Assembly: GCA_903929315.1 (NCBI GenBank)
Contig: CAIYUC010000002.1
Coordinates: 7,626 to 71,625 of the forward strand
DNA length: 64,000 nucleotides
Direction of reading: 5' to 3'
From: an uncultured Bacteroidales bacterium
GTDB lineage: Bacteria; Bacteroidota; Bacteroidia; Bacteroidales; FEN-979
Part shown: positions 1 through 64,000 of the stretch, piece after piece
Numbering within the stretch: position 1 is the first letter of the stretch
Layout: every line of letters begins with the position of its first letter
The notes under the pieces: model-generated
Database searches by the model: none
What the model saw: the letters and a program-made list of their open reading frames with translations, nothing else
Told to the model about the DNA's origin: nothing
Translations under genes and position numbers: made by a program

Positions 1-1254
1 CTCCTTTTATTGCTTACCTTTTTTCTCGGGTTGTTGTCTGTTTTAATTTCATGGAAAGAGATCCGTGAACGGGTGGGTTTCTTTCACTTCAATATATTGT
101 GGATCCTGGCAGGTATTGCGGGTGTATTTCTGTCGATGGACCTGTTCCTCTTCTATTTCTTCTGGGAATTGATGCTGGTCCCCATGTATTTTCTGATCGG
201 TATCTGGGGGCATGAAAACCGTACCTATGCCTCCTACAAATTCTTTTTATACACCCAGGCGAGCGGCTTACTGATGTTTTTGTCAATACTTGCCCTCTAT
301 TTTATCCATGGAAGGAACACAGGGATCTTTACATTCGATTACCAGGAATTACTGGGTACTTCCATGTCAGCGCCCATTGCTTTCCTGCTGATGCTCGGGT
401 TTCTTGCTGCCTTCCTGGTGAAATTGCCTATCGTGCCTTTGCATAACTGGTTACCCGATGCACATACGGAAGCCCCGACGGCCGGCAGTGTTATTCTGGC
501 AGGCCTTATGCTCAAGACAGGCGCTTACGGATTGCTGCGTTTTGTAATCCCCCTGTTTCCTGAAGCATCTGTTCGTTTTGCACCGGCAGGGATGATCCTG
601 GGAGTGATCGGTATCTTATACGGCGCGAAACTTGCCTTTGCACAGACAGACTTGAAACGGCTGGTTGCCTATACCAGTGTCAGCCATATGGGTTTTGTCA
701 TGCTCGGTGTGTTTGCTTTCAATACGATCGCATATCAGGGAGTGGTCATGCAGATCATTGCACATGCGATAAGCACAGGGGCTTTGTTCATCCTGGTCGG
801 ACAGCTCCAGGAACGAATTCATACCCGTGATTTAAACCTGATGGGCGGATTATGGAAACAAACACCTGTCATGGGGGCCATGGGGCTTATCTTCGCAATG
901 GCCTCGCTCGGTTTGCCGGGATTAGCCAATTTTGTTGCTGAATTTCTTATCCTCACCGGGACTTTCAGGGCAAATATTCTCATGACCTGCCTGGCAAGCA
1001 TAGGACTGGTTGCTGCCACCATCTATTCGCTGAGGATTGTCCAGAAGGTTTTTCTTGGGAAAGAAGCCACGGTCTGGAAAATGAAGGATCTTTCGATCCG
1101 GGAGAAGATCGTCTGCGGCTCGCTGGTGATTGTCGTATTTTGGTTGGGTCTCTTTCCCCAACCAGTGATCAATACTGCAAAGCCATCTGTAATAAAGACC
1201 CTGAATTCAATAGAGCAGGTTTCAATTAACCAAAATACTAACCCCATCCCCTAA
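1..1254 (+). CDS. nuoM: NADH-quinone oxidoreductase subunit M (5' partial, runs off window)
   Basis: The frame is open from base 1. It is a polytopic membrane protein with typical NuoM/ND4 motifs (WLPDAHTEAPTAGSVILAG, KRLVAYTSVSHMGF) and is followed directly by nuoN. Confidence 0.9.
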   Translation, partial: LLLLLTFFLGLLSVLISWKEIRERVGFFHFNILWILAGIAGVFLSMDLFLFYFFWELMLVPMYFLIGIWGHENRTYASYKFFLYTQASGLLMFLSILALYFIHGRNTGIFTFDYQELLGTSMSAPIAFLLMLGFLAAFLVKLPIVPLHNWLPDAHTEAPTAGSVILAGLMLKTGAYGLLRFVIPLFPEASVRFAPAGMILGVIGILYGAKLAFAQTDLKRLVAYTSVSHMGFVMLGVFAFNTIAYQGVVMQIIAHAISTGALFILVGQLQERIHTRDLNLMGGLWKQTPVMGAMGLIFAMASLGLPGLANFVAEFLILTGTFRANILMTCLASIGLVAATIYSLRIVQKVFLGKEATVWKMKDLSIREKIVCGSLVIVVFWLGLFPQPVINTAKPSVIKTLNSIEQVSINQNTNPIP

Positions 1255-2676
1255 ATGTCACCCTCCGACTTTTTATGTCTTACACCGGTCATGATCATTG
1301 CAGGAGCACCCATCCTGATGATGCTCACCATTGCATTTACAAGGAACTATAAAGTAATTTATGGATTCTCGCTGACGGCCTTCAGTATTGCATTTTTGTC
1401 CCTCTTTTTCATCTTACCGGCTATCCCTTGCAGGATATCCACATTATTTATATTTGACCAATACAGCATCCTGTTTTCCGGAATAATAATTCTCGCAAGC
1501 TTGCTGATCACACTTTTATCGTACGATTACCTTTTGTACCAGGAAAGTGAAAAAGAAGAGTATTTTATTATTCTTTTTATTGCCTCCCTGGGCTCTCTAT
1601 TATTAGTGGCCGCCAGTAATTTTGTTACATTATTCCTTGGTTTGGAAATGCTCAGTATTTCGCTATATGTCCTGATCGCTTACCGGAGGTCCCGCGATCA
1701 CTCCATTGAAGCGGGAGTAAAATACCTGATCCTTGCATCCGTCTCATCCGCATTTCTATTATTCGGGATGGGATTGATTTACTTAGACACCGGTTCCCTC
1801 GAATTCGACAAAATAGTCCCGGCTTTGTCCTCCGCTGATCATTCCGCAACCCTTCTGTTTACAGGCTTCGGGATGATGATGGTTGGCATCGGGTTTAAAC
1901 TGGCATTGGTTCCTTTTCATATGTGGACACCCGACGTATACCAGGGAGCACCGGTTCCTGTTACCACGTATATTGCAACTGTTTCAAAAGGCGCTGTCAT
2001 GGCCCTGTTACTGAGGTTTTTCTTTGCCATCCGGGGATTTCAGAATCCCGGCTTTATTCTGATCATCACGATCCTTGCCATCCTCTCGATGTTTGTCGGG
2101 AACTTGCTGGCCCTCAGGCAACAAAACATAAAACGGATACTCGCTTATTCATCCATTGCCAACATGGGGTATCTTCTGGTCACCCTGCTGATCGGTAATG
2201 AAACGGGTATCCATGCAGCAATCTTTTATATTGTTTCTTATATTATTACCTCTCTCGGCGCTTTCGGTGTTATCACCCTCCTTTCAGACCGGCAGAACGA
2301 TGCCGACAAGCTTGAAAATTATAAGGGGTTATTCTGGAAACGCCCATGGGTGGCTATTGTATTTACACTCTCTTTACTGTCACTGGCAGGAATACCTTTA
2401 ACAACAGGGTTCATAGCAAAATTCTATATCGTGTTCACAGGGATAAATTCCGGCCTGTGGCTGCTTGTGATCAGCCTGATCATAAACAGTGTGATCGGGT
2501 TGTATTATTATCTCCGGGTTATAACCGCGCTTTTTTCGCCTGCCAATGAAGAAAAATTGCCTCCTGTTTCTCTCGCGGGTCATCTTGTACTGGGTATTGT
2601 CGCTGTCGGGATCGTCTGGCTGGGAGTTAATCCTGAAGGATTTCTCAGTTTAATTGCGCATTTCTCAGTACTATAA
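1255..2676 (+). CDS. nuoN: NADH-quinone oxidoreductase subunit N
   Basis: The ATG abuts the nuoM stop. Membrane protein with ND2/NuoN-like motifs (FHMWTPDVYQGAP, KRILAYSSIANMGY). Confidence 0.9.
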   Translation: MSPSDFLCLTPVMIIAGAPILMMLTIAFTRNYKVIYGFSLTAFSIAFLSLFFILPAIPCRISTLFIFDQYSILFSGIIILASLLITLLSYDYLLYQESEKEEYFIILFIASLGSLLLVAASNFVTLFLGLEMLSISLYVLIAYRRSRDHSIEAGVKYLILASVSSAFLLFGMGLIYLDTGSLEFDKIVPALSSADHSATLLFTGFGMMMVGIGFKLALVPFHMWTPDVYQGAPVPVTTYIATVSKGAVMALLLRFFFAIRGFQNPGFILIITILAILSMFVGNLLALRQQNIKRILAYSSIANMGYLLVTLLIGNETGIHAAIFYIVSYIITSLGAFGVITLLSDRQNDADKLENYKGLFWKRPWVAIVFTLSLLSLAGIPLTTGFIAKFYIVFTGINSGLWLLVISLIINSVIGLYYYLRVITALFSPANEEKLPPVSLAGHLVLGIVAVGIVWLGVNPEGFLSLIAHFSVL

Positions 2677-2700
2677 GACCAGCGGATTACGAATTAATAA

Positions 2701-2802
2701 CAGATGCTGGATACTCGATGCTGGATACTCGATGTTTTACTATTGCCTGGTGCCTGGTGCCTATTGCCTTGTACTTTACCTGGCATCCGGCATCCAGCAT
2801 CC
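2701..2802. repeat. Stutter array: 14-nt gctggatactcgat x2, heptamers tgcctgg x4, catccgg/catccag
   Basis: Read directly from the sequence. 2701-2775 is the near reverse complement of 3440-3510 on the other side of pth. Confidence 0.85.
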
Positions 2803-3390
2803 CTATTTTATCTCCTCCAAATCATTACCTTTGGTGTTATATATGTTCATAGTTCTTTCTACACCAATCGTCCCAAAGCTCTTAATGAGCTCTACCGCCT
2901 TGTCGATCTGAGGAAGTATGATCTTTTCTTCCTCCTTTGTCCACCGGCTTAGAACATAATCCACCTGGTATCCTTTGGCAAATTCATTTCCTATTCCAAC
3001 ACGCAGTCGAGGGAATTCAGTAGTACCAAGAAGTTCAATGATGCTGATCAGACCGTTATGTCCCCCGTCGCTTCCTTTTTTCCGGAGGCGCAATGTGCCT
3101 AATGGGAGAGCAAGATCATCGGTAATGACCAGGCAATCCCCGGGAAGTATCTTTTCCTTATTCAGCCAGTATCTCACCGCCTTACCGCTTAAATTCATAT
3201 AGGTAGACGGCTTGATAACGATGAATGATCTTCCTTTATATGAAATTTCTGCTACCGAGGCATACCGTGCGGGTTTAAATTTTGCCTTGAAATAGTAAGC
3301 AAATGCATCCGCAATAATGAAACCGATGTTATGCCGTGTATTCGCATATTCATCACCGATGTTACCAAGGCCGGCTATTAGGAACTTCAT
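2803..3390 (-). CDS. pth: Peptidyl-tRNA hydrolase
   Basis: 195 aa. The N-terminus MKFLIAGLGNIGDEYANTRHNIGF and GHNG motif are typical of Pth. It lies in a conserved prs-ctc-pth arrangement. Confidence 0.93.
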   Translation of the reverse strand: MKFLIAGLGNIGDEYANTRHNIGFIIADAFAYYFKAKFKPARYASVAEISYKGRSFIVIKPSTYMNLSGKAVRYWLNKEKILPGDCLVITDDLALPLGTLRLRKKGSDGGHNGLISIIELLGTTEFPRLRVGIGNEFAKGYQVDYVLSRWTKEEEKIILPQIDKAVELIKSFGTIGVERTMNIYNTKGNDLEEIK

Positions 3391-3432
3391 ATTCTCTTAT
3401 TCGTAATTCATACCTTATGCCAGGTAACAAAG

Positions 3433-3517
3433 AAGGCATTAGGCAATAGGCAATAGGCAATAGTAAAACATCGAGTATCCAGCATCGAGTATCGAGCATC
3501 CAGCATCTGCCGGCAAT
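3433..3517. repeat. Stutter array (ggcaata x3; tcgagta/tccagca heptamers), inverted partner of 2701-2775
   Basis: ggcaataggcaataggcaatagtaaaacatcgagtatccagcatcgagtatcgagcatccagcatctgccggcaa. The right half recurs at 4258-4298. Confidence 0.85.
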
Positions 3518-3533
3518 TCCCGCACAATATATG

Positions 3534-4175
3534 CTATTCCTTCTTCCCTTCTTCCTTCTTCTCAGGAGCGCCTTCAACGGGGACAGCGCCTTCTTCAGTA
3601 ACAACTTCACCGGCAGGTACTTCTTCAATAACCGCACGGGCTGTTCTTACGCCGACAATCACACTGTTCGGGGGGTCAAGGAAGGTCACATCGTCTCTTT
3701 TTATATCGCTTACCTTGACAGAATCGCCGATTTCAAGGGTGTCAATACCGATCATTATATAATCCGGAAGATCTTTTGCCATAGCTTTGATCTTCAGCTT
3801 ACGCATTTTGAAGATAAACCGTCCGCCTTTCAGGACACCGGGGGCGGTGCCTTCGATCTTGACCGGAATGGCGATCGTTACAGGTTTATCGGCCGGGAGT
3901 TCGAGAAAGTCAGCATGGAGTATCCGATCCGTCACCGGGTGATACTGCACGTCCTGGATAATTGTGTCGTGCTCTGTTCCTCCGATCCCAAGTTTTACAA
4001 GATATACTTCCGGGGTAAAGATGATCTTCCTGAATTGCTTATCATCAACAACAAAGTGAATTTGTTCCTTGCCTCCGTATAATACACAAGGAATTTTGCC
4101 TTCAACCCGGTGTTTTTTAGCATCTTTTTTCCCTACGTTCTCTCTCAGAGAACCGCTCAATGATACTGTTTTCAT
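3534..4175 (-). CDS. rplY: 50S ribosomal protein L25 / general stress protein Ctc
   Basis: 213 aa with an L25/Ctc-type N-terminal region (GKIPCVLYGG, HFVVD, LHADF) and an acidic/lysine-rich tail. Confidence 0.88.
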   Translation of the reverse strand: MKTVSLSGSLRENVGKKDAKKHRVEGKIPCVLYGGKEQIHFVVDDKQFRKIIFTPEVYLVKLGIGGTEHDTIIQDVQYHPVTDRILHADFLELPADKPVTIAIPVKIEGTAPGVLKGGRFIFKMRKLKIKAMAKDLPDYIMIGIDTLEIGDSVKVSDIKRDDVTFLDPPNSVIVGVRTARAVIEEVPAGEVVTEEGAVPVEGAPEKKEEGKKE

Positions 4176-4257
4176 ATTATTAATTGTTAAAATATTAAAT
4201 TATTAAATTGTTGATTTATTGATTGTTGATTATTTTTTTGACTAACTAAGCAAATTC

Positions 4258-4298
4258 TATCGAGTATCGAGCATCCAGTATCGAGTATCAGCCGGCAA
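4258..4298. repeat. Heptamer stutter array tcgagta/tcgagca/tccagta followed by gccggcaa
   Basis: Direct-repeat relative of 3470-3517. It sits between the prs stop and the ctc start. Confidence 0.8.
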
Positions 4299-4324
4299 AT
4301 TGATAATGCTCAGCAAACCGAATC

Positions 4325-5263
4325 CTACTCATCAAATCTGAATAACGAACTAATCGACTCATGAGATTCTACTCTTTTTATTACTTCTGCAAACAACTCT
4401 GCCGTCGACAGCACCTTGATCTTGCTGCTTTCTTTCCGCAACGGAATGGTATCTGTAACAACCAGCTCCAATAACTCCGATTTCTCGATCCGCTCGTAGG
4501 AATTCTGTGACAGCAGCGGATGGGTGCAGATCGCCCTGACGCTATTGGCGCCATTTTCCATGATCACTTGTGCGGCTCTTGTAAGCGTTCCTGCTGTGTC
4601 AATAATATCGTCAGCAAGAACCACATCGCGGCCCTCCACATCCCCGACCAGCGCCATTTTTTCCACCTCGTTCGGTTTTCCTCTTTGTTTGTAACAGATG
4701 ACGAAATCCGAATGCAGGAATTTAGCATATGATGCAACTCTCCGGGTTCCGCCGGTATCGGGGGAAGCCATGGTAAGGTTCGGCAGGTTGAGTTTTCTCA
4801 GGTAGGGTACAAAGATGGAGGAAGCATAAAGATGATCCACAGGGACATCGAAAAAGCCTTGTATCTGATCAGCGTGAAGATCGAGGGTGATGACACGTTG
4901 AACGCCTGCAGTTGATAACAGGTTTGCGATCATCTTGGAGGCGATCGAAACCCTGGGTTTATCCTTTCTATCCTGTCGTGCATACCCGAAATAGGGGATG
5001 ACTGCTATAATATTTCGTGCAGAAGCCCGCCGTGCCGCGTCGATCAGCATCAGGAGCTCCATCAGGTTATTTGCCGGAGCAAATGTTGATTGAACGATAA
5101 AGATGTCATTTCCCCTGATATTTTCTTCAAATGAAGGTTGAAATTCACCATCGCAAAAGTCAACCGTCACTACTCTTCCAAGATCTGTTCCATAGCGCAT
5201 GGCAATCTTCTCAGCCAGGTAATGAGTAGCTCTGCCTGCGAATATTTTAACATTTTTGGACAT
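4325..5263 (-). CDS. prs: Ribose-phosphate pyrophosphokinase
   Basis: 312 aa with PRPP synthetase motifs (IPYFGYARQDRK, DLHADQIQGFF, ADDIIDTAGT). Confidence 0.93.
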   Translation of the reverse strand: MSKNVKIFAGRATHYLAEKIAMRYGTDLGRVVTVDFCDGEFQPSFEENIRGNDIFIVQSTFAPANNLMELLMLIDAARRASARNIIAVIPYFGYARQDRKDKPRVSIASKMIANLLSTAGVQRVITLDLHADQIQGFFDVPVDHLYASSIFVPYLRKLNLPNLTMASPDTGGTRRVASYAKFLHSDFVICYKQRGKPNEVEKMALVGDVEGRDVVLADDIIDTAGTLTRAAQVIMENGANSVRAICTHPLLSQNSYERIEKSELLELVVTDTIPLRKESSKIKVLSTAELFAEVIKRVESHESISSLFRFDE

Positions 5264-5529
5264 ATTGGGGATATTTACAATGAGCCTGCGAAATTAAAGT
5301 ATTCTTTGTTAGTCACCAAATTAATGGAAAGAGATTGTTTTTCGATTGTTATTCAATGGTTATTCAATAGTTATTCATTGTTACTTTAGTTATTGGTAAT
5401 TATAGTCATTATGGTAATTATGGTTAATTTTCTACCTTTGTGGCCAGCCCCACCCCTGACCCCTCCCCTTCTGGGGAGGGGAAGGAGTTCACACACACAC
5501 TTCGATCACACTCAAACCCACACCTCCCT

Positions 5530-5613
5530 GCCCGGGTGGCGGAATAGGTAGACGCGTTGGTCTCAAAAACCAATGAGAGCAATCTCGTATCGGTTCGATT
5601 CCGATCCCGGGTA
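5530..5613 (+). tRNA. tRNA-Leu (anticodon CAA), type II with long variable arm
   Basis: - Acceptor stem GCCCGGG/CCCGGGT.
- Anticodon stem TTGGT/ACCAA with loop CTCAAAA (U33, CAA, A37).
- Long variable arm.
- T-arm ATCGG-TTCGATT-CCGAT.
- CCA is not encoded.
- A TACCTTTG -7 box lies at 5433-5440. Confidence 0.9.
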
Positions 5614-5700
5614 CAAGTTCAAGTGCGAAGTGTAAAGTGTGAAGTCCAAAATAATTCGCACTTCACACTTTGGACTTAAGACTTAACATTTAGCACTTCA
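5614..5700. repeat. gtgcgaa/gtgtaaa/gtgtgaa heptamer array forming a hairpin (aaagtgtgaagt ... acttcacacttt)
   Basis: A 12-bp stem is read directly. The first ~35 nt match the sequence following the tRNA fragment at 22111-22145. The right part encodes the last ~10 aa of the 5676-6089 ORF. Confidence 0.8.
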
Positions 5701-6089
5701 CACTTTCCCGTAGTTTCAATCTTTTCCTTCATTTTTCTTTTAATTGAAGAAAAAAGTCTGACAAGTTGTTCAATTTCGTTTCTCAGTTGTTCAGATTCTT
5801 TTTCCTCAAGGACATTGATTCTTATAAGATAATCTATCCAAAACAAGGTTTCATCCGATTCTTCAACGACAATGCAGATTTTCGAATAGAATTCAGCATC
5901 CGATCGACCCCGGGTTGCAGACCTGTAATTCGCAGCAACAGAAGAAGAGCTTCGAATGAGTTGATTGATAATGGGCCTGTCGATTGACTTAACCTCTGTT
6001 GACATTAACATTTTGCGAACATTCACTGCCATAATTATGGTTCTTTCCCGAATCTGTTCGTTAAATTGTTTCTTCTCTGACTGATCCAT
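5676..6089 (-). CDS. Four-helix-bundle protein (23S rRNA intervening-sequence protein family)
   Basis: 137 aa. Family-typical core QLIRSSSSVAANYRSATRGRSDAEFYSKICIVVEESDETLFWIDYL. Confidence 0.8.
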   Translation of the reverse strand: MDQSEKKQFNEQIRERTIIMAVNVRKMLMSTEVKSIDRPIINQLIRSSSSVAANYRSATRGRSDAEFYSKICIVVEESDETLFWIDYLIRINVLEEKESEQLRNEIEQLVRLFSSIKRKMKEKIETTGKCEVLNVKS

Positions 6090-6154
6090 AGAATTTTTTT
6101 TATTAATCGGTCGAAAACTAAAAGGTAATACTGTTCAAGTAAAAAATATATAAG

Positions 6155-6196
6155 GTGTGAAGTCCGAAATATTTCGCACTTTACACTTCAGACTTA
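6155..6196. repeat. Direct copy (37/42 by eye) of 5637-5678 hairpin element
   Basis: gtgtgaagtccgaaatatttcgcactttacacttcagactta versus gtgtgaagtccaaaataattcgcacttcacactttggactta. The two copies bracket the four-helix-bundle gene. Confidence 0.8.
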
Positions 6197-6439
6197 TCAG
6201 TCACACTCCAAACCCATTGCTCCAATTGATAAATATCGTTACACAGAGGTTCATTGAGATTACACTGTGAACCACAAAGTTCGTAATTCGTAATTATCCG
6301 GCATCCAGCATCCAGCATCTCTTTTTTCATCTGTCATCTTTTCTTTAACTCACCAGTTCACCACCGCACCACTTAAAAGTTATTAACAATCCTATCACCT
6401 ATTCCTCTGTCGACCGATTAAGTCTAAAAACGACAGATT

Positions 6440-6793
6440 ATGAAAAAACCAAATGACCTTGAACAAGTCGCTTACGACTTCGCGCTTGCGCTATTCAGAA
6501 TGAGGGATTTATATCCTAAAGAAGAAAAATGTGGACTGGCAATGGAAATGGTTACGGAAGCTGTTTCTGTTTGTGCCTGTATTTCAACGGCAATGCAGTT
6601 GAACGATGAAGATGTAAAAAATGAACTTCTTCTAAAAGCATTCAGTGCTACCTTCAGGATTGAGGTTATGCTTGCAATATCCAGGGATTTGAATTGGCCT
6701 AAAGCCATTGATAAACCGTTAAATACTTTGGAGAAAATCAGAAACGGACTGGAAGAAATTTTAGGCACTATAACATATGAAATTCCCAAATAA
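6440..6793 (+). CDS. Hypothetical protein, possibly a divergent four-helix-bundle family member
   Basis: 117 aa and predicted all-helical. Only weak resemblance to the 23S-IVS family layout. Sits 6 nt upstream of the next ORF. Confidence 0.4.
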   Translation: MKKPNDLEQVAYDFALALFRMRDLYPKEEKCGLAMEMVTEAVSVCACISTAMQLNDEDVKNELLLKAFSATFRIEVMLAISRDLNWPKAIDKPLNTLEKIRNGLEEILGTITYEIPK

Positions 6794-6798
6794 CGATC

Positions 6799-7260
6799 AT
6801 GGACCGATATATCAAACTACTGATTGGGGATCTTGAAGAGATTTGCCATCAACCGATTCCTCTTCCTTATCTTGAAATTCCACCCGAAATGCAGGATTTT
6901 CCAGAGGTGGCTGAATTTGAGATTGGACCAACCAAACCTATCTCAGAATGGATTGGAATGGATACAAAGAAATTTCCCGGAAAGCAATTTCTTAAACATG
7001 AGCAGATGGACAAACTCAGCCTGGCAATGTTGAAAGCCTTTCAGACAATTAACGTTGCCATTGATTTACCGGAAAATCTACCCTCAGAAGCAAAATATGA
7101 TCTGCTCTTATCGTCCTGGAATAACCCTGTGCCATACCTTTCCGGACCCGGCTTCCATCTGGACTTTTGTACCGGTGATTGTGATAGTTGCCAGATCAGT
7201 AAGTATTGTAAATGTCACGAAAAGATAGATCCGGAAGATGTTAAGGAAAATGGTACCTAA
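6799..7260 (+). CDS. Hypothetical protein with C-terminal Cys cluster (CTGDCDSCQISKYCKC)
   Basis: 153-aa ORF tightly following 6440-6793. No family recognised. Confidence 0.45.
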   Translation: MDRYIKLLIGDLEEICHQPIPLPYLEIPPEMQDFPEVAEFEIGPTKPISEWIGMDTKKFPGKQFLKHEQMDKLSLAMLKAFQTINVAIDLPENLPSEAKYDLLLSSWNNPVPYLSGPGFHLDFCTGDCDSCQISKYCKCHEKIDPEDVKENGT

Positions 7261-7366
7261 ATTCAAATCAGCAACAATAAGGCGTAATTATCTGACACCC
7301 GGCTTCCGGTATCTGATATCTGTTTTTACTGTTCAGTACATTAATCCATCCAACCTTAATATTGTT

Positions 7367-7374
7367 TACTTTTG
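7367..7374 (+). promoter_or_regulatory. Bacteroidota-type -7 promoter box TACTTTTG (TAnnTTTG)
   Basis: Lies 15 nt upstream of the hicB ATG. The same box type precedes 24436 (24399-24406), 39300 (39277-39284), 40246 (40237-40244), 52338 (52314-52321), and 20917 on the minus strand (20957-20964). Confidence 0.5.
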
Positions 7375-7388
7375 TAGAAAAAACAGAC

Positions 7389-7613
7389 ATGGCAAGTAAA
7401 AGGTCATATACTGCAATAATTGAAAAAACAAACGATGGATGGTATGTTGGACAGGTTCAGGAACATCCCGAAGCTTTAACGCAAGGAAAAACAATGGAAG
7501 AATTAGAGTCCAACCTTTCAGATGCATTGAAGGAAGTACTGGAAATGAAGAAGGAAGAGGTTAATAAACAAACCAGAGGGAAGAAGGTTTTCAGAAGAAA
7601 GATTCTTGTATAG
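7389..7613 (+). CDS. hicB: HicB-family antitoxin
   Basis: MASKRSYTAIIEKTNDGWYVGQVQEHPEALTQGKTMEELESNLSDALKEVL is the UPF0150/HicB N-terminal fold pattern. The stop overlaps the hicA GTG (TAGTG). Confidence 0.8.
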   Translation: MASKRSYTAIIEKTNDGWYVGQVQEHPEALTQGKTMEELESNLSDALKEVLEMKKEEVNKQTRGKKVFRRKILV

Positions 7614-7802
7614 TGAAACGGAATGAGTTTGTTAAATATCTTGAAGTTCATAATTGTCATCTTTACCGGGAAGGCAGAAAACATCCGGTTTATGTAAATA
7701 CTACAAACGGAAAAAAAAACAACGGTACCGCGCCATTCTGAAATATCTGACCGGCTTTGTGTGAAAATCTGTATCCAGCTTGATATTCCGAAAATCAAAT
7801 AG
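7613..7802 (+). pseudogene. hicA: HicA-family toxin, frameshifted in an A9 run
   Basis: Frame 1 gives VKRNEFVKYLEVHNCHLYREGRKHPVYVNTTNGKK, then a stop. After the gga-aaaaaaaa-c run, another frame gives TVPRHSEISDRLCVKICIQLDIPKIK*, the canonical HicA C-terminus. Confidence 0.75.
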
Positions 7803-8042
7803 CCAATATAATAAATCAGTTCTGAAATTTTATATGTGCAAATCCTACCCAATAATTGGCAGTCAGCAATAAGGTGGGGTTTGAGTGTGGAGGTTTCGCT
7901 TTTTTTATTCACACCCTTACCCAAAACCCAAACACCATACTCACACTTCCACCACACACAAACTTCCCAGCCTCATCCTTGGCCTCTCCCCATTCGGGGA
8001 GGGAAATGTTCACACCCACACTACCTCCACACCCAAACTCAC

Positions 8043-8126
8043 ACCTGATCGGCGGAATAGGTAGACGCGTTGGTCTCAAAAACCAATGAGAGCAATCTCG
8101 TGCCGGTTCGATTCCGGCTCCGGGTA
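8043..8126 (+). tRNA. tRNA-Leu(CAA)-like copy with defective acceptor stem (probable pseudo-tRNA / att remnant)
   Basis: Identical to tRNA 5530-5613 from position 9 through the variable arm, with T-arm GCCGG-TTCGATT-CCGGC. However, the 5' acceptor ACCTGAT mismatches the 3' TCCGGGT at 6:67 and 7:66, and position 8 is C rather than U. Confidence 0.65.
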
Positions 8127-8331
8127 CATGCAAAGCAGATTAGTAAGCTGACAATCAGTCAATTATTTAATTACTAATTTGTTACGGTAAGAATAAGGGT
8201 AAGAATTTGTACATGAAAGGCTGGTGAAAACCGGCCCTTTGTCTTTTCTGGTATTTCCAAAAATATAACATCCAAACTTCTTCAACCGAAATTTCCATTT
8301 CGGAAAATCTAAAGCAAATTACATTTGATCG

Positions 8332-9537
8332 TTATTGTTTAATAAATTTCTTTACAGCAATTTCTTCTTCATTCTGGACTTTTATTATGTAAATCCCGGA
8401 TAATAAATTTGATATATCCACTGTAGTATGAATATCTTTTGCATTTAATCTTTTAAATATTTGTCCTTCGATATGTAAAATTTCCACATCGGATTTTGGA
8501 ACACATTCAATAGTGAGTCTATCACTGGCGGGATTAGGAAAGATAAAGAACTTAAATGAATTTTTAACCTCAATAACACCCGTACTATTACAGCTTCGCA
8601 TGGGACGACTTACCGTTACAAAATTTGAATCCACGGTTATAATACGGTAAGAACGATTAAACGCTGCCGCAGTTTGAACATAGCGGGGGCCGTTGGGCCA
8701 GTTCTCACTAATAGTATCTCCCTTTCTGTTAGCGACAACATTTTGATGTTCATGCCCGGCCAGCACTACATCCACATGATTTGAATCGCAGATATTCAGA
8801 AAATTGGTCCTGTTATTTTGGAGAGAGTTGGTAGCCGTGTCTAAAGTAGCAGCAGTAAAGGGAGTCCCATCAGAGTTTGTACCGGCAGCATTAACAGGTG
8901 GATGATGCATTACTATAATTTTTCTTTTGTTGCCGTTACTGCTTAGTATGTTTCTGAGCCAACTACATTGTGAATTTGAAAGCCCGGTTCCCATGATGAT
9001 TGCAGGGTTGGGGGGATATCCATATGGGCTGTCGTGGCCTGAACGGAGAAACACAATAATAGCGATATCAGTATTAATGACATAATCCATATCAGGTGCA
9101 ATGTATTTCGGATAATAAAAAAGTGTATCATTTGATATGGGTATGTGAATCGAATCGAATCCTGTCCAGTATTCGTGGTTCCCCGGTGTGAAGTAAATGG
9201 GGATGGTTTTGGAAGAATCAATAAAATATGCGCCGACAGCAGGGTTTGTAATTGTTGGAGGGAACAAGTGTTGTGTAATCGTTGGATACATTCCATAGGG
9301 TTGCTGGTTACCCACATCGGAAATATCCCCGGTTACAATAACAAATGCGGGTTTAGGGTCAAGGGCAGTAAATTCTTTTACCGCACATTGGAAGTATTGT
9401 GCATTGGTGTCACTATTCGAGGTAGGGATGTTGGACACGTGCATGTCGCTAATATGAACAAAAGAGAATTGGGCGAAAGCACTCAGCGCTGCCATACAAA
9501 CTGTTACGAAAAGTAAAATCTTTTTTTTCATGGTCAA
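8332..9537 (-). CDS. Secreted metallophosphoesterase with T9SS C-terminal sorting domain
   Basis: Signal peptide, metallophosphoesterase motifs (SDMHV, TGDISD, GNHEYW, VMHHPP, GHEHQN), and a C-terminal FPNPASDRLTI...GIYIIKV T9SS-type domain. Confidence 0.85.
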   Translation of the reverse strand: MTMKKKILLFVTVCMAALSAFAQFSFVHISDMHVSNIPTSNSDTNAQYFQCAVKEFTALDPKPAFVIVTGDISDVGNQQPYGMYPTITQHLFPPTITNPAVGAYFIDSSKTIPIYFTPGNHEYWTGFDSIHIPISNDTLFYYPKYIAPDMDYVINTDIAIIVFLRSGHDSPYGYPPNPAIIMGTGLSNSQCSWLRNILSSNGNKRKIIVMHHPPVNAAGTNSDGTPFTAATLDTATNSLQNNRTNFLNICDSNHVDVVLAGHEHQNVVANRKGDTISENWPNGPRYVQTAAAFNRSYRIITVDSNFVTVSRPMRSCNSTGVIEVKNSFKFFIFPNPASDRLTIECVPKSDVEILHIEGQIFKRLNAKDIHTTVDISNLLSGIYIIKVQNEEEIAVKKFIKQ

Positions 9538-9560
9538 TATAATGTAAAATGTCGTGGTTT

Positions 9561-10565
9561 TTATTTGTTTAAGAATTTTCGAATTCTGTTTGCTGCATTT
9601 TGTCTGATATTGTAATAGTAAAAAGGATAATCAAAGCTATGGTAAACACCCTTAGGAAACCCACTAAGTGAATCTAATATGGCTATTCTGGATTCATCAG
9701 CCGTAGAACAAACCAATACACCCTTTACTGTGTCCACACGGGCATCAGCATACTGCGTTATTTTTACCCAGACTCCTGCTTTATTTGGAAAGAATGACCC
9801 CAATCCTTGTATTGTGTCTGCTAAGGTTTCATCTCTCGTCCAAGTGATCGGATTGATAACAAGGCCTACTTCCCCATATAGTACAGGATTCACTCCAGTA
9901 AAATCATTGGCTTCGGTGTTATATGAAATAATCACTCCTGTATCATCAGGGCCAGTCGCAAATTTCAGGGGGGGATTCGCTTGAAGAAAGGCTTTTGTAA
10001 CGGGACCGCCGATAACATATGCAGCAATCATTCTTGAATAAACCCGAGGATTAGATTTCAGGTATCCTGATAATAGATTGCATACTATATTTGCCCCTTG
10101 AGAATGTCCGGCTATAATAAACGGGCGTCCCTGATTGAAGTGTTTGATATAGTAATCGAAGGCCGCGGTTGCATCCGTAGTAGGAATACCTGCAATAATA
10201 TTTAACCGGTTATCCGGCGATGAGTTGTCTTGCCGGTAGTAGGGTGAGTAAACATTAGCAGCGGTGTCAAAAGCAGTTGCCTGTCGGGCAAAAGCCTGAG
10301 CTGCACCTGCCATCATCAGGGAGTCGTCGATCGCGCAAATCATGGACTTGGAATTATCCTTTGTCCAAGATGTCGTTGGATACAGGTAAAAGACATCTGC
10401 TTTGTAAATTGTCGCAGGCAATGACAGCCAGTGAGCAGCTTGTGAGTAATCAACAGATGTAAAAACAGTGAGTGTATTGTTACTTTTCTTGCAACCATTG
10501 ATAATAATTACTCCAAATCCCATTATGATTAAAGGGTAAATTAAGGAGCTGATATTTGTTTTCAT
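9561..10565 (-). CDS. DUF3089-like alpha/beta hydrolase (lipase-like) lipoprotein
   Basis: Signal/lipobox (IINGC), ADVFYLYPT and GHSQG nucleophile-elbow motifs. Confidence 0.7.
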   Translation of the reverse strand: MKTNISSLIYPLIIMGFGVIIINGCKKSNNTLTVFTSVDYSQAAHWLSLPATIYKADVFYLYPTTSWTKDNSKSMICAIDDSLMMAGAAQAFARQATAFDTAANVYSPYYRQDNSSPDNRLNIIAGIPTTDATAAFDYYIKHFNQGRPFIIAGHSQGANIVCNLLSGYLKSNPRVYSRMIAAYVIGGPVTKAFLQANPPLKFATGPDDTGVIISYNTEANDFTGVNPVLYGEVGLVINPITWTRDETLADTIQGLGSFFPNKAGVWVKITQYADARVDTVKGVLVCSTADESRIAILDSLSGFPKGVYHSFDYPFYYYNIRQNAANRIRKFLNK

Positions 10566-10851
10566 GTTAGATTTTTAATTTGATGATTAAAGGAGCAGCA
10601 GAACTACTGGTGTTTTTCAAATCAGGTCTTTTTATTGGGGGTAGAATAATTCCTGATAAATACTTCTGGCTAAGCACCCGGCAGGAGGTCGGACTCACAT
10701 AGGATTTTTTGGATGTTGAGAAGGTGCACACGGTTTATCCTTGGAACAAGGTAAAGGTACAATATAAAATTATCATTGCAAGAAAAACTGGTTTTTAATA
10801 ATGGTTGATATATCGATATTCCAATTTGTGAGACATTTGGTTTAAATTCCC

Positions 10852-10928
10852 ATTTCCTCAATAAAATCAACTACTTTCAGGTAATCTGGAATGATTCTAA
10901 AGTTAGATAATTGGTCAGTTAAGTGTAC
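10852..10928. repeat. 77-bp repeat (1 mismatch versus 34461-34537) carrying a decayed gene 3' end
   Basis: atttcctcaataaaatcaactactttcagGtaatctggaatgattctaaagttagataattggtcagttaagtgtac. The minus strand translates to ...LSNFRIIPDYLKVVDFIEEMGI*. Confidence 0.9.
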
Positions 10929-11102
10929 TTTTTACCACTTGAAACCCACGTTAATCGTGGGTTTCTGTTTTTTAAGTGCCCAAATAAGTACCCAAAAGAT
11001 TTTTTTATATTCTTGAGGAGGTGGAAAGATCAAAGAATAATTTCAGTAAATCATGCATTTGACTATTAGGGATTCTCAATTTTTGTCAAACTTCTGTTTT
11101 GT

Positions 11103-11402
11103 TTATTCTAACAAACTGATTATACTTTCACTATTTTCATCGTTTAATTTTCCATTCTTAATGACATTTTCTTTTGAGGTATTAGCATAACAGTATACAC
11201 AAAAATGACTACAAGTGTTGTACATTCCAATGTCCTTGCTAATTAAACAACCACATTCCTTTCGCTGTCCTTTGTCTTTTAGTTTTTCAGGCGATATGTG
11301 CAATTCATCAAATTGTTCTGCGAACAGGCTGTTCTTTTCAGGCAATTTTCCGTATGAGAGATAGTACAATAATTCTTTGTCTTTGCTAAAAATACGTTTC
11401 AT
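11103..11402 (-). pseudogene. C-terminal fragment of a DUF1848-family protein
   Basis: Only 99 aa. It matches the C-terminal Cys-rich end of DUF1848 proteins as I remember them ([30 protein letters not shown]). Full-length members are about 3x longer. Confidence 0.55.
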
Positions 11403-11751
11403 ATTTCAGAAAAGGCAAACTGTTGGGAGCTTGCGCAAACAGTTTTAGAAAAAAAACAAGAGAGATTGAGACGGTCAAGACTAGCTTTTTCATATTATGG
11501 TAGTTCATTAATTGCTTTACTTTTGTGGTTCGCACAAAAGTAAAGCTCATTAGAATTCATAAAGTTTCAAGTTTGAACTGCCGCCATTGGTGACGCATAA
11601 TTATACCTTTCACAAATGTAATATTTTTGAGAGCGCTAAAACTTCTTCCAGGTAGACATTTTATTTCCATTACACTACATTAATTTACAAGAGAATTGAT
11701 AAGCTCCGTTTCCCGGAGCCTTTCTGCTATAGAGTGCCATCATCCGCAAAC

Positions 11752-11814
11752 GAATAATACCGGTCATCCCCGATGATGATATGATCCAGGACAGCCATAA
11801 GAAATACACGAATG
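11752..11814 (-). repeat. 63-bp direct repeat containing a RadC/JAB C-terminal remnant (copy 1)
   Basis: The minus strand reads MAVLDHIIIGDDRYYSFADDGTL* (RadC C-terminal signature VLDHIIIG..Y.SF). 62/63 identical to 14014-14076. A hairpin terminator gctccg-tttc-ccggagc lies downstream. Confidence 0.8.
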
Positions 11815-11947
11815 CCATGAATGACGAATAACGAATTCAGAAATAGCATTCGTCATTTGTCATTCAGGAATTCGTCATTGGTTAAATCCCTTCTTCTTTA
11901 GTTTTTTTATTAACAATTATATCACCTTTTGCCGGTTTGCCGGATTA

Positions 11948-12145
11948 ATGACAAAACTTAATATGGTAAAAATTGAAAAGAAATCACTGACATCGAAGGA
12001 GATAATCAGCAAAATTTACCGGATCAGGGGCGAAAAAATGATCCTTGATGAAGATCTGGCTTCACTCTATGGAGTTGAAGTTAAAAGGCTGGATAATGAT
12101 TATTTTTGGGAGATTAGAAGAAATACCCAAATATTATTTTCCTAG
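11948..12145 (+). pseudogene. Truncated ORF6N-domain (KilA-N-like) gene
   Basis: The first ~48 aa, and the upstream leader, parallel the intact paralog at 60953-61525 (MTKLNMxKIEKKS...IYxIRGEKxILDEDLAxLYGVEVKRL). The ORF then diverges and stops. Confidence 0.7.
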
Positions 12146-12672
12146 ACAATGAAGCCAAGATCCCGACATTTGTAAGATTTCATCTTCAGGACAGGTAGTT
12201 TACTGCCGTTACGAATCACTCTGCTGATAAATTCATCACATTCTTTTAGACTAAATGTTTTTTGTGTCAGAGCGCTGCATAAGAAATCCATTGTGGTAAG
12301 ATAATCAATGGAATGCAGATCGCAATATTGCCGTATATCTTTTAGGTTGCTGCTTGCAATTATATTATTGTTAAAACGAGCAACAGCCATGCAAGCACTT
12401 TCACCATCTCCTTTGAAGAGAGATTTCATAATATATACATACTCTTTTTTAATCTCTGGAGTATCCTCCGGAAACGGTAATAGAGTAAACGAACCTGATG
12501 CAAGTATTTTGTCAATTAACAGCTTCCGCTTATGAAACCGCTCTATTTCACAATAGACTTTATCAAGAAGTAGAATTTTGTTGTCCGGGAAAATCAGAGG
12601 AAGTATGTCTAATTTACCAGCAGAGATAAAATGAGAAATCACATCGGAATCAATAAGGATACTTCTATTCAT
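12142..12672 (-). CDS. PIN-like domain protein (DUF4411-like)
   Basis: N-terminal MNRSILIDSDV plus GDGESACMAVA and SSNLKDI acidic positions fit a PIN-like fold. Third gene of an XRE-ImmA triad, overlapping the ImmA stop. Confidence 0.6.
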   Translation of the reverse strand: MNRSILIDSDVISHFISAGKLDILPLIFPDNKILLLDKVYCEIERFHKRKLLIDKILASGSFTLLPFPEDTPEIKKEYVYIMKSLFKGDGESACMAVARFNNNIIASSNLKDIRQYCDLHSIDYLTTMDFLCSALTQKTFSLKECDEFISRVIRNGSKLPVLKMKSYKCRDLGFIV

Positions 12673-13411
12673 ATGTATTATTTTGAAGATCCTCGATTTC
12701 ATCTACATTCATGCCAAGGTCAATCAACAATGAAAAATAGTGGGATTCCGAAATTTTTTCCTGATCAAATAATTCACGTGCAAGGGAACCATAATCGCCC
12801 AAAACAAGGTTATTGTTTCCTGATCCATAGAGGTCTATAGAATATCCATGTTCAAGCGCACCTCGTTTCACATTCTGAGCAAAAACATCAATGTGGGCTT
12901 GATCAATAATGCCTAGTTGTTTAAGTCTATATAGTAGTGCTTGCCTGGATGTTCCAAAGTACTGTTCAATCTTTAGGATCGTTTTCAGATTGATTTTATT
13001 TTTTCCAAGTTCATGATCCGGGATCAGGGATTTTATGCCGGTTTCAGGAAGAAGGAAAACCGCAGCAAACAAGTCAGCATTATATTCCTCTCCAGATCGG
13101 GTATCGAACAATCCGACCGGACTTATACTGAATGAAAAATTCTGCTGAACGAATAAATGGTAACATTCATGTGCGATGGTAAAATTTTGATTTCCGATAG
13201 TTCGTGAGCTATTCACAAGGATAAATCTCTTAGTATCCATATCCTTGTTTACCTTGATTGACAGACCGCCGAAATTCTCTCTCAATGGTTTAAAAACAGT
13301 TATGACATTCAGCTTGGTAAGAAGGCTGCGTACCTGTATAGGATCGTTGTAACCAAGACCACACAAAGTTCGGAATTCGTTCGCCTTTTTTTCGATTATT
13401 AGGTTATTCAT
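12665..13411 (-). CDS. ImmA/IrrE-family zinc metallopeptidase (COG2856/DUF955)
   Basis: 248 aa with HEXXH motif in FTIAHECYHLF. Overlaps the XRE gene by 8 nt. Confidence 0.8.
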   Translation of the reverse strand: MNNLIIEKKANEFRTLCGLGYNDPIQVRSLLTKLNVITVFKPLRENFGGLSIKVNKDMDTKRFILVNSSRTIGNQNFTIAHECYHLFVQQNFSFSISPVGLFDTRSGEEYNADLFAAVFLLPETGIKSLIPDHELGKNKINLKTILKIEQYFGTSRQALLYRLKQLGIIDQAHIDVFAQNVKRGALEHGYSIDLYGSGNNNLVLGDYGSLARELFDQEKISESHYFSLLIDLGMNVDEIEDLQNNTYE

Positions 13412-13748
13412 GGCTAAGTTTCCTCTTCATATGGATATAATTCCGGACAATTTTTTGAAAATTAGCAATTAGAAGCATGTCCTCAGATGCAACATTGTTA
13501 GCCCTGAACGCAAGGGCAATGTTTAAGGTTTGCACTTCAGGATCTTGCTCAAAAAGGTCATACTCATCCACACAAAATAATGCTGCTGCTTTTGAAATCA
13601 ATTTTGAAGGAATTGCCCTATGTCCATTTTCATAGTAACTAATTTCTTCTCGTGTAACTCCCAAATATTCGGCAAATTGGGACTGACTTAGCTTCATTCT
13701 TTCCCTTAATTGCTTGATATTATTTCCAATAATGATGTTTTGGTTCAT
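13404..13748 (-). CDS. XRE-family helix-turn-helix regulator
   Basis: IKQLRERMKLSQSQFAEYLGVTREEISYYENGHRAIP is a classic Cro/C1 HTH. Confidence 0.85.
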   Translation of the reverse strand: MNQNIIIGNNIKQLRERMKLSQSQFAEYLGVTREEISYYENGHRAIPSKLISKAAALFCVDEYDLFEQDPEVQTLNIALAFRANNVASEDMLLIANFQKIVRNYIHMKRKLSHE

Positions 13749-13777
13749 GGTTCTTGACTTTTGGTGGCATGTAAATA

Positions 13778-13825
13778 ATGTTACAAATATAATATAATTT
13801 TATAATATAACAACTTTTGTAACAT
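13778..13825. promoter_or_regulatory. Inverted repeat atgttacaaa ... tttgtaacat upstream of the XRE gene (putative operator)
   Basis: 10-bp perfect arms at 13778-13787 and 13816-13825 flank a duplicated tataatata, 30-77 nt upstream of the XRE start. Confidence 0.45.
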
Positions 13826-14013
13826 AAATTTGAAATTTATTAATGATCCATTGGAACATTGAAAGCTGAATCCATTCTGCTATTGCACTTAAAATCAGGT
13901 TATGAACACAACGGTAACGATAGCTTTAAGATTATTAATAAGTAGACAATGTAAGTAGAAAAGCCCCGGAATACCATGGCTAAGACATTTATAGGTTGGC
14001 TTCAACAGCAAAA

Positions 14014-14076
14014 GAATAATACCTGTCATCCCCGATGATGATATGATCCAGGACAGCCATAAGAAATACACGAATG
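14014..14076 (-). repeat. 63-bp direct repeat containing a RadC/JAB C-terminal remnant (copy 2)
   Basis: MAVLDHIIIGDDRYYSFAVEANL* on the minus strand. The upstream 'coding' part is made only of gaatgac-type stutter words. Confidence 0.8.
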
Positions 14077-14170
14077 AACAAGAATGACGGATGACGAATG
14101 AGTAAGAAATACACGAATGACATGGATGACGAATAACGAATGATATTAAAGAATTCATCCATTGCGGATA

Positions 14171-14554
14171 TCATTCCTGGCATCCGTCATTCTTGTTCAT
14201 TCGTGTATTTTCTCTGGCTGTTTGAATACTTTTTACAATAATTGAAAGCAGCTCAGTGTTTTCCCTGATAAGCGGGGCAATCTTTTCTGTCGGATAGCTT
14301 TTGTTCCCATCAATCAGTTCAAGCCAATAATTGGTCTCATCCATTTCCTCTTCCGCAATTTTCAGCTTATTCACAAAATCCTTCCTGGACTTTAATCTGA
14401 ATGCTGCTCTGTAGTTTGCACCTGAGGATGTCGCGGACCTTACAAGTTGTCGTGCAAGGATCTGGGTAGAATAATCCTTGGGTAATTGAGGCACTGTTGC
14501 CAGGATTCTTAGGGCAAACGCTTTTGTCCGATCTTTAATGTTTTCTCCTTTCAT
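14171..14554 (-). CDS. Four-helix-bundle protein (23S rRNA intervening-sequence protein family)
   Basis: RQLVRSATSSGANYRAAFRLKSRKDFVNKLKIAEEEMDETNYWLELI is the family core. Flanked on both sides by gaatgacgaat stutter arrays (14060-14215, 14610-14800). Confidence 0.8.
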   Translation of the reverse strand: MKGENIKDRTKAFALRILATVPQLPKDYSTQILARQLVRSATSSGANYRAAFRLKSRKDFVNKLKIAEEEMDETNYWLELIDGNKSYPTEKIAPLIRENTELLSIIVKSIQTARENTRMNKNDGCQE

Positions 14555-14946
14555 AGTGTTTTTTAATGCTTAATCGGAGAAAAATGAAAAGGTGATACTG
14601 AAAAGCAAAAAATAATGACAAGAATGACGAATACTTTGGATGACGAATGAAATGCCAGGAACCGAAGAATTTCGAATCCTGTTGTAACATTTTTCATTCG
14701 TAATCCTTGTCATTCGCATATTTCATTCTTCATTCCTGCATGCCGGCAGGCAGGCGTGATTCTTGTCATTCGTGTATTTTCTTCTTTGCCCGAATCAACA
14801 AACGGGGCCTTTTCTATTTTTTCTCCCCTCCCTTGTAAATGATGCGTCTGGTTCTTACAGTTGGGTAGGGGCCGGGGGTGAGGTAGTGGATGTTATAGAA
14901 AAGAACAAGTCGAAAACAAATCTTTTAGTATTTACTTTTTAACTAA

Positions 14947-14960
14947 ATTGCACGTGCAAT
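14947..14960. promoter_or_regulatory. 14-bp perfect palindrome ATTGCACGTGCAAT upstream of the HNH gene
   Basis: Read directly, 57 nt upstream of the ATG at 15017. It shares the CACGTGCA core with the palindrome at 20935-20954. Confidence 0.45.
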
Positions 14961-15016
14961 CCTGTGCTGGTATAAATTACCTGGGGACAATTTCAATCGA
15001 CTAAAAGGTTGTTCAT

Positions 15017-15907
15017 ATGGATGATGCTATACGTCTGTTTGCTTTCAACTGGCTCACAGAACAAATGAAAATCCATGGAGACGTGCTCCCCAGAACACTT
15101 TTGGAAAGAGGGTTCATTTTTGAAAGCCAGGCAGTCCATCTCATAGGTCCCCAGGGAATATGGAAACCAAGGATGATGGAACTACCCATTACAATTACCA
15201 CCAAATTTGGTGGCCCTTACGATGATTCTTTTACCAGAGAAGGATTACTGGAGTATAAATATCGTGGACAAAACCCAAATCATCCGGATAACGTGGGCTT
15301 GCGGAAGATCATGCAATTGAAAAAACCACTTATCTATTTTTATGGAATTGCTCCAGGGAGATATTTTGTTGTACTCCCGGTTTTCATCATCAATGACAAC
15401 CCTTCTTCTTTAACATTTACTGTCCAGGTGGATGAACTGAAAGCCTTAAACCAATTATCCTCATGGGAAGATACCGATGCAACCCATTGGAGAAGGGCTT
15501 ACCTGACTACAAGTACGAAAGTTCGATTACATCAACGTTCTTTTCGTGAAAGAGTACTTATTGCTTATCAGTCACAATGCTCGTTTTGCCGACTAAGGCA
15601 CAATGAACTTCTTGATGGTGCACATATCATTTCTGATGGTGAAGAAAAAGGCGATCCCATTGTTCCAAATGGATTAGCCTTATGCAAAATCCACCATGCT
15701 GCCTTTGATAGCAATATTATTGGTGTTACCCCTGATTATGATGTGCACGTGCGTGAAGATATCCTTCATGAAATCGACGGTCCCATGCTGAAATACGGTC
15801 TGCAATCGCTTCAGGGGAATAAACTAATCCTACCAAATCATAGGAGAGACTATCCGGATAAGGAAAGACTCGAGTACCGGTACGATCAGTTCCGGAAAGC
15901 AGGATGA
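15017..15907 (+). CDS. HNH endonuclease (HNH_2-type) with uncharacterised N-terminal DNA-reader-like domain; restriction-like
   Basis: The C-terminal half reads FRERVLIAYQSQCSFCRLRHNELLDGAHIISD...NGLALCKIHHAAFDSNIIGV, the COG3440/PF13391-type HNH pattern. The N-terminal ~150 aa (YKYRGQNPNHPDNVGLR...PLIYFYGI) is of the kind seen in modification-dependent enzymes. Confidence 0.75.
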   Translation: MDDAIRLFAFNWLTEQMKIHGDVLPRTLLERGFIFESQAVHLIGPQGIWKPRMMELPITITTKFGGPYDDSFTREGLLEYKYRGQNPNHPDNVGLRKIMQLKKPLIYFYGIAPGRYFVVLPVFIINDNPSSLTFTVQVDELKALNQLSSWEDTDATHWRRAYLTTSTKVRLHQRSFRERVLIAYQSQCSFCRLRHNELLDGAHIISDGEEKGDPIVPNGLALCKIHHAAFDSNIIGVTPDYDVHVREDILHEIDGPMLKYGLQSLQGNKLILPNHRRDYPDKERLEYRYDQFRKAG

Positions 15908-16026
15908 GGAAGAAATACACGAATGACAAGAATGACAAATGACGAATTCAATAATAGAATTCGTGTATACGTCATTCGGCTATTCGTCATTGAAATGATG
16001 CTAGAAACCGGATGGTTTTTCGAAAA

Positions 16027-19000
16027 TCAAATCAACCTTTCTTCAAGCAGATCCCGCCATATAACAAAGCCTTTTCTTTCATCTGAATAATCATGGACAA
16101 CCCGGCTGAAATTTTCAGGCTGTGATTCCAGAAAGGTTTGACGACCATCATTTCTGATAATATTCAGTTGCCGGTCTATCACCTGTAACTGCTTCCATAG
16201 TTCCTGTTTGTCTTTTTCAATATGCCAGACATATGTTGCTTCCTTAGTATCCAACGTTTCCATTACCAGATGATATTGTTCAACCCCTGATAATAGGAAT
16301 ACAAATGAAAAAGGGTTCAGTACAAAACGAAGTTTGAGAATATCACTTTCATGCTTCTCAGCTAAATACCTCAGTTGTCTGTAATGGATTACTTTCTTAT
16401 TCTTCAAAAGATCCTCCAGTAATTCCTCACCTGTTTTATAAAGAGAAGACTTTGTTTCTTCCTGAGATTGGATCTGATTAATATCTAACAAATTCTGTTT
16501 GGACTTATTTGGATTCCCACCAAGAATGAATCTGGAGACAAATCTGAACCTGGCAATTTCAATAATCTCTTTGTTTATTTTTTCCAGATCAGAAGAGGTC
16601 GCCAATTGGGCAACCAAGGTTTTTCCCTGAAACTCCGCCTGGATAAGTATATTGACATCCTTTTTTTTCAGGATCTTCGAAAAATACGGTTTCAGCACAT
16701 CGAACTCAGGCCGGATCTGATCATTTTCAATTTCAAATTCCAGTTCCTGATTTACTTGAGCTACCATGTATCTGAATGCAATGGTTCCGTATCTGAATTC
16801 AAGATCATCAATAGATAGGCTGATCGGCTCTTCAATTGATAATGTATTTTCAGATGGTAGATTATCCGGTTCTGGTTCGTCAAACAAGGAAGCCTGTTTT
16901 TCAAGTTTTCTGTAATAGGTGTTTCTTTTCAGGAACAATTTATCCAGGTAATCGATCTTATGATCACGATAATCATAGATAACCGGAGCGATCTCTGATC
17001 GTTGAACCCTTCCGATATATTGTACAAGCTTACCCTGGAAGGAAAACGGATAAACAAGAAACAAACGGTCGATATTCTGAAGATCAATGCCCTCTCCAAA
17101 GAATTGTCCCGTCGTTATTAATACCTGGAAACTGCCGTCCTTAAGCATTTTCCATTTCATGGTTCTGCTGCTTTCTGGGTCATCACCTGAAAGGACAATC
17201 GTTTCATACGATTGTTTAAGATATTGGTTTAATGAATCAATATGCTCTTTCCTTTCCGTAATGATCACGACCTTTTTGCCAGAGGCCAGCTCAGTGATCA
17301 CATCTTTTAAAATTAATTTGTTCCTTGCAGAATCATGGATAAGGACCTTTGACAAAGTCTCGAACTTATCCGTTTTCGAATTGAAGGGAACATCTAGTTC
17401 TGTGTTGCGGATAATGATTTTTGCAGTCTTCAGGGTCGAAATATCCGGAGCTTTAATTTCAGAAATGATTTCCCCCAGATGGATGAAAATAAGCTCCCCG
17501 TCATTATACTTCCGGAATGGGGTCGCGGTTAACCCATACAAATAAAAGGAAGATAGCTTCCCAATGGTATTTCTATAGGACTCTGCCGGAATATGGTGAC
17601 ATTCGTCAACGATGATTGTTCCGATTTTGTTCAATAGATCAGCAGATCCCGGGCTTTCCAATAACTTTGATAAACTCTGGATCAGGGCTACAGTAATCTT
17701 CCGGCCGTCTTTTCTTTTTCCTTGTCCGATACGTCCTATTTCATTTTTGGGAATGCCAAGAAAGGATTGGATTCTTTCAACCCATTGATCGGCCAGTTGT
17801 TTCCTGTGAACAATGATTAATGCTGCCTGTTGTTTTTCAGCAATGATCTTTAACCCGACTATTGTTTTTCCAGTTCCGGGTGGTGCTACAATGACCCCCA
17901 TGTCTTTTTTCGAAGCCGCGGCTACAGCAAGTATTTGATGTTCTCTAAGCTGAACATCCATTGTAAAGAATACAGGTTCGGCTTTTTTCCTATTATCCGA
18001 AAAATCATTTTCAATGTTGTTTTCCCGGCAAAAGCGAAGCAAGCGACCAGCCATTCCTCTGGGGATAATAACACAATCATCTTTTTCTTCAATAAATCTG
18101 AAATACCTTTCTGACCCCCAGGTGCTTTTACCAAGCTTCTTTTTGATGATAAATTCACTGCTCAGGAAATTAAGCTCTTCCTTCAGAAAATTGATCAGAG
18201 ACAAAGGAAGTCCATTCCTTGTTATTGTAATTGTCCGATCAAGTTCAATTTTGATTTTTCCAGTTACCAGCGATGGTTGATTTCCTCCGTCCTTTTTTAA
18301 TTCCGATGATTTAACAAAGAGTTCGTAGAGCTGATCGAGTTTAGAGAAAGGCACCCTTTGAATGGTTTTCAGAAAACCCCATTGATCTTTATATGGGTCT
18401 ATTGTATCTGGATTGATAAAACAGTTATTTCCCTGATCTGCACAAATCTTGTTTAATGGTAAGGCAATCAGGTTACCAAATCCTTTTCCTGAGAGAAGAT
18501 CCTGATTGGGAAACAGTCTGTCAAAGCTTGAATTCTTATCAAATGTTGAAAATAAACCAATCCTTTCCAACAGAGTGATGATGATCTTTCTGCTTTTCGA
18601 GGCCGGGTAAGGCCTTTCAAAGAATATCCAGACATGGCCTCCCTTTCCTGACCGGGATCGTTCTAAGTAAGCGGGTAAGCCCTGGCCACTACAAAACATA
18701 AGAAACGATCGGCATTCCTCCATCCAGTTGGCTTTATCAAAGTCAGCCGCAATAAAACATGAGGTATTATCTTTTAACAATGGGTAAATACCAATGAATT
18801 GGTCCCCGTTGAGGTGTTTGGTAATTTGGTCATCTGAAAGTATACGGTGCTTTTTATCGGAATAGTTCTGGAATGTTCCCCCTTTCATTTTATGTAACCT
18901 GTATTGATAGGAGTCATATTCATAGGCAGGGATATAAGTGGCTTTACCTCCCTTTTCCAAACGAATGGCAAAAATATCTTCTCTTCCACGGAATAATAAT

Positions 19001-19065
19001 TTGAAATAGAAAAGATTTACCAAAGATGTTTGATCCATTTTTAATTTCTTACGGATGTATATCAA
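16027..19065 (-). CDS. Archaeo-eukaryotic primase (PrimPol)-like domain fused to SF2 DEAH helicase, with ~290-aa unknown C-terminal region
   Basis: - AEP motifs: CFIAADFD, SGKGGHVWIFF, FDRLFP.
- Helicase motifs: APPGTGKT, IIVDECHH, GLTATP, TTGQFFGEGID, QYIGRVQR.
- The start may instead be the Met at 19038. Confidence 0.8.
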   Translation of the reverse strand: MIYIRKKLKMDQTSLVNLFYFKLLFRGREDIFAIRLEKGGKATYIPAYEYDSYQYRLHKMKGGTFQNYSDKKHRILSDDQITKHLNGDQFIGIYPLLKDNTSCFIAADFDKANWMEECRSFLMFCSGQGLPAYLERSRSGKGGHVWIFFERPYPASKSRKIIITLLERIGLFSTFDKNSSFDRLFPNQDLLSGKGFGNLIALPLNKICADQGNNCFINPDTIDPYKDQWGFLKTIQRVPFSKLDQLYELFVKSSELKKDGGNQPSLVTGKIKIELDRTITITRNGLPLSLINFLKEELNFLSSEFIIKKKLGKSTWGSERYFRFIEEKDDCVIIPRGMAGRLLRFCRENNIENDFSDNRKKAEPVFFTMDVQLREHQILAVAAASKKDMGVIVAPPGTGKTIVGLKIIAEKQQAALIIVHRKQLADQWVERIQSFLGIPKNEIGRIGQGKRKDGRKITVALIQSLSKLLESPGSADLLNKIGTIIVDECHHIPAESYRNTIGKLSSFYLYGLTATPFRKYNDGELIFIHLGEIISEIKAPDISTLKTAKIIIRNTELDVPFNSKTDKFETLSKVLIHDSARNKLILKDVITELASGKKVVIITERKEHIDSLNQYLKQSYETIVLSGDDPESSRTMKWKMLKDGSFQVLITTGQFFGEGIDLQNIDRLFLVYPFSFQGKLVQYIGRVQRSEIAPVIYDYRDHKIDYLDKLFLKRNTYYRKLEKQASLFDEPEPDNLPSENTLSIEEPISLSIDDLEFRYGTIAFRYMVAQVNQELEFEIENDQIRPEFDVLKPYFSKILKKKDVNILIQAEFQGKTLVAQLATSSDLEKINKEIIEIARFRFVSRFILGGNPNKSKQNLLDINQIQSQEETKSSLYKTGEELLEDLLKNKKVIHYRQLRYLAEKHESDILKLRFVLNPFSFVFLLSGVEQYHLVMETLDTKEATYVWHIEKDKQELWKQLQVIDRQLNIIRNDGRQTFLESQPENFSRVVHDYSDERKGFVIWRDLLEERLI

Positions 19066-19086
19066 ATCCAGATTGACAGAGAATGC

Positions 19087-19923
19087 CTATTCTTTTTGGA
19101 TTGCTTCAATAACTTCAGTGATGAGCTTATAAACAACAATTTTGAAATCATCCTTATTATTTTGAAACATTTTATCAATCTCCTCCTGAGTAAACTTATC
19201 AAGTTGTTTTTGAAGAGATGCAAGGATTTTCGCTTTCAGAAAATCATTCTTCTCAAGAATTTTTAAAATCTGCTGACCAAGATATCTAGCACCGATTATT
19301 TTCTCGTTGAAAGGATCAGCAAACCAATCATTTACTTTATCAGCATAAATCTCTTCGCCAGCAATCGTAAAATAATGATAGAGTAAATATGTAAAATCGC
19401 TGACATCTCTTTCCCGGATACCAGGATTATCCAACCAGGCGATAAGCTTCAGAATACATAATCCAGGTAGTGTAATTACCTGAAAATTGCCATCCATTTT
19501 AACTGACATTTCGGTAACCTCTTTTGTTCCAAGGACTGTCAGGTAAGTCCACTTTTTTCCTTTGATTCTGACTTCGTTGTTTTTCTCAATTTTCCCGAAT
19601 GGGATCAAATCAACGATAACACCTGACGGAGCATGTAATCGATATGATTCTGGGTCTTCAAGAAATTTTTCAGTTTCAATCAGATATTTTATGATTTCAC
19701 GATATTGCTGTTCATCATTAACCAAAATTGCAAAATCAATATCTGTAGTCATCCGATATGGAGGAAGATCGTTGAGATGTTGCAACCATAAATCCCTGCT
19801 AAGCGCACCAATCAGGAAGTAGTCAATTCCAAATTTGAAAAATGCTTTTTCAAGAGAAACTATCGTAGGACCATATTGGGCTTTAAGATATTTCTCAAAG
19901 TTTTTCTTTAATATATTTTCCAT
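19087..19923 (-). CDS. AbiEii/DUF1814-like nucleotidyltransferase
   Basis: Pol-beta-type NTase motif FLIGALSRDLW...YRMTTDIDFAIL, and a later LKLIAWLDNPGIRERDVSDFTYLL resembling AbiEii helices. 21 nt upstream of the helicase. Confidence 0.65.
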   Translation of the reverse strand: MENILKKNFEKYLKAQYGPTIVSLEKAFFKFGIDYFLIGALSRDLWLQHLNDLPPYRMTTDIDFAILVNDEQQYREIIKYLIETEKFLEDPESYRLHAPSGVIVDLIPFGKIEKNNEVRIKGKKWTYLTVLGTKEVTEMSVKMDGNFQVITLPGLCILKLIAWLDNPGIRERDVSDFTYLLYHYFTIAGEEIYADKVNDWFADPFNEKIIGARYLGQQILKILEKNDFLKAKILASLQKQLDKFTQEEIDKMFQNNKDDFKIVVYKLITEVIEAIQKE

Positions 19924-20917
19924 AAATTATTTGTGCAGTTTCAATGTTTCTTGGATCTCCGGTATTTAACAAATCAGCATAAATTAGTATCGGTGGAACC
20001 GTTTTTACATTATCATCATTAAATTTCCAGAATTTCTGGTAGGCTTTCAAAAAACCATTTGGTTCTTGGATCAACTTGAGATTTTTAATCAATCTCGCCC
20101 GGGTTTCTTGCGTATAGATTGTCAATTCTGCCGGAACAAGATATTCCGTTAACAGATTTGCAGCAGGTTCAGCTCCCCATAATGTTTCTGGTCCAAGATT
20201 CAGGTTTTTCCAATTTCGGATTTTTATTGTAAAGGGTATAAAATTACCAAGAAGCAGGTTGGGTTTCAATTTTTGTGGGTAATGTTGGATCCATTTCTGA
20301 AGAAGATCTTCTTTGTTTAATAGTTTGAAATTTCGGTTCTCAATTTTTCTCACATATCCTAATTCTTCCAGGTTTTTAAGGATATAGGTTACATTACCAA
20401 TGGCGATATCATATGTAGTAGCGATTTCACGGTAAGGAAGGTTGATAAAATCTTCATTATTAAGAAAATGAAAGAGAAGTATCAACCCGGTTTTGTTAAA
20501 AGCACGTTCTGTTGCAGGTTTCTTCTTAACTTCCATGTCTTTTTTCCCGTCTACATATATAATATTATTCCCTAACCGCAAAAAAACATTCCCTGCCAGA
20601 TCCATATAATTTATTTCTTCCTTCTTCAACTTCTCGCGTAAGTTGGGGTAGATGATCTCTGCCAGAATCAACAAATCCCTGAATTCTTTTTTCAAGTCCA
20701 GGATAGTTGGTAAATGGATGTTTCGTAACTGATTTTTTACTTCTATCCAGAAGACAAAAGTTTGTCCTTGTACATTCAGTTTGAGCTTTCCATCAGGGAT
20801 TAAGTTTTTTCCAACCCGGTTCTTTGGAATTTCCTGCCCAATATAATTCCATTCAAAATCTAGAGGCACTAGATTTTTCAGTTTATTCACTACAATATTG
20901 ACAAATTCATTTTTCAT
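19895..20917 (-). CDS. AbiEi-like wHTH protein with PD-(D/E)XK-like N-terminal region
   Basis: Central wHTH (REIATTYDIAIGNVTYILKNLEELGYVRK). The C-terminal PPILIYADLLNTGDPRNIETAQIIYGKYI recalls AbiEi-type antitoxins. The N-terminus has IPDGKLKL...FWIEVK (D...ExK). Overlaps the NTase gene by 29 nt. Confidence 0.6.
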   Translation of the reverse strand: MKNEFVNIVVNKLKNLVPLDFEWNYIGQEIPKNRVGKNLIPDGKLKLNVQGQTFVFWIEVKNQLRNIHLPTILDLKKEFRDLLILAEIIYPNLREKLKKEEINYMDLAGNVFLRLGNNIIYVDGKKDMEVKKKPATERAFNKTGLILLFHFLNNEDFINLPYREIATTYDIAIGNVTYILKNLEELGYVRKIENRNFKLLNKEDLLQKWIQHYPQKLKPNLLLGNFIPFTIKIRNWKNLNLGPETLWGAEPAANLLTEYLVPAELTIYTQETRARLIKNLKLIQEPNGFLKAYQKFWKFNDDNVKTVPPILIYADLLNTGDPRNIETAQIIYGKYIKEKL

Positions 20918-20934
20918 TGTTCATTGAGTTATAT

Positions 20935-20954
20935 TGTTCACGTGCACGTGAACA
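20935..20954. promoter_or_regulatory. 20-bp perfect palindrome TGTTCACGTGCACGTGAACA, putative operator of the wHTH-NTase-helicase operon
   Basis: Lies 18 nt upstream of the start at 20917, immediately downstream of a minus-strand TATATTTG -7 box (20957-20964). Outer arms ttgttcat/atgaacaa extend the symmetry. Confidence 0.6.
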
Positions 20955-21022
20955 TGCAAATATAATGAACAAAATGTAATTCCCAAATACTTTTACTTAA
21001 AAAATTTTGATTTTCAGAAAAA

Positions 21023-21994
21023 TCAGGATTTCCCGCTCTTATTTGGAATACTATCCCAGGTCCGTTCCATTTCGAGCTGTTGAAAATCTTCAGTTATTTT
21101 GATGTACTTGTTAAAGACACTGTCTTTTATATGACCCGTGGTCTTCTTGATCGCTTTTAAATTCATGCCGAGAATGACACTGTTTGTGATGAATGTTTTC
21201 CGGGCAGTATGATTGGTGATCAGCTTACATTTTGGTTCTGTATGCTCTCTTGCCTTGCCACCGGAATAATCCACATAGGAGACCAGCGAGGTAATTTCAG
21301 CATCAAAACAACAATCTTTGATGTGGTCGTTTATTTTTTGGGCGGAAAGTTTTGGTAATGGATAATTTTCAAGATCTTCATACCTGGCAAGGATCTCACG
21401 TGCAAATTGATTCAAAGAGATGACCTCAGTTTTATGAGTTTTAACAATAGTTTTGAATATCTTGCCATCCTTAATATTTTCTCTTTTCAGGTTATGGAGA
21501 TCGGAAACGCGCATGCCGGTAAAACACATGAAACAAAAAAGGTCTCTCGCCCTTTTCTTCTTGAAGGTATCGAATTCAAAATTCAACAGTAGCATAAGCT
21601 CATCTATTGTCAGGTAAATGACATCTTTCTCGCGCTCTACTGCTTTGAAATCCTTAAAAGTAAGATCTTTGGTATAACCCCGTCTTTGACACCACGTAAG
21701 GAATGCTTTCAGGTTACTGATGATCTTTGCAAAATAGTTATCCTTTGCCTTCCTTTTAATAAAAGCATAAGTTCTAAGATTGTCGAAAAATTTGAAATTG
21801 ATAGAATGGAGATCGACCTTATATTTTGTGTCCTTCTCGAAATCCATAAGAAAATTTTTAAAAGTCCCGTAACAAACGATGGTTCTGTTTGCCCTGATAG
21901 CTTTACTGCTTTCTATATATTCATCCAGGACCTCAAAGAAAGTCCTGTTGGTTTTTCTTTGTTTCCCTGAAGGATTGAAAATAGCATTTTTCAA
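21023..21994 (-). CDS. Tyrosine site-specific integrase (Bacteroidota phage-integrase family)
   Basis: 323 aa. The catalytic region has FCFMCFTGMRVSD (Arg), HTARKTFIT (H-x-x-R) and GHIKDSVFNKYIK (Tyr). Its 5' end faces the tRNA 3' fragment at 22097-22110. Confidence 0.88.
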   Translation of the reverse strand: MKNAIFNPSGKQRKTNRTFFEVLDEYIESSKAIRANRTIVCYGTFKNFLMDFEKDTKYKVDLHSINFKFFDNLRTYAFIKRKAKDNYFAKIISNLKAFLTWCQRRGYTKDLTFKDFKAVEREKDVIYLTIDELMLLLNFEFDTFKKKRARDLFCFMCFTGMRVSDLHNLKRENIKDGKIFKTIVKTHKTEVISLNQFAREILARYEDLENYPLPKLSAQKINDHIKDCCFDAEITSLVSYVDYSGGKAREHTEPKCKLITNHTARKTFITNSVILGMNLKAIKKTTGHIKDSVFNKYIKITEDFQQLEMERTWDSIPNKSGKS

Positions 21995-22096
21995 ATACGC
22001 TTCTGTGGGTGAAATTCAAAAAAATGTATTTTGCAAGGCACTGATAAACAACTGATACAGAAAACTGTAGTTAAATACAGTAAAATATCCATTACC

Positions 22097-22110
22097 CCGG
22101 CTCCGGGTAC
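22097..22110 (+). repeat. att-like 14-nt copy of the tRNA-Leu 3' end (ccggctccgggtac)
   Basis: Identical to 8113-8126. The following ~35 nt (gttcaaatgcgaagtgtaaagtgcgaagt) parallel the sequence after the intact tRNA (5616-5650). Confidence 0.75.
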
Positions 22111-22308
22111 CCGTTCAAATGCGAAGTGTAAAGTGCGAAGTGTAATATAATTTGCACTTTGCACTTTTCGTTTTACACTTTAGACTTTACGTTGGGAACT
22201 TTGATGCAGAGTTAAAAACAAATCTTTTCACTGAATCCAATCTTTGGAAAGAATAATAGTAGGTAGGACTTGGATGATTGAAGCCTTATTTATCAGGTGC
22301 TTTAAATT

Positions 22309-23988
22309 TCATTCTTTTATTATCCTGCCTACTTCTACCCTGGCGTTGCTATTTAATCTCACTATATAAACTCCTTTTGCGAGTTCACTTATGTCAATGT
22401 CTGTTTTACCTTGTTGTATCTGCTGTTGCAAAAGGATTTGTCCCTGCAGATTGTAAATGGAAATAATAGAATGCTCAGTCATGTCTGTAATAATAGTCAC
22501 TTTTTCGGATGCAGGATTGGGATATAGATTGAGAAAGTGTTTATTTTTTTTAGAATTATCATTTATAGAATTCCCAATTTTGGAATGAAATCTTAGCACA
22601 ACCGCTGATCCGGCAGGAACATTGATTTGTGTCGTATGCGAGTAAACTGGCGACGATATCCAATTATAAGCGTGAATTGTTCCCAATGAATCTACCACCT
22701 GTCCGCCAAGGGTAACTGTGGTTGTATCTCCCAAAGACGGGGAACTCAGCCGCACGTATTCTGCACTACGATAGTTACTATCTCCGGCATCTATTTTTAT
22801 CACTGCATTTTGCAATGTGTCTTTTTCTTTATTAATGATAGTTGTGTATATACTTTTTAAGCTGTCAATAACACTATAACTATCAAGGTTTATACTATCC
22901 TTCTTTACCGTAGTAGAAGAAATGAACTTGCCTTTGCTTCCAATTTGGAAAGCAAGAATTCCATAGGCAATTGGACGTGCACTATAAATATTATCTTTCT
23001 TGTTCTTGGAAAAAACAGTATATGGTCCATCAAGTCCTCCATGAAAATTGACTCCTGCACATCCGTCATCAGCCAACTGATACATGAAGTCCAAAGCCCA
23101 TAGGGCTGAAGCAAAAGCATCACTCACGCCCCATTGTCCTCCATGATACAATGAATTGCATTCACTCATGCGAAAAGGGATACTGTCTGCACATTTGACC
23201 AATGATTCTACCTCAGCAGATACTGAACTAAGTTTTGCCTTACTTAGCAAGGTATCGATCTGCTGATGAACTGGTATTGCTGTATCTGCTTTTGCCACAT
23301 AATAATGTTGCGTAAGCATAGATATTATTATGGTATCCTTAGCCATATCCCTGCGGAATGGCTCCGTGAACTCTGTGTGATGACTGGCACAAGCTGGTCC
23401 CGTGAAAACAGCCTTAGGATTATGACGCTTGATTGTATCATAATAATTCTTATATTCCTGTTCATAATCGTTAACCGTGTATGGTGGTGGTGGTTTACGG
23501 TAACCGTTAGTATCATATAGGTCGGGCTCGTTGCCCACTTCAAATCCAAATAGCTCACTATTGTGTTTTTGGATAACATAACTTGCTTCGGTATCGGCAA
23601 GTGAAGGATTATTATCTCCGCCCAAATTTAAACCCATAAAAATCTTGCAACCGGCATGCTTTGCAAAAAGAAATAAACTGTCTAATTCTGCTCTTGTGAA
23701 ATGCGTGCGTGAAGTATCCGTGCTATCCATGCTTAGCGTGTCTTTATCTACTGCATCTGCTCCGACACGCAGCGACTTAATCCCACATGTTTGAAACAGC
23801 CGGATCAACGTATCACGGTGAGGACCAAAAAAACCTTTGTTCAGGCAGTCCTTCTCGAACGACAAACCGGCAAAATCGGAAGCGATCGTTTTTCCTGATA
23901 CACTTGGATTAAGCGTAATATTTATCGTGTCCTGTGAAAAACAAGCCAGAGAAAAAAGAAAAAGAAATATAAAGCAAAAATGTCTCAT
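22309..23988 (-). CDS. GH79-like (clan GH-A) glycoside hydrolase with T9SS C-terminal sorting domain
   Basis: Signal peptide, acid/base FEVGNEPDLY, nucleophile region RMSECNS, ALWALDFMYQL, and a C-terminal YPNPASEKVTI...GVYIVRL. Confidence 0.7.
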   Translation of the reverse strand: MRHFCFIFLFLFSLACFSQDTINITLNPSVSGKTIASDFAGLSFEKDCLNKGFFGPHRDTLIRLFQTCGIKSLRVGADAVDKDTLSMDSTDTSRTHFTRAELDSLFLFAKHAGCKIFMGLNLGGDNNPSLADTEASYVIQKHNSELFGFEVGNEPDLYDTNGYRKPPPPYTVNDYEQEYKNYYDTIKRHNPKAVFTGPACASHHTEFTEPFRRDMAKDTIIISMLTQHYYVAKADTAIPVHQQIDTLLSKAKLSSVSAEVESLVKCADSIPFRMSECNSLYHGGQWGVSDAFASALWALDFMYQLADDGCAGVNFHGGLDGPYTVFSKNKKDNIYSARPIAYGILAFQIGSKGKFISSTTVKKDSINLDSYSVIDSLKSIYTTIINKEKDTLQNAVIKIDAGDSNYRSAEYVRLSSPSLGDTTTVTLGGQVVDSLGTIHAYNWISSPVYSHTTQINVPAGSAVVLRFHSKIGNSINDNSKKNKHFLNLYPNPASEKVTIITDMTEHSIISIYNLQGQILLQQQIQQGKTDIDISELAKGVYIVRLNSNARVEVGRIIKE

Positions 23989-24435
23989 GGTATTTATTTT
24001 ATTGCAGCTAAATCCAGGTTGGACGAAGCCGCTTGGTTGTCAGTGTGATAGGGTGGGCAAAAGCAATCTATCTGTTCATGGTGAAGTAAGATTATCCTTA
24101 TTATCATTGTCTTTAAGTACAAAGATATAATTTAAACATATTAAATGTTTGTTTCCTCAAAAAGATCAACCACTTTCGCAAAATCGAGTATAAACTGGCG
24201 GTTAGATATTTCGTCAGAGTAGTGTACCAGTTCAGGTGTAAAGTGCAAAGTGTAAAGTCTAAATTAATTTGCACTTTGCATTTTACACTTTAGACTTTCC
24301 ACATTACACTCACTCTTCCTTCTCCATTAAACATCGGGTATCCAGGATCGAGCTTCTCTTTTTTTCCAATCGCCAGGTTGTATTTCGAAAAAATTTATTA
24401 CATTTGATGCCTGAATTTATAGAAATACAGATAGT

Positions 24436-25560
24436 ATGATACCCAGGTATATAAAAAAAGAGATACTCACATCATTATTGAAACCAAATACAGTAATTGG
24501 AATTTTCGGAGCCAGGAGAACAGGGAAGACTTTCCTCATGCAGGAAATTGAGAAGGAATTGAAAGAAAAAGTTCTGATGGTGCAAGGTGAAAACCTTGAT
24601 GTTAGTGAAGTCCTTTCTTCACAACGATTAAACCAGCTTAAAAGGTTTACGGAAGGGGTCAGTTACCTGTTTATTGACGAAGCGCAGAAAATTCCGGATA
24701 TAGGGATCAACCTGAAGTTGATGATTGACAATATTCCGGGTCTTCACATCATGGTTTCCGGATCTTCCTCTTTTGATCTCAGGAAAAATATCGGTGAACC
24801 ACTCACAGGTCGCAGTAATTTCTTTCATTTATACCCTATTGCTCAGATGGAACTGGAGGAAAATTTTCTGCAAACAAAGGAAAACCTTGAAATGAGACTC
24901 ATTTACGGAGGGTATCCTCAGGTTATAACTGCAGCTACAACAAATGAAAGGACACGTATTCTGACTTCCATCCGTGATGGGTATTTATTAAAGGATATCC
25001 TTGAACTGGATAATCAGAAGGACTCATTATTTATTTTCAATCTTTTGAGGTCAATAGCCTTTCAGATAGGTAACGACATCTCTTTTTCCGAACTGGCGTC
25101 GAGGTTGAATGTTAATAAGAAGACTGTGATGCGTTATCTTGAACTGCTGGAAAAGTGTTATGTGATTTTTTCACTTCATGGTTTCAGCCGCAATCTTCGG
25201 AATGAATATACAAAAAGTCCAAGGTATTATTTTTGGGACAATGGAATCCGGAATGTACTGATTTCAAATTTCAATTCCCTGAATCTTCGGGATGATATTG
25301 GTAAGTTATGGGAGAATTATTGCATATCCGAGAGACTAAAAAAGAATAGTTACCAACAAAAAATAGTAAACCACAATTTCTGGAGAACATATGATCAGAA
25401 AGAGATTGATCTGATTGAAGAGTCCGGTGGGAAATTAACCGGTTTCGAATTCAAATGGAACGAAAGTAAAACCAGGGTACCGAAGCACTTCCTTGATGCC
25501 TATGATCATTCGGAATTTAAAGTCATTAACCGTGAGAATTGGATGGAATTCATAAGCTAA
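24436..25560 (+). CDS. AAA ATPase with DUF4143 C-terminal domain
   Basis: Walker A GARRTGKT, Walker B YLFIDEAQ, and a DUF4143-type region ([10 protein letters not shown]...EIDLI). Confidence 0.85.
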   Translation: MIPRYIKKEILTSLLKPNTVIGIFGARRTGKTFLMQEIEKELKEKVLMVQGENLDVSEVLSSQRLNQLKRFTEGVSYLFIDEAQKIPDIGINLKLMIDNIPGLHIMVSGSSSFDLRKNIGEPLTGRSNFFHLYPIAQMELEENFLQTKENLEMRLIYGGYPQVITAATTNERTRILTSIRDGYLLKDILELDNQKDSLFIFNLLRSIAFQIGNDISFSELASRLNVNKKTVMRYLELLEKCYVIFSLHGFSRNLRNEYTKSPRYYFWDNGIRNVLISNFNSLNLRDDIGKLWENYCISERLKKNSYQQKIVNHNFWRTYDQKEIDLIEESGGKLTGFEFKWNESKTRVPKHFLDAYDHSEFKVINRENWMEFIS

Positions 25561-25642
25561 ACTCCCAGATTCAGTCGGCAGTCCGCCACAGGCCTCAAGC
25601 TTCAGGCTTCAGGTAAATAGCGAAATAGCAAAGTAGCGAAAT

Positions 25643-25667
25643 AGCGAAAAACTGTTTCGCTTTTTTT
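25643..25667 (+). terminator. Rho-independent terminator AGCGAAA-aactg-TTTCGCT + T7
   Basis: Stem, loop and T-run read directly. It is embedded in an aatagcgaaatag stutter array. The same hairpin recurs at 34547-34571 and about 41194-41226. Confidence 0.7.
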
Positions 25668-25735
25668 GTTCACACTCGCACTCAGAATACAAACACCACA
25701 CTCACACTTCCACCACACCCAAACCCACACCCGAT

Positions 25736-25751
25736 TTCCGGCTCCGGGTAC
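25736..25751 (+). repeat. att-like 16-nt copy of the tRNA-Leu 3' end (ttccggctccgggtac) preceded by a copy of the tRNA upstream 'cacac' leader
   Basis: 25690-25735 (caaacaccacactcacacttccaccacacccaaacccacacc) parallels 7930-8046. The tRNA body is missing between the leader and the 3' end. Confidence 0.75.
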
Positions 25752-25764
25752 CCCCTTTTAAACG

Positions 25765-25805
25765 AATAAACCCGTAAATCAATTGTTTACGGGTTTATTG
25801 TTTTT
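25765..25805 (+). terminator. Hairpin terminator aataaacccgtaaa-tcaattg-tttacgggtttatt + gttttt
   Basis: A 14-bp stem read directly, located just after the tRNA 3' fragment. It would be the natural tRNA terminator. Confidence 0.65.
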
Positions 25806-26156
25806 CTAAGGGGATGGCAGAAGGGCCGGTAAAAATGTTTTAATTGATATAGTGGGTTTTCTTCCTGACGCTCAAAAATTACGAGTTTTCAGGAGCAGAA
25901 GATACTTAACAGCTTGTATTTTAATCAATAAAGAACATCAAGATTTCTTTATCGAGAAATCACACCACTAATTTCGTGATTGGATTTTGTTTCCGATTTT
26001 TTAGGTGTGGCATTGGGAGTGTTCGTGTTTTTATCCAATGACAGCACGATTGAAACCGGGAAGATAATAAGGCAGTAAGATAACAAAAACAGACGCGCTT
26101 AATGCATCAGCTTAAGGAATTTCTTATTCCGATAAAGAAAAGTAACCGGATTCATC

Positions 26157-27422
26157 TTATTTATTCACGATCATTTTCTGTGTCTCAATCTCTCCATCTG
26201 CCTGAAGCTGATAACAATAAACTCCCGAGGTCAATCCTGAGGCATCAAAATTTACGGTATGCTCTCCTTGCGACAGATTACAATCAAGGAGGGTTTTAAC
26301 TTCACGCCCCGTAAAATCAATGATTTTTAAGATGACATGTGCTTTTTCCGGTAATCGCCAGGAAATAGTCGTGACCGCAATAACCGGGTTTGGATAATTT
26401 TGTCTCAGCAATAACGTGTTCGATAACCCGGAAATTTCATTCACTGAATTTATCATTTCCAACAATGGACGGCGCCATATTTCTTCTCCTACTGTAAGTG
26501 CAAAGAGTTTGCCGTTGCCGACTTTAAGATCTTCAACACCGTCAAAAGCAATGGCTAAGCCTTCAGATTTCCAACTGGCACCATTGTCAGTTGAGAGAAA
26601 GATCCCTTTATCATCCATTGTTCCGGCAAAGAGATTCGTGATGGCTGTTCCTTTCGTGGCGGGATAGATAGTAAGAGAATAGGCGCCATCGCTTGTCATT
26701 TCGTTACTCGGTAAAGTCCAGGTGTCGCCGTTATTGGTCGAAAGAAACACCCCGCCGCCACTACCGTAAACGGCCGCAAAGAGATTACTCCCGTTAACGA
26801 CAAGATTGGTAACAAGAGTACCGCTGGGTAAGCCTGAATCGATGGCTTTCCAGCTTGTATCTCCGATGACCGAACGAAAGACGCCATTGCTTTGCGTGCT
26901 TGCATAGAGATTGCTTGTACCGGCCGCAATCGAAAGAACCCTGCTATTGCAAAAAGCAGAACCGATCCTTGACCAATTTATTCCGGAGTTTGTCGAAACA
27001 AATACCTCCCCATAGGTACTACCAGCGTAGAATTTGGTTCCGCTGATAATAACAATATTGATCCAGGGGTCAGTCAGACCATTAATAATACCAGTCCAGC
27101 TGGTACCTTTGTTAGTCGAAAGAAAAATGCCACCACCGTCTGAGTCAACTGCAAGGAGATTGCTACCGTCGTAAGTAAGACAACCAGTGTTAACCACGTG
27201 GTTATGGAGATTAGAAGTGACATCCGTCCAGGTGACACCGTCGTCGGTTGAATGAAAGACTTGCCCCTGTCCGTTGCCTTCAAAGAGATCGTTACCGCTG
27301 ATAGCAATGCATTGAATCTGTCCTGGAGCAGGCGTACTGGTTTGTACCCATTGAGCATTTAACGGTATTGTTGTGTTGGCCAGGAAGATAATCATAACAA
27401 GAAATCCAAAAATCTTTTTCAT
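26157..27422 (-). CDS. Secreted BNR/Asp-box (sortilin/VPS10-like) repeat protein with T9SS C-terminal domain
   Basis: Signal peptide from MKKIFGFLVMII. Repeated S-x-D-x-G-x-T-W boxes (STDDGVTW, STNKGTSW, STNSGINW, STNNGDTW, STDNGASW). C-terminal NYPNPVIAVTTI...GVYCYQL. Confidence 0.8.
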   Translation of the reverse strand: MKKIFGFLVMIIFLANTTIPLNAQWVQTSTPAPGQIQCIAISGNDLFEGNGQGQVFHSTDDGVTWTDVTSNLHNHVVNTGCLTYDGSNLLAVDSDGGGIFLSTNKGTSWTGIINGLTDPWINIVIISGTKFYAGSTYGEVFVSTNSGINWSRIGSAFCNSRVLSIAAGTSNLYASTQSNGVFRSVIGDTSWKAIDSGLPSGTLVTNLVVNGSNLFAAVYGSGGGVFLSTNNGDTWTLPSNEMTSDGAYSLTIYPATKGTAITNLFAGTMDDKGIFLSTDNGASWKSEGLAIAFDGVEDLKVGNGKLFALTVGEEIWRRPLLEMINSVNEISGLSNTLLLRQNYPNPVIAVTTISWRLPEKAHVILKIIDFTGREVKTLLDCNLSQGEHTVNFDASGLTSGVYCYQLQADGEIETQKMIVNK

Positions 27423-27860
27423 TATTTTTCTCCTTTCATGAAATAGTTTAATGGTTTTACTTTTAATAAGGGTTTTTATATGATCGTTAATTGATCTTCT
27501 GTTCAGTGCGAAAAACACAAATCTATCCGCTTATCAATAAAAAGAATTTTTGTCTAAAAACAAAGATACACGATTTTTAATTGTACACCAGGGATAAACT
27601 TATTAATCTCCGGCGAATCCGGGATCATTCAATAGATCGTCCTTAGCGGGATACCTTTACAATCCTGCTTGGCTATTATCAAAACATTCCATTCAATTTT
27701 TCATTTCTTCAATAAAATAAACCACTTTCGCAAAATCAATGATGAAGTCACGGTTGGATATTTCATCAGAATAGTGTAGTGTACGTAATATTTAATTGTC
27801 AGATATTTAATATGATAAACAATATTATTGGTTAAGTAAGATAAAGGGTTTATAATGTAA

Positions 27861-27894
27861 AAAGAGGCTGTCAAAAATAGGTGATAGCCTCTTT
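27861..27894 (-). terminator. Hairpin aaagaggct ... agcctcttt with T-run on the minus strand
   Basis: A 9-bp stem, about 150 nt downstream of the TolC-like stop. Confidence 0.4.
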
Positions 27895-28041
27895 TGTTGA
27901 ATTTTGCTTCACGTATCTGAATTTTCCAATCCGGTTTTACCACCTGTTTCGGGATGATGGTTTAGATGACATTAGAAAAGCCCAAGCATCTGACCACCTT
28001 TCGCTGATTTAAACAGATCATCATACACATCTGATAATAAT

Positions 28042-31000
28042 TTAACTGCCGGTCATGAGCTTGTATTTCGCGAATTTGCTTCGGAACTGGCACTGGGAGT
28101 CAGTGAGGTTGTCCTTCGCCTGCTGCAAAACGGCCTGGACCTCGAGCAGGTCGGAGATCCCGATGATCCCGGCCTTGTAATTGTCCTGGCTGATGCGGAG
28201 GTTCTCAATGGCCTGCTCTACCGATACCTGCGAAACGCCTATCTGATAACGGGTCTCCTCTACTTCATTGGCTGCCTGGCGGATCTGCAATACCAGCAAT
28301 TCGGTGTTTTCCTGAAGGGAGCTTTCGGCCTGCTCGACTTCGATCTGCTGCTTCTTGATCTTGTGACTCCCGGCCCACCAGTCGGTTATTGGGACGCTCA
28401 GGTTTACCATGCCCAGGGCATTGTTGGTGGTCTTGTTCATGATATCGTAGGTAAAACCTGCGCCCACGACTGAGAGCTGGGGCATATATTCGCCTGCAGC
28501 CAGCTTTTTTTGCACCTGTTTTACTTCCACTGCTTTGTTCAGCAAATGGTACTCGCTGCGGTTTTTCACTAGCTGCTCGGGGTCCTGGAAAACTAGGGTT
28601 GCAGACTGCGCATCGGGCGGGGCAGTGAAGACCAGCGTGCTGTCGTACGGCAGACCGATATGCTGGCATAAGGCCCTCCTCGTGAGATTGACCCCATTCT
28701 TCAGCTTCAGCATGTTGCTTTTTAGCTCGTTCTGCTTCAGCTGGACTTTCAGCACATCGTTCTTTTGCACCAGTCCTGCATTGCTGTAGTTGTTTACATC
28801 ACGGTACAGGGAGTCGAGCATGTGCTGGTAGCTTCGTATGGTCTTCTCTTTTTCGCTGAGCGACTGCAGGGTCCAGAACAGCTCTTCGGTCCGGGCCAGG
28901 ACCTCGTCTCGTGTCATCTCTTTCTGGTATACAGTAACGTCTTCGCTAAGCCTCGCAAGCTTGTATCCCCTCCTGATCCTTCCCCCGGCATAAACCGGCA
29001 TGGACACGGTAACAGCTGTGGTGTTCATATAATCAAGCAGACCTATCGAGAGTGCGGGGAAATATGCGAACTGGGTCGGGTTTACAAGCTGGGCCGGATT
29101 TTTACCGTCCCAAACCGGAAGGTTCATCTGGGGTGTTTCGAGTTTCATAAGGTAATCGGCAGAACGTAATGAAAATGCTGCAACGCTGACTTTCGGGAAA
29201 AAGTTGGTGAAGACTTCCTGTTTCTGCTGTTGAGACGCCCGTACCTGCAATTCTGACTCTTTGATCTTGCGGTTGTTTTGCAGGGCAAGCTGCTTGCATG
29301 AATCCAGTGAAATGGTCTGGGCCTGGCCTGTGCTTAGCATTGAGGGAACTGTCAACAGAAAACCAAATAAGATCATTTTTATATTCCGCGGCAAAGTCCA
29401 GAATGGCAGTTTCTTCTCTTTATCGCTGTATGAAACTGAGTACATGACCGGGAGGATGTAGAGGGTCAAAACCATGGAAAACAAAAGTCCGAAACAGATC
29501 ACAGTGCCCAATGGCCCCCAGAGTGGCGAGCGGCTGATGATCATCGGGATAACTCCCACTCCTGCCGCAGCAGAGGTGAGGAAGATGGGCCTCATACGAC
29601 GTTTCCCCGCTGCAATGGCTGCTTCTTTCGTGGTCATTCCCTGGTTCTCTTTCAATTCGCGGGCATAATCGATCAGGATGATCCCGTTCCTTATCACCAT
29701 CCCGCATAAACTGGTGATACCGATGAATGCGGTGGTGCTGAAGGGGAAGTGCATGATCAGCAGTCCGACCACAGCCCCGGGCAGCGTAAGGAGCATTCCG
29801 CTCATGATCAGGAGCGCAAGTTTGGCTTTTCTGAACTGTATCAGCAGGATGAAAAAGATGAGCAGTATGCTTACCCCAAGCGCAATCCCCATGGGTATGA
29901 ACACTTCCTGCATGGCTTCATAATCTCCACCCCAGGCGATGGACGTGCCTTCGGGCAAAGGCAGCTTGTCGATCTGCGGCTTGATCTTATCAAGGATAGC
30001 TGCTGCAACTGCCTTTGGTGTGTTATCGATCATGACCGTGAGCGTGGGGACACCGTTGCGCCTTACTATCGTCCCTTCAGTCCATGAGGGTGTGAAGTTA
30101 GCCATTGAGCGAAGTGGAATGGCCGAAAAACTCATGGGCGAAGTAATATACTGGTCTTCAAGGGTTTTTATATTTTGTTTGGATGACTGATCCTGTTTCA
30201 GCACGACATCTACCGGGTAATCATCCTCCCATATGGTGGTCAGCGGGACTCCGTCAAGCCCTATCATCACCGAGGTAGCCACAAGGCTTTTATAGTACCC
30301 CATGCGGTTGGCTTTGTCACGGTCGAGGTTCACGTTGATATTCTGCTGGGGCTGGTCCCAGTCGCTGCGCACCCATGCGAGTCCGTGGGTTTTGGACAGG
30401 ATCTCCATTACTTTTTTCTCGGTACTGCGGATGTCTTTCACCGAATCTGAAGAGATGCGGACCTCGATGGAAGCCTTGTTGAGCTGCATTGCCAATATCT
30501 TCCATTTTACATGGGCATTGATGAAGTTATCGGAATACCTGGGACTGTAATCGTTCACTATTTCCCTGGTAGCCTTGTCCGACTTGGTGTTGACCAGCAA
30601 CTGGCCGAAGTTCGAAGCCGGCATCTGGGGTGCATAAACGGTATGGAACCTGGGCGAACTGGTGCCAATAAAACTGGTGACATTTGTCACTCTCTTGTCT
30701 TTCAGCAAGATGGATTCCAGGCTGTCGACCACTTTCTGGGTGCATTTCAGGGACGAACCGGTTGGCAGGTATACTTCAACGGCAAACTGGTTTCGTTCCA
30801 TTTCAGGGAATAATTGCTGGTCGGTAAGCTGAAAAAGTAGCACCGACACTACAACCGAACCTACCCCTGTGGCTATGACCAGCCGGGGATGTTTGAATGC
30901 CTTGTCGATCGATTTATCGAACCAGGCCTGTAATAGATCGAGGAAGGACTTTTTGCCCGGTTTTTTCACGTTCTTCAGTCCTTTTTTGATGAATACAAAA

Positions 31001-32475
31001 TTCAGATATGGGACCAGGAACAAGGCAACCAGTATCGAAACGGTCAGCGCAATGGTCACTACCCAGGGAATGGTCTGCATGAATTCGCCGGCTGTTCCGG
31101 GGACCATGAATCCAAGGGGGATGTATGCGGCTAAAATGGCGAGGGTGGCGACAATGATAGGCGCAACCAGTTCCCTGGCGCTTTTTATGGCTGCATGCCA
31201 GGGTGAAAATCCCAGGTCGATCTTTGTCACATGGTTATCGATGATCACAATGGAGTTATCGACGATCATCCCGAGAACCAGGATCAGCGAGGCCAGGGAA
31301 ACCGTATGCAGCTCTATCCCTTTAAAATACATTATGGCCAGGGTGATCATCACCGAGATCGGGACTGTGATCCCGGCAACTGAAGCTACGCGGAGGGGAA
31401 GCAGGATCAGGGTCACCAGGATCACTGCAATGATGGCGATCAGGAATTCGTGAAGGAAATTGTTCACCGAATCGCTTACGTACTTAGGCAGTTCCGATAT
31501 CTTGGCTATTTCAATGCCTGACGGACAATGCTTCATAAAATTATCCAGGACCTTGTCCACATCCTTGCCATACTCCACGATATTGTTGCCCGGTTGCATT
31601 TCGAGCGAGAGCAGTATGGTTTTTTTTCCGTTCTGGCGGATGAAATTACCGGGTTTATCATACTTTCGTTCGATGGTGGCGATGTTCTTAAGTCTCACCA
31701 CGTTGCCGTTGGGGTCGGAGTAAACGATCTGCTCGGCCAGGTCTTTCTCCGATTCAAAATTCGGAGGAAAATGCACCGGCATTACACTGCGGCCGTCATC
31801 GAGCTTACCCGCATAGCTCACCATCCCGTTGGCCTGGTATGAGCCCAGCAGCGTCAGCGATTTGATGTTGTATTCGTTAAGCAGCTCAGGCTTTACATTC
31901 ACAAAGATCTTTTCTTTCTGGAGACCGAAGTGCTTGATCTTGGAGGTAGCCGGGATCTTACGGCATTCCGATTCGAGCTTTTTCAGCTGCTCCTCCAGTT
32001 CTTTATAGCTTTTTGTGTCGGAGGATAAGGTGATGAGCAGTGCCGAGGTATCACCAAAGTCTGAATTGGCGATCAAAGCGGCAACTCCCGCAGGAAGGAT
32101 CATTTTCAGCTCGGCCAGCCCGTGCTTTAATTTGGACCAGAACTGGTCGGCATTCTTTACATCATCATTCAATTCAACGAAAATGTACATGATACCCTCA
32201 CGGGAATAGGAATAGGTCTTGGCCTTTTTTACTTCCTGGTAACCAAAAAGATAATTCTCAACCACGGTAGTAAGCTGTTTTTCCACTTCTGTGGATGTCG
32301 CCCCGGGGAATATCCCAACGATGACCCCCTGACGGATAGTAAATACGGGGAATTCATTACGCGGCATTTTAAACAGGGCGATGATCCCGACGATGATAAT
32401 GGCCGCCGCAATGATCACAACGATGTTGTTGTTTCGCATTGCCTTTTCAATCAGGTTCAATTTCTTGCGTTCCAT
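28042..32475 (-). CDS. RND efflux permease (AcrB/HAE1-like) reading in frame into a TolC-family outer-membrane factor
   Basis: A single 1477-aa ORF. Residues 1 to about 1033 form a 12-TM RND permease. An internal Met at 29376 is followed by a signal peptide (MILFGFLLTVPSMLSTGQAQ) and about 445 aa of TolC-like repeats. No stop separates them (…PRNIK-MILF…). Confidence 0.85.
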   Translation of the reverse strand: MERKKLNLIEKAMRNNNIVVIIAAAIIIVGIIALFKMPRNEFPVFTIRQGVIVGIFPGATSTEVEKQLTTVVENYLFGYQEVKKAKTYSYSREGIMYIFVELNDDVKNADQFWSKLKHGLAELKMILPAGVAALIANSDFGDTSALLITLSSDTKSYKELEEQLKKLESECRKIPATSKIKHFGLQKEKIFVNVKPELLNEYNIKSLTLLGSYQANGMVSYAGKLDDGRSVMPVHFPPNFESEKDLAEQIVYSDPNGNVVRLKNIATIERKYDKPGNFIRQNGKKTILLSLEMQPGNNIVEYGKDVDKVLDNFMKHCPSGIEIAKISELPKYVSDSVNNFLHEFLIAIIAVILVTLILLPLRVASVAGITVPISVMITLAIMYFKGIELHTVSLASLILVLGMIVDNSIVIIDNHVTKIDLGFSPWHAAIKSARELVAPIIVATLAILAAYIPLGFMVPGTAGEFMQTIPWVVTIALTVSILVALFLVPYLNFVFIKKGLKNVKKPGKKSFLDLLQAWFDKSIDKAFKHPRLVIATGVGSVVVSVLLFQLTDQQLFPEMERNQFAVEVYLPTGSSLKCTQKVVDSLESILLKDKRVTNVTSFIGTSSPRFHTVYAPQMPASNFGQLLVNTKSDKATREIVNDYSPRYSDNFINAHVKWKILAMQLNKASIEVRISSDSVKDIRSTEKKVMEILSKTHGLAWVRSDWDQPQQNINVNLDRDKANRMGYYKSLVATSVMIGLDGVPLTTIWEDDYPVDVVLKQDQSSKQNIKTLEDQYITSPMSFSAIPLRSMANFTPSWTEGTIVRRNGVPTLTVMIDNTPKAVAAAILDKIKPQIDKLPLPEGTSIAWGGDYEAMQEVFIPMGIALGVSILLIFFILLIQFRKAKLALLIMSGMLLTLPGAVVGLLIMHFPFSTTAFIGITSLCGMVIRNGIILIDYARELKENQGMTTKEAAIAAGKRRMRPIFLTSAAAGVGVIPMIISRSPLWGPLGTVICFGLLFSMVLTLYILPVMYSVSYSDKEKKLPFWTLPRNIKMILFGFLLTVPSMLSTGQAQTISLDSCKQLALQNNRKIKESELQVRASQQQKQEVFTNFFPKVSVAAFSLRSADYLMKLETPQMNLPVWDGKNPAQLVNPTQFAYFPALSIGLLDYMNTTAVTVSMPVYAGGRIRRGYKLARLSEDVTVYQKEMTRDEVLARTEELFWTLQSLSEKEKTIRSYQHMLDSLYRDVNNYSNAGLVQKNDVLKVQLKQNELKSNMLKLKNGVNLTRRALCQHIGLPYDSTLVFTAPPDAQSATLVFQDPEQLVKNRSEYHLLNKAVEVKQVQKKLAAGEYMPQLSVVGAGFTYDIMNKTTNNALGMVNLSVPITDWWAGSHKIKKQQIEVEQAESSLQENTELLVLQIRQAANEVEETRYQIGVSQVSVEQAIENLRISQDNYKAGIIGISDLLEVQAVLQQAKDNLTDSQCQFRSKFAKYKLMTGS

Positions 32476-32476
32476 G

Positions 32477-33508
32477 TCAGAAGGAAATTAAACTGTTGTC
32501 ACTCAATTTTTCTTTCCCTTCATTCACGATCAATTGTCCTGCTGCAAGGCCCGACACCACTTCCAGTCCCGAATCAAGATACTGCCCGGTTTTTATGACC
32601 TGCTTTTTTGCCCGTTTTTCTGAAGGATCTACCACGTATATATATACCCTGTTTTCATTGTCTTTCGACACACTCTGGTTTGGGACAAGTATTACTTCCT
32701 TTTCCATGGTCGTTTCCATTTTCACATCACAGACCATTCCCGGTTTCAGTGCAAGCTCAGGGTTCTGAACAAGGATTTTCGCCTCATACGTGCGGGAGAT
32801 TTTGTCTGCAACCGGGCTGATATTGGATACCTCCCCTTTGAATTCCTTGTCATTCAGTGCAGAGACCGTAAAGCTTGCTTTCATTCCTTTGATGATCCTG
32901 GCCACTTCGTTTTCGGGAACCGAGATCTTCACATATACCTGCTTTATATAGACCAGTTCCAGTGGAGCCGAAACAATGGATATTGACGACATTCCCGGTT
33001 CTATGTTCCTTCGCCCGACCATCCCGTTGACCGGTGCATACAGGTTGCATTTCTCAAGGTTGTTCTTCGCCAGGTTGAGTGATGACTGGGCCTGTTCGAG
33101 CTTGGACTCCATCTCCACCCATTTGATCTCGGGCAGGCTTCCCTTGTCGTGCACCGTCTTCAACCTGTCGTAGGCATCCTTAGCCTGTTGGTACTGTGAA
33201 AGCGTGATATCATATAGGCTCTTTGCATCGGTTTGATCAAGAGTGGCAACCAACTGGCCTTTCTGAACCACGTCACCTGGTTCGACCAATACTTTTTCAA
33301 CGGTCCCGGTGGTCTGGAAATTAAGAGGTATGCTTTGATATGCTTCAACGGTACCGCTGTATCGTAAGCCGGTAACTACCTTTTCCTTTTTCACTATGAC
33401 GGTGGTCACTGTGATGGGTTTCGTTCCGGGAAGGCTGTCCTGGTTTTCTTTGGGATTGCATGCGATAAGCATAGACAATGCTATCGCGGGAATGATCATC
33501 TTCTTCAT
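32477..33508 (-). CDS. RND efflux periplasmic adaptor (HlyD/MFP family) lipoprotein
   Basis: Lipobox LIAC, biotinyl-lipoyl/hairpin/beta-barrel layout. The stop lies 1 nt from the RND start. Confidence 0.88.
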   Translation of the reverse strand: MKKMIIPAIALSMLIACNPKENQDSLPGTKPITVTTVIVKKEKVVTGLRYSGTVEAYQSIPLNFQTTGTVEKVLVEPGDVVQKGQLVATLDQTDAKSLYDITLSQYQQAKDAYDRLKTVHDKGSLPEIKWVEMESKLEQAQSSLNLAKNNLEKCNLYAPVNGMVGRRNIEPGMSSISIVSAPLELVYIKQVYVKISVPENEVARIIKGMKASFTVSALNDKEFKGEVSNISPVADKISRTYEAKILVQNPELALKPGMVCDVKMETTMEKEVILVPNQSVSKDNENRVYIYVVDPSEKRAKKQVIKTGQYLDSGLEVVSGLAAGQLIVNEGKEKLSDNSLISF

Positions 33509-33602
33509 ATTTCTGTGTTTGTTTAAGTATTGTCTTTGTTAAAATACTGAACGATTGGTATTTTACATACTGAACGAACGGTATGTTTTGGAATAAAAAA
33601 AA

Positions 33603-34190
33603 TTACTTCTTGAGCAGGTAATACAACTGGTTAAGCTGGCCTTTCAATGATTTTATGGCCGACTCAATGGAACTGTTCCGGATGAGGTCACCGGCCAGCC
33701 CTATGCTCAGGGAAAAGTATTGAAGGGCTACTATCTTAACGTTGATGTCGCTTCGTACTTCCCCCCGTTTGATCGCATATTTGAGAATGATTTCCACATT
33801 TTTTACAGCATCTTCAATGATATGGGTTTTATTCTCCGAAAATCCCTTATAATGCCTGAAGGAATCGGCTATCAGCGAAAGGTAATTTACAGGGATGAAC
33901 TTCTCATCACTCCCAAAAATAGCCTTCAGGATCTTATGCGTATGTTCGATGCATGCACTGGTGTATTCCTTCAGGCTAATGTTATCCACATCGACCATGA
34001 CGATTGAAATGGGAAAATGCTTATCGATCACAGCACGAAAAAGTTCTTCCTTATTTCTGAAATGATGGTAAAGGGCTCCCTTCGTAAAGCCGATTGCATC
34101 GCTGATCACGCTGATCGAAACAGCTTCATAACTGTGGTTCAGAAACAGCTTGTAGGCCTCGTCGATGATAATATCCCTTGTATCTTTCAT
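33603..34190 (-). CDS. TetR/AcrR-family transcriptional regulator
   Basis: N-terminal HTH YEAVSISVISDAIGFTKGALYHHFRNKEELF. Heads the efflux operon. Confidence 0.88.
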   Translation of the reverse strand: MKDTRDIIIDEAYKLFLNHSYEAVSISVISDAIGFTKGALYHHFRNKEELFRAVIDKHFPISIVMVDVDNISLKEYTSACIEHTHKILKAIFGSDEKFIPVNYLSLIADSFRHYKGFSENKTHIIEDAVKNVEIILKYAIKRGEVRSDINVKIVALQYFSLSIGLAGDLIRNSSIESAIKSLKGQLNQLYYLLKK

Positions 34191-34460
34191 GATAAAAATA
34201 CTGAACGATCGGTATGCAAAAGTAAAACTTTTTTATTTACGGTAACAAATTATTTTCAGAATTTTCAATTTTATGGCCTACTATTCCTGAAGTCCTTTCT
34301 TAGACTCCAATTTCTTTATTTCCGAGGATGCGGTATTTGTCATTCACTTGAGACCGATTGAATGCTGCAAAATTAATTGATAATAGGGACAACAGATCCG
34401 AAGAAGGGATCTATACAGGAAGGCCAATAATCAATTAAGAATAAAACCTAAAAACCATCT

Positions 34461-34537
34461 ATTTCCTCAATAAAATCAACTACTTTCAGTTAATCTGGAA
34501 TGATTCTAAAGTTAGATAATTGGTCAGTTAAGTGTAC
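34461..34537. repeat. 77-bp repeat, second copy of 10852-10928
   Basis: One mismatch by eye (G/T after ctttcag). Followed by the AGCGAAA-tactg-TTTCGCT-T7 hairpin at 34547-34571. Confidence 0.9.
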
Positions 34538-34709
34538 AAGACAAATAGCGAAATACTGTTTCGCTTTTTTTATCACACCCAAACCTGCCGGCAGGCAGGC
34601 CCACACCCTATTGGAGGAAGAGGTATCTATTTAGCACCAATGTCAAAACCAATGCAATTAAAAGAAGCTGAGGAAACACCACCACCAGCGGAGACAACAT
34701 TAGAGAAAA

Positions 34710-34943
34710 TTAAATAAAAATCAAGGAACCTTTTCCATTAGTTGTGTTCTTGGTGATGTTCCTACCCAACTTCTCAGCTCTTTTCTTCACTATAAAACTC
34801 CCGAATCCACGTGGGTAAACATTCTTTCTTTCTGTCATAAACTCTTTCATCGTTTCCATGAACGCTTCGACAATAGCTTGTACAACTACTTTTTCAATTC
34901 CAGTTTTTTCAGTAATCTGATTTACGATTTCAGCTTTTGTCAT
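34710..34943 (-). CDS. HU-family DNA-binding protein with aberrant, shortened C-terminus
   Basis: MTKAEIVNQITEKTGIEK...RGFGSFIVKKRAEKLGRNITKNTT is canonical HU. It then ends NGKGSLIFI* instead of the usual beta-arm return and C-terminal strand. Confidence 0.7.
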   Translation of the reverse strand: MTKAEIVNQITEKTGIEKVVVQAIVEAFMETMKEFMTERKNVYPRGFGSFIVKKRAEKLGRNITKNTTNGKGSLIFI

Positions 34944-34967
34944 ATGTATCTTCACCGGACTATAATA

Positions 34968-35672
34968 TCATCGTTTAATAAGCCTGGATTCTATCCGGCT
35001 CATTACATCATTCCTGTAATTTTTACTAATCGGAAGCCTCATCGAACTTGTTATTACATCAGTGCCATCAATAGTTTGAATGGCTGAAATAGCGACAAGA
35101 TAGGATTTATGTATCTTTACAAAGAGATGAGCAGGAAGCTTCTCTTCTATACCTGAGAACGTAAGATAGGTGATATATTTTTTTTGCCGTGTATGGATGA
35201 TAACATAATTCGCCATAGCTTCAATGTAAATCACGTCAGCCATTATAATTTTTTCAATTTTACCATTACATTTTATGAAAAAGAAATCCTGCGTAAAGCT
35301 AACTTCCTTATTTGTTGCATGAAGATAGCTTTGGGCTTTTTCTACAGATTTCAGAAATCTGGAGAAGGAAATTGGTTTAAGCAAATAATCGACCACATCC
35401 AATTCAAATCCTTCCAAAGCATATTCAGAGTATGCTGTTGTAAAAATTATAAGTGGCGGGTCGGCGAGCGCTTTTACAAACTCAATACCGGTAAGTTTGG
35501 GCATTTGTATATCAATAAAAACCAGGTCTATTTTATTCTTCTGTAGCAAACCCGCAGCCTCTGCCGCACTTTTGCATTGCGCAACCGGACTTAAATAATC
35601 TATTTGCCTGATATATTCCATTATGCCTTCACGGGCAATCGGCTCATCATCTACTACAAGACAATTAATCAT
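34968..35672 (-). CDS. LytTR-family response regulator
   Basis: Receiver domain (MINCLVVDDEP, DLVFIDIQMP) plus a LytTR DNA-binding domain. The ATG overlaps the kinase stop (TATGATTAA). Confidence 0.88.
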   Translation of the reverse strand: MINCLVVDDEPIAREGIMEYIRQIDYLSPVAQCKSAAEAAGLLQKNKIDLVFIDIQMPKLTGIEFVKALADPPLIIFTTAYSEYALEGFELDVVDYLLKPISFSRFLKSVEKAQSYLHATNKEVSFTQDFFFIKCNGKIEKIIMADVIYIEAMANYVIIHTRQKKYITYLTFSGIEEKLPAHLFVKIHKSYLVAISAIQTIDGTDVITSSMRLPISKNYRNDVMSRIESRLIKR

Positions 35673-36714
35673 AGTATTGGATTTTAAGGGTTGTTTCATA
35701 TGTGTTTTCGGTACGCTTTCTGGTTATCGAATGTTTACCGGGATATAATAATGCCAGCCTGCGTTCAAGATTTTTCAGTCCGAGACCGCTCGAATTTTGC
35801 AATTGCTCAATATGATCCAACGAATTATATGTATTTACTACGTTTACCACAAATTGGGCATCCTGTTCCTTATAAATGGTAATGTAAAGTTTGTTTTGTG
35901 ATGGATCTTTAAAATTTGAAATGTGCTTGAATGCATTTTCGACTAGTGGTAATATGAGAAGTGGTGCAATTTTAAATGAACCAATATCCCCGGGAAGCTT
36001 CATCTGCAAATCCGTGCCGGCCTCCATCCTTAACTGCTGCACGGCAACATAATTTTCAATATAAGCAAGTTCCATGGAAATATCAATCATATCGGTATTA
36101 CAGTCATAGAGATGATAGCGAAGCATTTCCGAAAGTTTTTCTACTGAGTTTCGCGCTTCACTGTTATCTTTATAAATCTGAAAGTAAATAGTGTTAAGGA
36201 CATTAAAAAGAAAATGCGGGTTTATCTGCGCGCGCAGAAAGGCAAGCTCTGTGCTTACCTTCTCACTTTCTACTTCGTGCAGTTGTTGTTCCATACCAAA
36301 CCGGTCAATAATAATTTGAATAGCACTGCTCACAGCGATAACAGTACAATTGATGATAAAAAAAAATGAAAAAAGAAATTGTATGTAGGCAATTCTCGTA
36401 AATATTGATTTTCCGCTCAATTCATAATAAAATGCCCCGGCTAAAAAATAAGTTAGCACAGTGTTTGTAAGAGCAGCCAGCAACAATGCCCCAATAAACT
36501 TTCCAATAAGTTTGCGATATAGAAGCCTAGGTAACAGCACTTTAGATGAAAAGTAAGCAGGAAGAGCAGTAAAGCCGGTAACAACTAGTGTAGCAACAAA
36601 TTGCTGCAAAAATGCCGCATGAGGGTCATAAATAAAGTATAATAGGAAAAAGGTGAGAATAATCCACAAAAAAAGATGTATTCCGAACCTCGTAATATTA
36701 ATTTTTCTGCTCAT
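35665..36714 (-). CDS. LytS/YehU-type sensor histidine kinase
   Basis: N-terminal TM segments, His_kinase motif AQINPHFLFNVLNTIY, and an HATPase region. Confidence 0.85.
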   Translation of the reverse strand: MSRKINITRFGIHLFLWIILTFFLLYFIYDPHAAFLQQFVATLVVTGFTALPAYFSSKVLLPRLLYRKLIGKFIGALLLAALTNTVLTYFLAGAFYYELSGKSIFTRIAYIQFLFSFFFIINCTVIAVSSAIQIIIDRFGMEQQLHEVESEKVSTELAFLRAQINPHFLFNVLNTIYFQIYKDNSEARNSVEKLSEMLRYHLYDCNTDMIDISMELAYIENYVAVQQLRMEAGTDLQMKLPGDIGSFKIAPLLILPLVENAFKHISNFKDPSQNKLYITIYKEQDAQFVVNVVNTYNSLDHIEQLQNSSGLGLKNLERRLALLYPGKHSITRKRTENTYETTLKIQYYD

Positions 36715-36957
36715 TGAAACTGGAATTTAAACAACTGCAATTTACGGCAAATTCATCCTGATTGCTTTTTCACACATCAAGAATATCAGGTGTGTCATCA
36801 TTTAATTCCTTCCTGATGTGTAAAACCTCTACGTCGCCTATTTAAAAGCTATTAAATTTACATTAATAAACAACCACTTGCTGAGAAAGTGGATTTTGAA
36901 AAACTTATCGCATAGCCCGCATATCGTATCATTAACTTCTTTAAACACTAAACTGAC

Positions 36958-37662
36958 ATGAAAAAATTAAAAGGAAATTTGATTTACCCATTAATGATCA
37001 TGGGGTTTGTACTAATCTTTTCTAACAGTTGCAAGAAAGATAGCAACAATAACAATCCGGCATCTGCCGGAACAGTAACCGACCTTGACGGTAATGTTTA
37101 TCATACGGTAACTATTGGTACCCAGGTGTGGATGGTTGAAAACCTGAAAACCACGAAATACAATGATGGAACAGCCATACCCTTGGTAACAGATGGTACC
37201 GCATGGTCCACCCTTTCAACACCCGCTTATTGTTGGTATAACAATGATGATGCAACCTATAAGAATACCTATGGGGCATTGTACAATTGGTTCACTGTAA
37301 ATAACGGTAAATTATGTCCTACTGGCTGGCATGTGCCTACCGATGCTGAATGGGGCACATTAATTACCTATTTGGGTGACACCACCTTAGCTGGTGGCAA
37401 ATTAAAGGAAGCCGGCACAGTACATTGGGCTTCCCCAAATACCGGGGCTAATAACAGCACCGGATTTACGGCACTTCCGGGAGGCAGCCGTTACAACAAT
37501 GGTTTATTCTATTTAAATGGTAAGTATGGATGGTGGTGGAGTTCGACTGAGAGCTCATCATCGGATGCCTGGCACCAGTATATGCAGTATAATACTAGCC
37601 TTATATATAGAACCGCTGGTTCTAAGATTATAGGATTTTCAGTCCGCTGTATTAAAGGATAA
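36958..37662 (+). CDS. FISUMP (Fibrobacter succinogenes major paralogous) domain lipoprotein
   Basis: Lipobox SNSC, then DLDGNVYHTVTIGTQVWMVENL, WHVPTDAEW, GFTALPGG. Confidence 0.85.
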   Translation: MKKLKGNLIYPLMIMGFVLIFSNSCKKDSNNNNPASAGTVTDLDGNVYHTVTIGTQVWMVENLKTTKYNDGTAIPLVTDGTAWSTLSTPAYCWYNNDDATYKNTYGALYNWFTVNNGKLCPTGWHVPTDAEWGTLITYLGDTTLAGGKLKEAGTVHWASPNTGANNSTGFTALPGGSRYNNGLFYLNGKYGWWWSSTESSSSDAWHQYMQYNTSLIYRTAGSKIIGFSVRCIKG

Positions 37663-37876
37663 TTCCCCCAATGAGCGCAAAGCGGCGAATGGCGTACATC
37701 CTTTAAAGTAGACATACCGTTTTAATTGACCACTTTTATTGGACGTTGCACTTTTGCATTTTACACCTTAGACTTTACACTCCGTACCCTAAAAAAGGCC
37801 CTTCTAGCAAGAACTATTATTTGTACAATATTGAATTACATTTGCATTATTGTACAATTTTTTGTATCTTTGCCTT

Positions 37877-39043
37877 ATGATACCAAGAGCCATCTCTGAA
37901 AAAATAACCCAATTAAGTAAAAAATTTCCGGTCATTACGATTACAGGACCCCGTCAATCCGGGAAAACCACGCTGATCCGAAACTTGTTTCCGGATAAAA
38001 AATACGTTTCGATGGAAATACCCGAGACAAGGTTACTGGCTCTTTCCGATCCAAATCAATTTCTGGCCAATTTCCCGGATGGAGCTGTCATTGATGAAGC
38101 ACAACATGTCCCTGATCTTTTTTCCTATATACAAGGGATTGTTGATAACAGGAACGTCCCCGGCCAGTTTATTCTCTCCGGATCGCAAAGCTTTCTGCTT
38201 CATCACAGGATAACCCAGTCTCTGGCAGGCAGGACAGCCCTCTTCCGGTTATTCCCATTTTCAATGGCAGAACTTCAAACGGCGGATATTTCATTTAAAA
38301 CTTATGAAGAATACTTGTTTACCGGTTTCTTTCCAGGAATTTATGACCAGCATATCGATCCCGGAGATTTTTATCCGAACTATATGCAGACTTGTGTGGA
38401 AAGAGATATACGTTCTTTGCAAAACATACAGGATCTGAATGCATTTATCCGGTTTGTAGGATTATGCGCAGGCAGGGTAGGGCAAATCCTTGACCTGACC
38501 TCCCTCGGGAACGATTGCGGGATCAGCGTAAACACGGCAAAAGCATGGATATCTCTGCTGGAAGCCAGTTATTTCATTTTTCTTCTGCATCCGCATTCCC
38601 GGAATTTCTCCAAACGACTTATCAAACGGCCTAAACTCTATTTCCTCGATCCCGGGCTTTGTTGTTCACTTTTACATATTGAAGGCCGGGAACAGCTCTC
38701 CAACCATTATCTGAAAGGAGCATTATTCGAAAATCTTATGCTTCTTGAGTTGCTCAAACGTCTTAATAATCAGGCAAAACAACCTAATCTCTATTTTTGG
38801 AGAGACCATCACGGAACAGAAATTGATCTGATCATTGAAACTGCCGGAGACCTTGTCCCTGTTGAAATCAAATCGGCTCAAACATGGAATCCTGACTTTT
38901 TTACCAACCTTCACCGGTGGAATAATTACGGTAACTATCCGAAGGATCATTCCTTTGTTATTTACGGAGGTGACGAAACCATTACTACTTCCTCCGGCAG
39001 AATTATCAGTTGGAGAGATTTAAATCAGCTTAAGTTATCCTGA
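37877..39043 (+). CDS. AAA ATPase with DUF4143 C-terminal domain
   Basis: Walker A GPRQSGKT, Walker B VIDEAQ, DUF4143-type tail. Paralog of 24436-25560. Confidence 0.85.
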   Translation: MIPRAISEKITQLSKKFPVITITGPRQSGKTTLIRNLFPDKKYVSMEIPETRLLALSDPNQFLANFPDGAVIDEAQHVPDLFSYIQGIVDNRNVPGQFILSGSQSFLLHHRITQSLAGRTALFRLFPFSMAELQTADISFKTYEEYLFTGFFPGIYDQHIDPGDFYPNYMQTCVERDIRSLQNIQDLNAFIRFVGLCAGRVGQILDLTSLGNDCGISVNTAKAWISLLEASYFIFLLHPHSRNFSKRLIKRPKLYFLDPGLCCSLLHIEGREQLSNHYLKGALFENLMLLELLKRLNNQAKQPNLYFWRDHHGTEIDLIIETAGDLVPVEIKSAQTWNPDFFTNLHRWNNYGNYPKDHSFVIYGGDETITTSSGRIISWRDLNQLKLS

Positions 39044-39260
39044 GTCGGCAGTCTGCAGTCAGCAGTTGGCAGACCCAATCCTCACTCTCACACTCCGCGT
39101 TTCGCGTTACGCGTCTCGCGTCACGTTCTTCCATCCGCGTCCCGCGTCATGTATCTGGCATCCGGCATCTGTTTCCGTAATTCGTAATCCCTGCCTGCAG
39201 CAGGCAGGTGTAATTCGTAATCGATTTTATCCGCCCGTCCGCTTGTCCGCCTCGCGTCAC
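39044..39260. repeat. Mosaic stutter block
   Basis: Modules read directly, in order: cagtcgg/cagtcag, caatcctcactctcacac, cgcgttt/cgcgtta/cgcgtct/cgcgtca, ccggcatc, cgtaatt-cgtaatc flanking palindrome ccctgcctgcagcaggcagg, and ccgcccgt/ccgcttgt/ccgcctcg. The cgcg module plus cacgttcttcc recurs at 60757-60815. It starts 1 nt after the ATPase stop. Confidence 0.85.
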
Positions 39261-39299
39261 TTATTAGTCTTTTCATTACCTTTGTAAAAAGTTATCACG

Positions 39300-39584
39300 G
39301 TGATTTGTAACAGGATTTTTTTTAGTGATCATATTATTTCTCAGATGTTCAGGAGAAATATATCTCTGGATGAAGTAAAATTTATTTTAGACAAAGGCGA
39401 AGTAATCAAAGAATACCAAGATGATAAACCATATCCAAGTTTTCTTCTTTTTGGACTTATTGATCTTCGTCCATTGCATCTTCTTGTGGCAAAAGATATT
39501 GAAACGGGAAATTGCATAATGGTCACTGTTTATGAACCCGATAAAAATGTTTGGTCAACTGATTTTAAAACGAAAATCCAATAA
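39300..39584 (+). CDS. DUF4258-family protein (putative toxin)
   Basis: 94 aa from a GTG start 16 nt after a TACCTTTG box. DUF4258-like pattern (FSDHIISQMFRRNISLDEV ... LHLLVA ... VTVY). Paired with a YgiT-type zinc-finger gene. Confidence 0.65.
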   Translation: MICNRIFFSDHIISQMFRRNISLDEVKFILDKGEVIKEYQDDKPYPSFLLFGLIDLRPLHLLVAKDIETGNCIMVTVYEPDKNVWSTDFKTKIQ

Positions 39585-39585
39585 T

Positions 39586-39813
39586 ATGAAATGTGTTATT
39601 TGTAAAACAGGAACAATGCACGAAGGGAAAGTGACAGTTACCCTCGAAAAGAATGGTTCAATCATCCTTATTAAGGAAGTTCCGGCACAAATTTGTGATG
39701 TTTGTGAGCATTATTATTTGGATGAGGCAATAACGGGAGAAGTCTTGAAAAGAGGAAAAGAAGGCCTTTTAAAAGGTGCTGAACTTGAAGTGCTGAAGTT
39801 AAAAGTGGCATGA
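39586..39813 (+). CDS. YgiT/MqsA-type zinc-finger antitoxin-like protein
   Basis: MKCVICKTGTMHEG...AQICDVCEHYYLDE has two CxxC pairs typical of the YgiT-type zinc finger. Starts 2 nt after the DUF4258 stop. Confidence 0.7.
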   Translation: MKCVICKTGTMHEGKVTVTLEKNGSIILIKEVPAQICDVCEHYYLDEAITGEVLKRGKEGLLKGAELEVLKLKVA

Positions 39814-39817
39814 ATTT

Positions 39818-40090
39818 GCAGTCGGCAGTCAGCAGTCGGCAGTCAGCAATCCCAATCCCCACGCTCACACGTCGAGTATCCCTGCCTGCCTGCTGACGCA
39901 GTCAGTCAGGCAGGGAGAATCCAGCATCGAGCATCTGTTTTTACCAGTCACCGATCACCAGTTTAATAATGACGAATCCGGGAATGACGCCTGCCTGCCG
40001 CAGGTTTACCTGCCGAAGGCAGGCAGGGATGACGAATACAATGCTATGAATGTCTTGAATTCGTCACTCGTCATTTTGTCATTCGTGAAT
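39818..40090. repeat. Mosaic stutter block including the composite element M1-M2-M3-M4 and a 70-bp segment inverted at 60644-60713
   Basis: gcagtcggcagtcagcagtcggcagtcagc / aatcccaatccccacgctcacac / gtcgagtatc / ccctgcctgcctgctgacgcagtcagtcaggcaggg, then gaatgac words around the nested palindrome cctgcctgccgcaggtttacctgccgaaggcaggcagg. Confidence 0.9.
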
Positions 40091-40245
40091 TAAAAGAACG
40101 GGCATAAAAAAAGATCTTTCAAAACCATATCACCTTTTACTTTTTGGCGGATTAATGGTAAACCCTGATTTTTGAAGAAGCGGGAAAGCCACCAATAAAA
40201 AAAGTTCACAAAACGTGAACTGAGAAAAAATTAATTTATCTTTGC

Positions 40246-40578
40246 ATGAGAGTTCATCTGATAGAAAAGCAGACCATTCAGGATTATATTGGGGGTCATG
40301 CATCTGGTATAAGTTCTTTTGAGAACTGGTTAACTGCAATAAAATATGCAGATTGGCATACACCGGCAGATATTCAAAAAACCTTTGGGTCAGCCGGTTT
40401 GTTAGGAAACGGGAGCAACAGGGTTGTATTCAATATTGCAGGAAACAAATACCGCGTGATATGTAAATATCATTTTGGTTCTGAAAAGGTTCACTTGTTT
40501 GTCTGCTGGATTGGTTCGCATATGAAATATGATCAACTCTGTAAACAAGGTGATCAATATACTATCAGTGCATATTAA
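40246..40578 (+). CDS. higB: HigB-family toxin (mRNA interferase)
   Basis: MRVHLIEKQTIQDY...WLTAIKYADWHTPADIQKTFGSA...NRVVFNIAGNKYRVICKYHF is the HigB (PF09907-type) pattern. A TATCTTTG box ends 2 nt before the ATG. Confidence 0.8.
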   Translation: MRVHLIEKQTIQDYIGGHASGISSFENWLTAIKYADWHTPADIQKTFGSAGLLGNGSNRVVFNIAGNKYRVICKYHFGSEKVHLFVCWIGSHMKYDQLCKQGDQYTISAY

Positions 40579-40588
40579 TTCATTTGAA

Positions 40589-41035
40589 ATGAAGACATTA
40601 AAATACACCATTATAAAATCCAGAAAGCAATACAACGAGTATTGCAAAACGCTGGAGGAATTGCCGGGAAGCAATGATAACAATAAAGATGGCAGGGATG
40701 AGGTTGAAATGCTAACGTTATTGATTGAGAAATGGGATGCAGAACATTCCAGGTTCAAAGATGCTGATCCCATTGAGTTGCTTCATTCTTTAATGCATGA
40801 TCGGGATATGAAAGCAAAAGACCTAGCCGGAATATTAGGGGTGAGCAAAGGTCTGGTTTCTGATATTTTACATTATAAGAAAGGGTTGTCAAAGGAAATA
40901 ATCAGGGTGCTGGCGCATGAATTTAAGGTATCACAGGAAGCCTTTAACCGGCCGTATAATTTAAATATTTCCGGGAATACTAAGGTTCGGGGAACCAATG
41001 GTGTTAAAACACGCAAAATGCTTGAAATGGTTTAA
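40589..41035 (+). CDS. higA: HigA-family HTH antitoxin
   Basis: The N-terminal helical part plus HTH (MKAKDLAGILGVSKGLVSDILHYKKGLSKE) is typical of HigA partners of this HigB type. Confidence 0.8.
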   Translation: MKTLKYTIIKSRKQYNEYCKTLEELPGSNDNNKDGRDEVEMLTLLIEKWDAEHSRFKDADPIELLHSLMHDRDMKAKDLAGILGVSKGLVSDILHYKKGLSKEIIRVLAHEFKVSQEAFNRPYNLNISGNTKVRGTNGVKTRKMLEMV

Positions 41036-41038
41036 TGA

Positions 41039-41226
41039 AGTCGGCAGTAAGCAGTCCGCAGTCCACAGTCGGCAGCCCCCAATCCCCACGCTCACACATC
41101 GAGGATCCAGTATCCCTGCCTGCCTGCTGACGCAGTCAGTCAGGCATGGATTCCGATTCCGGGTACCATTCAAATAGCGAAATAGTAAAATAGCGAAATA
41201 GTGAAATACTGTTTCGCTTTTTTTGT
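41039..41226. repeat. Mosaic stutter block M1-M2-M3-M4 + tRNA-Leu 3' fragment (41149-41166) + aatagcgaaatag array/terminator
   Basis: gattccgatTccgggtac matches the 3' end of tRNA 5530-5613 with 1 mismatch. It is followed by cattcaaatagcg, as at 5614 and 22111 (gttcaaRtgcg). Confidence 0.8.
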
Positions 41227-41261
41227 TTCGATTCTCGAGTTGATGAGATGTAGTTAAAACG

Positions 41262-41651
41262 TCATCTTTTGATGAATTTTTCAAATTCCAGCATCTTGTC
41301 ATTTGTTATACGCACAAAATATACTCCGCCGGGCAGGCGTGATATGTCAATTTGTGTTTTTGGCCCGGTGACTATAAGTGTTATAAGCTGCTGACCGTTT
41401 AGGTTCATTATGGATAATTGTGTCTGCGTGAGGGATGCGGATGTTTCGATAGTTATTTCACCGGTTGCGGGGTTAGGATAAACAGTTATCTGTGAAGATT
41501 GAAGTTCAATTATTCCGGCGGGAGCATCGTAATACATAACAGTAGCTTTGTAACCATTAAAATAATCTTCATAAGCTACAAAAGGTTGACCAGCCTGGTT
41601 GAAGGCAAGGCTGGCGTACCCTGTGATATCCTTAATCGTTTTTGTATTCAT
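41262..41651 (-). pseudogene. C-terminal remnant of a T9SS-sorted protein fused to a ~55-bp integrase gene fragment
   Basis: The C-terminus VYPNPATGEITIE...GGVYFVRI is a T9SS domain. The first 11 codons (MNTKTIKDITG; DNA 41617-41670) match the interior of the integrase pseudogene (43500-43555, LGMNTKTIKDITGH). Confidence 0.7.
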
Positions 41652-41707
41652 ACCAAGTATGATACTGTAGGGTTACTTTCTTTTGATTACTCATCTCAAT
41701 CACATTC

Positions 41708-41907
41708 TTAGTGGAAGAAAATCGCTTCAAATTGTCTTTTAGTGGAAAAAATTTACTTTTTTGACAGATACGTGGATTTTTAGTGGAAAAAAATCTCACT
41801 TAGATCGCAAAGAAGTTACTTAGTGGAAAAAATTATTAGAAATCATGGTTTTGATGGAAAATAATATCTACATTTGTGGAAAACATACAAGATAATGGAA
41901 AATATTT
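41708..41907 (+). promoter_or_regulatory. Seven iteron-like repeats T(T)AGTGGAAAAAAT upstream of and overlapping the Fic gene start
   Basis: Copies begin at 41708, 41739, 41780, 41820 (all ttagtggaa), 41851 (ttgatggaaaa), 41874 (ttgtggaaaa) and 41891 (ataatggaaaa). Spacings are 31, 41, 40, 31, 23 and 17 nt. Confidence 0.6.
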
Positions 41908-43379
41908 TGCCAATTCACCTTCAGGAAGTAATTTTTTCCTCCAGCGACCCAAAGCAGGGAAGACTCATTTCAAGGATGTTGGGGAAGAAACTTATCAGAA
42001 AAATTGCGCCACGTATATATTCCGGTAATCTTAATGATTCACCGGAAGTAATAATACGGCGAAATATTTTCAATATCCTTGGAAAATTATATCCCAATGC
42101 CATGTTGAGTCACCGCTCAGCAATTGAATTCAAGCCAACTGCTACCGGTTATATTTTTCTAACTTTCACGTATACTAAGAAAATTCAATTGCCAGGCGTT
42201 ACAATTCGGTTCCTGGAAGGGCCAGGACCTATTGATGGAGATGTTCCATTTGTAGGCGGGCTGTATCATTCTCAAGTGGAAAGGGCATTACTTGAAAACC
42301 TGCAGCCTTCCAGACGGCCTGGGCCGGATTCGAAGACATTGACCTCGCCGGAAATAGAAAACAAACTTGAACAAATTCTGAGTAATAAAGGGGAGAAAGG
42401 GTTAAATGAAGTCCGTGACAGGGCGAGGTCTATTTCTGAACAGTTGGGTTTACAAAGTGAATTTGAACGACTAAATAAACTTATCGGTGCATTACTGAAT
42501 CCCCGTCCATTAAAAACTTTATCTTCACCCCTGGCAATTGCAAGGGCATTAGGTGCCCCATATGATTCCGCCCGTCTGGAATTATTTGAAATACTATTTG
42601 TTCAGTTAAAACAAGAAGATTTCCCTTTCCGAGAGGAACGGAATAGGGAAAATCAGGCCTTCAAAAATTTTGCATTCTTTGAAGCTTATTTTTCAAATTA
42701 CATAGAGGGAACCAAGTTTGAGATTGATGAGGCAAAGAAAATTATTGAAACGGATACTCCACTTCCCACACGTGATGAAGATTCTCACGATATACTTGGT
42801 ACCTATAAAATTGTCAGCAATCGAGAGGAAATGAAAACAACCCCTGGAAGTCCGGACGAGTTGATGAGTATTTTACAATATCGTCATGAGATCTTGCTGG
42901 CTTCAAGAACTTCAAAAAATCCGGGCCAGTTTAAGGACAGAAACAACAAGGCGGGAGACACTCTATTTGTTGACCACACGCTAGTTAAAGGTACATTGAT
43001 AAAAGGTTTTGATTTTTACCAGGCATTAACTGAGCCATTCGCCAGAGCTACCTTTATGATGTTTATAATCAGCGAAGTACATCCATTTTTAGATGGGAAT
43101 GGACGAATTTCAAGGATTATGATGAACTCTGAATTAGTGAAAGCCGTCCAGACAAGGATAATAATACCAACAGTTTTTCGTGACGATTACATTTTGACAT
43201 TGAGAAAACTAACGAGGAATAAAGATCCTAAACCCTATATAAGGATGCTTGACAAAGCACAAAAACTTTCAGAGACAGTCGTTGGTGACATGGATTTCAT
43301 GCAGAATCATTTAGAAAAGTGTAATGCATTTAAGGAACCGACAGAAGCGAAACTCATCTTTCCCGATAAGATTACCTAA
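41895..43379 (+). CDS. Fic-family protein (AMPylase-type motif) with AbiEi-like N-terminal region
   Basis: Fic motif HPFLDGNGRISRIMMN. The N-terminal ~150 aa (RLISRMLGKKLIRKIAPRIYSG ... HRSAIEF ... IRFLEG ... HSQVERALLENL) resemble the AbiEi/COG5340 wHTH-antitoxin layout. Confidence 0.75.
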   Translation: MENILPIHLQEVIFSSSDPKQGRLISRMLGKKLIRKIAPRIYSGNLNDSPEVIIRRNIFNILGKLYPNAMLSHRSAIEFKPTATGYIFLTFTYTKKIQLPGVTIRFLEGPGPIDGDVPFVGGLYHSQVERALLENLQPSRRPGPDSKTLTSPEIENKLEQILSNKGEKGLNEVRDRARSISEQLGLQSEFERLNKLIGALLNPRPLKTLSSPLAIARALGAPYDSARLELFEILFVQLKQEDFPFREERNRENQAFKNFAFFEAYFSNYIEGTKFEIDEAKKIIETDTPLPTRDEDSHDILGTYKIVSNREEMKTTPGSPDELMSILQYRHEILLASRTSKNPGQFKDRNNKAGDTLFVDHTLVKGTLIKGFDFYQALTEPFARATFMMFIISEVHPFLDGNGRISRIMMNSELVKAVQTRIIIPTVFRDDYILTLRKLTRNKDPKPYIRMLDKAQKLSETVVGDMDFMQNHLEKCNAFKEPTEAKLIFPDKIT

Positions 43380-43394
43380 ATGCCAAAGTCAGGA

Positions 43395-44374
43395 CTATTT
43401 CTTCTTTACCGGAATATTATCCCGGGTCCTTTCCATTTCCAGTTTTTTAAAGTCTTCAGATATTTTGACGTACTTGTTAAAGACACTGTCTTTTTTATGA
43501 CCTGTGATATCCTTGATCGTTTTTGTATTCATACCAAGCATGATACTGTTTGTGATGAATGTTTTCCGGGCAGTATGGTTGGTGATCAGTTTACATTTTG
43601 GTTCTGTATGCTCCTTTGCTTTGCCGTCTGAATAATCCACATAGGTGACCAACGAGGTAATTCCTGCATCAAAACAACAATCTTTAATGTGGTCATTTAT
43701 TTTTTGTGCAGAAAGTTTTGGCAATGGATAATTTTCAAGATTTTCATACCTGGCAAGGATCGCACGTGCAAATTAATTCAATGGGATAACCTCGGTTTTA
43801 TGAGTTTTAACAATTGTCTTGAAAATCTGGCCGTCCTTGATATTTTCTCTTTTCAGGTTATGGAGATCTGAAACGCGCAAGCCGGTAAAACACATAAAAC
43901 AAAAAAGGTCTCTCGCCCTGTTCTTCTTGAAAGTATCGAATTAAAATTCAACAGTAACATCAGCTCCTCTAATGTCAGGTAAATGACATCTTTCTCGCGC
44001 TCTACTGCTTTGAAATCTTTGTAAGTAAGATCTTTGGTATAGCCCCTTTTCTGACACCAGGTAAGGGACGCCTTCAGGTTACTGATGATCTTGGCAAAGT
44101 AATTATCCTTGGCTTTTCTCTTGATAAAAGCATAGGTCCTTAGATTGTCAAAAAATTTAAAATTTATGGAATGGAGATTAACCTTATATTTTGTGTCTTT
44201 CTCAAAATCCATAAGAAAATTTTTGAAAGTCCCATAGCAAACGATGGTTCTGTTGGCTCTTATAGCTTTACTACTCTCTATGTATTCATCAAGAATCTCA
44301 AAAAACGACTTGTTTGTCCTTTTTGGTTTCCCTGAGATGCCGAAAATCTCATTCTTCAAATATGATTCCTGCAT
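43395..44374 (-). pseudogene. Tyrosine integrase pseudogene (paralog of 21023-21994, multiple frameshifts)
   Basis: Two ORF pieces (43853-44374 N-terminal, 43395-43724 C-terminal) align almost residue-for-residue with the intact integrase. The frame is lost after ...LLLNF and in the 43725-43852 segment. Confidence 0.88.
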
Positions 44375-44520
44375 TTTTTATCTGGCAATTCCATCTGAGA
44401 TTAAAAATACAGTATATAAGATGACTGATTTTATAATGATAAGGGAAGCACAATACCCGAATTTTTATAAAATGAGACACTTTCTTCTTTTGTAAAATCG
44501 TTTACGGGGTCCTTTTTCGC

Positions 44521-46182
44521 TTAAGGGGATGGTAGTGGGGATGGCACTGAAATCTCACACCTGAGGGATTCCTCTATTCTGCCGACGGATATATTCATCT
44601 GTTGTGCCGCGTCCTTCAGAATGGGTTCGATTTGCTCCCATGGTGCATTTTCAATCAGTTTGATGGTAAGTCGTTGTCGTAATTGAAATAACGATTTCCG
44701 GGTCGGGAGGTTAAATTTCGCCCTGTTGAAAAAGTTACTCTCTTCAGAATAATGATACGGCACATTGGTTACTTCCCTGAACAGGTCATAGCTGGCTTCG
44801 ATTGCATCTTCTGAATTCATGGTATAATGGGACCATTTCTCCATGAATCCTTCTATTTTCCATTTAGTCCGGATTGAAGGATTGACCAGTTCACTCAGGG
44901 GTTGAATAAGAAGTGGAAACAACTGGTAACTAGCCAACAAATTTGTAAGGGAAAGGTTGTTCAGAAAATTGGCCGTATTCCTGAGGGTTTGTTGGTTTTC
45001 ACCCGGAAATCCCACAACAAAAGTCATCAGCGTACTGATACCATAGGCATCGAGTTGTTCCACTCCTCTTTTCAAATTTTCGATCTCCTGGTGTTTATTC
45101 ATCCGCTCCAATTGTCCCGGGTCGCCGGATTCAATACCAACCATTCCCATCATAAGCCCGGAGCGCAACATCAGGACCATTTCGATGTCAGAATATTCTC
45201 CTGCCCGCATGAAGCCAATCCATTTCCTGAGTCCTGATTCAGCAATGGCGTAGCAGACATCCTGAAGGCGTTTCTTGTTGATAAATACATTATCATCTGA
45301 AACGTGGATGATCGCCGGTTTTTGTCCCAGACTGTCTTTCATCAGTTTTAATTCCCCTGAAAGGCTTTTCCCGGAACGGATGAAAATATGGGGGAAGAGT
45401 TTGTAAAAGTCGCAGAACCTGCAACGGTAAGGACAGCCGATGGATGTCCGTAGCGGAATTTTAGAAGGGATTTCATTGATCAGGTCCCAGCGGGTATAAT
45501 CTTCGTCATAATTCACCTGCTCTTCTTCTCTTTTGGTAAATGAAAAACCTTTGGCACCCGGTAGAGCAAGGTTTGGGATCTGTTCGAATGAGGCGCTCCT
45601 GCCTTTTTCCAGCATTGCCAGGACTTCCAGCAGGGATGATTTTCCATGCGGTGCAACAACCAGAATATCCGCATCCATACCGGCGTGGTCAGGGTGGAAA
45701 AGCATCCAGGATGGCAGCGGGTAATGATACGGCGAAGGAGGATGATTCCGGTATATCAAATAATTTTTCCATACAAAAACACCGCCGGCAATAATTTGCG
45801 TTTCCGGCATTGCGCTCCGGATTGAAGAAAACAGTTCCAGGAGCGAATCTGTTGTGACGACCATCGTGGTTGAAACTAAAACAGCAAATGGATCCCGTTC
45901 AGCAACGGTTTTTAGTGTTTCTGCATCGTATTTGTTGGTCAGGATGGTGTCATAGCCCTGTTGGTGCAACAACCCTTCAAGATAGTACCCTGCCGCAGGG
46001 ATATCTTCTTCGTGATCAATACCGCGTGAAACATGCTCAGCGATGTACCCCTTATTGGCAAATTCGTACAATGCGGCCAGCGTTAGCTCCCTGTTATTCA
46101 GGCTAAGCCTGAGGTTGAAGTCGGTATGCAACTGGTGTCTGTCAATTAATGGAGCAATAATTCCAATGATTTTCCTCATCAC
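44521..46182 (-). CDS. Radical SAM protein, probably B12-binding (class B) type
   Basis: 553 aa. CxxxCxxC cluster in TSIGCPYRCRFCDF. The N-terminal ~200 aa has a Rossmann-like B12-binding-domain layout. Confidence 0.7.
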   Translation of the reverse strand: MMRKIIGIIAPLIDRHQLHTDFNLRLSLNNRELTLAALYEFANKGYIAEHVSRGIDHEEDIPAAGYYLEGLLHQQGYDTILTNKYDAETLKTVAERDPFAVLVSTTMVVTTDSLLELFSSIRSAMPETQIIAGGVFVWKNYLIYRNHPPSPYHYPLPSWMLFHPDHAGMDADILVVAPHGKSSLLEVLAMLEKGRSASFEQIPNLALPGAKGFSFTKREEEQVNYDEDYTRWDLINEIPSKIPLRTSIGCPYRCRFCDFYKLFPHIFIRSGKSLSGELKLMKDSLGQKPAIIHVSDDNVFINKKRLQDVCYAIAESGLRKWIGFMRAGEYSDIEMVLMLRSGLMMGMVGIESGDPGQLERMNKHQEIENLKRGVEQLDAYGISTLMTFVVGFPGENQQTLRNTANFLNNLSLTNLLASYQLFPLLIQPLSELVNPSIRTKWKIEGFMEKWSHYTMNSEDAIEASYDLFREVTNVPYHYSEESNFFNRAKFNLPTRKSLFQLRQRLTIKLIENAPWEQIEPILKDAAQQMNISVGRIEESLRCEISVPSPLPSP

Positions 46183-46896
46183 GGATGGTATTCATTAACC
46201 GGTGATTTGATCTTCATCTCTTTCAGGAAATAAGATCATTACAATAATAACAATTATTTTCAATACCAGAAAGAGTTAAAATTGTGCAGGAATTGAATGC
46301 CCGGAAGAATTGTAAACCCTTGGTGTTGCATTGTTGAAATTTATGTTTGTCTTCTTTTTCCGACATGTGCAATAAATCCTGGAATTTTGGTCTCCTCATG
46401 TAAATCGCATTAAGAGATGAAACCAATCTAATTAAACGAAATCTTTTGCTATTTCACTCCTTACATTACCCGTCAGGGAAAAGATGAACTGAAGCGCGCA
46501 GGCCTTGATCCGTGATAATCTTTACAATGAGTTGTTTTTCTTACCCCTATCATCCTGAAATTTCCATTTCCCCAATAAAATCAACCACTTTCACAAAGTA
46601 ACAAAATAACAGAGTAACAAAGTGACAAAGTTATAGAGCATAAAAAAATACTCAGAATTTGTCAATACCGGGTTTTTGGAAACATTGATATAAAAAAGAA
46701 GAACATTCATCATCGGTAAGAGATGAACATGATATTGACGTAATAATGTAATAACTTTGCTAATGGCATTCTGATGTATGATATTAAAAAATGGGCAGTT
46801 AACTTTTTTTAGGGGGGATTTACACTGTAAAAAAGGGAGGGCTTAGGACGGAAAATCCAATTTTTTCTTAAATATAAAAAACAAGGAGGATCATAT

Positions 46897-47559
46897 ATGC
46901 AAAAATATGTTGGTTTTTCAGATACTTTAAAGAGGTCTTTAAGATTTGAAAGCTCGCCGATAGCGATTTCTTTTTCCACCGAAGCTCCTAAGGGTGTTAA
47001 ACAGATGAAAGGAGAGATGAGACTGTGTCAAATGCTTGACAAAGTCAGATTTGACGGTGAAATCTTCTATACAACTTCTGATAACCATCAATGTGATGGG
47101 GGTTCCGGTAGCTGTGGAATGAAAGAAATGAGGGAAAGTGTTAAAACCGGAGAGTTCCTGTCTAAAATGGGTCTCTTCGGCTCTAAAAGAGCTGCGAGGA
47201 GATTTATCAATTCGAATCCGAGGATAGAATATGGAACTGTTAGAATAGTTTCTTTTTCACCATTGGAGAAGGTACTATTTGAACCGGATGTTGTTGTTCT
47301 AATCTGTAATGCGAAGCAGGGGATGATAATAGCAGAGGCATTCGCATATGAATCAGGTAAAAGAACCTTGGGTATGACAGGCCCACCCATATGTTCGTCA
47401 ATTGTGGCAGCCCCTTTTCTGACCGGAGAAGTTGTTTACAGTTTGGGCGACCATGGTGCAAGAAATTATATGAAAATCAAAGACGAGGAAGTTTTTATTG
47501 GTATCCCGGCAGAACTATTGCCATGTATCACTGAGAATCTTGGGAAAATGAAAGTGTAA
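46897..47559 (+). CDS. DUF169-family protein
   Basis: 220 aa with a DUF169/COG2043-like pattern (SPIAISF ... RLCQMLDKVRFDGEIFYTT ... HQCDGGSGSCGM). An unusually strong SD (aaggagga) lies 7 nt upstream. Confidence 0.7.
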   Translation: MQKYVGFSDTLKRSLRFESSPIAISFSTEAPKGVKQMKGEMRLCQMLDKVRFDGEIFYTTSDNHQCDGGSGSCGMKEMRESVKTGEFLSKMGLFGSKRAARRFINSNPRIEYGTVRIVSFSPLEKVLFEPDVVVLICNAKQGMIIAEAFAYESGKRTLGMTGPPICSSIVAAPFLTGEVVYSLGDHGARNYMKIKDEEVFIGIPAELLPCITENLGKMKV

Positions 47560-47599
47560 GATAAATTAAATAATGTCAAAGAATTAAAACCTGTATCCA

Positions 47600-48265
47600 A
47601 TGAAGAAAGATGATATTACAATTATTAAAATGGCCTTTGTAAATGCTTTTCTGGTAAAGGTAAAAGAAGGATTTGTTTTAATTGATACTGGTTTGGCTAT
47701 ACATTGGGAAAAATTGGAAAGTGAATTAATGTCTGCTGGTTGTTTGCCAGACAAATTAAAACTTGTCCTTATAACACACGGCGACTTTGACCATACAGGA
47801 AATTGTGCAAAGCTGCAGGAAAAATACAAATCCAAAATAGCTATGCATAAAGAGGATTCATTTATGGTGGAACAAGGTGTGTTTTTGAAACGGAAAGTAA
47901 GAACTTTAGCAGCCAAAATATTTTTCATACTAAGAAAGTTAAAAAGAAGAAAATTTACTTTTGATAAATTCAAACCAGATATCTTTATAACTGACGGGCA
48001 AAATTTGAAAGAATATGGTTTCAATGCCACCATAGTACATATTCCGGGTCATACAAAAGGTTCAATAGGCATAATAACTGATGATGGAATTTTATTCGCA
48101 GGAGATACATTTACAAATATGAGAAAACCTGACATAGCAACTTATATTGAAAATTCCGGGCAATTGAAAAACAGTATTGCCAGATTGAAAAAGATGAATA
48201 TCAAAACGATCTATCCCGGTCATGGTAAACCATTTGAAATGGAATCTATAGCCCGGCAAATTTGA
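47600..48265 (+). CDS. MBL-fold metallo-hydrolase
   Basis: ITHGDFDHTGN (HxHxDH-type), a later HIPGHTKGS, and a YPGHG motif. Confidence 0.85.
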   Translation: MKKDDITIIKMAFVNAFLVKVKEGFVLIDTGLAIHWEKLESELMSAGCLPDKLKLVLITHGDFDHTGNCAKLQEKYKSKIAMHKEDSFMVEQGVFLKRKVRTLAAKIFFILRKLKRRKFTFDKFKPDIFITDGQNLKEYGFNATIVHIPGHTKGSIGIITDDGILFAGDTFTNMRKPDIATYIENSGQLKNSIARLKKMNIKTIYPGHGKPFEMESIARQI

Positions 48266-48299
48266 TAAAAAAATTAATTAAAAGTCATTCCTCTGACAA

Positions 48300-49637
48300 A
48301 TGGCATCTGGAAATAATGAAAATAAACCTATCGGACTTAAATTAATTTTTCGTTCCTTTCAATATAGAAACTATCGTCTTTTCTTTAGCGGACAAAGCAT
48401 TTCACTAATAGGAACGTGGATACAACGAATTGCAACACCTTGGTTAGTTTATAACCTTACTGGTTCTGCATTTTTACTTGGTGTTGTTGGTTTTGCCGGT
48501 CAAATACCTACATTCGTAATAGCTCCTTTTGCCGGAGTTCTGACTGATCGTTGGAACAGGTATCACATTTTAATTGCTACTCAAATAGCGGCAATGATAC
48601 AGGCATTAATTCTGGCATTTCTTTATTTCACTGGAACAATTGAGGTTTGGCACATCCTGCTTCTAAGTATTTTTCTTGGAATTGTTAATGCATTTGATAT
48701 TCCTGCACGACAGTCATTTGTGATTGAAATGGTAGAAAAGAAGGAAGATTTAGGGAATGCGATTGCCTTAAATTCTTCAATGGTTAACGGTGCGAGATTA
48801 CTTGGACCATCGATAGCCGGGATGTTAATTGCTTTTACAGGTGAAGGAATTTGTTTTCTTCTGAATGGACTAAGCTATCTTTTTGTCATCATATCCCTGC
48901 TGTTTATGAAAATTGCTCCAAGAAAAATTAACAATAAAAATACCAGTGTTTTTAAAGAGTTAAAGGAAGGATTCGATTATGCGATAGGTTTCGCACCGAT
49001 AAAATATATTATCCTGTTACTCGGTTTGGTTAGTTTAATGGGAATGCCTTATACTATACTTATGCCTGTTTTTGCTAAAGAAATACTTCATGGAAGCTCA
49101 CATACTTTCGGTTTTCTTATGGGAGCTTCAGGTTTAGGAGCTTTGATAGGAGCTCTTTATCTCGCCTCCAGAAAAAGTGTTTTTGGGATAGGTAAAATTA
49201 TTCCTCTGGCTGCAGGCATCTTTGGTTTTGGGCTTATTACATTTTCTTTATCCCGGTTCTTTTTGCTTTCATTAATGTTGATGATAATAACCGGACTGGG
49301 AATGATGTTGGAGATGGCATCAAGTAACACTCTTTTACAAACCATTGTGGATGATGATAAACGTGGTCGTGTTATGAGTTTTTATACGATGGCATTTATG
49401 GGGACAGCGCCTTTTGGTAGCATTTTAGCAGGTGGATTGGCAAATATCATTGGTACACCAAATACAATTTTAATCGGTGGAATATCTTGTATTTTAGGCG
49501 CTCTTGTCTTCGCGCGTAAACTTCCTGAATTAAGGAAAATGATCCGTCCCATCTATGTCAGATTGGGTTACATTGCACCGGAGGTATCATTAGGAATTCA
49601 GACAGCAACGGAACTAACCGTTCCACCTGAAGAATAG
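48300..49637 (+). CDS. MFS transporter (EntS/MFS_3-like)
   Basis: 445 aa with 12 predicted TM helices. FAGVLTDRWNR is the loop motif typical of this MFS subfamily. Confidence 0.85.
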   Translation: MASGNNENKPIGLKLIFRSFQYRNYRLFFSGQSISLIGTWIQRIATPWLVYNLTGSAFLLGVVGFAGQIPTFVIAPFAGVLTDRWNRYHILIATQIAAMIQALILAFLYFTGTIEVWHILLLSIFLGIVNAFDIPARQSFVIEMVEKKEDLGNAIALNSSMVNGARLLGPSIAGMLIAFTGEGICFLLNGLSYLFVIISLLFMKIAPRKINNKNTSVFKELKEGFDYAIGFAPIKYIILLLGLVSLMGMPYTILMPVFAKEILHGSSHTFGFLMGASGLGALIGALYLASRKSVFGIGKIIPLAAGIFGFGLITFSLSRFFLLSLMLMIITGLGMMLEMASSNTLLQTIVDDDKRGRVMSFYTMAFMGTAPFGSILAGGLANIIGTPNTILIGGISCILGALVFARKLPELRKMIRPIYVRLGYIAPEVSLGIQTATELTVPPEE

Positions 49638-49699
49638 AAAATGAGTGACATTTCCTCTATCTTAATTGTTCTGTTTCATACTTTCGCCGGCAGTGGTCC

Positions 49700-50260
49700 T
49701 TACTTTTTAATTATTTTCAGCGAAGCGATAGTTTTATTGTTGCTTAGCACTTTCAAAATATATATGCCCGCAACACGATTGGTTAAATCAATCGTATTTA
49801 TACCATTTACTGCTGTTTGATTGTGAACTAAAACTCCAGTGGTGTTATAGACTTCAATTCGTGCATTGGCGGTTAGCTTTGGAAGAACGACATTAAATAT
49901 TCCATTTGTGGGATTTGGATAAACTGCTAAGTTTTCTTCTGGCAGTTGAGCAATACCCGATGGATTCTCCGAATAACGACAAAGCTGGTAGTCGGACCAA
50001 AAGCTATATGCAGCTTGAAAATAAACTGCGTTGTTAAAGGGGACCCAAGCTTGAAAGGGATAAAAAGGAGTTTCCCCGGAGGTACTGGGTGGTGTCGGAC
50101 AGACGGTTCCCGCGGCAGTACCATCGGAAATCCAAACCTGATTTTGATTCACACTATCGGTGGCGCTGAAATAAATTTTTCCATATATGAAGAAAAATAC
50201 TTCAGCTCTTGTGATACCAACTTTCGCGGAATATAATAATAATACACCCAAGCAACCCAC
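49700..50260 (-). pseudogene. C-terminal remnant of a T9SS-sorted repeat protein
   Basis: The ELW-x-DGTAAGT-type repeat remnant (VWISDGTAAGT) and the T9SS domain (VYPNPTNGIFNV...GIYILKV) are present. There is no signal peptide or N-terminal body. The 5' part overlaps 50187-50765. Confidence 0.6.
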
Positions 50261-50765
50261 TCCTGAGCAACAGGTCTTGATAGATGAATACTTGGAATCC
50301 TTTACACCGAAAATCTGTTGCCTTGAATCCTGCTGGAGTCAAGCTATGACAGATCCTCCTGGTGTAAAGCCTTTCATTAAAGCCATCCCGTGGATGATAG
50401 AAAAAGAAATAGGTTATGCCTACAGGATTATCTCGAGCGGTCATGATTTGGAGTACTATGTAAAGTATCCAACTGGCATAATTTGGAATGATCCGCACCT
50501 CGCGGGTATTGATGTTTTTTATTTGGCTGCCCATGGGAAACCCCGTGGATTAATGACCTCTGTTAAGGATATAGAATCAGAGGGATTAATCAAAGCGTGG
50601 AATGGTCTGGAACGATATTTTAATATTGTCTATTTCAGTGGGTGCGAAGTCCTTGGTGGGGCAAAGGGTCAAGAGTTTGTGCAAGAATTTAGAATAAAGC
50701 GGCTTCAGGAAATCCATAAAAAATTCGGCTTCACTACCCAGGAAGAATTGCAGCCTAGTAGTTAA
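50187..50765 (+). CDS. Hypothetical protein with caspase/CHAT-like His...Cys dyad pattern
   Basis: A hydrophobic strand + HG (DVFYLAAHG), then 37 residues later a hydrophobic strand + C (NIVYFSGCEVLGG). No family recognised with certainty. Confidence 0.45.
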   Translation: MKKNTSALVIPTFAEYNNNTPKQPTPEQQVLIDEYLESFTPKICCLESCWSQAMTDPPGVKPFIKAIPWMIEKEIGYAYRIISSGHDLEYYVKYPTGIIWNDPHLAGIDVFYLAAHGKPRGLMTSVKDIESEGLIKAWNGLERYFNIVYFSGCEVLGGAKGQEFVQEFRIKRLQEIHKKFGFTTQEELQPSS

Positions 50766-50777
50766 TGCGCTCTTTTG

Positions 50778-50870
50778 TAGTCAGCAGTCGGCAGTCAGCA
50801 GCCCCAATCCCTATTCTCATATCGAGTATCGAGGATCAAGCATCGAGTATCCGAGATCTGGTATCCGGCA
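50778..50870. repeat. Mosaic stutter block (gtagtcagcagtcggcagtcagcag / ccccaatccctattctcat / atcgagtatcgaggatcaagcatcgagtatcc)
   Basis: Same module order as 39818 and 41039. Begins just after the stop of 50187-50765. Confidence 0.85.
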
Positions 50871-50872
50871 TT

Positions 50873-51217
50873 TTATTTAAAATTGTCAATTATTCTTCTT
50901 CTATCCTCATTCTCCTTATCATTCTTATGATAGAGTTCAATAAAAGTTATTTTTTGATCTTCTTTAAAATGGGCGTAGATAAGGTGTAATCCTGAATTCA
51001 CTCCTCTGCCTTTTAATGATTTGCAGGCAATCTTTTTGACTTTGATTATGCACGTTTCCAGACCCAGGTCATCAATACGAAAACTGAACGGAGGTCTTTC
51101 ATCAGGCATTACTTCCAGAACTTTTTTTACAACCTCTAAATCGTCATTCAATGATGTGTATTTTTTTAAAAGGGTTTTCAAATCCTTTTTAAATCCGGCA
51201 AGTTCATCGAAAGTCAT
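50873..51217 (-). CDS. RelE/ParE-superfamily toxin
   Basis: FKKDLKTLLKKYTSLNDDL ... KGRGVNSGLHLIYAHFKEDQKITFIELYHKNDKEN is the RelE/Gp49-like pattern. Overlaps the upstream antitoxin gene by 4 nt. Confidence 0.75.
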   Translation of the reverse strand: MTFDELAGFKKDLKTLLKKYTSLNDDLEVVKKVLEVMPDERPPFSFRIDDLGLETCIIKVKKIACKSLKGRGVNSGLHLIYAHFKEDQKITFIELYHKNDKENEDRRRIIDNFK

Positions 51218-52017
51218 TGTTCCTCCATTTCGTCTCCATAGTTCCTTACAGAAAAGGGAGGTTCCCTGTAAAATGCTAATTCATAATCAATTTTTTCTCC
51301 TTCTTTTGAAGCTAACCAGGGCATGTCATTATGTGAATAGTTGCTGATTGCAGAAGCAGACCAATCACTCATTTGTTCAATAACCTGGTCAATGACTTCT
51401 TTTTCACTTGCTTTTAATTGCGTTAAATCAGCTTTATCCAAAGGCAGGTAACGGGTTTGCGGAAAGCGGTGATATTCGGTTTTCACTCTTTGTATAAGTG
51501 AATTGGCAAGCATTTGATCGATGATTGTGTCTAATTTTAGCGGAACAGGTCCATAAGGCAACTTACGATATATCGCACCGGTCAGATGTTCCTCATAAAT
51601 CTCATAATAATTGAAATCAGAGAAATAAAGCAATTTGTAAAGAACCGTTTCACCAACATTCGGCTTACCTGCACATCGTTCAAGGATATACAGAAGCACA
51701 TTCTTAAACTTATTGATTTGCAATGTGGGAACAGAAATACGCTCTTCATGCAATTGGGCTTTTATATCTGAATTACTTTCCATTTTTTGACGAATACAAA
51801 AATCTTCGGACACGAAATCATCCAGGGAAAACCCTAAAACAACAGAGAGGTTTTGCAACTCCGGGATATTTACGTTTCTGTTGCCTAGCTCAATCTGAGC
51901 CAGAGACGAACGGGATATTTTAATACCTTTAGCCAAATCTTCCTGCGACAGTCCTTTGGCTTTTCGTAATCCGGCAATCCTTTGTCCTATTTGTTTTTGT
52001 GACAGTTTTATGCTCAT
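51214..52017 (-). CDS. XRE HTH fused to Panacea/SocA (DUF4065) antitoxin domain
   Basis: HTH IAGLRKAKGLSQEDLAKGIKISRSSLAQIELGNR. The C-terminal LYKLLYFSDFNYYEIYEEHLTGAIYRKLPYGPVP is the DUF4065 signature. Confidence 0.8.
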   Translation of the reverse strand: MSIKLSQKQIGQRIAGLRKAKGLSQEDLAKGIKISRSSLAQIELGNRNVNIPELQNLSVVLGFSLDDFVSEDFCIRQKMESNSDIKAQLHEERISVPTLQINKFKNVLLYILERCAGKPNVGETVLYKLLYFSDFNYYEIYEEHLTGAIYRKLPYGPVPLKLDTIIDQMLANSLIQRVKTEYHRFPQTRYLPLDKADLTQLKASEKEVIDQVIEQMSDWSASAISNYSHNDMPWLASKEGEKIDYELAFYREPPFSVRNYGDEMEEQ

Positions 52018-52122
52018 ATAAAATTGGTGTTTCACTTAATTACAGGACAAAGATAAGTATTGTTTCAATACAAAACAATAAATAGTTACATAATCAAACA
52101 AAATATTCCCGACAGTTTAAAA

Positions 52123-52272
52123 AATTCGTCATTCGACATCCATGAATTTCATTCGTCATCCCTGCTGACGGCAGGCAGGCGTCATTCATGGCATTCGTGA
52201 ATTTCATCCGGCATCCGGCATCAGTTTTCCACCAGTCACCGATCACCGTAATCCAGCATCGAGTATCTGTTT
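52123..52272. repeat. Mosaic stutter block (attcgtcatt words, ccctgctgacggcaggcaggc palindrome, ccggcatc x2, caccagtcaccgatcacc, atccagcatcgagtatc)
   Basis: Read directly. Same word families as 39818-40090 in a different order. Confidence 0.85.
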
Positions 52273-52337
52273 CTGTCCACACTTATATTCGGATCAAAGC
52301 CTCGAAAGAATAGTATCTTTGCAAAAAAATTGATCTT

Positions 52338-53381
52338 ATGAAACGAATCATTATACTCACCCTCCCCTTGTTTTTTGCGCTCATCTCATTTTCGCAGTGT
52401 TCGCTCACTTTGATAAACAACGCTCCGACTCCCGGCGATTCAAATACATATGTTAAAATACCCTTTGTCGCCCCCGGTGATGCTGGTCCGGACCAGGTCT
52501 GGGACTTCTCAGGGATAACCATCCTCGGTGAAAAGATGGTCAGCAAAATCACTTTTGCTCCTTCGGATAAAGACAAGAATTCCATTGATTTTGATTTCAT
52601 CCTCAACGAAAGAGGATCAGAGTATTTTGGTAAACTGAGAGAGGATTTTTTCATGGAAGTCGGCGGGGTCACACAAGATTATTCCGTGATTTATAGTGAT
52701 CCTGTAATTAGAATGATCTATCCTTTTGCTTATAGAAATCATTTTACCGACAATTTCGCAGGCCTGGCCAAATTACAGAATGTCAAGAAGGTAGATTTCA
52801 GTGGTGTTTATTCGGTGACGGCTGATGCCTATGGTACACTGATCCTGCCTGACCATGCCTATATGGATGTATTGCGGGTAAAGACAGAATCGAATGGAAT
52901 AGAGATCAACCAGTGCAATTCTGTTGAGGTCAAGGTAATCCATTATTTATGGTATGCTCCCGGTCACAGATATCCGGTGCTGAATGTCTCAATAACTGAG
53001 TGCAGGGTCAGTGGCAGAGAACCCGAGATCACGAGGTCAGCCCTTGTATGGTCAGGCAGGAATGTCGACACGCCTCCCGGTGACGGCCAACCGCAAGGTC
53101 TGGCCATTACTGATGAGGGTCCGGTTGTAGTCGTTTACCCCAATCCGTTTAGTGATAAACTGAACTATTACTATTTCCTGCGCAAATCTATTCCGGCGGC
53201 CATCACACTGATGGATGTTACAGGGAGAACATCCGCACTGCTCATGAAACAACAGATGCAGATCGAAGGCCTTCATTCCGGATCCATCGAACCTGCTGAT
53301 TTCAACCTGAACCCGGGGGTATATTACCTAAGATTTGTATTTGACAAACAGGTTGTTGTCAGAAAAGTTATTAAACTGTAA
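52338..53381 (+). CDS. Secreted hypothetical protein with T9SS C-terminal domain
   Basis: Signal peptide, C-terminal VVYPNPFSDKLNYYY...GVYYLRF. A TATCTTTG box lies at 52314-52321. Confidence 0.75.
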   Translation: MKRIIILTLPLFFALISFSQCSLTLINNAPTPGDSNTYVKIPFVAPGDAGPDQVWDFSGITILGEKMVSKITFAPSDKDKNSIDFDFILNERGSEYFGKLREDFFMEVGGVTQDYSVIYSDPVIRMIYPFAYRNHFTDNFAGLAKLQNVKKVDFSGVYSVTADAYGTLILPDHAYMDVLRVKTESNGIEINQCNSVEVKVIHYLWYAPGHRYPVLNVSITECRVSGREPEITRSALVWSGRNVDTPPGDGQPQGLAITDEGPVVVVYPNPFSDKLNYYYFLRKSIPAAITLMDVTGRTSALLMKQQMQIEGLHSGSIEPADFNLNPGVYYLRFVFDKQVVVRKVIKL

Positions 53382-53459
53382 CAGTTGAAATTCCCCTTTT
53401 TTCTTCATCTGGCATCGGTTTTTTCACAAGCTCACCAGGTATGTTTTTGGGGAAGGAAT

Positions 53460-53906
53460 TTACACTTTCTTCACCTGGACGGCATTCAAACCTTTAATAC
53501 CACGCTCTATCTTAAACGTAACCATATCGTTTTCCTTGATTTCCTCAATCAAACCTTTGGCGTGAACAAAATATTTCTCCTGTGAACCGAGTTCTTTAAT
53601 AAAACCAAATCCTTTTGAAAGGTTGAAAAACTCAACCTTTCCCTCTCGTATTGAGGTAACCTCCATCGCCTCTCTCTTTGGCACTCCAATTTCTATGCTT
53701 CCGGCGTCGATCTTTTTTCTATTTGCCGGATTGGGAGGTGTATCTGTGATGTACCCGTTTTCATCAACATAAGCAATCATATTCTCAAATCCACCGCCTT
53801 GTGAGTTTGCCCTACGGTCAGCAAGTTTTTTTTGCTTGTCTGATCGTTTCTTTAATCGTTTTTTCTCTTTGTCTTTCTTGTTAAAGGTCTCTTGAGAACC
53901 CGCCAT
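53460..53906 (-). CDS. Cold-shock-domain protein with basic N-terminal extension
   Basis: C-terminal GKVEFFNLSKGFGFIKE...YFVHAKGL (CSD RNP motifs). The N-terminal ~80 aa is Lys/Arg-rich. Confidence 0.8.
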   Translation of the reverse strand: MAGSQETFNKKDKEKKRLKKRSDKQKKLADRRANSQGGGFENMIAYVDENGYITDTPPNPANRKKIDAGSIEIGVPKREAMEVTSIREGKVEFFNLSKGFGFIKELGSQEKYFVHAKGLIEEIKENDMVTFKIERGIKGLNAVQVKKV

Positions 53907-54328
53907 ATAATTGTTGATTTAAAATGATGTCAAAACTATTCTACCTGAACAGTCAGTGTGCTCCATTAAATACCTCATTTGTCAATAACTTGTCCGGGCA
54001 AAACCACAAAAGTCGGAACTTACGATTGGGGAATTGGGGGAAAAGTATTTATATCACTACTGAAATGCAAAGATACTGGTTTTTATTGGACTATGGTTTA
54101 TCATAGTCAAAGAATCCCAAAAGTCTAAGTCATGATACTCGATGCTCGATATTAAAGACACAAGCCTCAATTCCACACTCACATCGAGAATCCCTGCCTG
54201 CCTGCTGACGCAGTCAGGCAGGCAGGCAGTATCGAGCATCGAGTATCTGTCTTTCCACCAGTTCATAAAATATTTCTTACTCCGGCGTATTACCTTTTAG
54301 TTGAAAGGTGGATTAATGTGAAAAAATT

Positions 54329-54529
54329 ATGGAACAGAGCATTCAATTGAAAACTGAAAAAATTGCCTCTTACATTTATCTTATTCGCGGAGAAAAAGTA
54401 ATAATGGACTTCACACTTGCTCAATTATATGAAGGGAAGGTACGGATACTGAAAAAAGCGGTTTCGGGACATGATGAAAAGATCCAATTGATTTTTTCTG
54501 CAATTAAACAACTAATGGAAGAAAAGTAG
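54329..54529 (+). pseudogene. Internally deleted ORF6N-domain gene remnant
   Basis: IYLIRGEKVIMDFTLAQLYE (ORF6N N-terminus) is joined directly to SGHDEKIQLIFSAIKQLMEEK (compare SHDEKLILIFKVLKQLIGK at the C-terminus of 60953-61525). Confidence 0.65.
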
Positions 54530-54659
54530 ACCCCGTCATCCCACAATCCGGTTGGATTTAAGATACCAGGGAAATCGATTTAATTTTGTTTTTCTTGATT
54601 TATTAGCTAGTCTTCATTCCTGGCATTCGTGAATTTCATTCAGCATCTGTCTTTCCAAC

Positions 54660-55115
<456 letters not shown>

Positions 55116-55145
55116 CGACCGTATACTGGATACTCGATACTGGAT

Positions 55146-56027
55146 TTATTTCCAAAAATTGTAATAATTGTACCATTGCAAGGGATATTTCCGAGTAATC
55201 CTTTCAAATTCAGAAACATATTCTTTTATGGAATCCATAATTAACGCTGATCGTTGCATTGGGTTTCTAACATATGGTATAATTTTTAAGGGAGTTGCAT
55301 AGAACCTGTATTGCTTGCGTGATTCCTTAACAGCAAACACATAAGAAACGGGGACATTGAAATATGATGCCATATGCCAGGGGCCTAATGGAAAAAGTGC
55401 GGGTTCACCCAAAAAATCAATTCTAACTGTTTGATTTCCATCTATAAACCGGTCACCCAGAAACGCTATTAATTCTTTATTCGCCAGGGCTTGCTTAATT
55501 TCAAACAAATGTGAAAAGTCATTGCCAATTTTGATAAAGTGAACATTCCGGTCAGTTAGAATATCAGATATATAATTCTTGATAGCTTGTCCTTCACCAT
55601 CTAAAACAACCAAATTGATTTTTTTGTCGAGGAAGTCCAGTGCTTTCCCTCCCACTTCCCAATTTCCAATATGACCGCTGATAAGGATACCTCCATCACG
55701 CATTTCCAACAAATGCTCTTTACCTTCGTGAATAAAGTTGAATTTGTCCTTTAACCCGGAAAGGACGGCAGTTTTATCAATTAATCCTTGTCCCAGAAGA
55801 TAATAGTTTCTATAAATGCTTATTATTGATTTAAGCCTGCTTTGCTTCAGACGGATATGAAAAAAGTAAAACATTGATCCGAAAGCCTTTTTAGAGGCAA
55901 AAACAAAATATGCCGAGACAATGGTACAAAGGAAATACGCAAAATTAAGTCCAAGATGCTTTATGCTCCAGACAAAAATCCTATATCCAAAAACACTTCC
56001 TCTGCTTTTCCCTTCCCATGAGGCCAT
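55146..56027 (-). CDS. LpxL/HtrB-like (lysophospholipid/lipid A-type) acyltransferase
   Basis: N-terminal TM anchor, SGHIGNWE motif. Size and layout match the acyltransferases found in aryl-polyene/flexirubin-type loci. Confidence 0.65.
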   Translation of the reverse strand: MASWEGKSRGSVFGYRIFVWSIKHLGLNFAYFLCTIVSAYFVFASKKAFGSMFYFFHIRLKQSRLKSIISIYRNYYLLGQGLIDKTAVLSGLKDKFNFIHEGKEHLLEMRDGGILISGHIGNWEVGGKALDFLDKKINLVVLDGEGQAIKNYISDILTDRNVHFIKIGNDFSHLFEIKQALANKELIAFLGDRFIDGNQTVRIDFLGEPALFPLGPWHMASYFNVPVSYVFAVKESRKQYRFYATPLKIIPYVRNPMQRSALIMDSIKEYVSEFERITRKYPLQWYNYYNFWK

Positions 56028-56084
56028 AATTATATAACTTGGATTTATATTTATAATTATAAATTGAAGGTAATCCCAATAAGA

Positions 56085-56618
56085 TTATAAACCGGGTTTC
56101 ACTTTTCGTAAGTTGAATCTGGGGATCCAGGGTGGTACCTTCTGACAATATTCTTTCCAGCTTTCACCAAAACGACGTTCCAGTTGTGGTTCTTCATAAT
56201 TAGCCACAATTAAATATATGATCCTGACCATGGCAATCAGCCATATAAGGAGTATAAAGTGACCAAAAGTGAGGATTTCACCCAGTACTATAATATACAA
56301 TGCCCACATCATTGGGTTTCGAACATATCCATAGATATTGCGTGTCAGTATTTTTTTAGGCGCTGAAGTGACGAGAAATGTTCCTTTTCCAAATAGAAAC
56401 ATCAAAACTGCACACCAAATTGCTAATGCAGTCCCTAACCACATAATTATTATTCCAACTATTTCAACACCAGGTATCCCAAAGCCATCCTCGGTTTTGA
56501 TTTTTACAAGTTTCATTAAAAACTGAGGTATGATATAAAGCATACAAAAGGGACCAATAAATCCATATAATGCCCCATCAATTAATTGGAGAATAATTCT
56601 ATAAAAATGTTTGAGCAT
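56085..56618 (-). CDS. ICMT/PEMT-family membrane methyltransferase
   Basis: Multi-TM, with C-terminal RNPMMWALY...ANYEEPQLERRFGESWKEYCQKVPPWIP typical of isoprenylcysteine carboxyl / phospholipid methyltransferases. Confidence 0.75.
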   Translation of the reverse strand: MLKHFYRIILQLIDGALYGFIGPFCMLYIIPQFLMKLVKIKTEDGFGIPGVEIVGIIIMWLGTALAIWCAVLMFLFGKGTFLVTSAPKKILTRNIYGYVRNPMMWALYIIVLGEILTFGHFILLIWLIAMVRIIYLIVANYEEPQLERRFGESWKEYCQKVPPWIPRFNLRKVKPGL

Positions 56619-56630
56619 GTGAAAAAGATT

Positions 56631-59600
56631 TTAAATATTGATGCTATTGTCTTTCAATGGCATGCGTATGATAAAGAAATTATCAGATGTTATTCTCTTT
56701 TGATCGATCATTTCAAATTTCAATCCATACTCGCCGGCAATTTCCCTGAGTTTTTGGGGAGATGTAAAAAAAAGTTTTCCTTCCCGGATCAGGATCATGC
56801 CCCCTGGTTTAAGATTCCTGATGCATGTTTGCAGGAGTGATTTTTGTTTGTCATAAGTTAAATAATGCAGAATATCAAACAGGAACCCATCCTGTGGCGT
56901 GATCGGATATTCTGTAACATCGGCTTCTATAAAAGAAATGTTCTCGTTTTTAAGGTATCCGTTTTTGGCAACATTGATCTTACTGCTATCATTATCAACC
57001 CCTGTGATTCTTCGTTCACCGGAGTTTAGCATAAGCATATAGGAGATGTATCCATAACCACAACCCAAATCAAGAATGTCTCCTTTTCTTGGCAAAAACG
57101 TACAATAACAGTCGAAATTGTTTTCAAGGATCATTTTAATCCGAAGAGACCACTCAAGGATCGGCCCCTTAAAAAGGTAATTCAGCCTGAGGTTCAATAC
57201 ATTATAGGCCGGAGTATTGTGTCTGGTTCTGAATTTCAGGTATTCTTCCTGATAATACCGGCGGACCTGTTTTGTTCTTTCAGAATAATTGTTTCCAAAT
57301 GTTTGATTCTCCGGTTGTATTCTTGGTAGAATTTGAGTGAAAAGCCGGTTAGGTTTTCCCCAGAAAATTCCTTTAGGAAGGAAACCGCCACTTCCGAAAA
57401 TCATAACAGGAAGAATATCAAGATTCAGCTTTTCAGCAATATAAAACGCACCACGGTGAAACCGCTGGATACGACTATCTTTTGAACGATGTCCTTCAGG
57501 AAAGATCAACACGGAATAACCCTCATCAATCCGTTGTTTTATAAGAGAAAGGGAACTGTCAATAGTATCATTAACAGAAAGAAATCCTGCAACCCTGGCA
57601 ACCGGTCCGAAAACCCGGTTACGGAATACCCATTCGTTGGTAAGTATCACAATCTTTGGGTATAACCGCAGAAGAGCAGGTGTTTCTATAAGAGACTGGT
57701 GGTTACAGATGATGATAGCCGGTTTTTGGAAGGTTTCATTAGTATCATTTTCAATTGAGTGATGTCGTGGAAAATTCAGGTTGATATAAAGATGGCTCAG
57801 GGCATTAAAAAACTTGTGGAAAACATACTGTTTCCGTTTCTTTTTGAGAGGCAGCAGGGGACTTATCAGACTGCTGTAAATAACTAACAGAAGAGCAATC
57901 AGCGAAATGGGGATCCATGCGATAAATACAGCATGCAAAATATTGCGGGCGGTCATCGGGTAACTTCTCTTTTCCTGTGGATTCAACAAAAACCATCGGG
58001 CCAGCATCGATTGATAAGAAAGAGAAATGATAACGACACTTATTATTCCAAATATCGAGATCAGTGCTATGGAATTCAAAGCCGGATGCCTTGCAAAGAA
58101 AAGGGCCCCCACCCCAATAAGCGTTGTAGTGGAAGAGAGAAGGATTGAGACCCTATAGGTTTTCATGTCGTCCACCCCGGTTTTATACTTACCAATGAGG
58201 CCACGCATCATAAGTATGCTGTAATCCACTCCCAATCCAAAGATAAAAGAAGAGATAATAATATTGAAAATGTTAAATCTGATACCAGTGATTCCCATAA
58301 ATCCAAGGGTGATCAACCAGCTGAAAAACATCGGCAAAGAGGTGATAATGGCAAGTTCAATCCGTCCGAAAGAGATTAATAGCAGAAGTGTAACAAAGAC
58401 CATAGATAGGGTAACCAATAGTTCAAAATCATGTTTGACGTTCACCACAAACCGGGTTGTGAGGTTTTGTCTGTCGAACACAACCAGGTTGTGTTCCTTT
58501 GAAAATTCTTTGTATATGAATTGTTTTTCGGAATCCGTAACTTTGGCAATTCCGGAAATCATGATCATTTCAGGGGTTTCATTGATCCAGTCAGAGAAAA
58601 AAGCAAATCGCAAAGCTTTGCTTTGTTTGGAAGGTAACCGGGAAAAAGTAATGTTTATCATGGATTTGATTCCGGAAAATGCGTTGTCATTAAACCCATT
58701 AAGTTTTCCTGATTTTTCCAATCGACTGAGGAGCAGAGATTTTCGCTCTTTTGTCCAGAATTCATTCCATTTATTTAATCGTTCCTGTTGGATCGAATCT
58801 GAAGGTAACATTGAACCAACTCCTGAGAAAGATTGAATTTTTCCTTGTCCTTTCAGTGTTTCAAGTTTCTTTTGTGTGATCTCGTTCCATTTTAAAGCAT
58901 CATTGATATCCTTTCCGGTGGATACAATATAAACACTCTTCAAGTTGTTGCCGGAAATCTGATCGAGATGTTTTTCAGCATCTTTAAGTTTTTCCGACAT
59001 GTAATTCAATGAATTCATATCCTTTTCAAATGTAACTTTATTGGATACAAAGATGCTGGCCACACCTGCAAAAGCAAGGCCGGTCACCAACCATCTTTTC
59101 TTTCCAAAATCCAGGGCAGCAATCCTGTCGATAAAAGTAGTTCTTGTGATTTCCTTATCCGCAGGCAACATTTGTTTCCCAAGAAACTGAGGCAGGATGA
59201 CAAGCGAACAAATCGATGCCCCGAATACGCTGATGGCCGTAAACCAGCCCAGGTCATGCAATACCATCGAATTGAGAAAAGTCAGACAAAGAAATACCCC
59301 GATCGTCGTAAGGCTACAAATAATGATGGTCTGGGACATATCTGTTATAACCTGTTCCACAGACTGTTTTTTTCTATAATGGTTGACCATATAAAGGGTA
59401 TAGTCGATGATCAGTCCAAGGATTATTGACCCTATACCAAGCGCTATGAATGAGACCCAACCTTTAAAAAGAAATAAGATTGCCAGGGCAAGCCCGCCAC
59501 CAAAGATTGCAGGGACAAACCCAAGCAAAGGGATCAGGAAATTCCTGAAATACCATCCGATGAAAAAAAAGATGAGCACTATCGCAACACCAAGGGACAG

Positions 59601-60422
59601 AATTATATCTCGTTTTATTTGATTGGCGTTGCAGACAGCCGTAGCTGCATAACCATAATATTCAATATTAACCGGGATGGTTTGGTTTGCAGTTTGTAAA
59701 GCAATAAATTTCTCAAGATTAGCAATAAGTTTTGAATTCTTTTTGGTCTCAGTGGATGAGTTAGCGGGTGTAATAAACATCAGCAAATGCTTTTTATCCG
59801 GCGAAAAAACGCTGCCATTGTATAAAGTATATTGATTTTCCGATTGAAGTGAATAAAGCTTTTTTAATGCTAATCCGGAGATTCCAAGAGGATCTTTTAC
59901 AATTCTTTGTCTGAACAACATGCCAGTTGGTAAGACCATCATCCTGAAATTGCTCTTAAGCAAAGAATCAAGGTGTTCCGGCTGCATCAGATTATCAATA
60001 GTTCTGTAATCGGCATCGGTCAGAAACAAAGGGAAGTGTTGATCAATTATACTCAAGGCAATCTGAAAGAGGGAGTCATTAAATTGTAATAAAACCTGCC
60101 TGATATAAGTAGAATCAAGCCTTGACAAAAGACTGTCGCGCAATGTTCCGGCGATTGAAACCAGGTATTCAGGATTGGCTTCTTCAGTGGTATCCTTAAG
60201 TGAGAGAAGAACGAGCAATTTATCAGCGAATTTGAAATTCCTGATCACATATTCATAACGGCTCAGAGAATCCTTACCGGAAGTTAATCGGGTGATATTT
60301 TCTTCCAACCTGATCTTCGAAGCGAACAAGAGTATAAATCCCAATAATATTGCCAGAAACAGAAAGAAAAAACATCTATGGTTATGGAAGAAACGGTATA
60401 TAGAGATAAAAAAAACTAACAT
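56631..60422 (-). CDS. Triple fusion: MMPL/RND-like exporter + PlsC-type acyltransferase + class I SAM methyltransferase
   Basis: - About 770 aa with two blocks of TM helices separated by soluble loops (MMPL/predicted-exporter layout).
- Then IICNHQSLIETP and FPEGHRS (acyltransferase motifs).
- Then ILDLGCGYGYISYML and LKPGGMILI (SAM methyltransferase). Confidence 0.7.
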   Translation of the reverse strand: MLVFFISIYRFFHNHRCFFFLFLAILLGFILLFASKIRLEENITRLTSGKDSLSRYEYVIRNFKFADKLLVLLSLKDTTEEANPEYLVSIAGTLRDSLLSRLDSTYIRQVLLQFNDSLFQIALSIIDQHFPLFLTDADYRTIDNLMQPEHLDSLLKSNFRMMVLPTGMLFRQRIVKDPLGISGLALKKLYSLQSENQYTLYNGSVFSPDKKHLLMFITPANSSTETKKNSKLIANLEKFIALQTANQTIPVNIEYYGYAATAVCNANQIKRDIILSLGVAIVLIFFFIGWYFRNFLIPLLGFVPAIFGGGLALAILFLFKGWVSFIALGIGSIILGLIIDYTLYMVNHYRKKQSVEQVITDMSQTIIICSLTTIGVFLCLTFLNSMVLHDLGWFTAISVFGASICSLVILPQFLGKQMLPADKEITRTTFIDRIAALDFGKKRWLVTGLAFAGVASIFVSNKVTFEKDMNSLNYMSEKLKDAEKHLDQISGNNLKSVYIVSTGKDINDALKWNEITQKKLETLKGQGKIQSFSGVGSMLPSDSIQQERLNKWNEFWTKERKSLLLSRLEKSGKLNGFNDNAFSGIKSMINITFSRLPSKQSKALRFAFFSDWINETPEMIMISGIAKVTDSEKQFIYKEFSKEHNLVVFDRQNLTTRFVVNVKHDFELLVTLSMVFVTLLLLISFGRIELAIITSLPMFFSWLITLGFMGITGIRFNIFNIIISSFIFGLGVDYSILMMRGLIGKYKTGVDDMKTYRVSILLSSTTTLIGVGALFFARHPALNSIALISIFGIISVVIISLSYQSMLARWFLLNPQEKRSYPMTARNILHAVFIAWIPISLIALLLVIYSSLISPLLPLKKKRKQYVFHKFFNALSHLYINLNFPRHHSIENDTNETFQKPAIIICNHQSLIETPALLRLYPKIVILTNEWVFRNRVFGPVARVAGFLSVNDTIDSSLSLIKQRIDEGYSVLIFPEGHRSKDSRIQRFHRGAFYIAEKLNLDILPVMIFGSGGFLPKGIFWGKPNRLFTQILPRIQPENQTFGNNYSERTKQVRRYYQEEYLKFRTRHNTPAYNVLNLRLNYLFKGPILEWSLRIKMILENNFDCYCTFLPRKGDILDLGCGYGYISYMLMLNSGERRITGVDNDSSKINVAKNGYLKNENISFIEADVTEYPITPQDGFLFDILHYLTYDKQKSLLQTCIRNLKPGGMILIREGKLFFTSPQKLREIAGEYGLKFEMIDQKRITSDNFFIIRMPLKDNSINI

Positions 60423-60557
60423 TTAAGTGAGGTAATTTTGTTGGCTAAAACGGTAAAATTAATCCAAAATTCCAATGTCAAAAACAATTGCACCCAAATA
60501 AGCCTGATCAAAACTCCTTGATAAAACCAACTCTTTCCTCTGAAAGACTGAAGGTAA

Positions 60558-60888
60558 AATACACGAATGACGAATGAAATACAGGGATTCCTAGTAACGA
60601 ATATTATAAGTTGAATTCGAAATTCAACAATTCATAATATTGCATTCGTCATCCCTGCCTGCCTTCGGCAGGTAAACCTGCGGCAGGCAGGCGTCATTCC
60701 CGGATTCGTCATTTTTTAATAACTCGCCACTTCACCACCTTACCAGTTTTTTTACATCCCCGTCACGCGTCTCGCGTTACGCGGCACGTTCTTCCCTCCG
60801 CGTTTCGCGTCACGATCCGGCATCCGTTCCCGCAAAAGCGGGATTTCCGCTTCGTTACAACATTCGTTATTCATGTCATGCGTGAATT
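60558..60888. repeat. Mosaic stutter block including the 70-bp inverted copy of 39968-40037 and the cgcg module shared with 39095-39150
   Basis: 60644-60713 (attcgtcatccctgcctgccttcggcaggtaaacctgcggcaggcaggcgtcattcccggattcgtcatt) is the exact reverse complement of 39968-40037 by eye. Confidence 0.9.
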
Positions 60889-60952
60889 AAAAGAATAGGC
60901 TTTTAAAAAATTTTATTCAACATGTATCACCTTTTGTTGTTTTGCCTGATTA

Positions 60953-61525
60953 ATGACAAAGTTAAATATGGGAAAAATTGAAAAAAAATCGATAATACCA
61001 GAGGAGATAATCAGGAAAATTTATTTGATCAGGGGCGAGAAGGTGATACTGGATGAAGATCTTGCTACACTTTACGGAGTTGAAGTCAAAAGGCTTAAAG
61101 AAGCAGTAAGAAGGAACCGAAACCGGTTTCCTGCCGATTTTCTGCTTGAACTGACATGGGAAGAGTTCCATTCTTTAAGGTCGCAAATTGCGTCCTTAAA
61201 AAGGGGCCAGCACTCAAAATTTCTTCCGTTTGGTTTTACAGAACAAGGCGTTGCTATGTTATCATCTGTTTTACATTCAGAAACGGCGATCCTGGTAAAT
61301 ATTGCGATAATGCGGGCATTTGTCCATTTCAGACGGATTCTTGAGGTGAACACTGTTCTTGCCCGAAAAATTGATGAATTGGAAAAGAATGTGACCAGTC
61401 ATGATGAAAAACTCATACTGATCTTCAAGGTTCTTAAACAACTTATTGGGAAACAAGGTGAATCGCCTCCCCCGAGAAGAAAGATAGGATATAAAATAGA
61501 AAAAGATTTACAATCAGACTTATAG
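60953..61525 (+). CDS. ORF6N-domain (KilA-N-like DNA-binding) protein, intact copy
   Basis: 190 aa. IYLIRGEKVILDEDLATLYGVEVKRLKEAVRRNRNRFPADFLLELT...GFTEQGVAMLSSVL is the ORF6N pattern. Confidence 0.8.
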   Translation: MTKLNMGKIEKKSIIPEEIIRKIYLIRGEKVILDEDLATLYGVEVKRLKEAVRRNRNRFPADFLLELTWEEFHSLRSQIASLKRGQHSKFLPFGFTEQGVAMLSSVLHSETAILVNIAIMRAFVHFRRILEVNTVLARKIDELEKNVTSHDEKLILIFKVLKQLIGKQGESPPPRRKIGYKIEKDLQSDL

Positions 61526-61748
61526 GCTGGTAATTCGAAGTAAAACAAAAACGGGATCTCCATGGAGTTTATCCCGATTCCTTCGGGGCCTCAACATACG
61601 GCATCTATTTTTTTTCTTAATCCGTAATTCGTAATCGATTTTGTCCGCCCGTCCGCTTGACCGCCTGTCCGCCATCTAACTTACCACCTCACCACCTCAC
61701 CAGGTACCCGAAGGATGAGGGTTTTCAGGTTTAATCAATTTGAAGGTT

Positions 61749-62300
61749 TTAAGAAAGAAGGTCGAGTTCTAATTGTTCTACATTCGAGGGAGTATTTTTG
61801 GGAGGATAGAATACCCCTACAATGATAAATGGATTTCTTGTATTTCTTGTGTGATGTTTGAAATTCGTACCAAGAAAGAAATACAAATCAGTTTTACTAC
61901 AAAAATGGTCAAAGAATTTCTGTCTGACATCTAAACAAGCAAGTTGTTCGTCCTTTCTTTTATTAAATTGTTTCCAATATAACTGACCTAACTCCCAATC
62001 CTCAACCATTAGTGTACTGGATGTTTTATTAATATCCTCAAAAACATAAGAGAATTTATACGGAAGTTTACGGATTACTGTTTTGGTACTGATATCTTCA
62101 AATAGATTATGTTGCTTAAGCCATCCAATCCTTTTTTCATCCCACTCTCTTTTTTCCTCCTCAACAAAGATAAAATCCTTTATTAGAGTTGGTTTAAAAA
62201 CTGCTAAGGATGTTTTTTTACCATCTTCTTTTGAATCATTTATTAATTCAGTCAGGTAAACCCCAAATTTAATGGCAGAGTTTGGTCCGGAATGAGTGGC
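61749..62300 (-). pseudogene. 5'-truncated hypothetical gene (open frame without a start codon, running into a tandem repeat)
   Basis: The frame is open from the stop at 62301-62303 down to 61749 (…KFGVYLTELINDSKEDGKK…RKLPYKFSYVFEDINKTSSTLMVEDWELGQLYWKQF…FIIVGVFYPPK). The only ATG is at 62009. The upstream end is inside the 24-bp repeat array. Confidence 0.5.
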
Positions 62301-62405
62301 CTACTTTACTCCGGAATCACTGGCCTACTTTGTTCCGGAATAGGTGGCCTACTTTCGTCCGGAATGAGTGGCAGGGTTTAGTCCAGAATAGTCACCTGCT
62401 GATAA
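62286..62405. repeat. 24-bp tandem repeat x5 (tccggaatNNNNggcctactttNN), last two units degenerate
   Basis: Units begin at 62286, 62310, 62334, 62358 and 62382. Variable positions are 9-12 (gagt/cact/aggt/gagt/agtc) and 23-24. Confidence 0.9.
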
Positions 62406-62512
62406 CTTTGCTCCAAGTGTTAAAGACTGTTACACTGAGGCTCACTGAGAATGCACTGAGTTTCACAGAGTAACCCGCATAACGATCCTATTACTAGGAT
62501 AATAGTAACAGA

Positions 62513-62668
62513 ACCAATCCCCACACCCCAATCCCACACAACCAGTATCCAGTATCCAGCATCTGGCATCTCTTTTTATCTCACCAGTTCACCAGTTCAC
62601 CAGTTTTTCCGGCATCCGGCATCTTTTTTAACTTGCCAGTTCACCAGTTTGCCAGTTTACCAGTTTTC
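62513..62668. repeat. Mosaic stutter block (caatcccc/cacacc, ccagtat x2, ccagcatc/tggcatc, tcaccagt x3, ccggcatc x2, tgccagtt/caccagtt)
   Basis: Read directly. Lies downstream of hsdS. Confidence 0.85.
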
Positions 62669-62873
62669 TCTTGCAGGGTTTTGATCAAAATTAATCAAAA
62701 TCCAAACACAATTCACAATTTCAAAGAACATAAGTTATTAACAATCAAATTGTTAATAATTATTAAGAATCAACTATTTACCAGTGCAATTTGATCGCCT
62801 TGCTAGAACACCGAAAAATGACAATAACAATTTCTTATCGTTTTCCTTAATAATAAAATAATCCTCAATATTC

Positions 62874-64000
62874 TTATTTCCCCCAAACCCTCCCAACCAC
62901 CTCCTTTATCTTCCCCTCAAACACCTCAACCAACTCCTTATTTGCACGTACCAAAGATTGCTCCCGCTCAATGCGGGCAACAATGGCAAGCTGGGTGGAG
63001 AGGGAGGGGAGGGGGATTTGAATTGTTTTTATTCTCTCCAGTGATAATTTTGGTACACCAACAGCATGTGTTAATCTCTTAATTTGGATTTGAACAAAAT
63101 CAGTCATGCCGATAGTAGCAAGAAAATATTTGTTGATTATATTATTATCAAAGACCAATTTACAAGCGTTCTCTGTTAAATTAGCACCATCAAGTGAATC
63201 TGGAATTGTTCCCATTAGCCCAATCGTGCCTGCAATCGAAATATAAATATCTTCCTTTCTTATTATATACCTGGAAATTTCGGTATAGATTTCATCTGAA
63301 ATGAACTTCAATTTACCTTCATCAATTGTCAAATCGCTAAAATCAGTCACTCTTATATATGGATGTTTCGTTGGGTTTTCGGAAAATTGCTTTCCCTTTG
63401 GAACCCTTTTCCCACCTTTAACATCAGCAATCTTCCCCAACTCCACCATCTCCCACCCCGGATCAATCTCGATCCGCGGTTTGTAATTCTCCACCACCTG
63501 CCGGGCACCATCAATTATCTTCTGGTAACTTTCAATTTCAGAAACAATATCCTGCTGGACTGAAAGAGGTGGAACAGGGATACTGATCTGTTCAAGATTT
63601 GATCTGCTTATTCTTCTTCGACTTGCACCTGTTAGAAAAGGAAATATAGTTTCATAATAGGCCTCTATTTTTGTGTAAGCAACGAACAATTCTGGTAAAA
63701 CTTTTGCTTTATCAAACCTGACAATTGAACAGTCCACTGCTGTTATTGAACGAGTCCCAAGTCTTGGAACTAAGCAAGCTCGTCCGACTGGATCAGGCAA
63801 TCGGGAAACCAGCACATCACCTTCAAAAACTTCATGACATTTTAACCTTCTGAAAGTTGCATCATCAATGAATCTCGATTTATCCCCTTTATCCAAATAT
63901 TCACCGGTACCTACATTACCAGTCTGAATTAGACGGATTCCATTTTCAGATTGATCCTTACTTTCAATCCAATCACCATCGCCTATTTCCTTTGCTAGTT
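62874..64000 (-). CDS. hsdS: Type I restriction-modification specificity subunit (5' partial, runs off window)
   Basis: Two target-recognition regions separated by conserved helices (IPVPPLSVQQDIVSEIESYQKII and IPLPSLSTQLAIVARIEREQSLV). The frame stays open to base 64000 (…KEIGDGDWIESKDQSENGIRLIQTGNVG…). Confidence 0.85.
   Translation of the reverse strand, partial: LAKEIGDGDWIESKDQSENGIRLIQTGNVGTGEYLDKGDKSRFIDDATFRRLKCHEVFEGDVLVSRLPDPVGRACLVPRLGTRSITAVDCSIVRFDKAKVLPELFVAYTKIEAYYETIFPFLTGASRRRISRSNLEQISIPVPPLSVQQDIVSEIESYQKIIDGARQVVENYKPRIEIDPGWEMVELGKIADVKGGKRVPKGKQFSENPTKHPYIRVTDFSDLTIDEGKLKFISDEIYTEISRYIIRKEDIYISIAGTIGLMGTIPDSLDGANLTENACKLVFDNNIINKYFLATIGMTDFVQIQIKRLTHAVGVPKLSLERIKTIQIPLPSLSTQLAIVARIEREQSLVRANKELVEVFEGKIKEVVGRVWGK

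Follow-up and report, generated by a model that had tools for sequence, protein, structure and literature searches.

Among the described systems compared here, the closest to the large gene of this locus is the IS-excision enhancer IEE of E. coli O157:H7 (ECs_1305, Z1568-like AEP family; Kusumoto 2011; Calvo 2023, PMC9943667). IEE is a Mn-dependent, error-prone DNA polymerase with a DNA-dependent SF2 ATPase; it joins or extends 3' single-strand ends via microhomology and acts in end-joining, showing ATPase activity but no unwinding (PMC9943667). Fusions of AEP and helicase domains are common replicases of integrated elements (PMC11724360). Primases of this kind also carry the name of the TOTE conflict systems, which stands for TPR, OB, TBP and Effector in the account given by an article citing the defining paper (Aravind, Iyer & Burroughs 2022, as cited in PMC12458937).

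The two smaller genes of the locus resemble AbiE, a type IV toxin-antitoxin and abortive infection system made of AbiEi and AbiEii (DUF1814). AbiE, SoFic, HipBA and HigBA are reported as stand-alone modules. In the defence-island literature, type I restriction-modification operons host nested guest genes, which reportedly sit in these operons without being part of them.

Here, we analysed a stretch of 64,000 nucleotides from an uncultured Bacteroidales bacterium (the window), in which an earlier note had seen three genes as a candidate conflict system of a kind not described before. We propose instead, with a probability of about 0.62, that two modules of known kinds, each mobile on its own, lie side by side in this segment, inside an integrative island at tRNA-Leu(caa).

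The segment and its island

The segment spans ~5 kb and contains three tightly packed minus-strand genes with a promoter region:

20935-20964, minus strand: AbiE-module promoter and operator, with -7 box and 20-bp palindrome
19895-20917, minus strand: g1, 340 aa, AbiEi_2 antitoxin/repressor; domains: PD-(D/E)xK-like (N-terminal), wHTH, AbiEi_2 (C-terminal)
19087-19923, minus strand: g2, 278 aa, AbiEii-type nucleotidyltransferase toxin
16027-19038, minus strand: g3, IEE-family PrimPol-SF2 ATPase, 1003 aa from the ATG
15942-15964, minus strand: terminator-like hairpin, a pattern match from a consensus scan

The three ORFs, their operon-like packing and the 29-nt overlap of g1 and g2 are as first described. 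The gap of 21 nt before a g3 of 1012 aa stands only if translation starts at the TTG at 19065 (16027-19065, minus strand); the ATG at 19038, which leaves 48 nt and a protein of 1003 aa, agrees better with the gene calls in databases and with alignments of homologs. The reported -7 box (TATATTTG, 20957-20964) was recovered as well, and so was the palindrome TGTTCACGTGCACGTGAACA (20935-20954), perfect over 20 bp. Both recur upstream of g1 orthologs in loci L144, L146 and L009 at identical offsets (-47, -37), and palindromes related to TGTTCACGTGCACGTGAACA are found in L147 and L149. The hairpin, ~60 nt past the g3 stop codon, is the probable end of the transcription unit.

Of the genomic context named in the earlier note, the tRNA-Leu, the integrase and the HNH nuclease were confirmed, and a direct repeat was found in addition:

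8043-8127, plus strand: tRNA-Leu(caa), integration target (ARAGORN)
8113-8126: left copy of the direct repeat CCGGCTCCGGGTAC, last 14 nt of the tRNA-Leu(caa)
15017-15907, plus strand: HNH_2 nuclease gene (weak Pfam HNH_2 match; PADLOC HNH, 4.5e-20)
21023-21994, minus strand: tyrosine integrase (Pfam Phage_integrase and Phage_int_SAM_5)
22097-22110, plus strand: right copy of CCGGCTCCGGGTAC (attR)

The 14-bp repeat bounds an island of ~14 kb (8127-22110); beyond its right end, housekeeping genes follow, a T9SS glycosidase among them. In L001, L009 and L146, too, tRNA-Leu or att sites are marked by this 14-mer. The integrase gene lies directly upstream of g1, and homologous integrases are found 3-4 genes upstream of g3 homologs in five loci (L001, L002, L004, L009, L017). 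Islands of the nearest subclade begin with an integrase and end with the IEE-like gene, with a variable cassette in between; L001 and L004 have this layout at tRNA-Leu(caa) with identical polarity, and in L009 a decayed g1-g2'-g3' remnant adjoins an intact integrase-AbiE-g3 unit. The HNH_2 gene, convergent with g3, is island cargo outside the operon, and a related protein cluster (296/297 aa) lies beside g3 homologs in three other loci.

The AbiE pair

The AbiEi-like C-terminus of g1 was confirmed by HMM search (AbiEi_2 PF09952, 1.1e-29), and proteins homologous to g1 are annotated as 'type IV TA system AbiEi family antitoxin'. Its wHTH gives a weak match to HTH_24, below the gathering cut-off. 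The D...ExK pattern noticed earlier sits on a predicted N-terminal alpha-beta-beta-beta-alpha-beta domain, additional relative to AbiE, in which D42 is nearly invariant and E59 and K61 are majority residues; Foldseek searches with the predicted structure (AF2 pLDDT 87) returned weak matches only, to NucS/EndoMS and MarR-like proteins. The assignment of g2 also held, as a weak and divergent AbiEii (32 bits for PF08843, whose cut-off is 22.5; 3.8e-5 for PADLOC AbiEii). Its motifs hGxxS, DIDF and KLxA..R..D align with five other AbiEii subfamilies, and its orthologs in L147 and L149 match AbiEii without a weak flag (E <= 1e-5). As none of the AbiEi models in PADLOC v2 recognises g1, automatic calling would miss the pair.

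Like AbiE, the pair is bicistronic with overlapping genes, encodes a wHTH antitoxin with an AbiEi_2 C-terminal domain and a nucleotidyltransferase toxin with AbiEii motifs, and has a palindromic operator in its promoter that is conserved, and moves, with the two genes. Orthologs of g1-g2 occur without g3 in L144, L147 and L149; those in L144 are 66% and 65% identical to g1 and g2 and keep the operator and a 29-nt overlap. This stand-alone occurrence speaks against a conserved three-gene system.

The IEE-like gene

The third gene encodes three parts:

18331-19008, minus strand: AEP (PrimPol) domain (Pfam and IEE alignment)
16903-17955, minus strand: SF2 (XPB/UvsW-like) ATPase core (Pfam, IEE alignment and PDB profile)
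16030-16893, minus strand: C-terminal domain of ~290 aa, unplaced fold

The intact primase-polymerase and DEAH core that had been proposed were borne out (AEP-TOTE 5.6e-75, ResIII 4.7e-30, Helicase_C 6.5e-11). g3 is a member of the described Pfam family AEP-TOTE, to which IEE also belongs (1.7e-98), and this speaks against an undescribed system. We place it in the IEE family because it shares this domain, is colinear with ECs_1305 (BLASTP, 33% over 734 aa, E 2e-109) and keeps all catalytic residues. D99/D101, H135 and D173 correspond to D142/D144, H178 and D216 of IEE, and Y85, at the ribose-discriminating position, to Y128; all are invariant columns in our homolog alignment A2. The ATPase core, which matches the XPBII/Rad25 PDB profiles (3e-27), has a Walker A motif with its lysine (GTGK391T), DECH at 478-481 and motif VI QYIGRVQR. 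Both proteins are encoded on an integrative element with an integrase. They differ in the ~43-aa N-terminal extension of IEE, absent from g3, and in their upstream genes, which are AbiE here and DUF3987/YfjI and a Gp2-like protein in SpLE1. IEE was studied experimentally in E. coli O157, whereas the Bacteroidota members, g3 included, are compared here by sequence.

The last ~290 aa, which the first reading could not place, have no Pfam family and no significant Foldseek match in PDB or BFVD. The AF2 model (pLDDT 78.9) shows two modules, each a beta-sheet plus a long helix. This conserved domain is specific to the nearest clade, mainly Bacteroidota, and absent from distant relatives and from IEE, so the activity of g3 may differ from that of the E. 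coli enzyme.

The closest solved AEP structure is Marinitoga CAPP (PDB 7NQD/7NQF; profile match to 7NQD, 1.5e-21), and the PADLOC model 'PrimPol, CAS-associated' matches g3 at 2.9e-59. Yet, CAPP has a different fusion partner, and the window contains neither cas genes nor a CRISPR array. The family is large (at least 8000 clusters at 90% identity), and NCBI names some g3 orthologs 'TOTE conflict system archaeo-eukaryotic primase domain-containing protein'. Nevertheless, no TPR-CSD/OB or TBP-domain protein occurs in the island or among the recurrent neighbours in the close clade.

Genes around g3 homologs

We studied 95 loci with close g3 homologs; genes in metagenome loci are greedy ORF calls, not those of a trained gene finder. 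Orthologs of g1/g2 were found only in the window's own lineage and in one decayed remnant. Even the closest relatives of g3 (78-84% identity) are preceded by Fic, AlbA_2/HATPase_c_4 or unrelated AbiE pairs. Among 76 non-redundant immediate upstream genes we counted 14 HATPase_c_4 (12 also SLFN_AlbA_2), 10 AbiEii, 6 Fic, 2 HipA, 2 AAA_14/DUF4143 and several methyltransferases, and no neighbour is universally conserved across homolog loci.

The synteny expected of a three-gene system thus fails for this particular pair outside its lineage. Yet, in 23/95 loci the g3 homolog has an AbiE-type pair no more than 3 genes away, with AbiEii directly upstream on the same strand in 15 of them, and these pairs represent several unrelated subfamilies; the upstream AbiEii genes fall into at least 5 subfamilies without BLAST similarity to g2. 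We estimate this frequency to be far above the genomic background. The association is therefore not pure chance, and could reflect functional cooperation rather than mere co-location.

The gene directly upstream of g3 homologs is on the same strand in 69/79 loci (87%, against 71% of other adjacent pairs, p=0.001), and the gap has a median of 53 nt. Downstream, the neighbouring gene shares the strand in only 40/77 loci. Homology between loci begins ~20 nt before the g3 ATG. Across the 79 informative loci, the IEE-like gene is usually the last of its operon, behind interchangeable toxin or regulator genes. The literature consulted here offers no explanation of this arrangement, although such partners may already have a role in the paper that defines TOTE systems. 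The strong bias towards the operon end would equally suit a genuine multi-gene system whose partner varies.

Alternative explanations

Such a modular conflict system would have the IEE-like PrimPol-ATPase as its constant part and an exchangeable upstream sensor or effector (AbiEi/AbiEii, SoFic-like Fic, HipA, AlbA_2-HATPase_c_4, RhuM or HigBA). The partner in the window being AbiE, the three genes would cooperate: the toxin or its regulator might respond to infection, after which invading or damaged DNA might become the target of the polymerase-ATPase. The strand bias, the short gaps and the lack of a g3 promoter agree with this, as do the family name and neighbours typical of defence islands, PADLOC candidates included. 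The repertoire is matched upstream of distant relatives at 30-41% identity (Fic, HipA, McrBC, RhuM, AlbA_2) and extends to proteobacterial plasmids (HigBA, Xre-type antitoxin), and the full-length gene, AEP plus helicase, has no match in 50,697 cultured phage genomes, where only the helicase domain matches. We nonetheless consider this explanation rather unlikely. The partners share neither fold nor chemistry, several are reported to stand alone, as g1-g2 orthologs do, and in seven loci (L010, L011, L018, L044, L088, L101, L103) the AbiE pair follows the g3 homolog or is encoded on the other strand. Many members of the family adjoin transposition or recombination genes with no toxin present. 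The guests of type I restriction-modification operons offer a parallel: Fic, AbiEi/AbiEii, HipA, RhuM, AlbA_2-HATPase_c_4 and AAA_14/DUF4143 are likewise packed tightly, on the same strand, ahead of a large SF2 ATPase gene. Here the host gene is a PrimPol-ATPase rather than HsdR, and methyltransferase and specificity genes occur in a minority of loci only.

The earlier note had offered a competing reading, with g3 as replication gene of the element and AbiE as its addiction module. An island backbone gene with an AbiE addiction cassette is closer to our results than one conserved three-gene system, which is not supported; the note's interpretation as a whole is partly supported. The replicase part fits poorly with a characterised homolog that is an end-joining polymerase. 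In its full form, g3 would be the primase-helicase replicase of the excised island, and integrase, g3 and an origin would make up a replicative integrative element. Integrase and g3 are indeed the two conserved genes of the nearest-subclade tRNA-Leu islands, 19/60 loci have a tRNA or tmRNA gene in their flanks, and replicases of integrated elements are often such fusions. But the g3 helicase is of the SF2 XPB/UvsW type, whereas known replicative fusions have helicases of the SF3 or DnaB type, the Pfam search found no PriCT or Zn-finger family in g3, and E. coli IEE showed no unwinding. Furthermore, an integrase lies within 6 genes in only 11/95 loci, plasmids carrying g3 relatives are large, with sizes from 56 kb up to 1.4 Mb, and a typed replicon of their own is present on several of the inspected ones. 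The absence of the full-length gene from cultured phages counts against a replicase as well. We regard this role as unlikely.

Two proposed modules in one island

We thus favour the juxtaposition of two known modules. They are independent because close g3 orthologs occur without g1/g2, g1-g2 orthologs occur without g3, and the operator travels with g1-g2. The wider g3 family, for its part, is linked to mobile elements, as in SpLE1, a TniB-TniQ operon, trios of tyrosine recombinases and members with HigBA directly upstream. The first module would be an AbiE cassette complete in itself, acting in type IV toxin-antitoxin and abortive infection. By analogy with known AbiEi proteins, g1 most likely binds the palindrome just downstream of its own -7 box, repressing the operon, and would hold the nucleotidyltransferase toxin g2 in check. 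The second, g3, is a Bacteroidota-clade member of the IEE/AEP-TOTE family, and its homology to E. coli IEE predicts an error-prone DNA polymerase that depends on Mn and is coupled to a DNA-dependent SF2 ATPase. Its substrates might be DNA ends or intermediates produced by recombinases or transposases, of its own element or of competing ones, rather than a specific origin to be replicated.

In the nearest subclade, integrase and g3 form a conserved backbone, and the slot between them holds exchangeable cassettes. No conserved promoter belongs to g3 itself; here, its transcripts most likely start at the AbiE promoter and reach it by read-through. If so, g3 would be expressed once the toxin-antitoxin operon is de-repressed. 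The AbiE pair may also stabilise the island or provide abortive infection.

Organization of the locus

We examined three packed minus-strand genes, g1 (AbiEi_2 antitoxin), g2 (AbiEii nucleotidyltransferase) and g3 (PrimPol-SF2 ATPase), which an earlier note had proposed as a candidate three-gene conflict system.

16027-19065, minus strand: g3, 1012 aa when counted from TTG
19087-19923, minus strand: g2, 278 aa
19895-20917, minus strand: g1, 340 aa
20935-20954, upstream of g1: perfect 20-bp palindrome TGTTCACGTGCACGTGAACA
20957-20964, upstream of g1: Bacteroidota-type -7 box TATATTTG

The three open reading frames lie where the earlier note had placed them, g1 and g2 do overlap by 29 nt, and both the -7 box and the palindrome are present, the latter at -37. 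The frame of g3 is open from the TTG that gives the 1012 aa first described, but database gene calls and all homolog alignments favour the ATG at 19038, which makes a protein of 1003 aa and leaves a gap of 48 nt between g2 and g3. The -7 box and the palindrome occur at identical offsets ahead of the g1 orthologs of three loci fetched for comparison (L144, L146 and L009), the palindrome being kept along with these orthologs. Both are thus part of the AbiE module. A sigma-70 promoter scan, which is not informative for Bacteroidota, gave 26 sites for 19.5 expected. A terminator-like hairpin was found after g3 only.

Two modules side by side

Loci with g3 relatives were collected from genomes (16), metagenomes (80) and viral contigs (38), and to these were added the surroundings of four selected homologs and of the g3 protein itself. 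The 16 genome loci came from a contig scan with the single g3 protein; the metagenome scan used an alignment and supplied the statistics. Orthologs of g1 and g2 adjoin g3 sequence only in L017, which is the window's own lineage, and in one decayed remnant (L009). The closest g3 orthologs, at 78-84% identity, have directly upstream genes that differ from g1 and g2.

Genes directly upstream of close g3 orthologs
L001: Fic
L003 and L012: AlbA_2/HATPase_c_4
L002 and L009: unrelated AbiEi/AbiEii pairs
L004: wHTH plus NTase pair

Among 76 genes directly upstream of g3 homologs, made non-redundant by neighbouring-gene sizes only, Pfam recognized HATPase_c_4 in 14 (12 of them also with SLFN_AlbA_2), AbiEii in 10, Fic in 6, HipA, AAA_14/DUF4143 and DUF6088 in 2 each, and a few methyltransferases. 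Clustering of six genes on each side in 95 loci, with greedy longest-ORF gene calls and many short contigs, gave no universally conserved neighbour. An AbiEii-like gene of any subfamily lies within three genes of the g3 homolog in 23 of these 95 loci, the expected background of AbiE adjacency being an estimate. It is directly upstream and on the same strand in 15 of the 23, and some of the remaining AbiEii genes are downstream or on the opposite strand. These genes fall into at least five subfamilies which have the NTase motifs in common and no BLAST similarity to g2. Orthologous g1-g2 pairs, for their part, stand alone in L144 (66%/65% identity, 29-nt overlap), L147 and L149, with no g3 found within their flanks.

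Since g1 and g2 are rare beside g3, the upstream slot is variable and g1-g2 pairs stand alone elsewhere, the specific triad is a lineage-limited juxtaposition of two autonomous modules. The proposal of a single three-gene system is hence not upheld: when co-occurrence of helicase homologs with NTase and wHTH genes was checked in the collected loci, the specific pair showed no synteny outside its own lineage besides the L009 remnant.

Two other proteins recur near g3 homologs. One, of 103-105 aa and without a family, is the gene directly upstream in six loci (e.g. L069:1011-1325); the other is a SWIM zinc-finger protein of 532-564 aa found beside the g3 homolog in six loci (e.g. L001:3296-4987 and L023:6372-7967). 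We also considered g3 as a restriction-like subunit with an Eco57I-type methyltransferase and rejected this as a general reading, methyltransferases being near g3 in about 5-8 of the 95 loci and absent from the island.

The AbiE module

At the level of HMMs, the AbiE assignments of g1 and g2 hold. g1 matches AbiEi_2 (PF09952, 1.1e-29, 104 bits) at residues 198-336, and residues 160-194 give weak, sub-threshold matches to HTH_24/MarR winged helices. Its predicted model (pLDDT 87) shows an N-terminal alpha-beta-beta-beta-alpha-beta domain that bears the D...ExK pattern noticed earlier (D42...E59-x-K61), with D42 nearly invariant in 61 homologs. In Foldseek the model resembled NucS/EndoMS and MarR-like wHTH proteins, but weakly (best E 5e-3), and none of the 50 matches listed carried the name AbiEi. 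A sequence search of the PDB was of no use for either g1 or g2. The AbiEi assignment of g1 therefore rests on Pfam. g2 matches AbiEii in Pfam (PF08843, 32 bits for a cut-off of 22.5, E 1.5e-7) and in PADLOC (3.8e-5); orthologs at 45% and 34% identity match it without the weak flag. The g2 motifs IGALS, TTDIDFA and LKLIAWLD...RERDVSD have aligned counterparts in five other AbiEii subfamilies.

The pair resembles AbiE, a type IV toxin-antitoxin system whose antitoxin neutralises the toxin and which confers abortive infection, in several ways. g2 corresponds to the toxin, with an AbiEii/DUF1814 nucleotidyltransferase domain, NTase motifs (hG[GS], DxD) and a C-terminal KLxA...R..D. The g1 gene, whose product has a wHTH followed by an AbiEi domain at its C-terminus, is directly upstream of the toxin gene and overlaps it, and L144 and L149 keep this overlap of 29 nt. 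AbiEi proteins repress their own operon through inverted repeats in its promoter, and by analogy g1 probably autoregulates the cassette through the palindrome.

A PrimPol-ATPase of the IEE family

g3 matches ResIII, Helicase_C and AEP-TOTE (PF22548, 5.6e-75, 252 bits), the Pfam AEP family that also includes the IS-excision enhancer (IEE) of E. coli O157:H7, which matches it at 1.7e-98. Compared by BLASTP with IEE (ECs_1305, protein taken from the Sakai genome), g3 is 33% identical along 734 aa (E 2e-109), in a colinear match of residues 12-712 of g3 to residues 54-773 of the 786 of IEE. Both proteins have an N-terminal AEP and a C-terminal SF2 ATPase in the same order. The motif A DxD, motif B His and motif C Asp of g3 (D99/D101, H135 and D173) are D142/D144, H178 and D216 in IEE; Y85 is Y128 and the Walker A lysine K391 is K451. 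g3 also keeps the DECH box (478-481) and motif VI, QYIGRVQR. g3 retains every catalytic position described for IEE, and all of them are invariant across 51 homologs, in agreement with the earlier reading of an intact PrimPol joined to a complete helicase core. Among solved structures, the ATPase comes closest to XPB/Rad25 and the AEP domain to the Marinitoga CRISPR-associated PrimPol. Relatives of g3 are very numerous: clustered at 90% identity they form at least 8000 groups, and of the representatives at 50% identity 1882 have E-values below 1e-30.

IEE is a protein of 786 aa in which a 'Z1568-like' AEP domain is fused to an SF2 helicase-like domain (PMC9943667). It is a Mn-dependent, error-prone DNA polymerase and a DNA-dependent ATPase in which unwinding activity was not detected; its joining of 3' overhangs, at 4 bp of microhomology or more, requires both domains, and in vivo it promotes transposase-dependent IS excision (PMC9943667; bioRxiv 10.1101/2023.06.07.543989). 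The enhancement of IS excision and the MMEJ polymerase activity are known from E. coli IEE only (PMC9943667).

Whereas IEE has only these two domains, g3 carries an extra C-terminal domain of about 290 aa, restricted to the nearest clade, mainly Bacteroidota and one Chloroherpetonaceae genome. The earlier note could not place this region, and neither could we: Pfam gave no family, even for its two halves at E up to 5, and the predicted model (pLDDT 78.9), made of two modules of beta-sheet plus long helix, had no significant Foldseek match in PDB (best E 0.11) or BFVD (best E 7e-3), with TM-scores of at most 0.26.

An island at tRNA-Leu(caa)

The locus is flanked by two copies of the 14-bp direct repeat CCGGCTCCGGGTAC, which delimit an island of about 14 kb.

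8113-8126: repeat copy at the 3' end of the second tRNA-Leu(caa)
22097-22110: repeat copy just beyond the integrase

The right flank of the island encodes T9SS-secreted glycosidases. L001 and L004 have integrase-cassette-g3 islands at tRNA-Leu(caa) with the polarity seen in the window, the cassette being the genes between integrase and g3. In L146 the order is att 14-mer, integrase, g1-like and g2-like gene. In L009 the decayed remnant is followed by the att 14-mer and an intact integrase-AbiE-g3 island, an arrangement which suggests that elements accreted in tandem, or that cassettes were exchanged, at the tRNA-Leu site.

2578-4124 (L009): decayed remnant g1-g2(1-95)-g3(1-88)
6765-12991 (L009): intact island with a different AbiE pair

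Since integrase and g3 recur in tRNA-Leu islands with varying cassettes between them, the integrase and the IEE-like gene are the backbone in the nearest subclade and the intervening genes are exchangeable. Among g3-homolog loci overall, a tyrosine integrase lies within six genes in 11 of 95, and 19 of 60 have a tRNA or tmRNA gene in their flanks.

Several other features of the window were recorded. Its two tRNA-Leu(caa) copies (5530-5614 and 8043-8127) are 94% identical, and the 85 nt after the first (5607-5691) are 78% like the sequence after the right repeat (22103-22187). The 2.4 kb between the two copies hold a 23S_rRNA_IVP-family ORF (5676-6089) and may be another island remnant. Repeated ACGAATGA-rich segments of 60-90 nt, at 79-91% identity (within 11728-11859, 13990-14164 and 15909-15970), lie near small ORFs, and one of these ORFs is a 23S_rRNA_IVP-family gene (14171-14554). 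The minus-strand stretch 12142-13748 includes an HTH_3 gene (13404-13748) and an M78/ImmA-IrrE peptidase gene (12665-13411), which match PADLOC capH/capP and the candidate system PDC-M69A/B, and then a 186-aa ORF without a family. A 99-aa minus-strand ORF (11103-11402) matches just the C-terminal end of DUF1848 (PADLOC 'RTasDUF1848', DRT-associated) and is probably a gene remnant. Inside the repeat-bounded island, by the tRNA, 8332-10565 (minus strand) encodes a DUF3089 hydrolase and a Metallophos protein that has a T9SS sorting tail; either these genes are cargo of the island, or the part that functions as an island does not fill the whole segment between the repeats. Outside the island, an AAA_14/DUF4143 ATPase (24436-25560, plus strand) matches the PADLOC candidate PDC-S01 at full length (8.6e-144), and this family recurs beside g3 homologs in 5 loci.

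Position of g3-type genes in operons

The upstream gene is on the same strand as the g3 homolog in 69 of 79 loci, compared with 71% of other adjacent pairs (p = 0.001), at a median gap of 53 nt, and this co-directional pattern is not chance. The downstream gene shares the strand of the g3 homolog in only 40 of 77 loci. When loci are compared, their sequences become homologous about 20 nt ahead of the g3 start codon, which leaves no conserved private promoter. Being mostly co-directional with the upstream gene and not with the downstream one, and without a promoter of their own, g3-type genes are usually the last of an operon whose first genes vary. In the window, where a private promoter is missing, the gap is 48 nt and the terminator-like hairpin follows g3, this gene is probably expressed by read-through from the cassette promoter.

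Distant relatives of g3 (30-41% identity) likewise have Fic, HipA, McrBC, RhuM and AlbA_2 upstream, and on proteobacterial plasmids the gene is directly preceded by HigB-HigA in L151 and by an Xre-type antitoxin in L154, toxin-antitoxin cassettes lying beside IEE-like genes outside Bacteroidota as well. Other members of the family are found within mobility modules or beside them, at the end of a TniB-TniQ operon, next to tyrosine recombinase trios, or together with an integrase in SpLE1. When carried by alphaproteobacterial plasmids, the IEE-like gene ends the TniB-TniQ operon (4-nt overlap) or is convergent with the recombinase trio, which suggests a link to transposition and recombination modules.

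4111-7250 (L151, A. baumannii plasmid NZ_CP038501): HigB-HigA 26 nt upstream of the IEE-like gene
2859-7586 (L154, A. lwoffii): IEE-like gene, Xre-type antitoxin upstream, HipBA downstream
3297-5744 (L157, Sphingobium plasmid NZ_CP115459; also L152, L156 and L158): IEE-like gene at mobility genes

Discussion

Both modules belong to known kinds, AbiE on the one hand and IEE/AEP-TOTE on the other, and we favour, with a probability of about 0.62, a composite of the two on one island. The g1-g2 pair would be an AbiE toxin-antitoxin/abortive-infection cassette, and g3, judging from its homology to IEE, an end-joining polymerase-ATPase acting on DNA ends or on transposition and recombination intermediates, where it may serve the mobile element or compete with other elements. 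One might instead see g3 and the cassette as working together in a genuine modular conflict system. The same-strand position of upstream genes is what such a partnership would look like, and AbiE-type pairs recur there; yet the upstream genes are unrelated in fold and chemistry and g1-g2 orthologs occur without g3, and we consider this unlikely. That g3 is the island's replicase is less likely still: it sits with an integrase, but its helicase is of the SF2 type, no unwinding was detected for IEE, and the distribution of the family on replicons speaks against it. Replicases of the pRN1 ORF904/P4 alpha type combine a hexameric helicase, of SF3 or DnaB type, with a module for priming that contains PriCT or a Zn-finger, whereas g3 has an SF2 ATPase of the XPB/Rad25 type and no PriCT or Zn-ribbon family in Pfam. 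A phage or small-plasmid replicase was rejected too, since no full-length match to the family exists in 50,697 cultured phage records and its plasmid occurrences are in large replicons only.

CRISPR-associated PrimPols (CAPP) are located in the cas adaptation module; here no cas families were found among the scanned neighbours and no CRISPR array in the window, so the locus is not of this type. TOTE conflict systems, whose definition we reconstructed via its citation in PMC12458937, share with g3 the AEP-TOTE domain. As far as this reconstructed definition goes, the window locus differs in having neither a TPR-S1/CSD (OB) protein nor a TBP-domain protein and thus falls outside it. TPR and CSD families were missing from the Pfam matches of the island ORFs scanned, from those shown for the 76 genes directly upstream and from the recurrent neighbour clusters that had annotation, and a TBP-domain protein was not matched either; the one hint is a weak TPR_14 match in the SWIM protein of six loci. 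Taking the C-terminal domain of g3 for the 'TBP' of TOTE is unsupported, there being no significant PDB match. A literature search for AbiEi with a primase-polymerase or TOTE conflict system found no paper. Nor did we find, in the literature covered, a description of the conserved C-terminal domain, of the integrase-cassette-IEE island design in Bacteroidota, or of IEE-family genes ending operons behind toxin-antitoxin-type cassettes. These three points serve as leads more than as established results, and the TOTE review may cover part of them.

For annotation, these results mean that the 'DEAD/DEAH box helicase' genes of about 1000 aa, very common in Bacteroidota, are recognizable as IEE-family PrimPol-ATPases, which there also bear an uncharacterised C-terminal domain. 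For the discovery of defence systems they are a caution, as a toxin-antitoxin pair tightly packed with a large enzyme is not necessarily a three-gene system. The IEE-like gene usually comes last behind interchangeable toxin or regulator cassettes, often between integrase and tRNA. If real, this pattern offers a testable hint on the regulation and purpose of IEE-type enzymes, whose role is known from IS excision in E. coli only. One might speculate, at long odds, that they form a pan-bacterial operon-terminal class riding on the promoters of autoregulated toxin-antitoxin or abortive-infection cassettes, which may include AbiE, HigBA, HipBA, SoFic-like Fic and AlbA_2 regulators. De-repression upon infection or stress would then set an error-prone end-joining polymerase against foreign or broken DNA, the triad of the window being one instance, and the biological role of IEE would be conflict or defence, not IS excision.

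Follow-up and report, generated by a model that had tools for sequence, protein, structure and literature searches.

Heptanucleotide repeats known as STRRs, reportedly described in heterocystous cyanobacteria by Mazel and colleagues in 1990, are, like long simple sequence repeats, defined by multi-family heptamer arrays. Small hairpin repeats (SDR) were reportedly found by Elhai and colleagues to be inserted into such arrays in Nostoc punctiforme. Elhai et al. 2008 (Genome Res 18:1484) is ref. 43 of PMC3116915. As summarized in PMC4679880, Mrazek, Guo and Shah (2007) described long simple sequence repeats with 5-11-nt units, among which heptanucleotides predominate in scattered lineages, and slippage was proposed as their cause. 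From Beggiatoaceae, Cyanobacteria and five Bacteroidetes, MacGregor (2015; PMC4679880) reported TAACTGA repeats together with other heptamers; in Elizabethkingia, Gramella and Aequorivita there are larger intergenic heptamer assemblages, which close relatives lack. Further points of comparison are the REP/BIME and REPIN-RAYT elements of Proteobacteria, integron cassettes, and the recombinase-associated rAID-1 gene arrays of Bacteroidales (Ross et al. 2019, bioRxiv 10.1101/471110).

We compared these systems with a 64-kb stretch of Bacteroidales DNA, hereafter the window. As in STRRs, its tandem heptamers form several families that are abundant, intergenic, lineage-specific, variable between relatives and without known function; STRRs, however, belong to the cyanobacterial phylum, whereas the present arrays mix in octamer families and fixed composite trailers at cassette ends, and the STRR words CCCCAGT, TTGGTCA and CAACAGT do not occur in tandem here. 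In the long-repeat survey, units that are not a multiple of three are kept out of coding DNA, as here, but the surveyed repeats are long and near-perfect while ours are short (2-7 units), degenerate and mosaic. The MacGregor heptamer sets are likewise intergenic and lie close to start and stop codons; here, TAACTGA itself does not occur in tandem, and there are in addition a defined trailer, differences in cassette order, palindrome insertions and a far higher array density. With the Nostoc SDR it shares tiny dispersed hairpins within tandem heptamers, a mobility deduced from filled and empty sites, and an enzyme that is not known. Sequence and host differ, the present palindromes being 16-38 nt and made of CCTG/CAGG tetramers, with a second, very specific site in the tRNA T-loop beside GIY-YIG genes. 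REP/BIME and REPIN-RAYT elements resemble the window in their ~35-nt imperfect palindromes, their motif mosaics in set order, their sites after stop codons and between convergent genes, and the part they may play in termination or mRNA stability; they differ in that the mosaic here consists mostly of tandem heptamers rather than palindromic units, the GTAG-type 5' tetranucleotide of REP is absent here, and no RAYT gene was detected in the window. Integron cassettes and rAID-1 arrays are similar in that small co-directional accessory genes are each followed by a related repeat starting at the stop codon, and in that gene content and order differ from strain to strain. Unlike them, the present cassettes lack a 5'-terminal IntI or XerD-like recombinase and attC core sites, they carry their own promoter-like boxes, and in place of an attC hairpin they have a mosaic of tandem arrays as their repeat. 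The first-pass annotation was right to liken the multi-family intergenic heptamer and octamer arrays, in their BIME-like mosaic layout, to STRRs, but its remark that no description was known goes too far, since STRRs, the long simple sequence repeats of Mrazek and colleagues and the 2015 assemblages precede it. Repeats of this kind are already on record from cyanobacteria and a handful of other bacteria.

The locus at 39042-41224 and related parts of the window contain the following features, in which letters denote array or motif families.

37850-39043 (+), AAA_14/DUF4143 gene (Pfam)
39042-39072 (+), A array GAGTCGG CAGTCTG CAGTCAG CAGTTGG CAG, overlapping the TGA stop of the AAA_14/DUF4143 gene
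39073-39093 (+), L motif ACCCAATCCTCACTCTCACAC, CACAC-type, found after every A array
39096-39149 (+), D arrays CGCGTTT/CGCGTTA/CGCGTCT/CGCGTCA, 80% identical to 60757-60826
39153-39169 (+), B-type units CATCTGG CATCCGG CATC
39176-39222 (+), H array CGTAATT CGTAATC / TGTAATT CGTAATC
39190-39208 (+), 19-nt palindrome CCTGCCTGCAGCAGGCAGG splitting the H array in register, 5/7 match across the junction
39229-39251 (+), M octamer array CCGCCCGT/CCGCTTGT
39277-39284 (+), promoter-like box TACCTTTG, fitting TAnnTTTG, ahead of the DUF4258 gene
39300-39813 (+), toxin-antitoxin cassette with DUF4258 toxin (39300-39584) and MqsA/YgiT-type antitoxin (39586-39813) (Pfam)
39818-39880 (+), trailer start, 5 nt past the stop codon, with A array 39818-39847, L motif 39848-39870 and first B units 39871-39880
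39881-39914 (+), 34-nt imperfect palindrome CCTGCCTGCCTGCTGACGCAGTCAGTCAGGCAGG between ..GAGTATC and GAGAATC.. of the B array
39915-39962 (+), trailer remainder with B array 39915-39935, T-run 39936-39942 and I octamer array ACCAGTCACCGATCACCAGT 39943-39962
39968-40091 (+), C arrays (AATGACG type), then a facing GTCATTC-type array at 40057-40091; RNA fold z -4.7
39990-40027 (+), 38-nt CCTGCC...GGCAGG palindrome splitting the C arrays in register
40128-41035 (+), HigBA cassette with HigB (40246-40578) and HigA-type HTH antitoxin (40589-41035) (Pfam)
40237-40244 (+), promoter-like TATCTTTG in the shared HigBA leader
41039-41114 (+), trailer, 3 nt past the HigA stop, with A array 41039-41075, L motif 41076-41097 and B units 41098-41114
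41115-41148 (+), second copy of the 34-nt palindrome, one mismatch
41149-41168 (+), tRNA-Leu 3' remnant GATTCCGATTCCGGGTACCA, starting exactly at the T-loop GA; 19/20 bases equal the 3' end of the tRNA-Leu at 5530-5614
41172-41224 (+), J octamer array AAATAGCG x4.6, 93% identical to 25615-25670
41192-41224 (+), terminator-like hairpin and T-run, the 5' arm formed by the last J-array units
2677-4324 (-), core pth-ctc-prs block, spacers 2677-2802, 3391-3533 and 4176-4324 with B, F (AGGCAAT) and N arrays
25573-25751 (+), region past the second AAA_14/DUF4143 gene, with short A array, CAGGCTT array, J array and terminator, CACAC arrays and tRNA-Leu 3' remnant 25734-25751
34584-34599 (+), 16-nt mini-palindrome CCTGCCGGCAGGCAGG splitting CACACCCAAA^CCCACACCC; unsplit paralogue at 25716-25733
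50779-50865 (+), paralogous trailer A-L-B after ORF 50187-50765, lacking the 34-nt palindrome and thus an empty site
54165-54254 (+), trailer fragment L-B-palindrome-B-T-run; 54180-54254 is 89% identical to 39868-39942

Autocorrelation of spacers 39044-39299, 39814-40245 and 41036-41261 gave a lag-7 match of 0.392 versus 0.255 in shuffles (z 9.3), with additional signal at lag 14 (z 6.0) and lag 4 (z 4.7); the same test detected no lag signal in the four genes between the spacers of 39044-41261. Across the non-coding DNA of the window, the lag-7 match was 0.310 versus 0.268 ± 0.0036 in dinucleotide shuffles (z 11.8), with z 6.1 at lag 8 and 4.5 at lag 14, and coding DNA displayed 3-nt periodicity only (lag-7 z -4.1). 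Tandem Repeats Finder returned 81 rows for the window, nearly all outside ORFs, with period 7 in 33, period 8 in 11 and period 14, 16, 21 or 42 in 10, and identity at these higher-order periods exceeds that at the base period. Under a strict rule (13 families, at least two in-register units, at most one mismatch), arrays account for 10.9% of non-coding versus 0.46% of coding DNA and are present in 27 of the 36 spacers of at least 60 nt; their union with generic period-7/8 arrays covers 13% of window non-coding DNA (convergent spacers 21%, divergent 12%, tandem 11%). Identical canonical units are shared between loci by 69 heptamer pairs (5.3 ± 2.4 by chance) and 28 octamer pairs (0.5 by chance), part of which stems from orthologous spacers and is therefore not independent evidence. 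The first-pass annotation had described intergenic DNA as made of 7-8-nt stutter arrays. Lag-7 enrichment over shuffles, every word family that it listed, arrays in all three spacers of the pth/ctc/prs block, and arrays of a word facing its complement (GTGYRAA/TTYRCAC at 5620-5700, 22120-22190 and 24236-24310; GAATGAC/GTCATTC at 39968-40091) are indeed found, but the spacers do not consist of arrays alone, nine of the 36 having none under the strict rule.

Much of the locus is organized around a trailer of ~120 nt composed of a CAGTCGG array (A), a CACAC motif (L), a CATCGAG array (B), a T-run and a TCACCAGT array (I). All five A arrays of the window lie 0-16 nt past a stop codon, in sense orientation, behind four gene families, and an A array also lies past the stop codon of HigA in contigs L104, L112 and L113 and of an MqsA-type gene in L115. 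The order A-L-B-T-run-I repeats among these trailer copies, and within the window 39818-39916 matches 41051-41150 at 81% identity, 39827-39880 matches 50779-50830 at 85%, and 39820-39880 matches 39043-39103 at 80%. Hence the recurrent order noted earlier is real, with matches of 80-89%, but it reflects paralogous copies of one trailer segment behind small accessory cassettes and not a grammar in which independent families are strung together. Other modules recur as well: the H-M module is 95% identical to 61624-61666 and lies directly before HigBA in L112 and before the DUF4258 cassette in both the window and L115, while 39962-40061 is 93% identical to 60719-60621 in inverted orientation. TAnnTTTG is the Bacteroidota -7 promoter consensus, and the TACCTTTG box is kept upstream of homologous cassettes in L116-L118. 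HigBA and MqsA-type cassettes in L105, L106 and L116, where no arrays surround them, have plain hairpins but lack a trailer. In the window, tRNA-Leu 3' ends occur five times, all on the same strand, where 0.18 would be expected by chance; the copy at 41149-41168 is the fifth such remnant.

The CCTGCC...GGCAGG palindromes form a family of 16-38 nt, the 34-nt form being the most prominent. Its insertion point is ..TC^GA.., with no target duplication, and the CATCGAG array is split in register. In seven array contexts (window, L009 and L039) the 7 nt to the left match the 7 nt to the right at 5-6 positions, compared with 0-2 of 7 in T-loop contexts. Trailers without the palindrome occur in the window (50779) and on three other contigs, among the copies being one in L113 and two in L104; empty sites are both paralogous and orthologous. 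Elsewhere in Bacteroidales, the 34-nt palindrome, nearly identical in sequence, occupies the T-loop TC^GA of tRNA 3' fragments beside small GIY-YIG genes, and an exact 25-mer of it is found at GGTTC^GATTCC at 13 loci in ~9 other genomes, in both orientations. The earlier treatment of the palindrome as one member of the family series did not hold up; the palindrome is a discrete 34-nt insertion. The three 34-nt copies in the window could go back to a single insertion followed by trailer duplication.

Comparison of orthologous spacers, based on those of the pth-ctc-prs block, revealed both variation in unit number and gain and loss of arrays between relatives. The pth-nuoN spacers of L015 and the window differ by exactly 49 nt, or 7 units, at otherwise ~90% identity, and in the ctc-pth spacer a CATCGAG-type array shows a length difference of one unit. 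The orthologous ctc 5' leader arrays stay in the same place and sequence from genome to genome, with every unit altered in concert (GGTGAAGT versus GCTGATGA type), and genomes 89-93% identical in coding DNA have different array modules in the same spacers. Modules also recur at non-orthologous sites: L015 931-959 equals window 39848-39820 at 29 of 29 bases, and L014 764-800 matches window 41172-41208. The order of small accessory cassettes differs between related genomes. In L104, a HigBA cassette lies within DNA orthologous to window 7096-7894, with A arrays on either flank, and homology to the window stops inside an A array; this copy, which sits elsewhere in its genome, is 84% identical in DNA to the HigBA cassette of the window. 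Richness in arrays goes with the clade: of the 41 pth-ctc-prs loci whose L25 identity reaches 65%, 31 contain arrays (0.82 per kb), compared with 8 of 39 below 65% (0.06 per kb; Mann-Whitney p 1.3e-8).

We favor, with a probability of about 0.55, a three-layer account in which each layer rests on the previous one. In a Bacteroidales-type lineage, the DNA between genes is rich in tandem units of 7 and 8 nt, and these arrays, whose unit numbers do change, would grow, shrink and be homogenized in place, presumably by slipped-strand mispairing or unequal exchange. Several arrays are fixed together as the composite trailer at the ends of small accessory cassettes, among them toxin-antitoxin pairs and AAA_14/DUF4143 ATPases, which form stacked islands at a tRNA-Leu gene. 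The dispersed trailers and array modules mark homology breaks between related genomes, and for that reason they are most likely recombination junctions at which cassettes are gained, lost and reordered, a role based on four or five metagenome contigs, none with a clean empty site on both sides. The exchange that we infer at these junctions may be homologous or site-specific. Palindromes would have been inserted into arrays later, precisely, without target duplication and mostly after ..TC. Against the three-layer account, slippage alone explains neither the 7- or 8-nt unit nor the small vocabulary at unrelated sites and genomes, including the 29-nt identical alternating array, and the palindrome insertion has no named enzyme. 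The A arrays, 21-37 nt and imperfect, are also short for RecA-dependent exchange, leaving room for a dedicated recombinase, and from the source genome itself the account draws on 64 kb.

An origin of the arrays in assembly or polishing errors, or in chance, has a negligible probability. Contigs of other assemblies do stop at the repeat boundaries 41041 and 40125, indicating that assemblers have trouble at these repeats, but five assemblies, made independently from different samples and with different pipelines, reproduce the locus at 99.9-100% identity and agree with one another throughout the arrays, which argues against an artefact. Same-family arrays at orthologous loci from dozens of other samples, and z scores of 9-12 against dinucleotide shuffles with coding DNA free of signal, likewise contradict it, and this explanation is effectively refuted; the pattern is real and lineage-wide. 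It is a good deal less improbable, though still quite unlikely, that the modules are produced and spread by a mobility system of their own, the arrays being enzyme products or footprints rather than the outcome of replication slippage. A site-specific recombinase using the CAGTCGG array or trailer as att site in integron-like cassettes, and insertion of arrays and palindromes by a nuclease or transposase (RAYT, IS200/IS605-type or small GIY-YIG proteins), are two versions of it. Like attC, the trailer lies right past the stop codons of unrelated genes; direct A arrays flank the L104 cassette, and identical modules occupy non-orthologous sites. The precise, unduplicated palindrome insertion after ..TC, in both orientations, is in the style of a single-strand Y1 transposase, at no fewer than seven other loci GIY-YIG ORFs, arranged as tandem cassettes at tRNA genes, have the palindrome immediately on their 3' side, and the window encodes a tyrosine integrase (21023-21994) together with a decayed paralogue. 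However, a Pfam scan of the window's 60 ORFs, bearing on the mobilizing enzymes suggested earlier, detected no RAYT or IS200/IS605 Y1 transposase, so that the likeness to REP/RAYT stays an analogy, and neither an array-adjacent IntI-type integrase nor a GIY-YIG gene is present in the 64 kb. The attC core sites GTTRRRY/RYYYAAC are absent from the three spacers of 39044-41261, and each cassette comes with promoter-like boxes of its own. Arrays are found between core genes too, in places without any cassette, and whole-unit indels are what slippage predicts.

Selection could instead maintain the vocabulary if the words are recognized as cis-acting elements, either as repeated sites for an abundant DNA- or RNA-binding protein or as building blocks of terminators, attenuators or mRNA-stabilizing hairpins, an explanation that we regard as rather unlikely. 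The same words recur across genomes and sites, ctc-leader arrays keep their place and order downstream of a conserved TAnnTTTG box, and hairpin arms co-change in the ctc leaders of L015, L017, L022 and L029 (fold z -2.0 to -5.6). Spacers 39814-40110 and 41036-41240 out-fold shuffles (z -4.7 and -4.5), array coverage peaks in convergent spacers, and binding of S1, Csp or CsrA was proposed for TAACTGA repeats (MacGregor 2015, PMC4679880). Yet one family is found in both orientations relative to transcription, array content turns over completely between genomes ~90% identical in genes, L028, L036 and L050 have no arrays in the ctc leader, and no binding protein has been named. Many arrays have no facing complement or fold signal, as in the ctc leaders of L019, L021 and L025 and in spacer 39044-39290, where folding is not unusual (z -0.44); because that spacer folds no better than expected and arrays also occur in divergent spacers and 5' leaders, a terminator role cannot be general. 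Within the three-layer account, part of the arrays would do ordinary work as hairpin and terminator arms, for example the AAATAGCG array, which ends in an intrinsic-terminator-like hairpin at 41192-41218.

The stretch from 39044 to 41226 comprises two toxin-antitoxin cassettes and three spacers (39044-39299, 39814-40245, and 41036-41261), oriented along the + strand throughout.

Genes in and around 39044-41226
ends at 39043, + strand: AAA_14/DUF4143 ATPase gene (Pfam)
39300-39584, + strand: DUF4258 toxin
39586-39813, + strand: MqsA/YgiT-type antitoxin
40246-40578, + strand: HigB
40589-41035, + strand: HigA-type HTH protein
past HigA: T9SS-tailed ORF on the opposite strand, and a Fic gene

T9SS sorting and secretion-tail domains together with TAnnTTTG boxes identify the host as a member of the Bacteroidota, and the nearest database relatives of the repeat elements lie in Bacteroidales and Rikenellaceae metagenome-assembled genomes. 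Only two tRNA-Leu genes reached the Rfam gathering score across the whole window, and 38900-41400 gave no credible Rfam match even at E up to 1.

Non-coding DNA of the window matches itself at lag 7 with a frequency of 0.310, compared to 0.268 ± 0.0036 in dinucleotide-preserving shuffles (z 11.8), with a further excess at lag 8 (z 6.1); coding DNA shows the codon period only. Within the three spacers the lag-7 value is 0.392 versus 0.255 (z 9.3), and runs of CCTG/CAGG lift lag 4 as well (z 4.7), while the four genes between these spacers carry no periodicity signal. The intergenic heptamer periodicity described in the first-pass annotation is thus enriched over shuffled sequence. Tandem Repeats Finder returned 81 rows for the window, with period 7 in 33, period 8 in 11, and period 14/16/21/42 in 10. 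Under strict scoring, 13 word families label 10.9% of non-coding and 0.46% of coding DNA and occur in 27 of the 36 spacers of at least 60 nt; adding generic period-7/8 arrays brings non-coding coverage to 13%, with convergent spacers highest (21%) and the others substantial. The statement that nearly every spacer consists of arrays was therefore too strong, although the enrichment behind it is about 25-fold. Exact-protein look-ups led to five other assemblies (JGI, ENA, Logan) that contain this locus at 99.9–100% identity through all arrays, indicating that the arrays are not an assembly artefact. Repeat boundaries (41041, 40125) are exactly where several of the contigs end, as multi-copy sequence would lead one to expect. 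These repeats break metagenome contigs and will bias accessory-gene recovery from such genomes.

BLAST against the window breaks the three spacers down into a patchwork whose pieces, 40-100 nt long, all have a relative elsewhere.

Paralogous segments of the three spacers within the window (BLAST)
39818-39916 matches 41051-41150, 81%
39827-39880 matches 50779-50830, 85%
39820-39880 matches 39043-39103, 80%
39868-39942 matches 54180-54254, 89%
39962-40061 matches 60719-60621, 93%
39094-39164 matches 60757-60826, 80%
39210-39252 matches 61624-61666, 95%
41172-41227 matches 25615-25670, 93%

These segment-by-segment matches show that a CAGTCGG array (A), a CACAC motif (L), a CATCGAG array (B), a T-run, and the TCACCAGT octamer array (I) form a single dispersed segment of about 120 nt, hereafter the trailer. 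The order of families noted earlier after stop codons does recur, but as paralogous trailer copies rather than through an ordering rule for independent families. All five A arrays of the window are in sense orientation and start 0-16 nt 3' of a stop codon, behind two AAA_14 genes, the MqsA-type gene, HigA, and the ORF at 50187-50765.

Palindromes of the CCTGCC...GGCAGG family occur in forms of 16, 19, 34, and 38 nt at seven window sites. The most prominent form, an imperfect palindrome of 34 nt, had been taken for the next member of this series.

Extragenic copies of the 34-nt imperfect palindrome
39881-39914
41115-41148
54193-54226

Removing CCTGCCTGCCTGCTGACGCAGTCAGTCAGGCAGG (39881-39914) joins TCGAGTA TC to GAGAA TCCAGCA TCGAGCA, putting the heptamers back in register. 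The register is likewise restored at 54193, at 39190 (19-nt form in a CGTAATT array), in two loci from other genomes (L009 and L039), and for the 38-nt form in the AATGACG array at 39990 and its inverted copy at 60654. Palindrome-free trailers, with ..ATC GAG.. uninterrupted, occur at 50779, in the relative L113, and twice in L104, while the trailer of L115 keeps the palindrome with two changes; the 16-nt form at 34584 splits CACACCCAAA^CCCACACCC, and the same sequence is intact at 25716, in a CACAC paralogue. Judged from these filled and empty sites, the palindrome is a separate, small, and precise insertion in the arrays, and its placement as a further member of the series no longer holds.

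The 7 nt on either side of the palindrome agree at 5-6 of 7 positions in the array contexts (n = 7), so that a 7-bp target duplication by the palindrome was a candidate source of the heptamer arrays. Neighbouring units are normally that similar, which explains the agreement. An exact 25-mer of the 34-nt palindrome is present in 13 loci from about nine other Bacteroidales-type genomes, in most of which the palindrome lies, in either orientation, between TC and GA of GGTTC^GATTCC, the T-loop of a tRNA 3' fragment. These T-loop contexts, with a 0-2/7 flank match and no duplication, led us to reject target duplication. This arrangement recurs at the window copy 41115, which abuts a tRNA-Leu 3' remnant beginning with the T-loop GA. 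In the locus L001, a tRNA-Phe is followed by a GIY-YIG gene and then by a palindrome-bearing tRNA 3' copy, the gene and copy being repeated twice. Behind a tRNA gene in L001 (5990-7040), L002, L007, L008, L010, and L011, small GIY-YIG genes (84-102 aa) are arranged as tandem mini-cassettes; each ends in a tRNA 3' copy with the 34-nt palindrome in its T-loop, and the functional tRNA keeps an intact T-loop. This unit looks like a tRNA-targeting homing-type element. A tblastn search found no GIY-YIG gene in the window, and carriage of the palindrome by phages was rejected, the 25-mer being absent from the viral contig collection.

To follow the arrays across relatives, we fetched 80 metagenome loci, flanks included, that code for relatives of ribosomal protein L25 (ctc). 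Period-7/8 arrays occur in 31 of the 41 loci with L25 identity of at least 65% (0.82 per kb) versus 8 of the 39 below 65% (0.06 per kb; Mann-Whitney p 1.3e-8), and array density rises with L25 identity (Spearman rho 0.64). Array richness is a clade trait. For two of these loci, L014 and L015, the pth, ctc, prs, and nuoN genes share 89–93% identity with those of the window. The pth-nuoN spacer of L015 is collinear with that of the window and about 90% identical save for a 49-nt gap, which equals seven heptamer units exactly, and the GATGCTN array of the ctc-pth spacer differs by one unit (7 nt); these indels show unit-number variation between orthologous spacers, which the first-pass annotation had proposed to look for. 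After GATGCTN, the window continues with a TATTGCC array and L015 with GGTGAAT and then a CTGACTG/CCGACTG array, and the prs-ctc spacer differs in content in each of four relatives. Modules that differ between relatives' spacers are existing sequence rather than new: L015 931-959 and window 39848-39820 agree at 29 of 29 bases, the AAATAGCG array (41172-41208) has a match in L014 764-800, and L014 865-893 matches window 25613-25585. Clade-wide, identical canonical units are shared between loci in 69 heptamer pairs versus 5.3 ± 2.4, and 28 octamer pairs versus 0.5, under a composition-matched null, an excess partly accounted for by the shared ancestry of orthologous spacers.

In the ctc leader, 3' of a conserved TACCTTTG box, the place and order of the arrays are kept across many genomes, and an array that changes does so in all of its units; in L015, L017, L022, and L029 its facing complement has changed with it, and other relatives have leaders of 25-39 nt without any array. 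Slippage and unequal exchange would leave just such whole-unit indels, higher-order periods, and concerted change. Slippage alone, however, fails to explain a small vocabulary reused at unrelated sites. Same-order complement units in facing arrays, present at 5620-5700, were dropped as a candidate because they are absent from the paralogues at 22103 and 24220. A conserved TACCTTTGCAGCCC promoter box precedes the L25 gene in L015, L017-L025, L029, and L038, followed by a leader of 25 to 184 nt whose length is set only by the number of arrays. The box is missing in the window, L014, and L016, where ctc may be co-transcribed with prs.

We traced homologues of HigA and of the MqsA-type antitoxin to their contigs. 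In L104, L112, L113, and L115, which have the window's word families in common, an A array begins 3-6 nt after the stop; the order A-L-B-T-run-I is found twice in L104 and in L113, and A-L-B-T-run in L115. The same cassettes with their promoter-proximal sequence have array-free ends in L105, L106, L116, and L117 (a plain hairpin in the first three), and arrays of other word families follow the stop in L114 and L118. The HigBA cassette of L104 is 84% identical in DNA to window 40128-41063, yet sits within DNA orthologous to window 7096-7894, with direct-orientation A arrays on either side. Similarity between the two HigBA copies stops inside the A array, and at the matching site the window has one A unit followed by the same downstream sequence. 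A module of a CGTAATT and an octamer array (H-M, window 39176-39251) lies directly 5' of HigBA in L112 and 5' of the DUF4258 cassette in the window and L115; the other neighbours of that cassette differ again in L115. These junction contigs were assembled at k=141 from organisms with about 15% divergence from the window, which makes chimeric joins via 30-nt arrays unlikely. The trailers mark cassette junctions, and a role as recombination junctions is plausible.

The HigBA cassette and ORF6N-domain genes also have about 100 nt of upstream sequence (..ATATCACCTTTTACTTTTTGGCGGATTAATGG..) in common, so the cassettes also have a common 5' module.

Copies of the common upstream sequence
40065-40162
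60861-60960
54262-54310
11920-12090

On a larger scale, five tRNA-Leu 3' ends lie on the + strand of the window (5597, 8110, 22093, 25734, and 41149; 0.18 expected).

tRNA-Leu copies and integrase genes
5530-5614, + strand: intact tRNA-Leu(CAA)
8043-8127, + strand: degraded tRNA-Leu copy (Rfam 39 bits vs 58)
22093-22110, 25734-25751, and 41149-41166, + strand: tRNA-Leu 3' remnants
21023-21994: tyrosine integrase, adjoining the remnant at 22093
43395-44374: decayed, convergent integrase paralogue

In tRNA-targeted integrative islands of the NBU type, direct repeats of a tRNA-Leu 3' end bound the inserted DNA and a tyrosine integrase lies nearby, and the window has both the repeated 3' ends and the nearby integrase (21023-21994). 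Five such ends on one strand indicate serial island integration at one tRNA-Leu; the whole stretch lies in stacked islands, with the toxin-antitoxin region at the right end of the fourth.

The arrays fit the class of STRR and long simple sequence repeats. They have a 7-nt unit (5-11 nt in the wider class; 33 period-7 and 11 period-8 rows here), they are abundant (13% of non-coding versus 0.5% of coding DNA), and their unit number varies between relatives. The likeness to cyanobacterial STRR drawn in the first-pass annotation stands on these features, but the canonical words CCCCAGT, TTGGTCA, and CAACAGT are never tandem in the window and the host is a bacteroidote, not a cyanobacterium. To our knowledge, intergenic heptamer repeats have been known since 1990, with neither their origin nor their function understood. 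The palindromes parallel the small dispersed repeats (SDR) of Nostoc, reportedly described by Elhai in 2008, in being hairpin sequences of tens of nucleotides at unrelated sites, with filled and empty sites often in heptamer arrays. Heptamer-repeat assemblages, with a suspected role in rearrangement, have been described in a few Bacteroidetes (MacGregor 2015, PMC4679880), which makes the view that no such architecture was on record too strong; beyond that paper we found no description of it in Bacteroidales. This lineage is a real, dense, and unusually structured case of heptamer repeats. Its arrays draw on a small common vocabulary, a composite trailer of defined makeup closes toxin-antitoxin and other accessory cassettes, close relatives have clearly reshuffled their cassettes, and several Bacteroidales genomes conserve a tiny palindromic insertion. 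What was a vague class of "simple repeats" thereby becomes a set of specific, testable junctions at which recombination intermediates, transcript ends, and a mobilising enzyme can be sought.

Other explanations account for parts of this picture. Some arrays are predicted hairpin arms and terminators: the AAATAGCG array ends in a 12-bp hairpin and T-run (41192-41224), and 39814-40110 and 41036-41240 fold better than shuffles (z -4.7 and -4.5). Arrays nevertheless run both with and against transcription and are present in 5' leaders and 3' regions alike, and 39044-39290 folds no better than shuffles (z -0.44), so that a hairpin or terminator role cannot be their general reason. The proposed REP/BIME-style mosaic survives in part. 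An imperfect 20-40-nt palindrome in extragenic DNA and the overall layout recall REPs and BIMEs, but the flanks (..ATC / GAG.., ..ACG / GAT.., and similar) have no tetranucleotide in common beyond ..TC and lack the GTAG-type 5' tetranucleotide of REP. REP systems also have a cognate RAYT (Y1 transposase) gene, as a rule with REPs on its flanks; a RAYT or IS200/IS605 reading was rejected for the window, there being no Y1 transposase among its 60 scanned ORFs.

The cassette arrangement recalls integrons and rAID-1 without their defining features. An integron has an IntI tyrosine recombinase with attI ahead of its cassettes and an attC site behind each of them. No IntI stands at the array head, where the upstream gene encodes a Fib_succ_major protein; the window's only integrase genes are those at 21023-21994 and 43395-44374, and the three spacers contain no match to attC R''/R' core sites (RYYYAAC ... 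GTTRRRY), so that the integron reading was rejected. An rAID-1 element is defined by a XerD-like recombinase at its 5' end, with no less than 44% identity to BF9343_RS08045, and behind it two or more co-directional low-GC genes with repetitive intergenic sequence (bioRxiv 10.1101/471110). Co-directional genes and repetitive spacers are present here too; the 5' recombinase was not found, and we rejected this reading. A bolder proposal, which we consider improbable, is that the CAGTCGG-led trailer is the attachment site of an unrecognised Bacteroidales cassette-capture system. A dedicated enzyme would excise and re-insert small promoter-bearing defence and toxin-antitoxin cassettes at heptamer arrays, and the heptamer vocabulary and the CCTGCC palindromes (GIY-YIG- and T-loop-linked elsewhere) would be its products or footprints, not those of replication slippage. 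Were this true, the heptamer repeats of cyanobacteria, Beggiatoaceae, and Bacteroidetes could have one enzymatic origin.

Five IMG/VR contigs labelled viral (L099-L103; 59–65% G+C) carry an exact CAGTCGG/CAGTCAG 19-mer or AAATAGCG arrays. The three with CAGTCGG/CAGTCAG (L099-L101) are full of multi-family heptamer arrays (GAATGCT, CCCTGAC, GGGACTC, CGAAAAA, and others), indicating that the architecture is not confined to Bacteroidales. We set aside cross-phylum vocabulary as evidence, a rough estimate allowing for chance matches among many arrays.

Several further elements were observed in the window. Three 23S_rRNA_IVP four-helix-bundle genes (5676-6089, 6440-6793, and 14171-14554) each lie between array-rich spacers; this family is that of the DGR Avd proteins and is also numerous in STRR-rich cyanobacteria, and no reverse transcriptase was seen within the window. 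A 77-nt dispersed repeat (10852-10928, 24151-24227, 27703-27779, 34461-34537, and 46558-46593; two copies 99% identical) is another cassette-like unit and probably covers the end of a small repeated − strand ORF (e.g., 27701-27943). The second tRNA-Leu island contains a defence cluster (16027-20917), in which a 1012-aa TOTE-type archaeo-eukaryotic primase-helicase fusion adjoins an AbiEii/AbiEi toxin-antitoxin pair. At 28042-32475, one 1477-aa ORF encodes a full AcrB-type RND pump (ACR_tran) with two C-terminal outer-membrane-factor (OEP) domains, the outcome of an unusual fusion or of the loss of a stop codon. A 24-nt unit (TCCGGAAT-N4-TGGCCTACTTT..) is repeated in 3.8 tandem copies at 62281-62372, with a 48-nt higher-order period, upstream of the gene for a type I restriction-modification specificity subunit (62874-63896); this array may be iteron- or operator-like.
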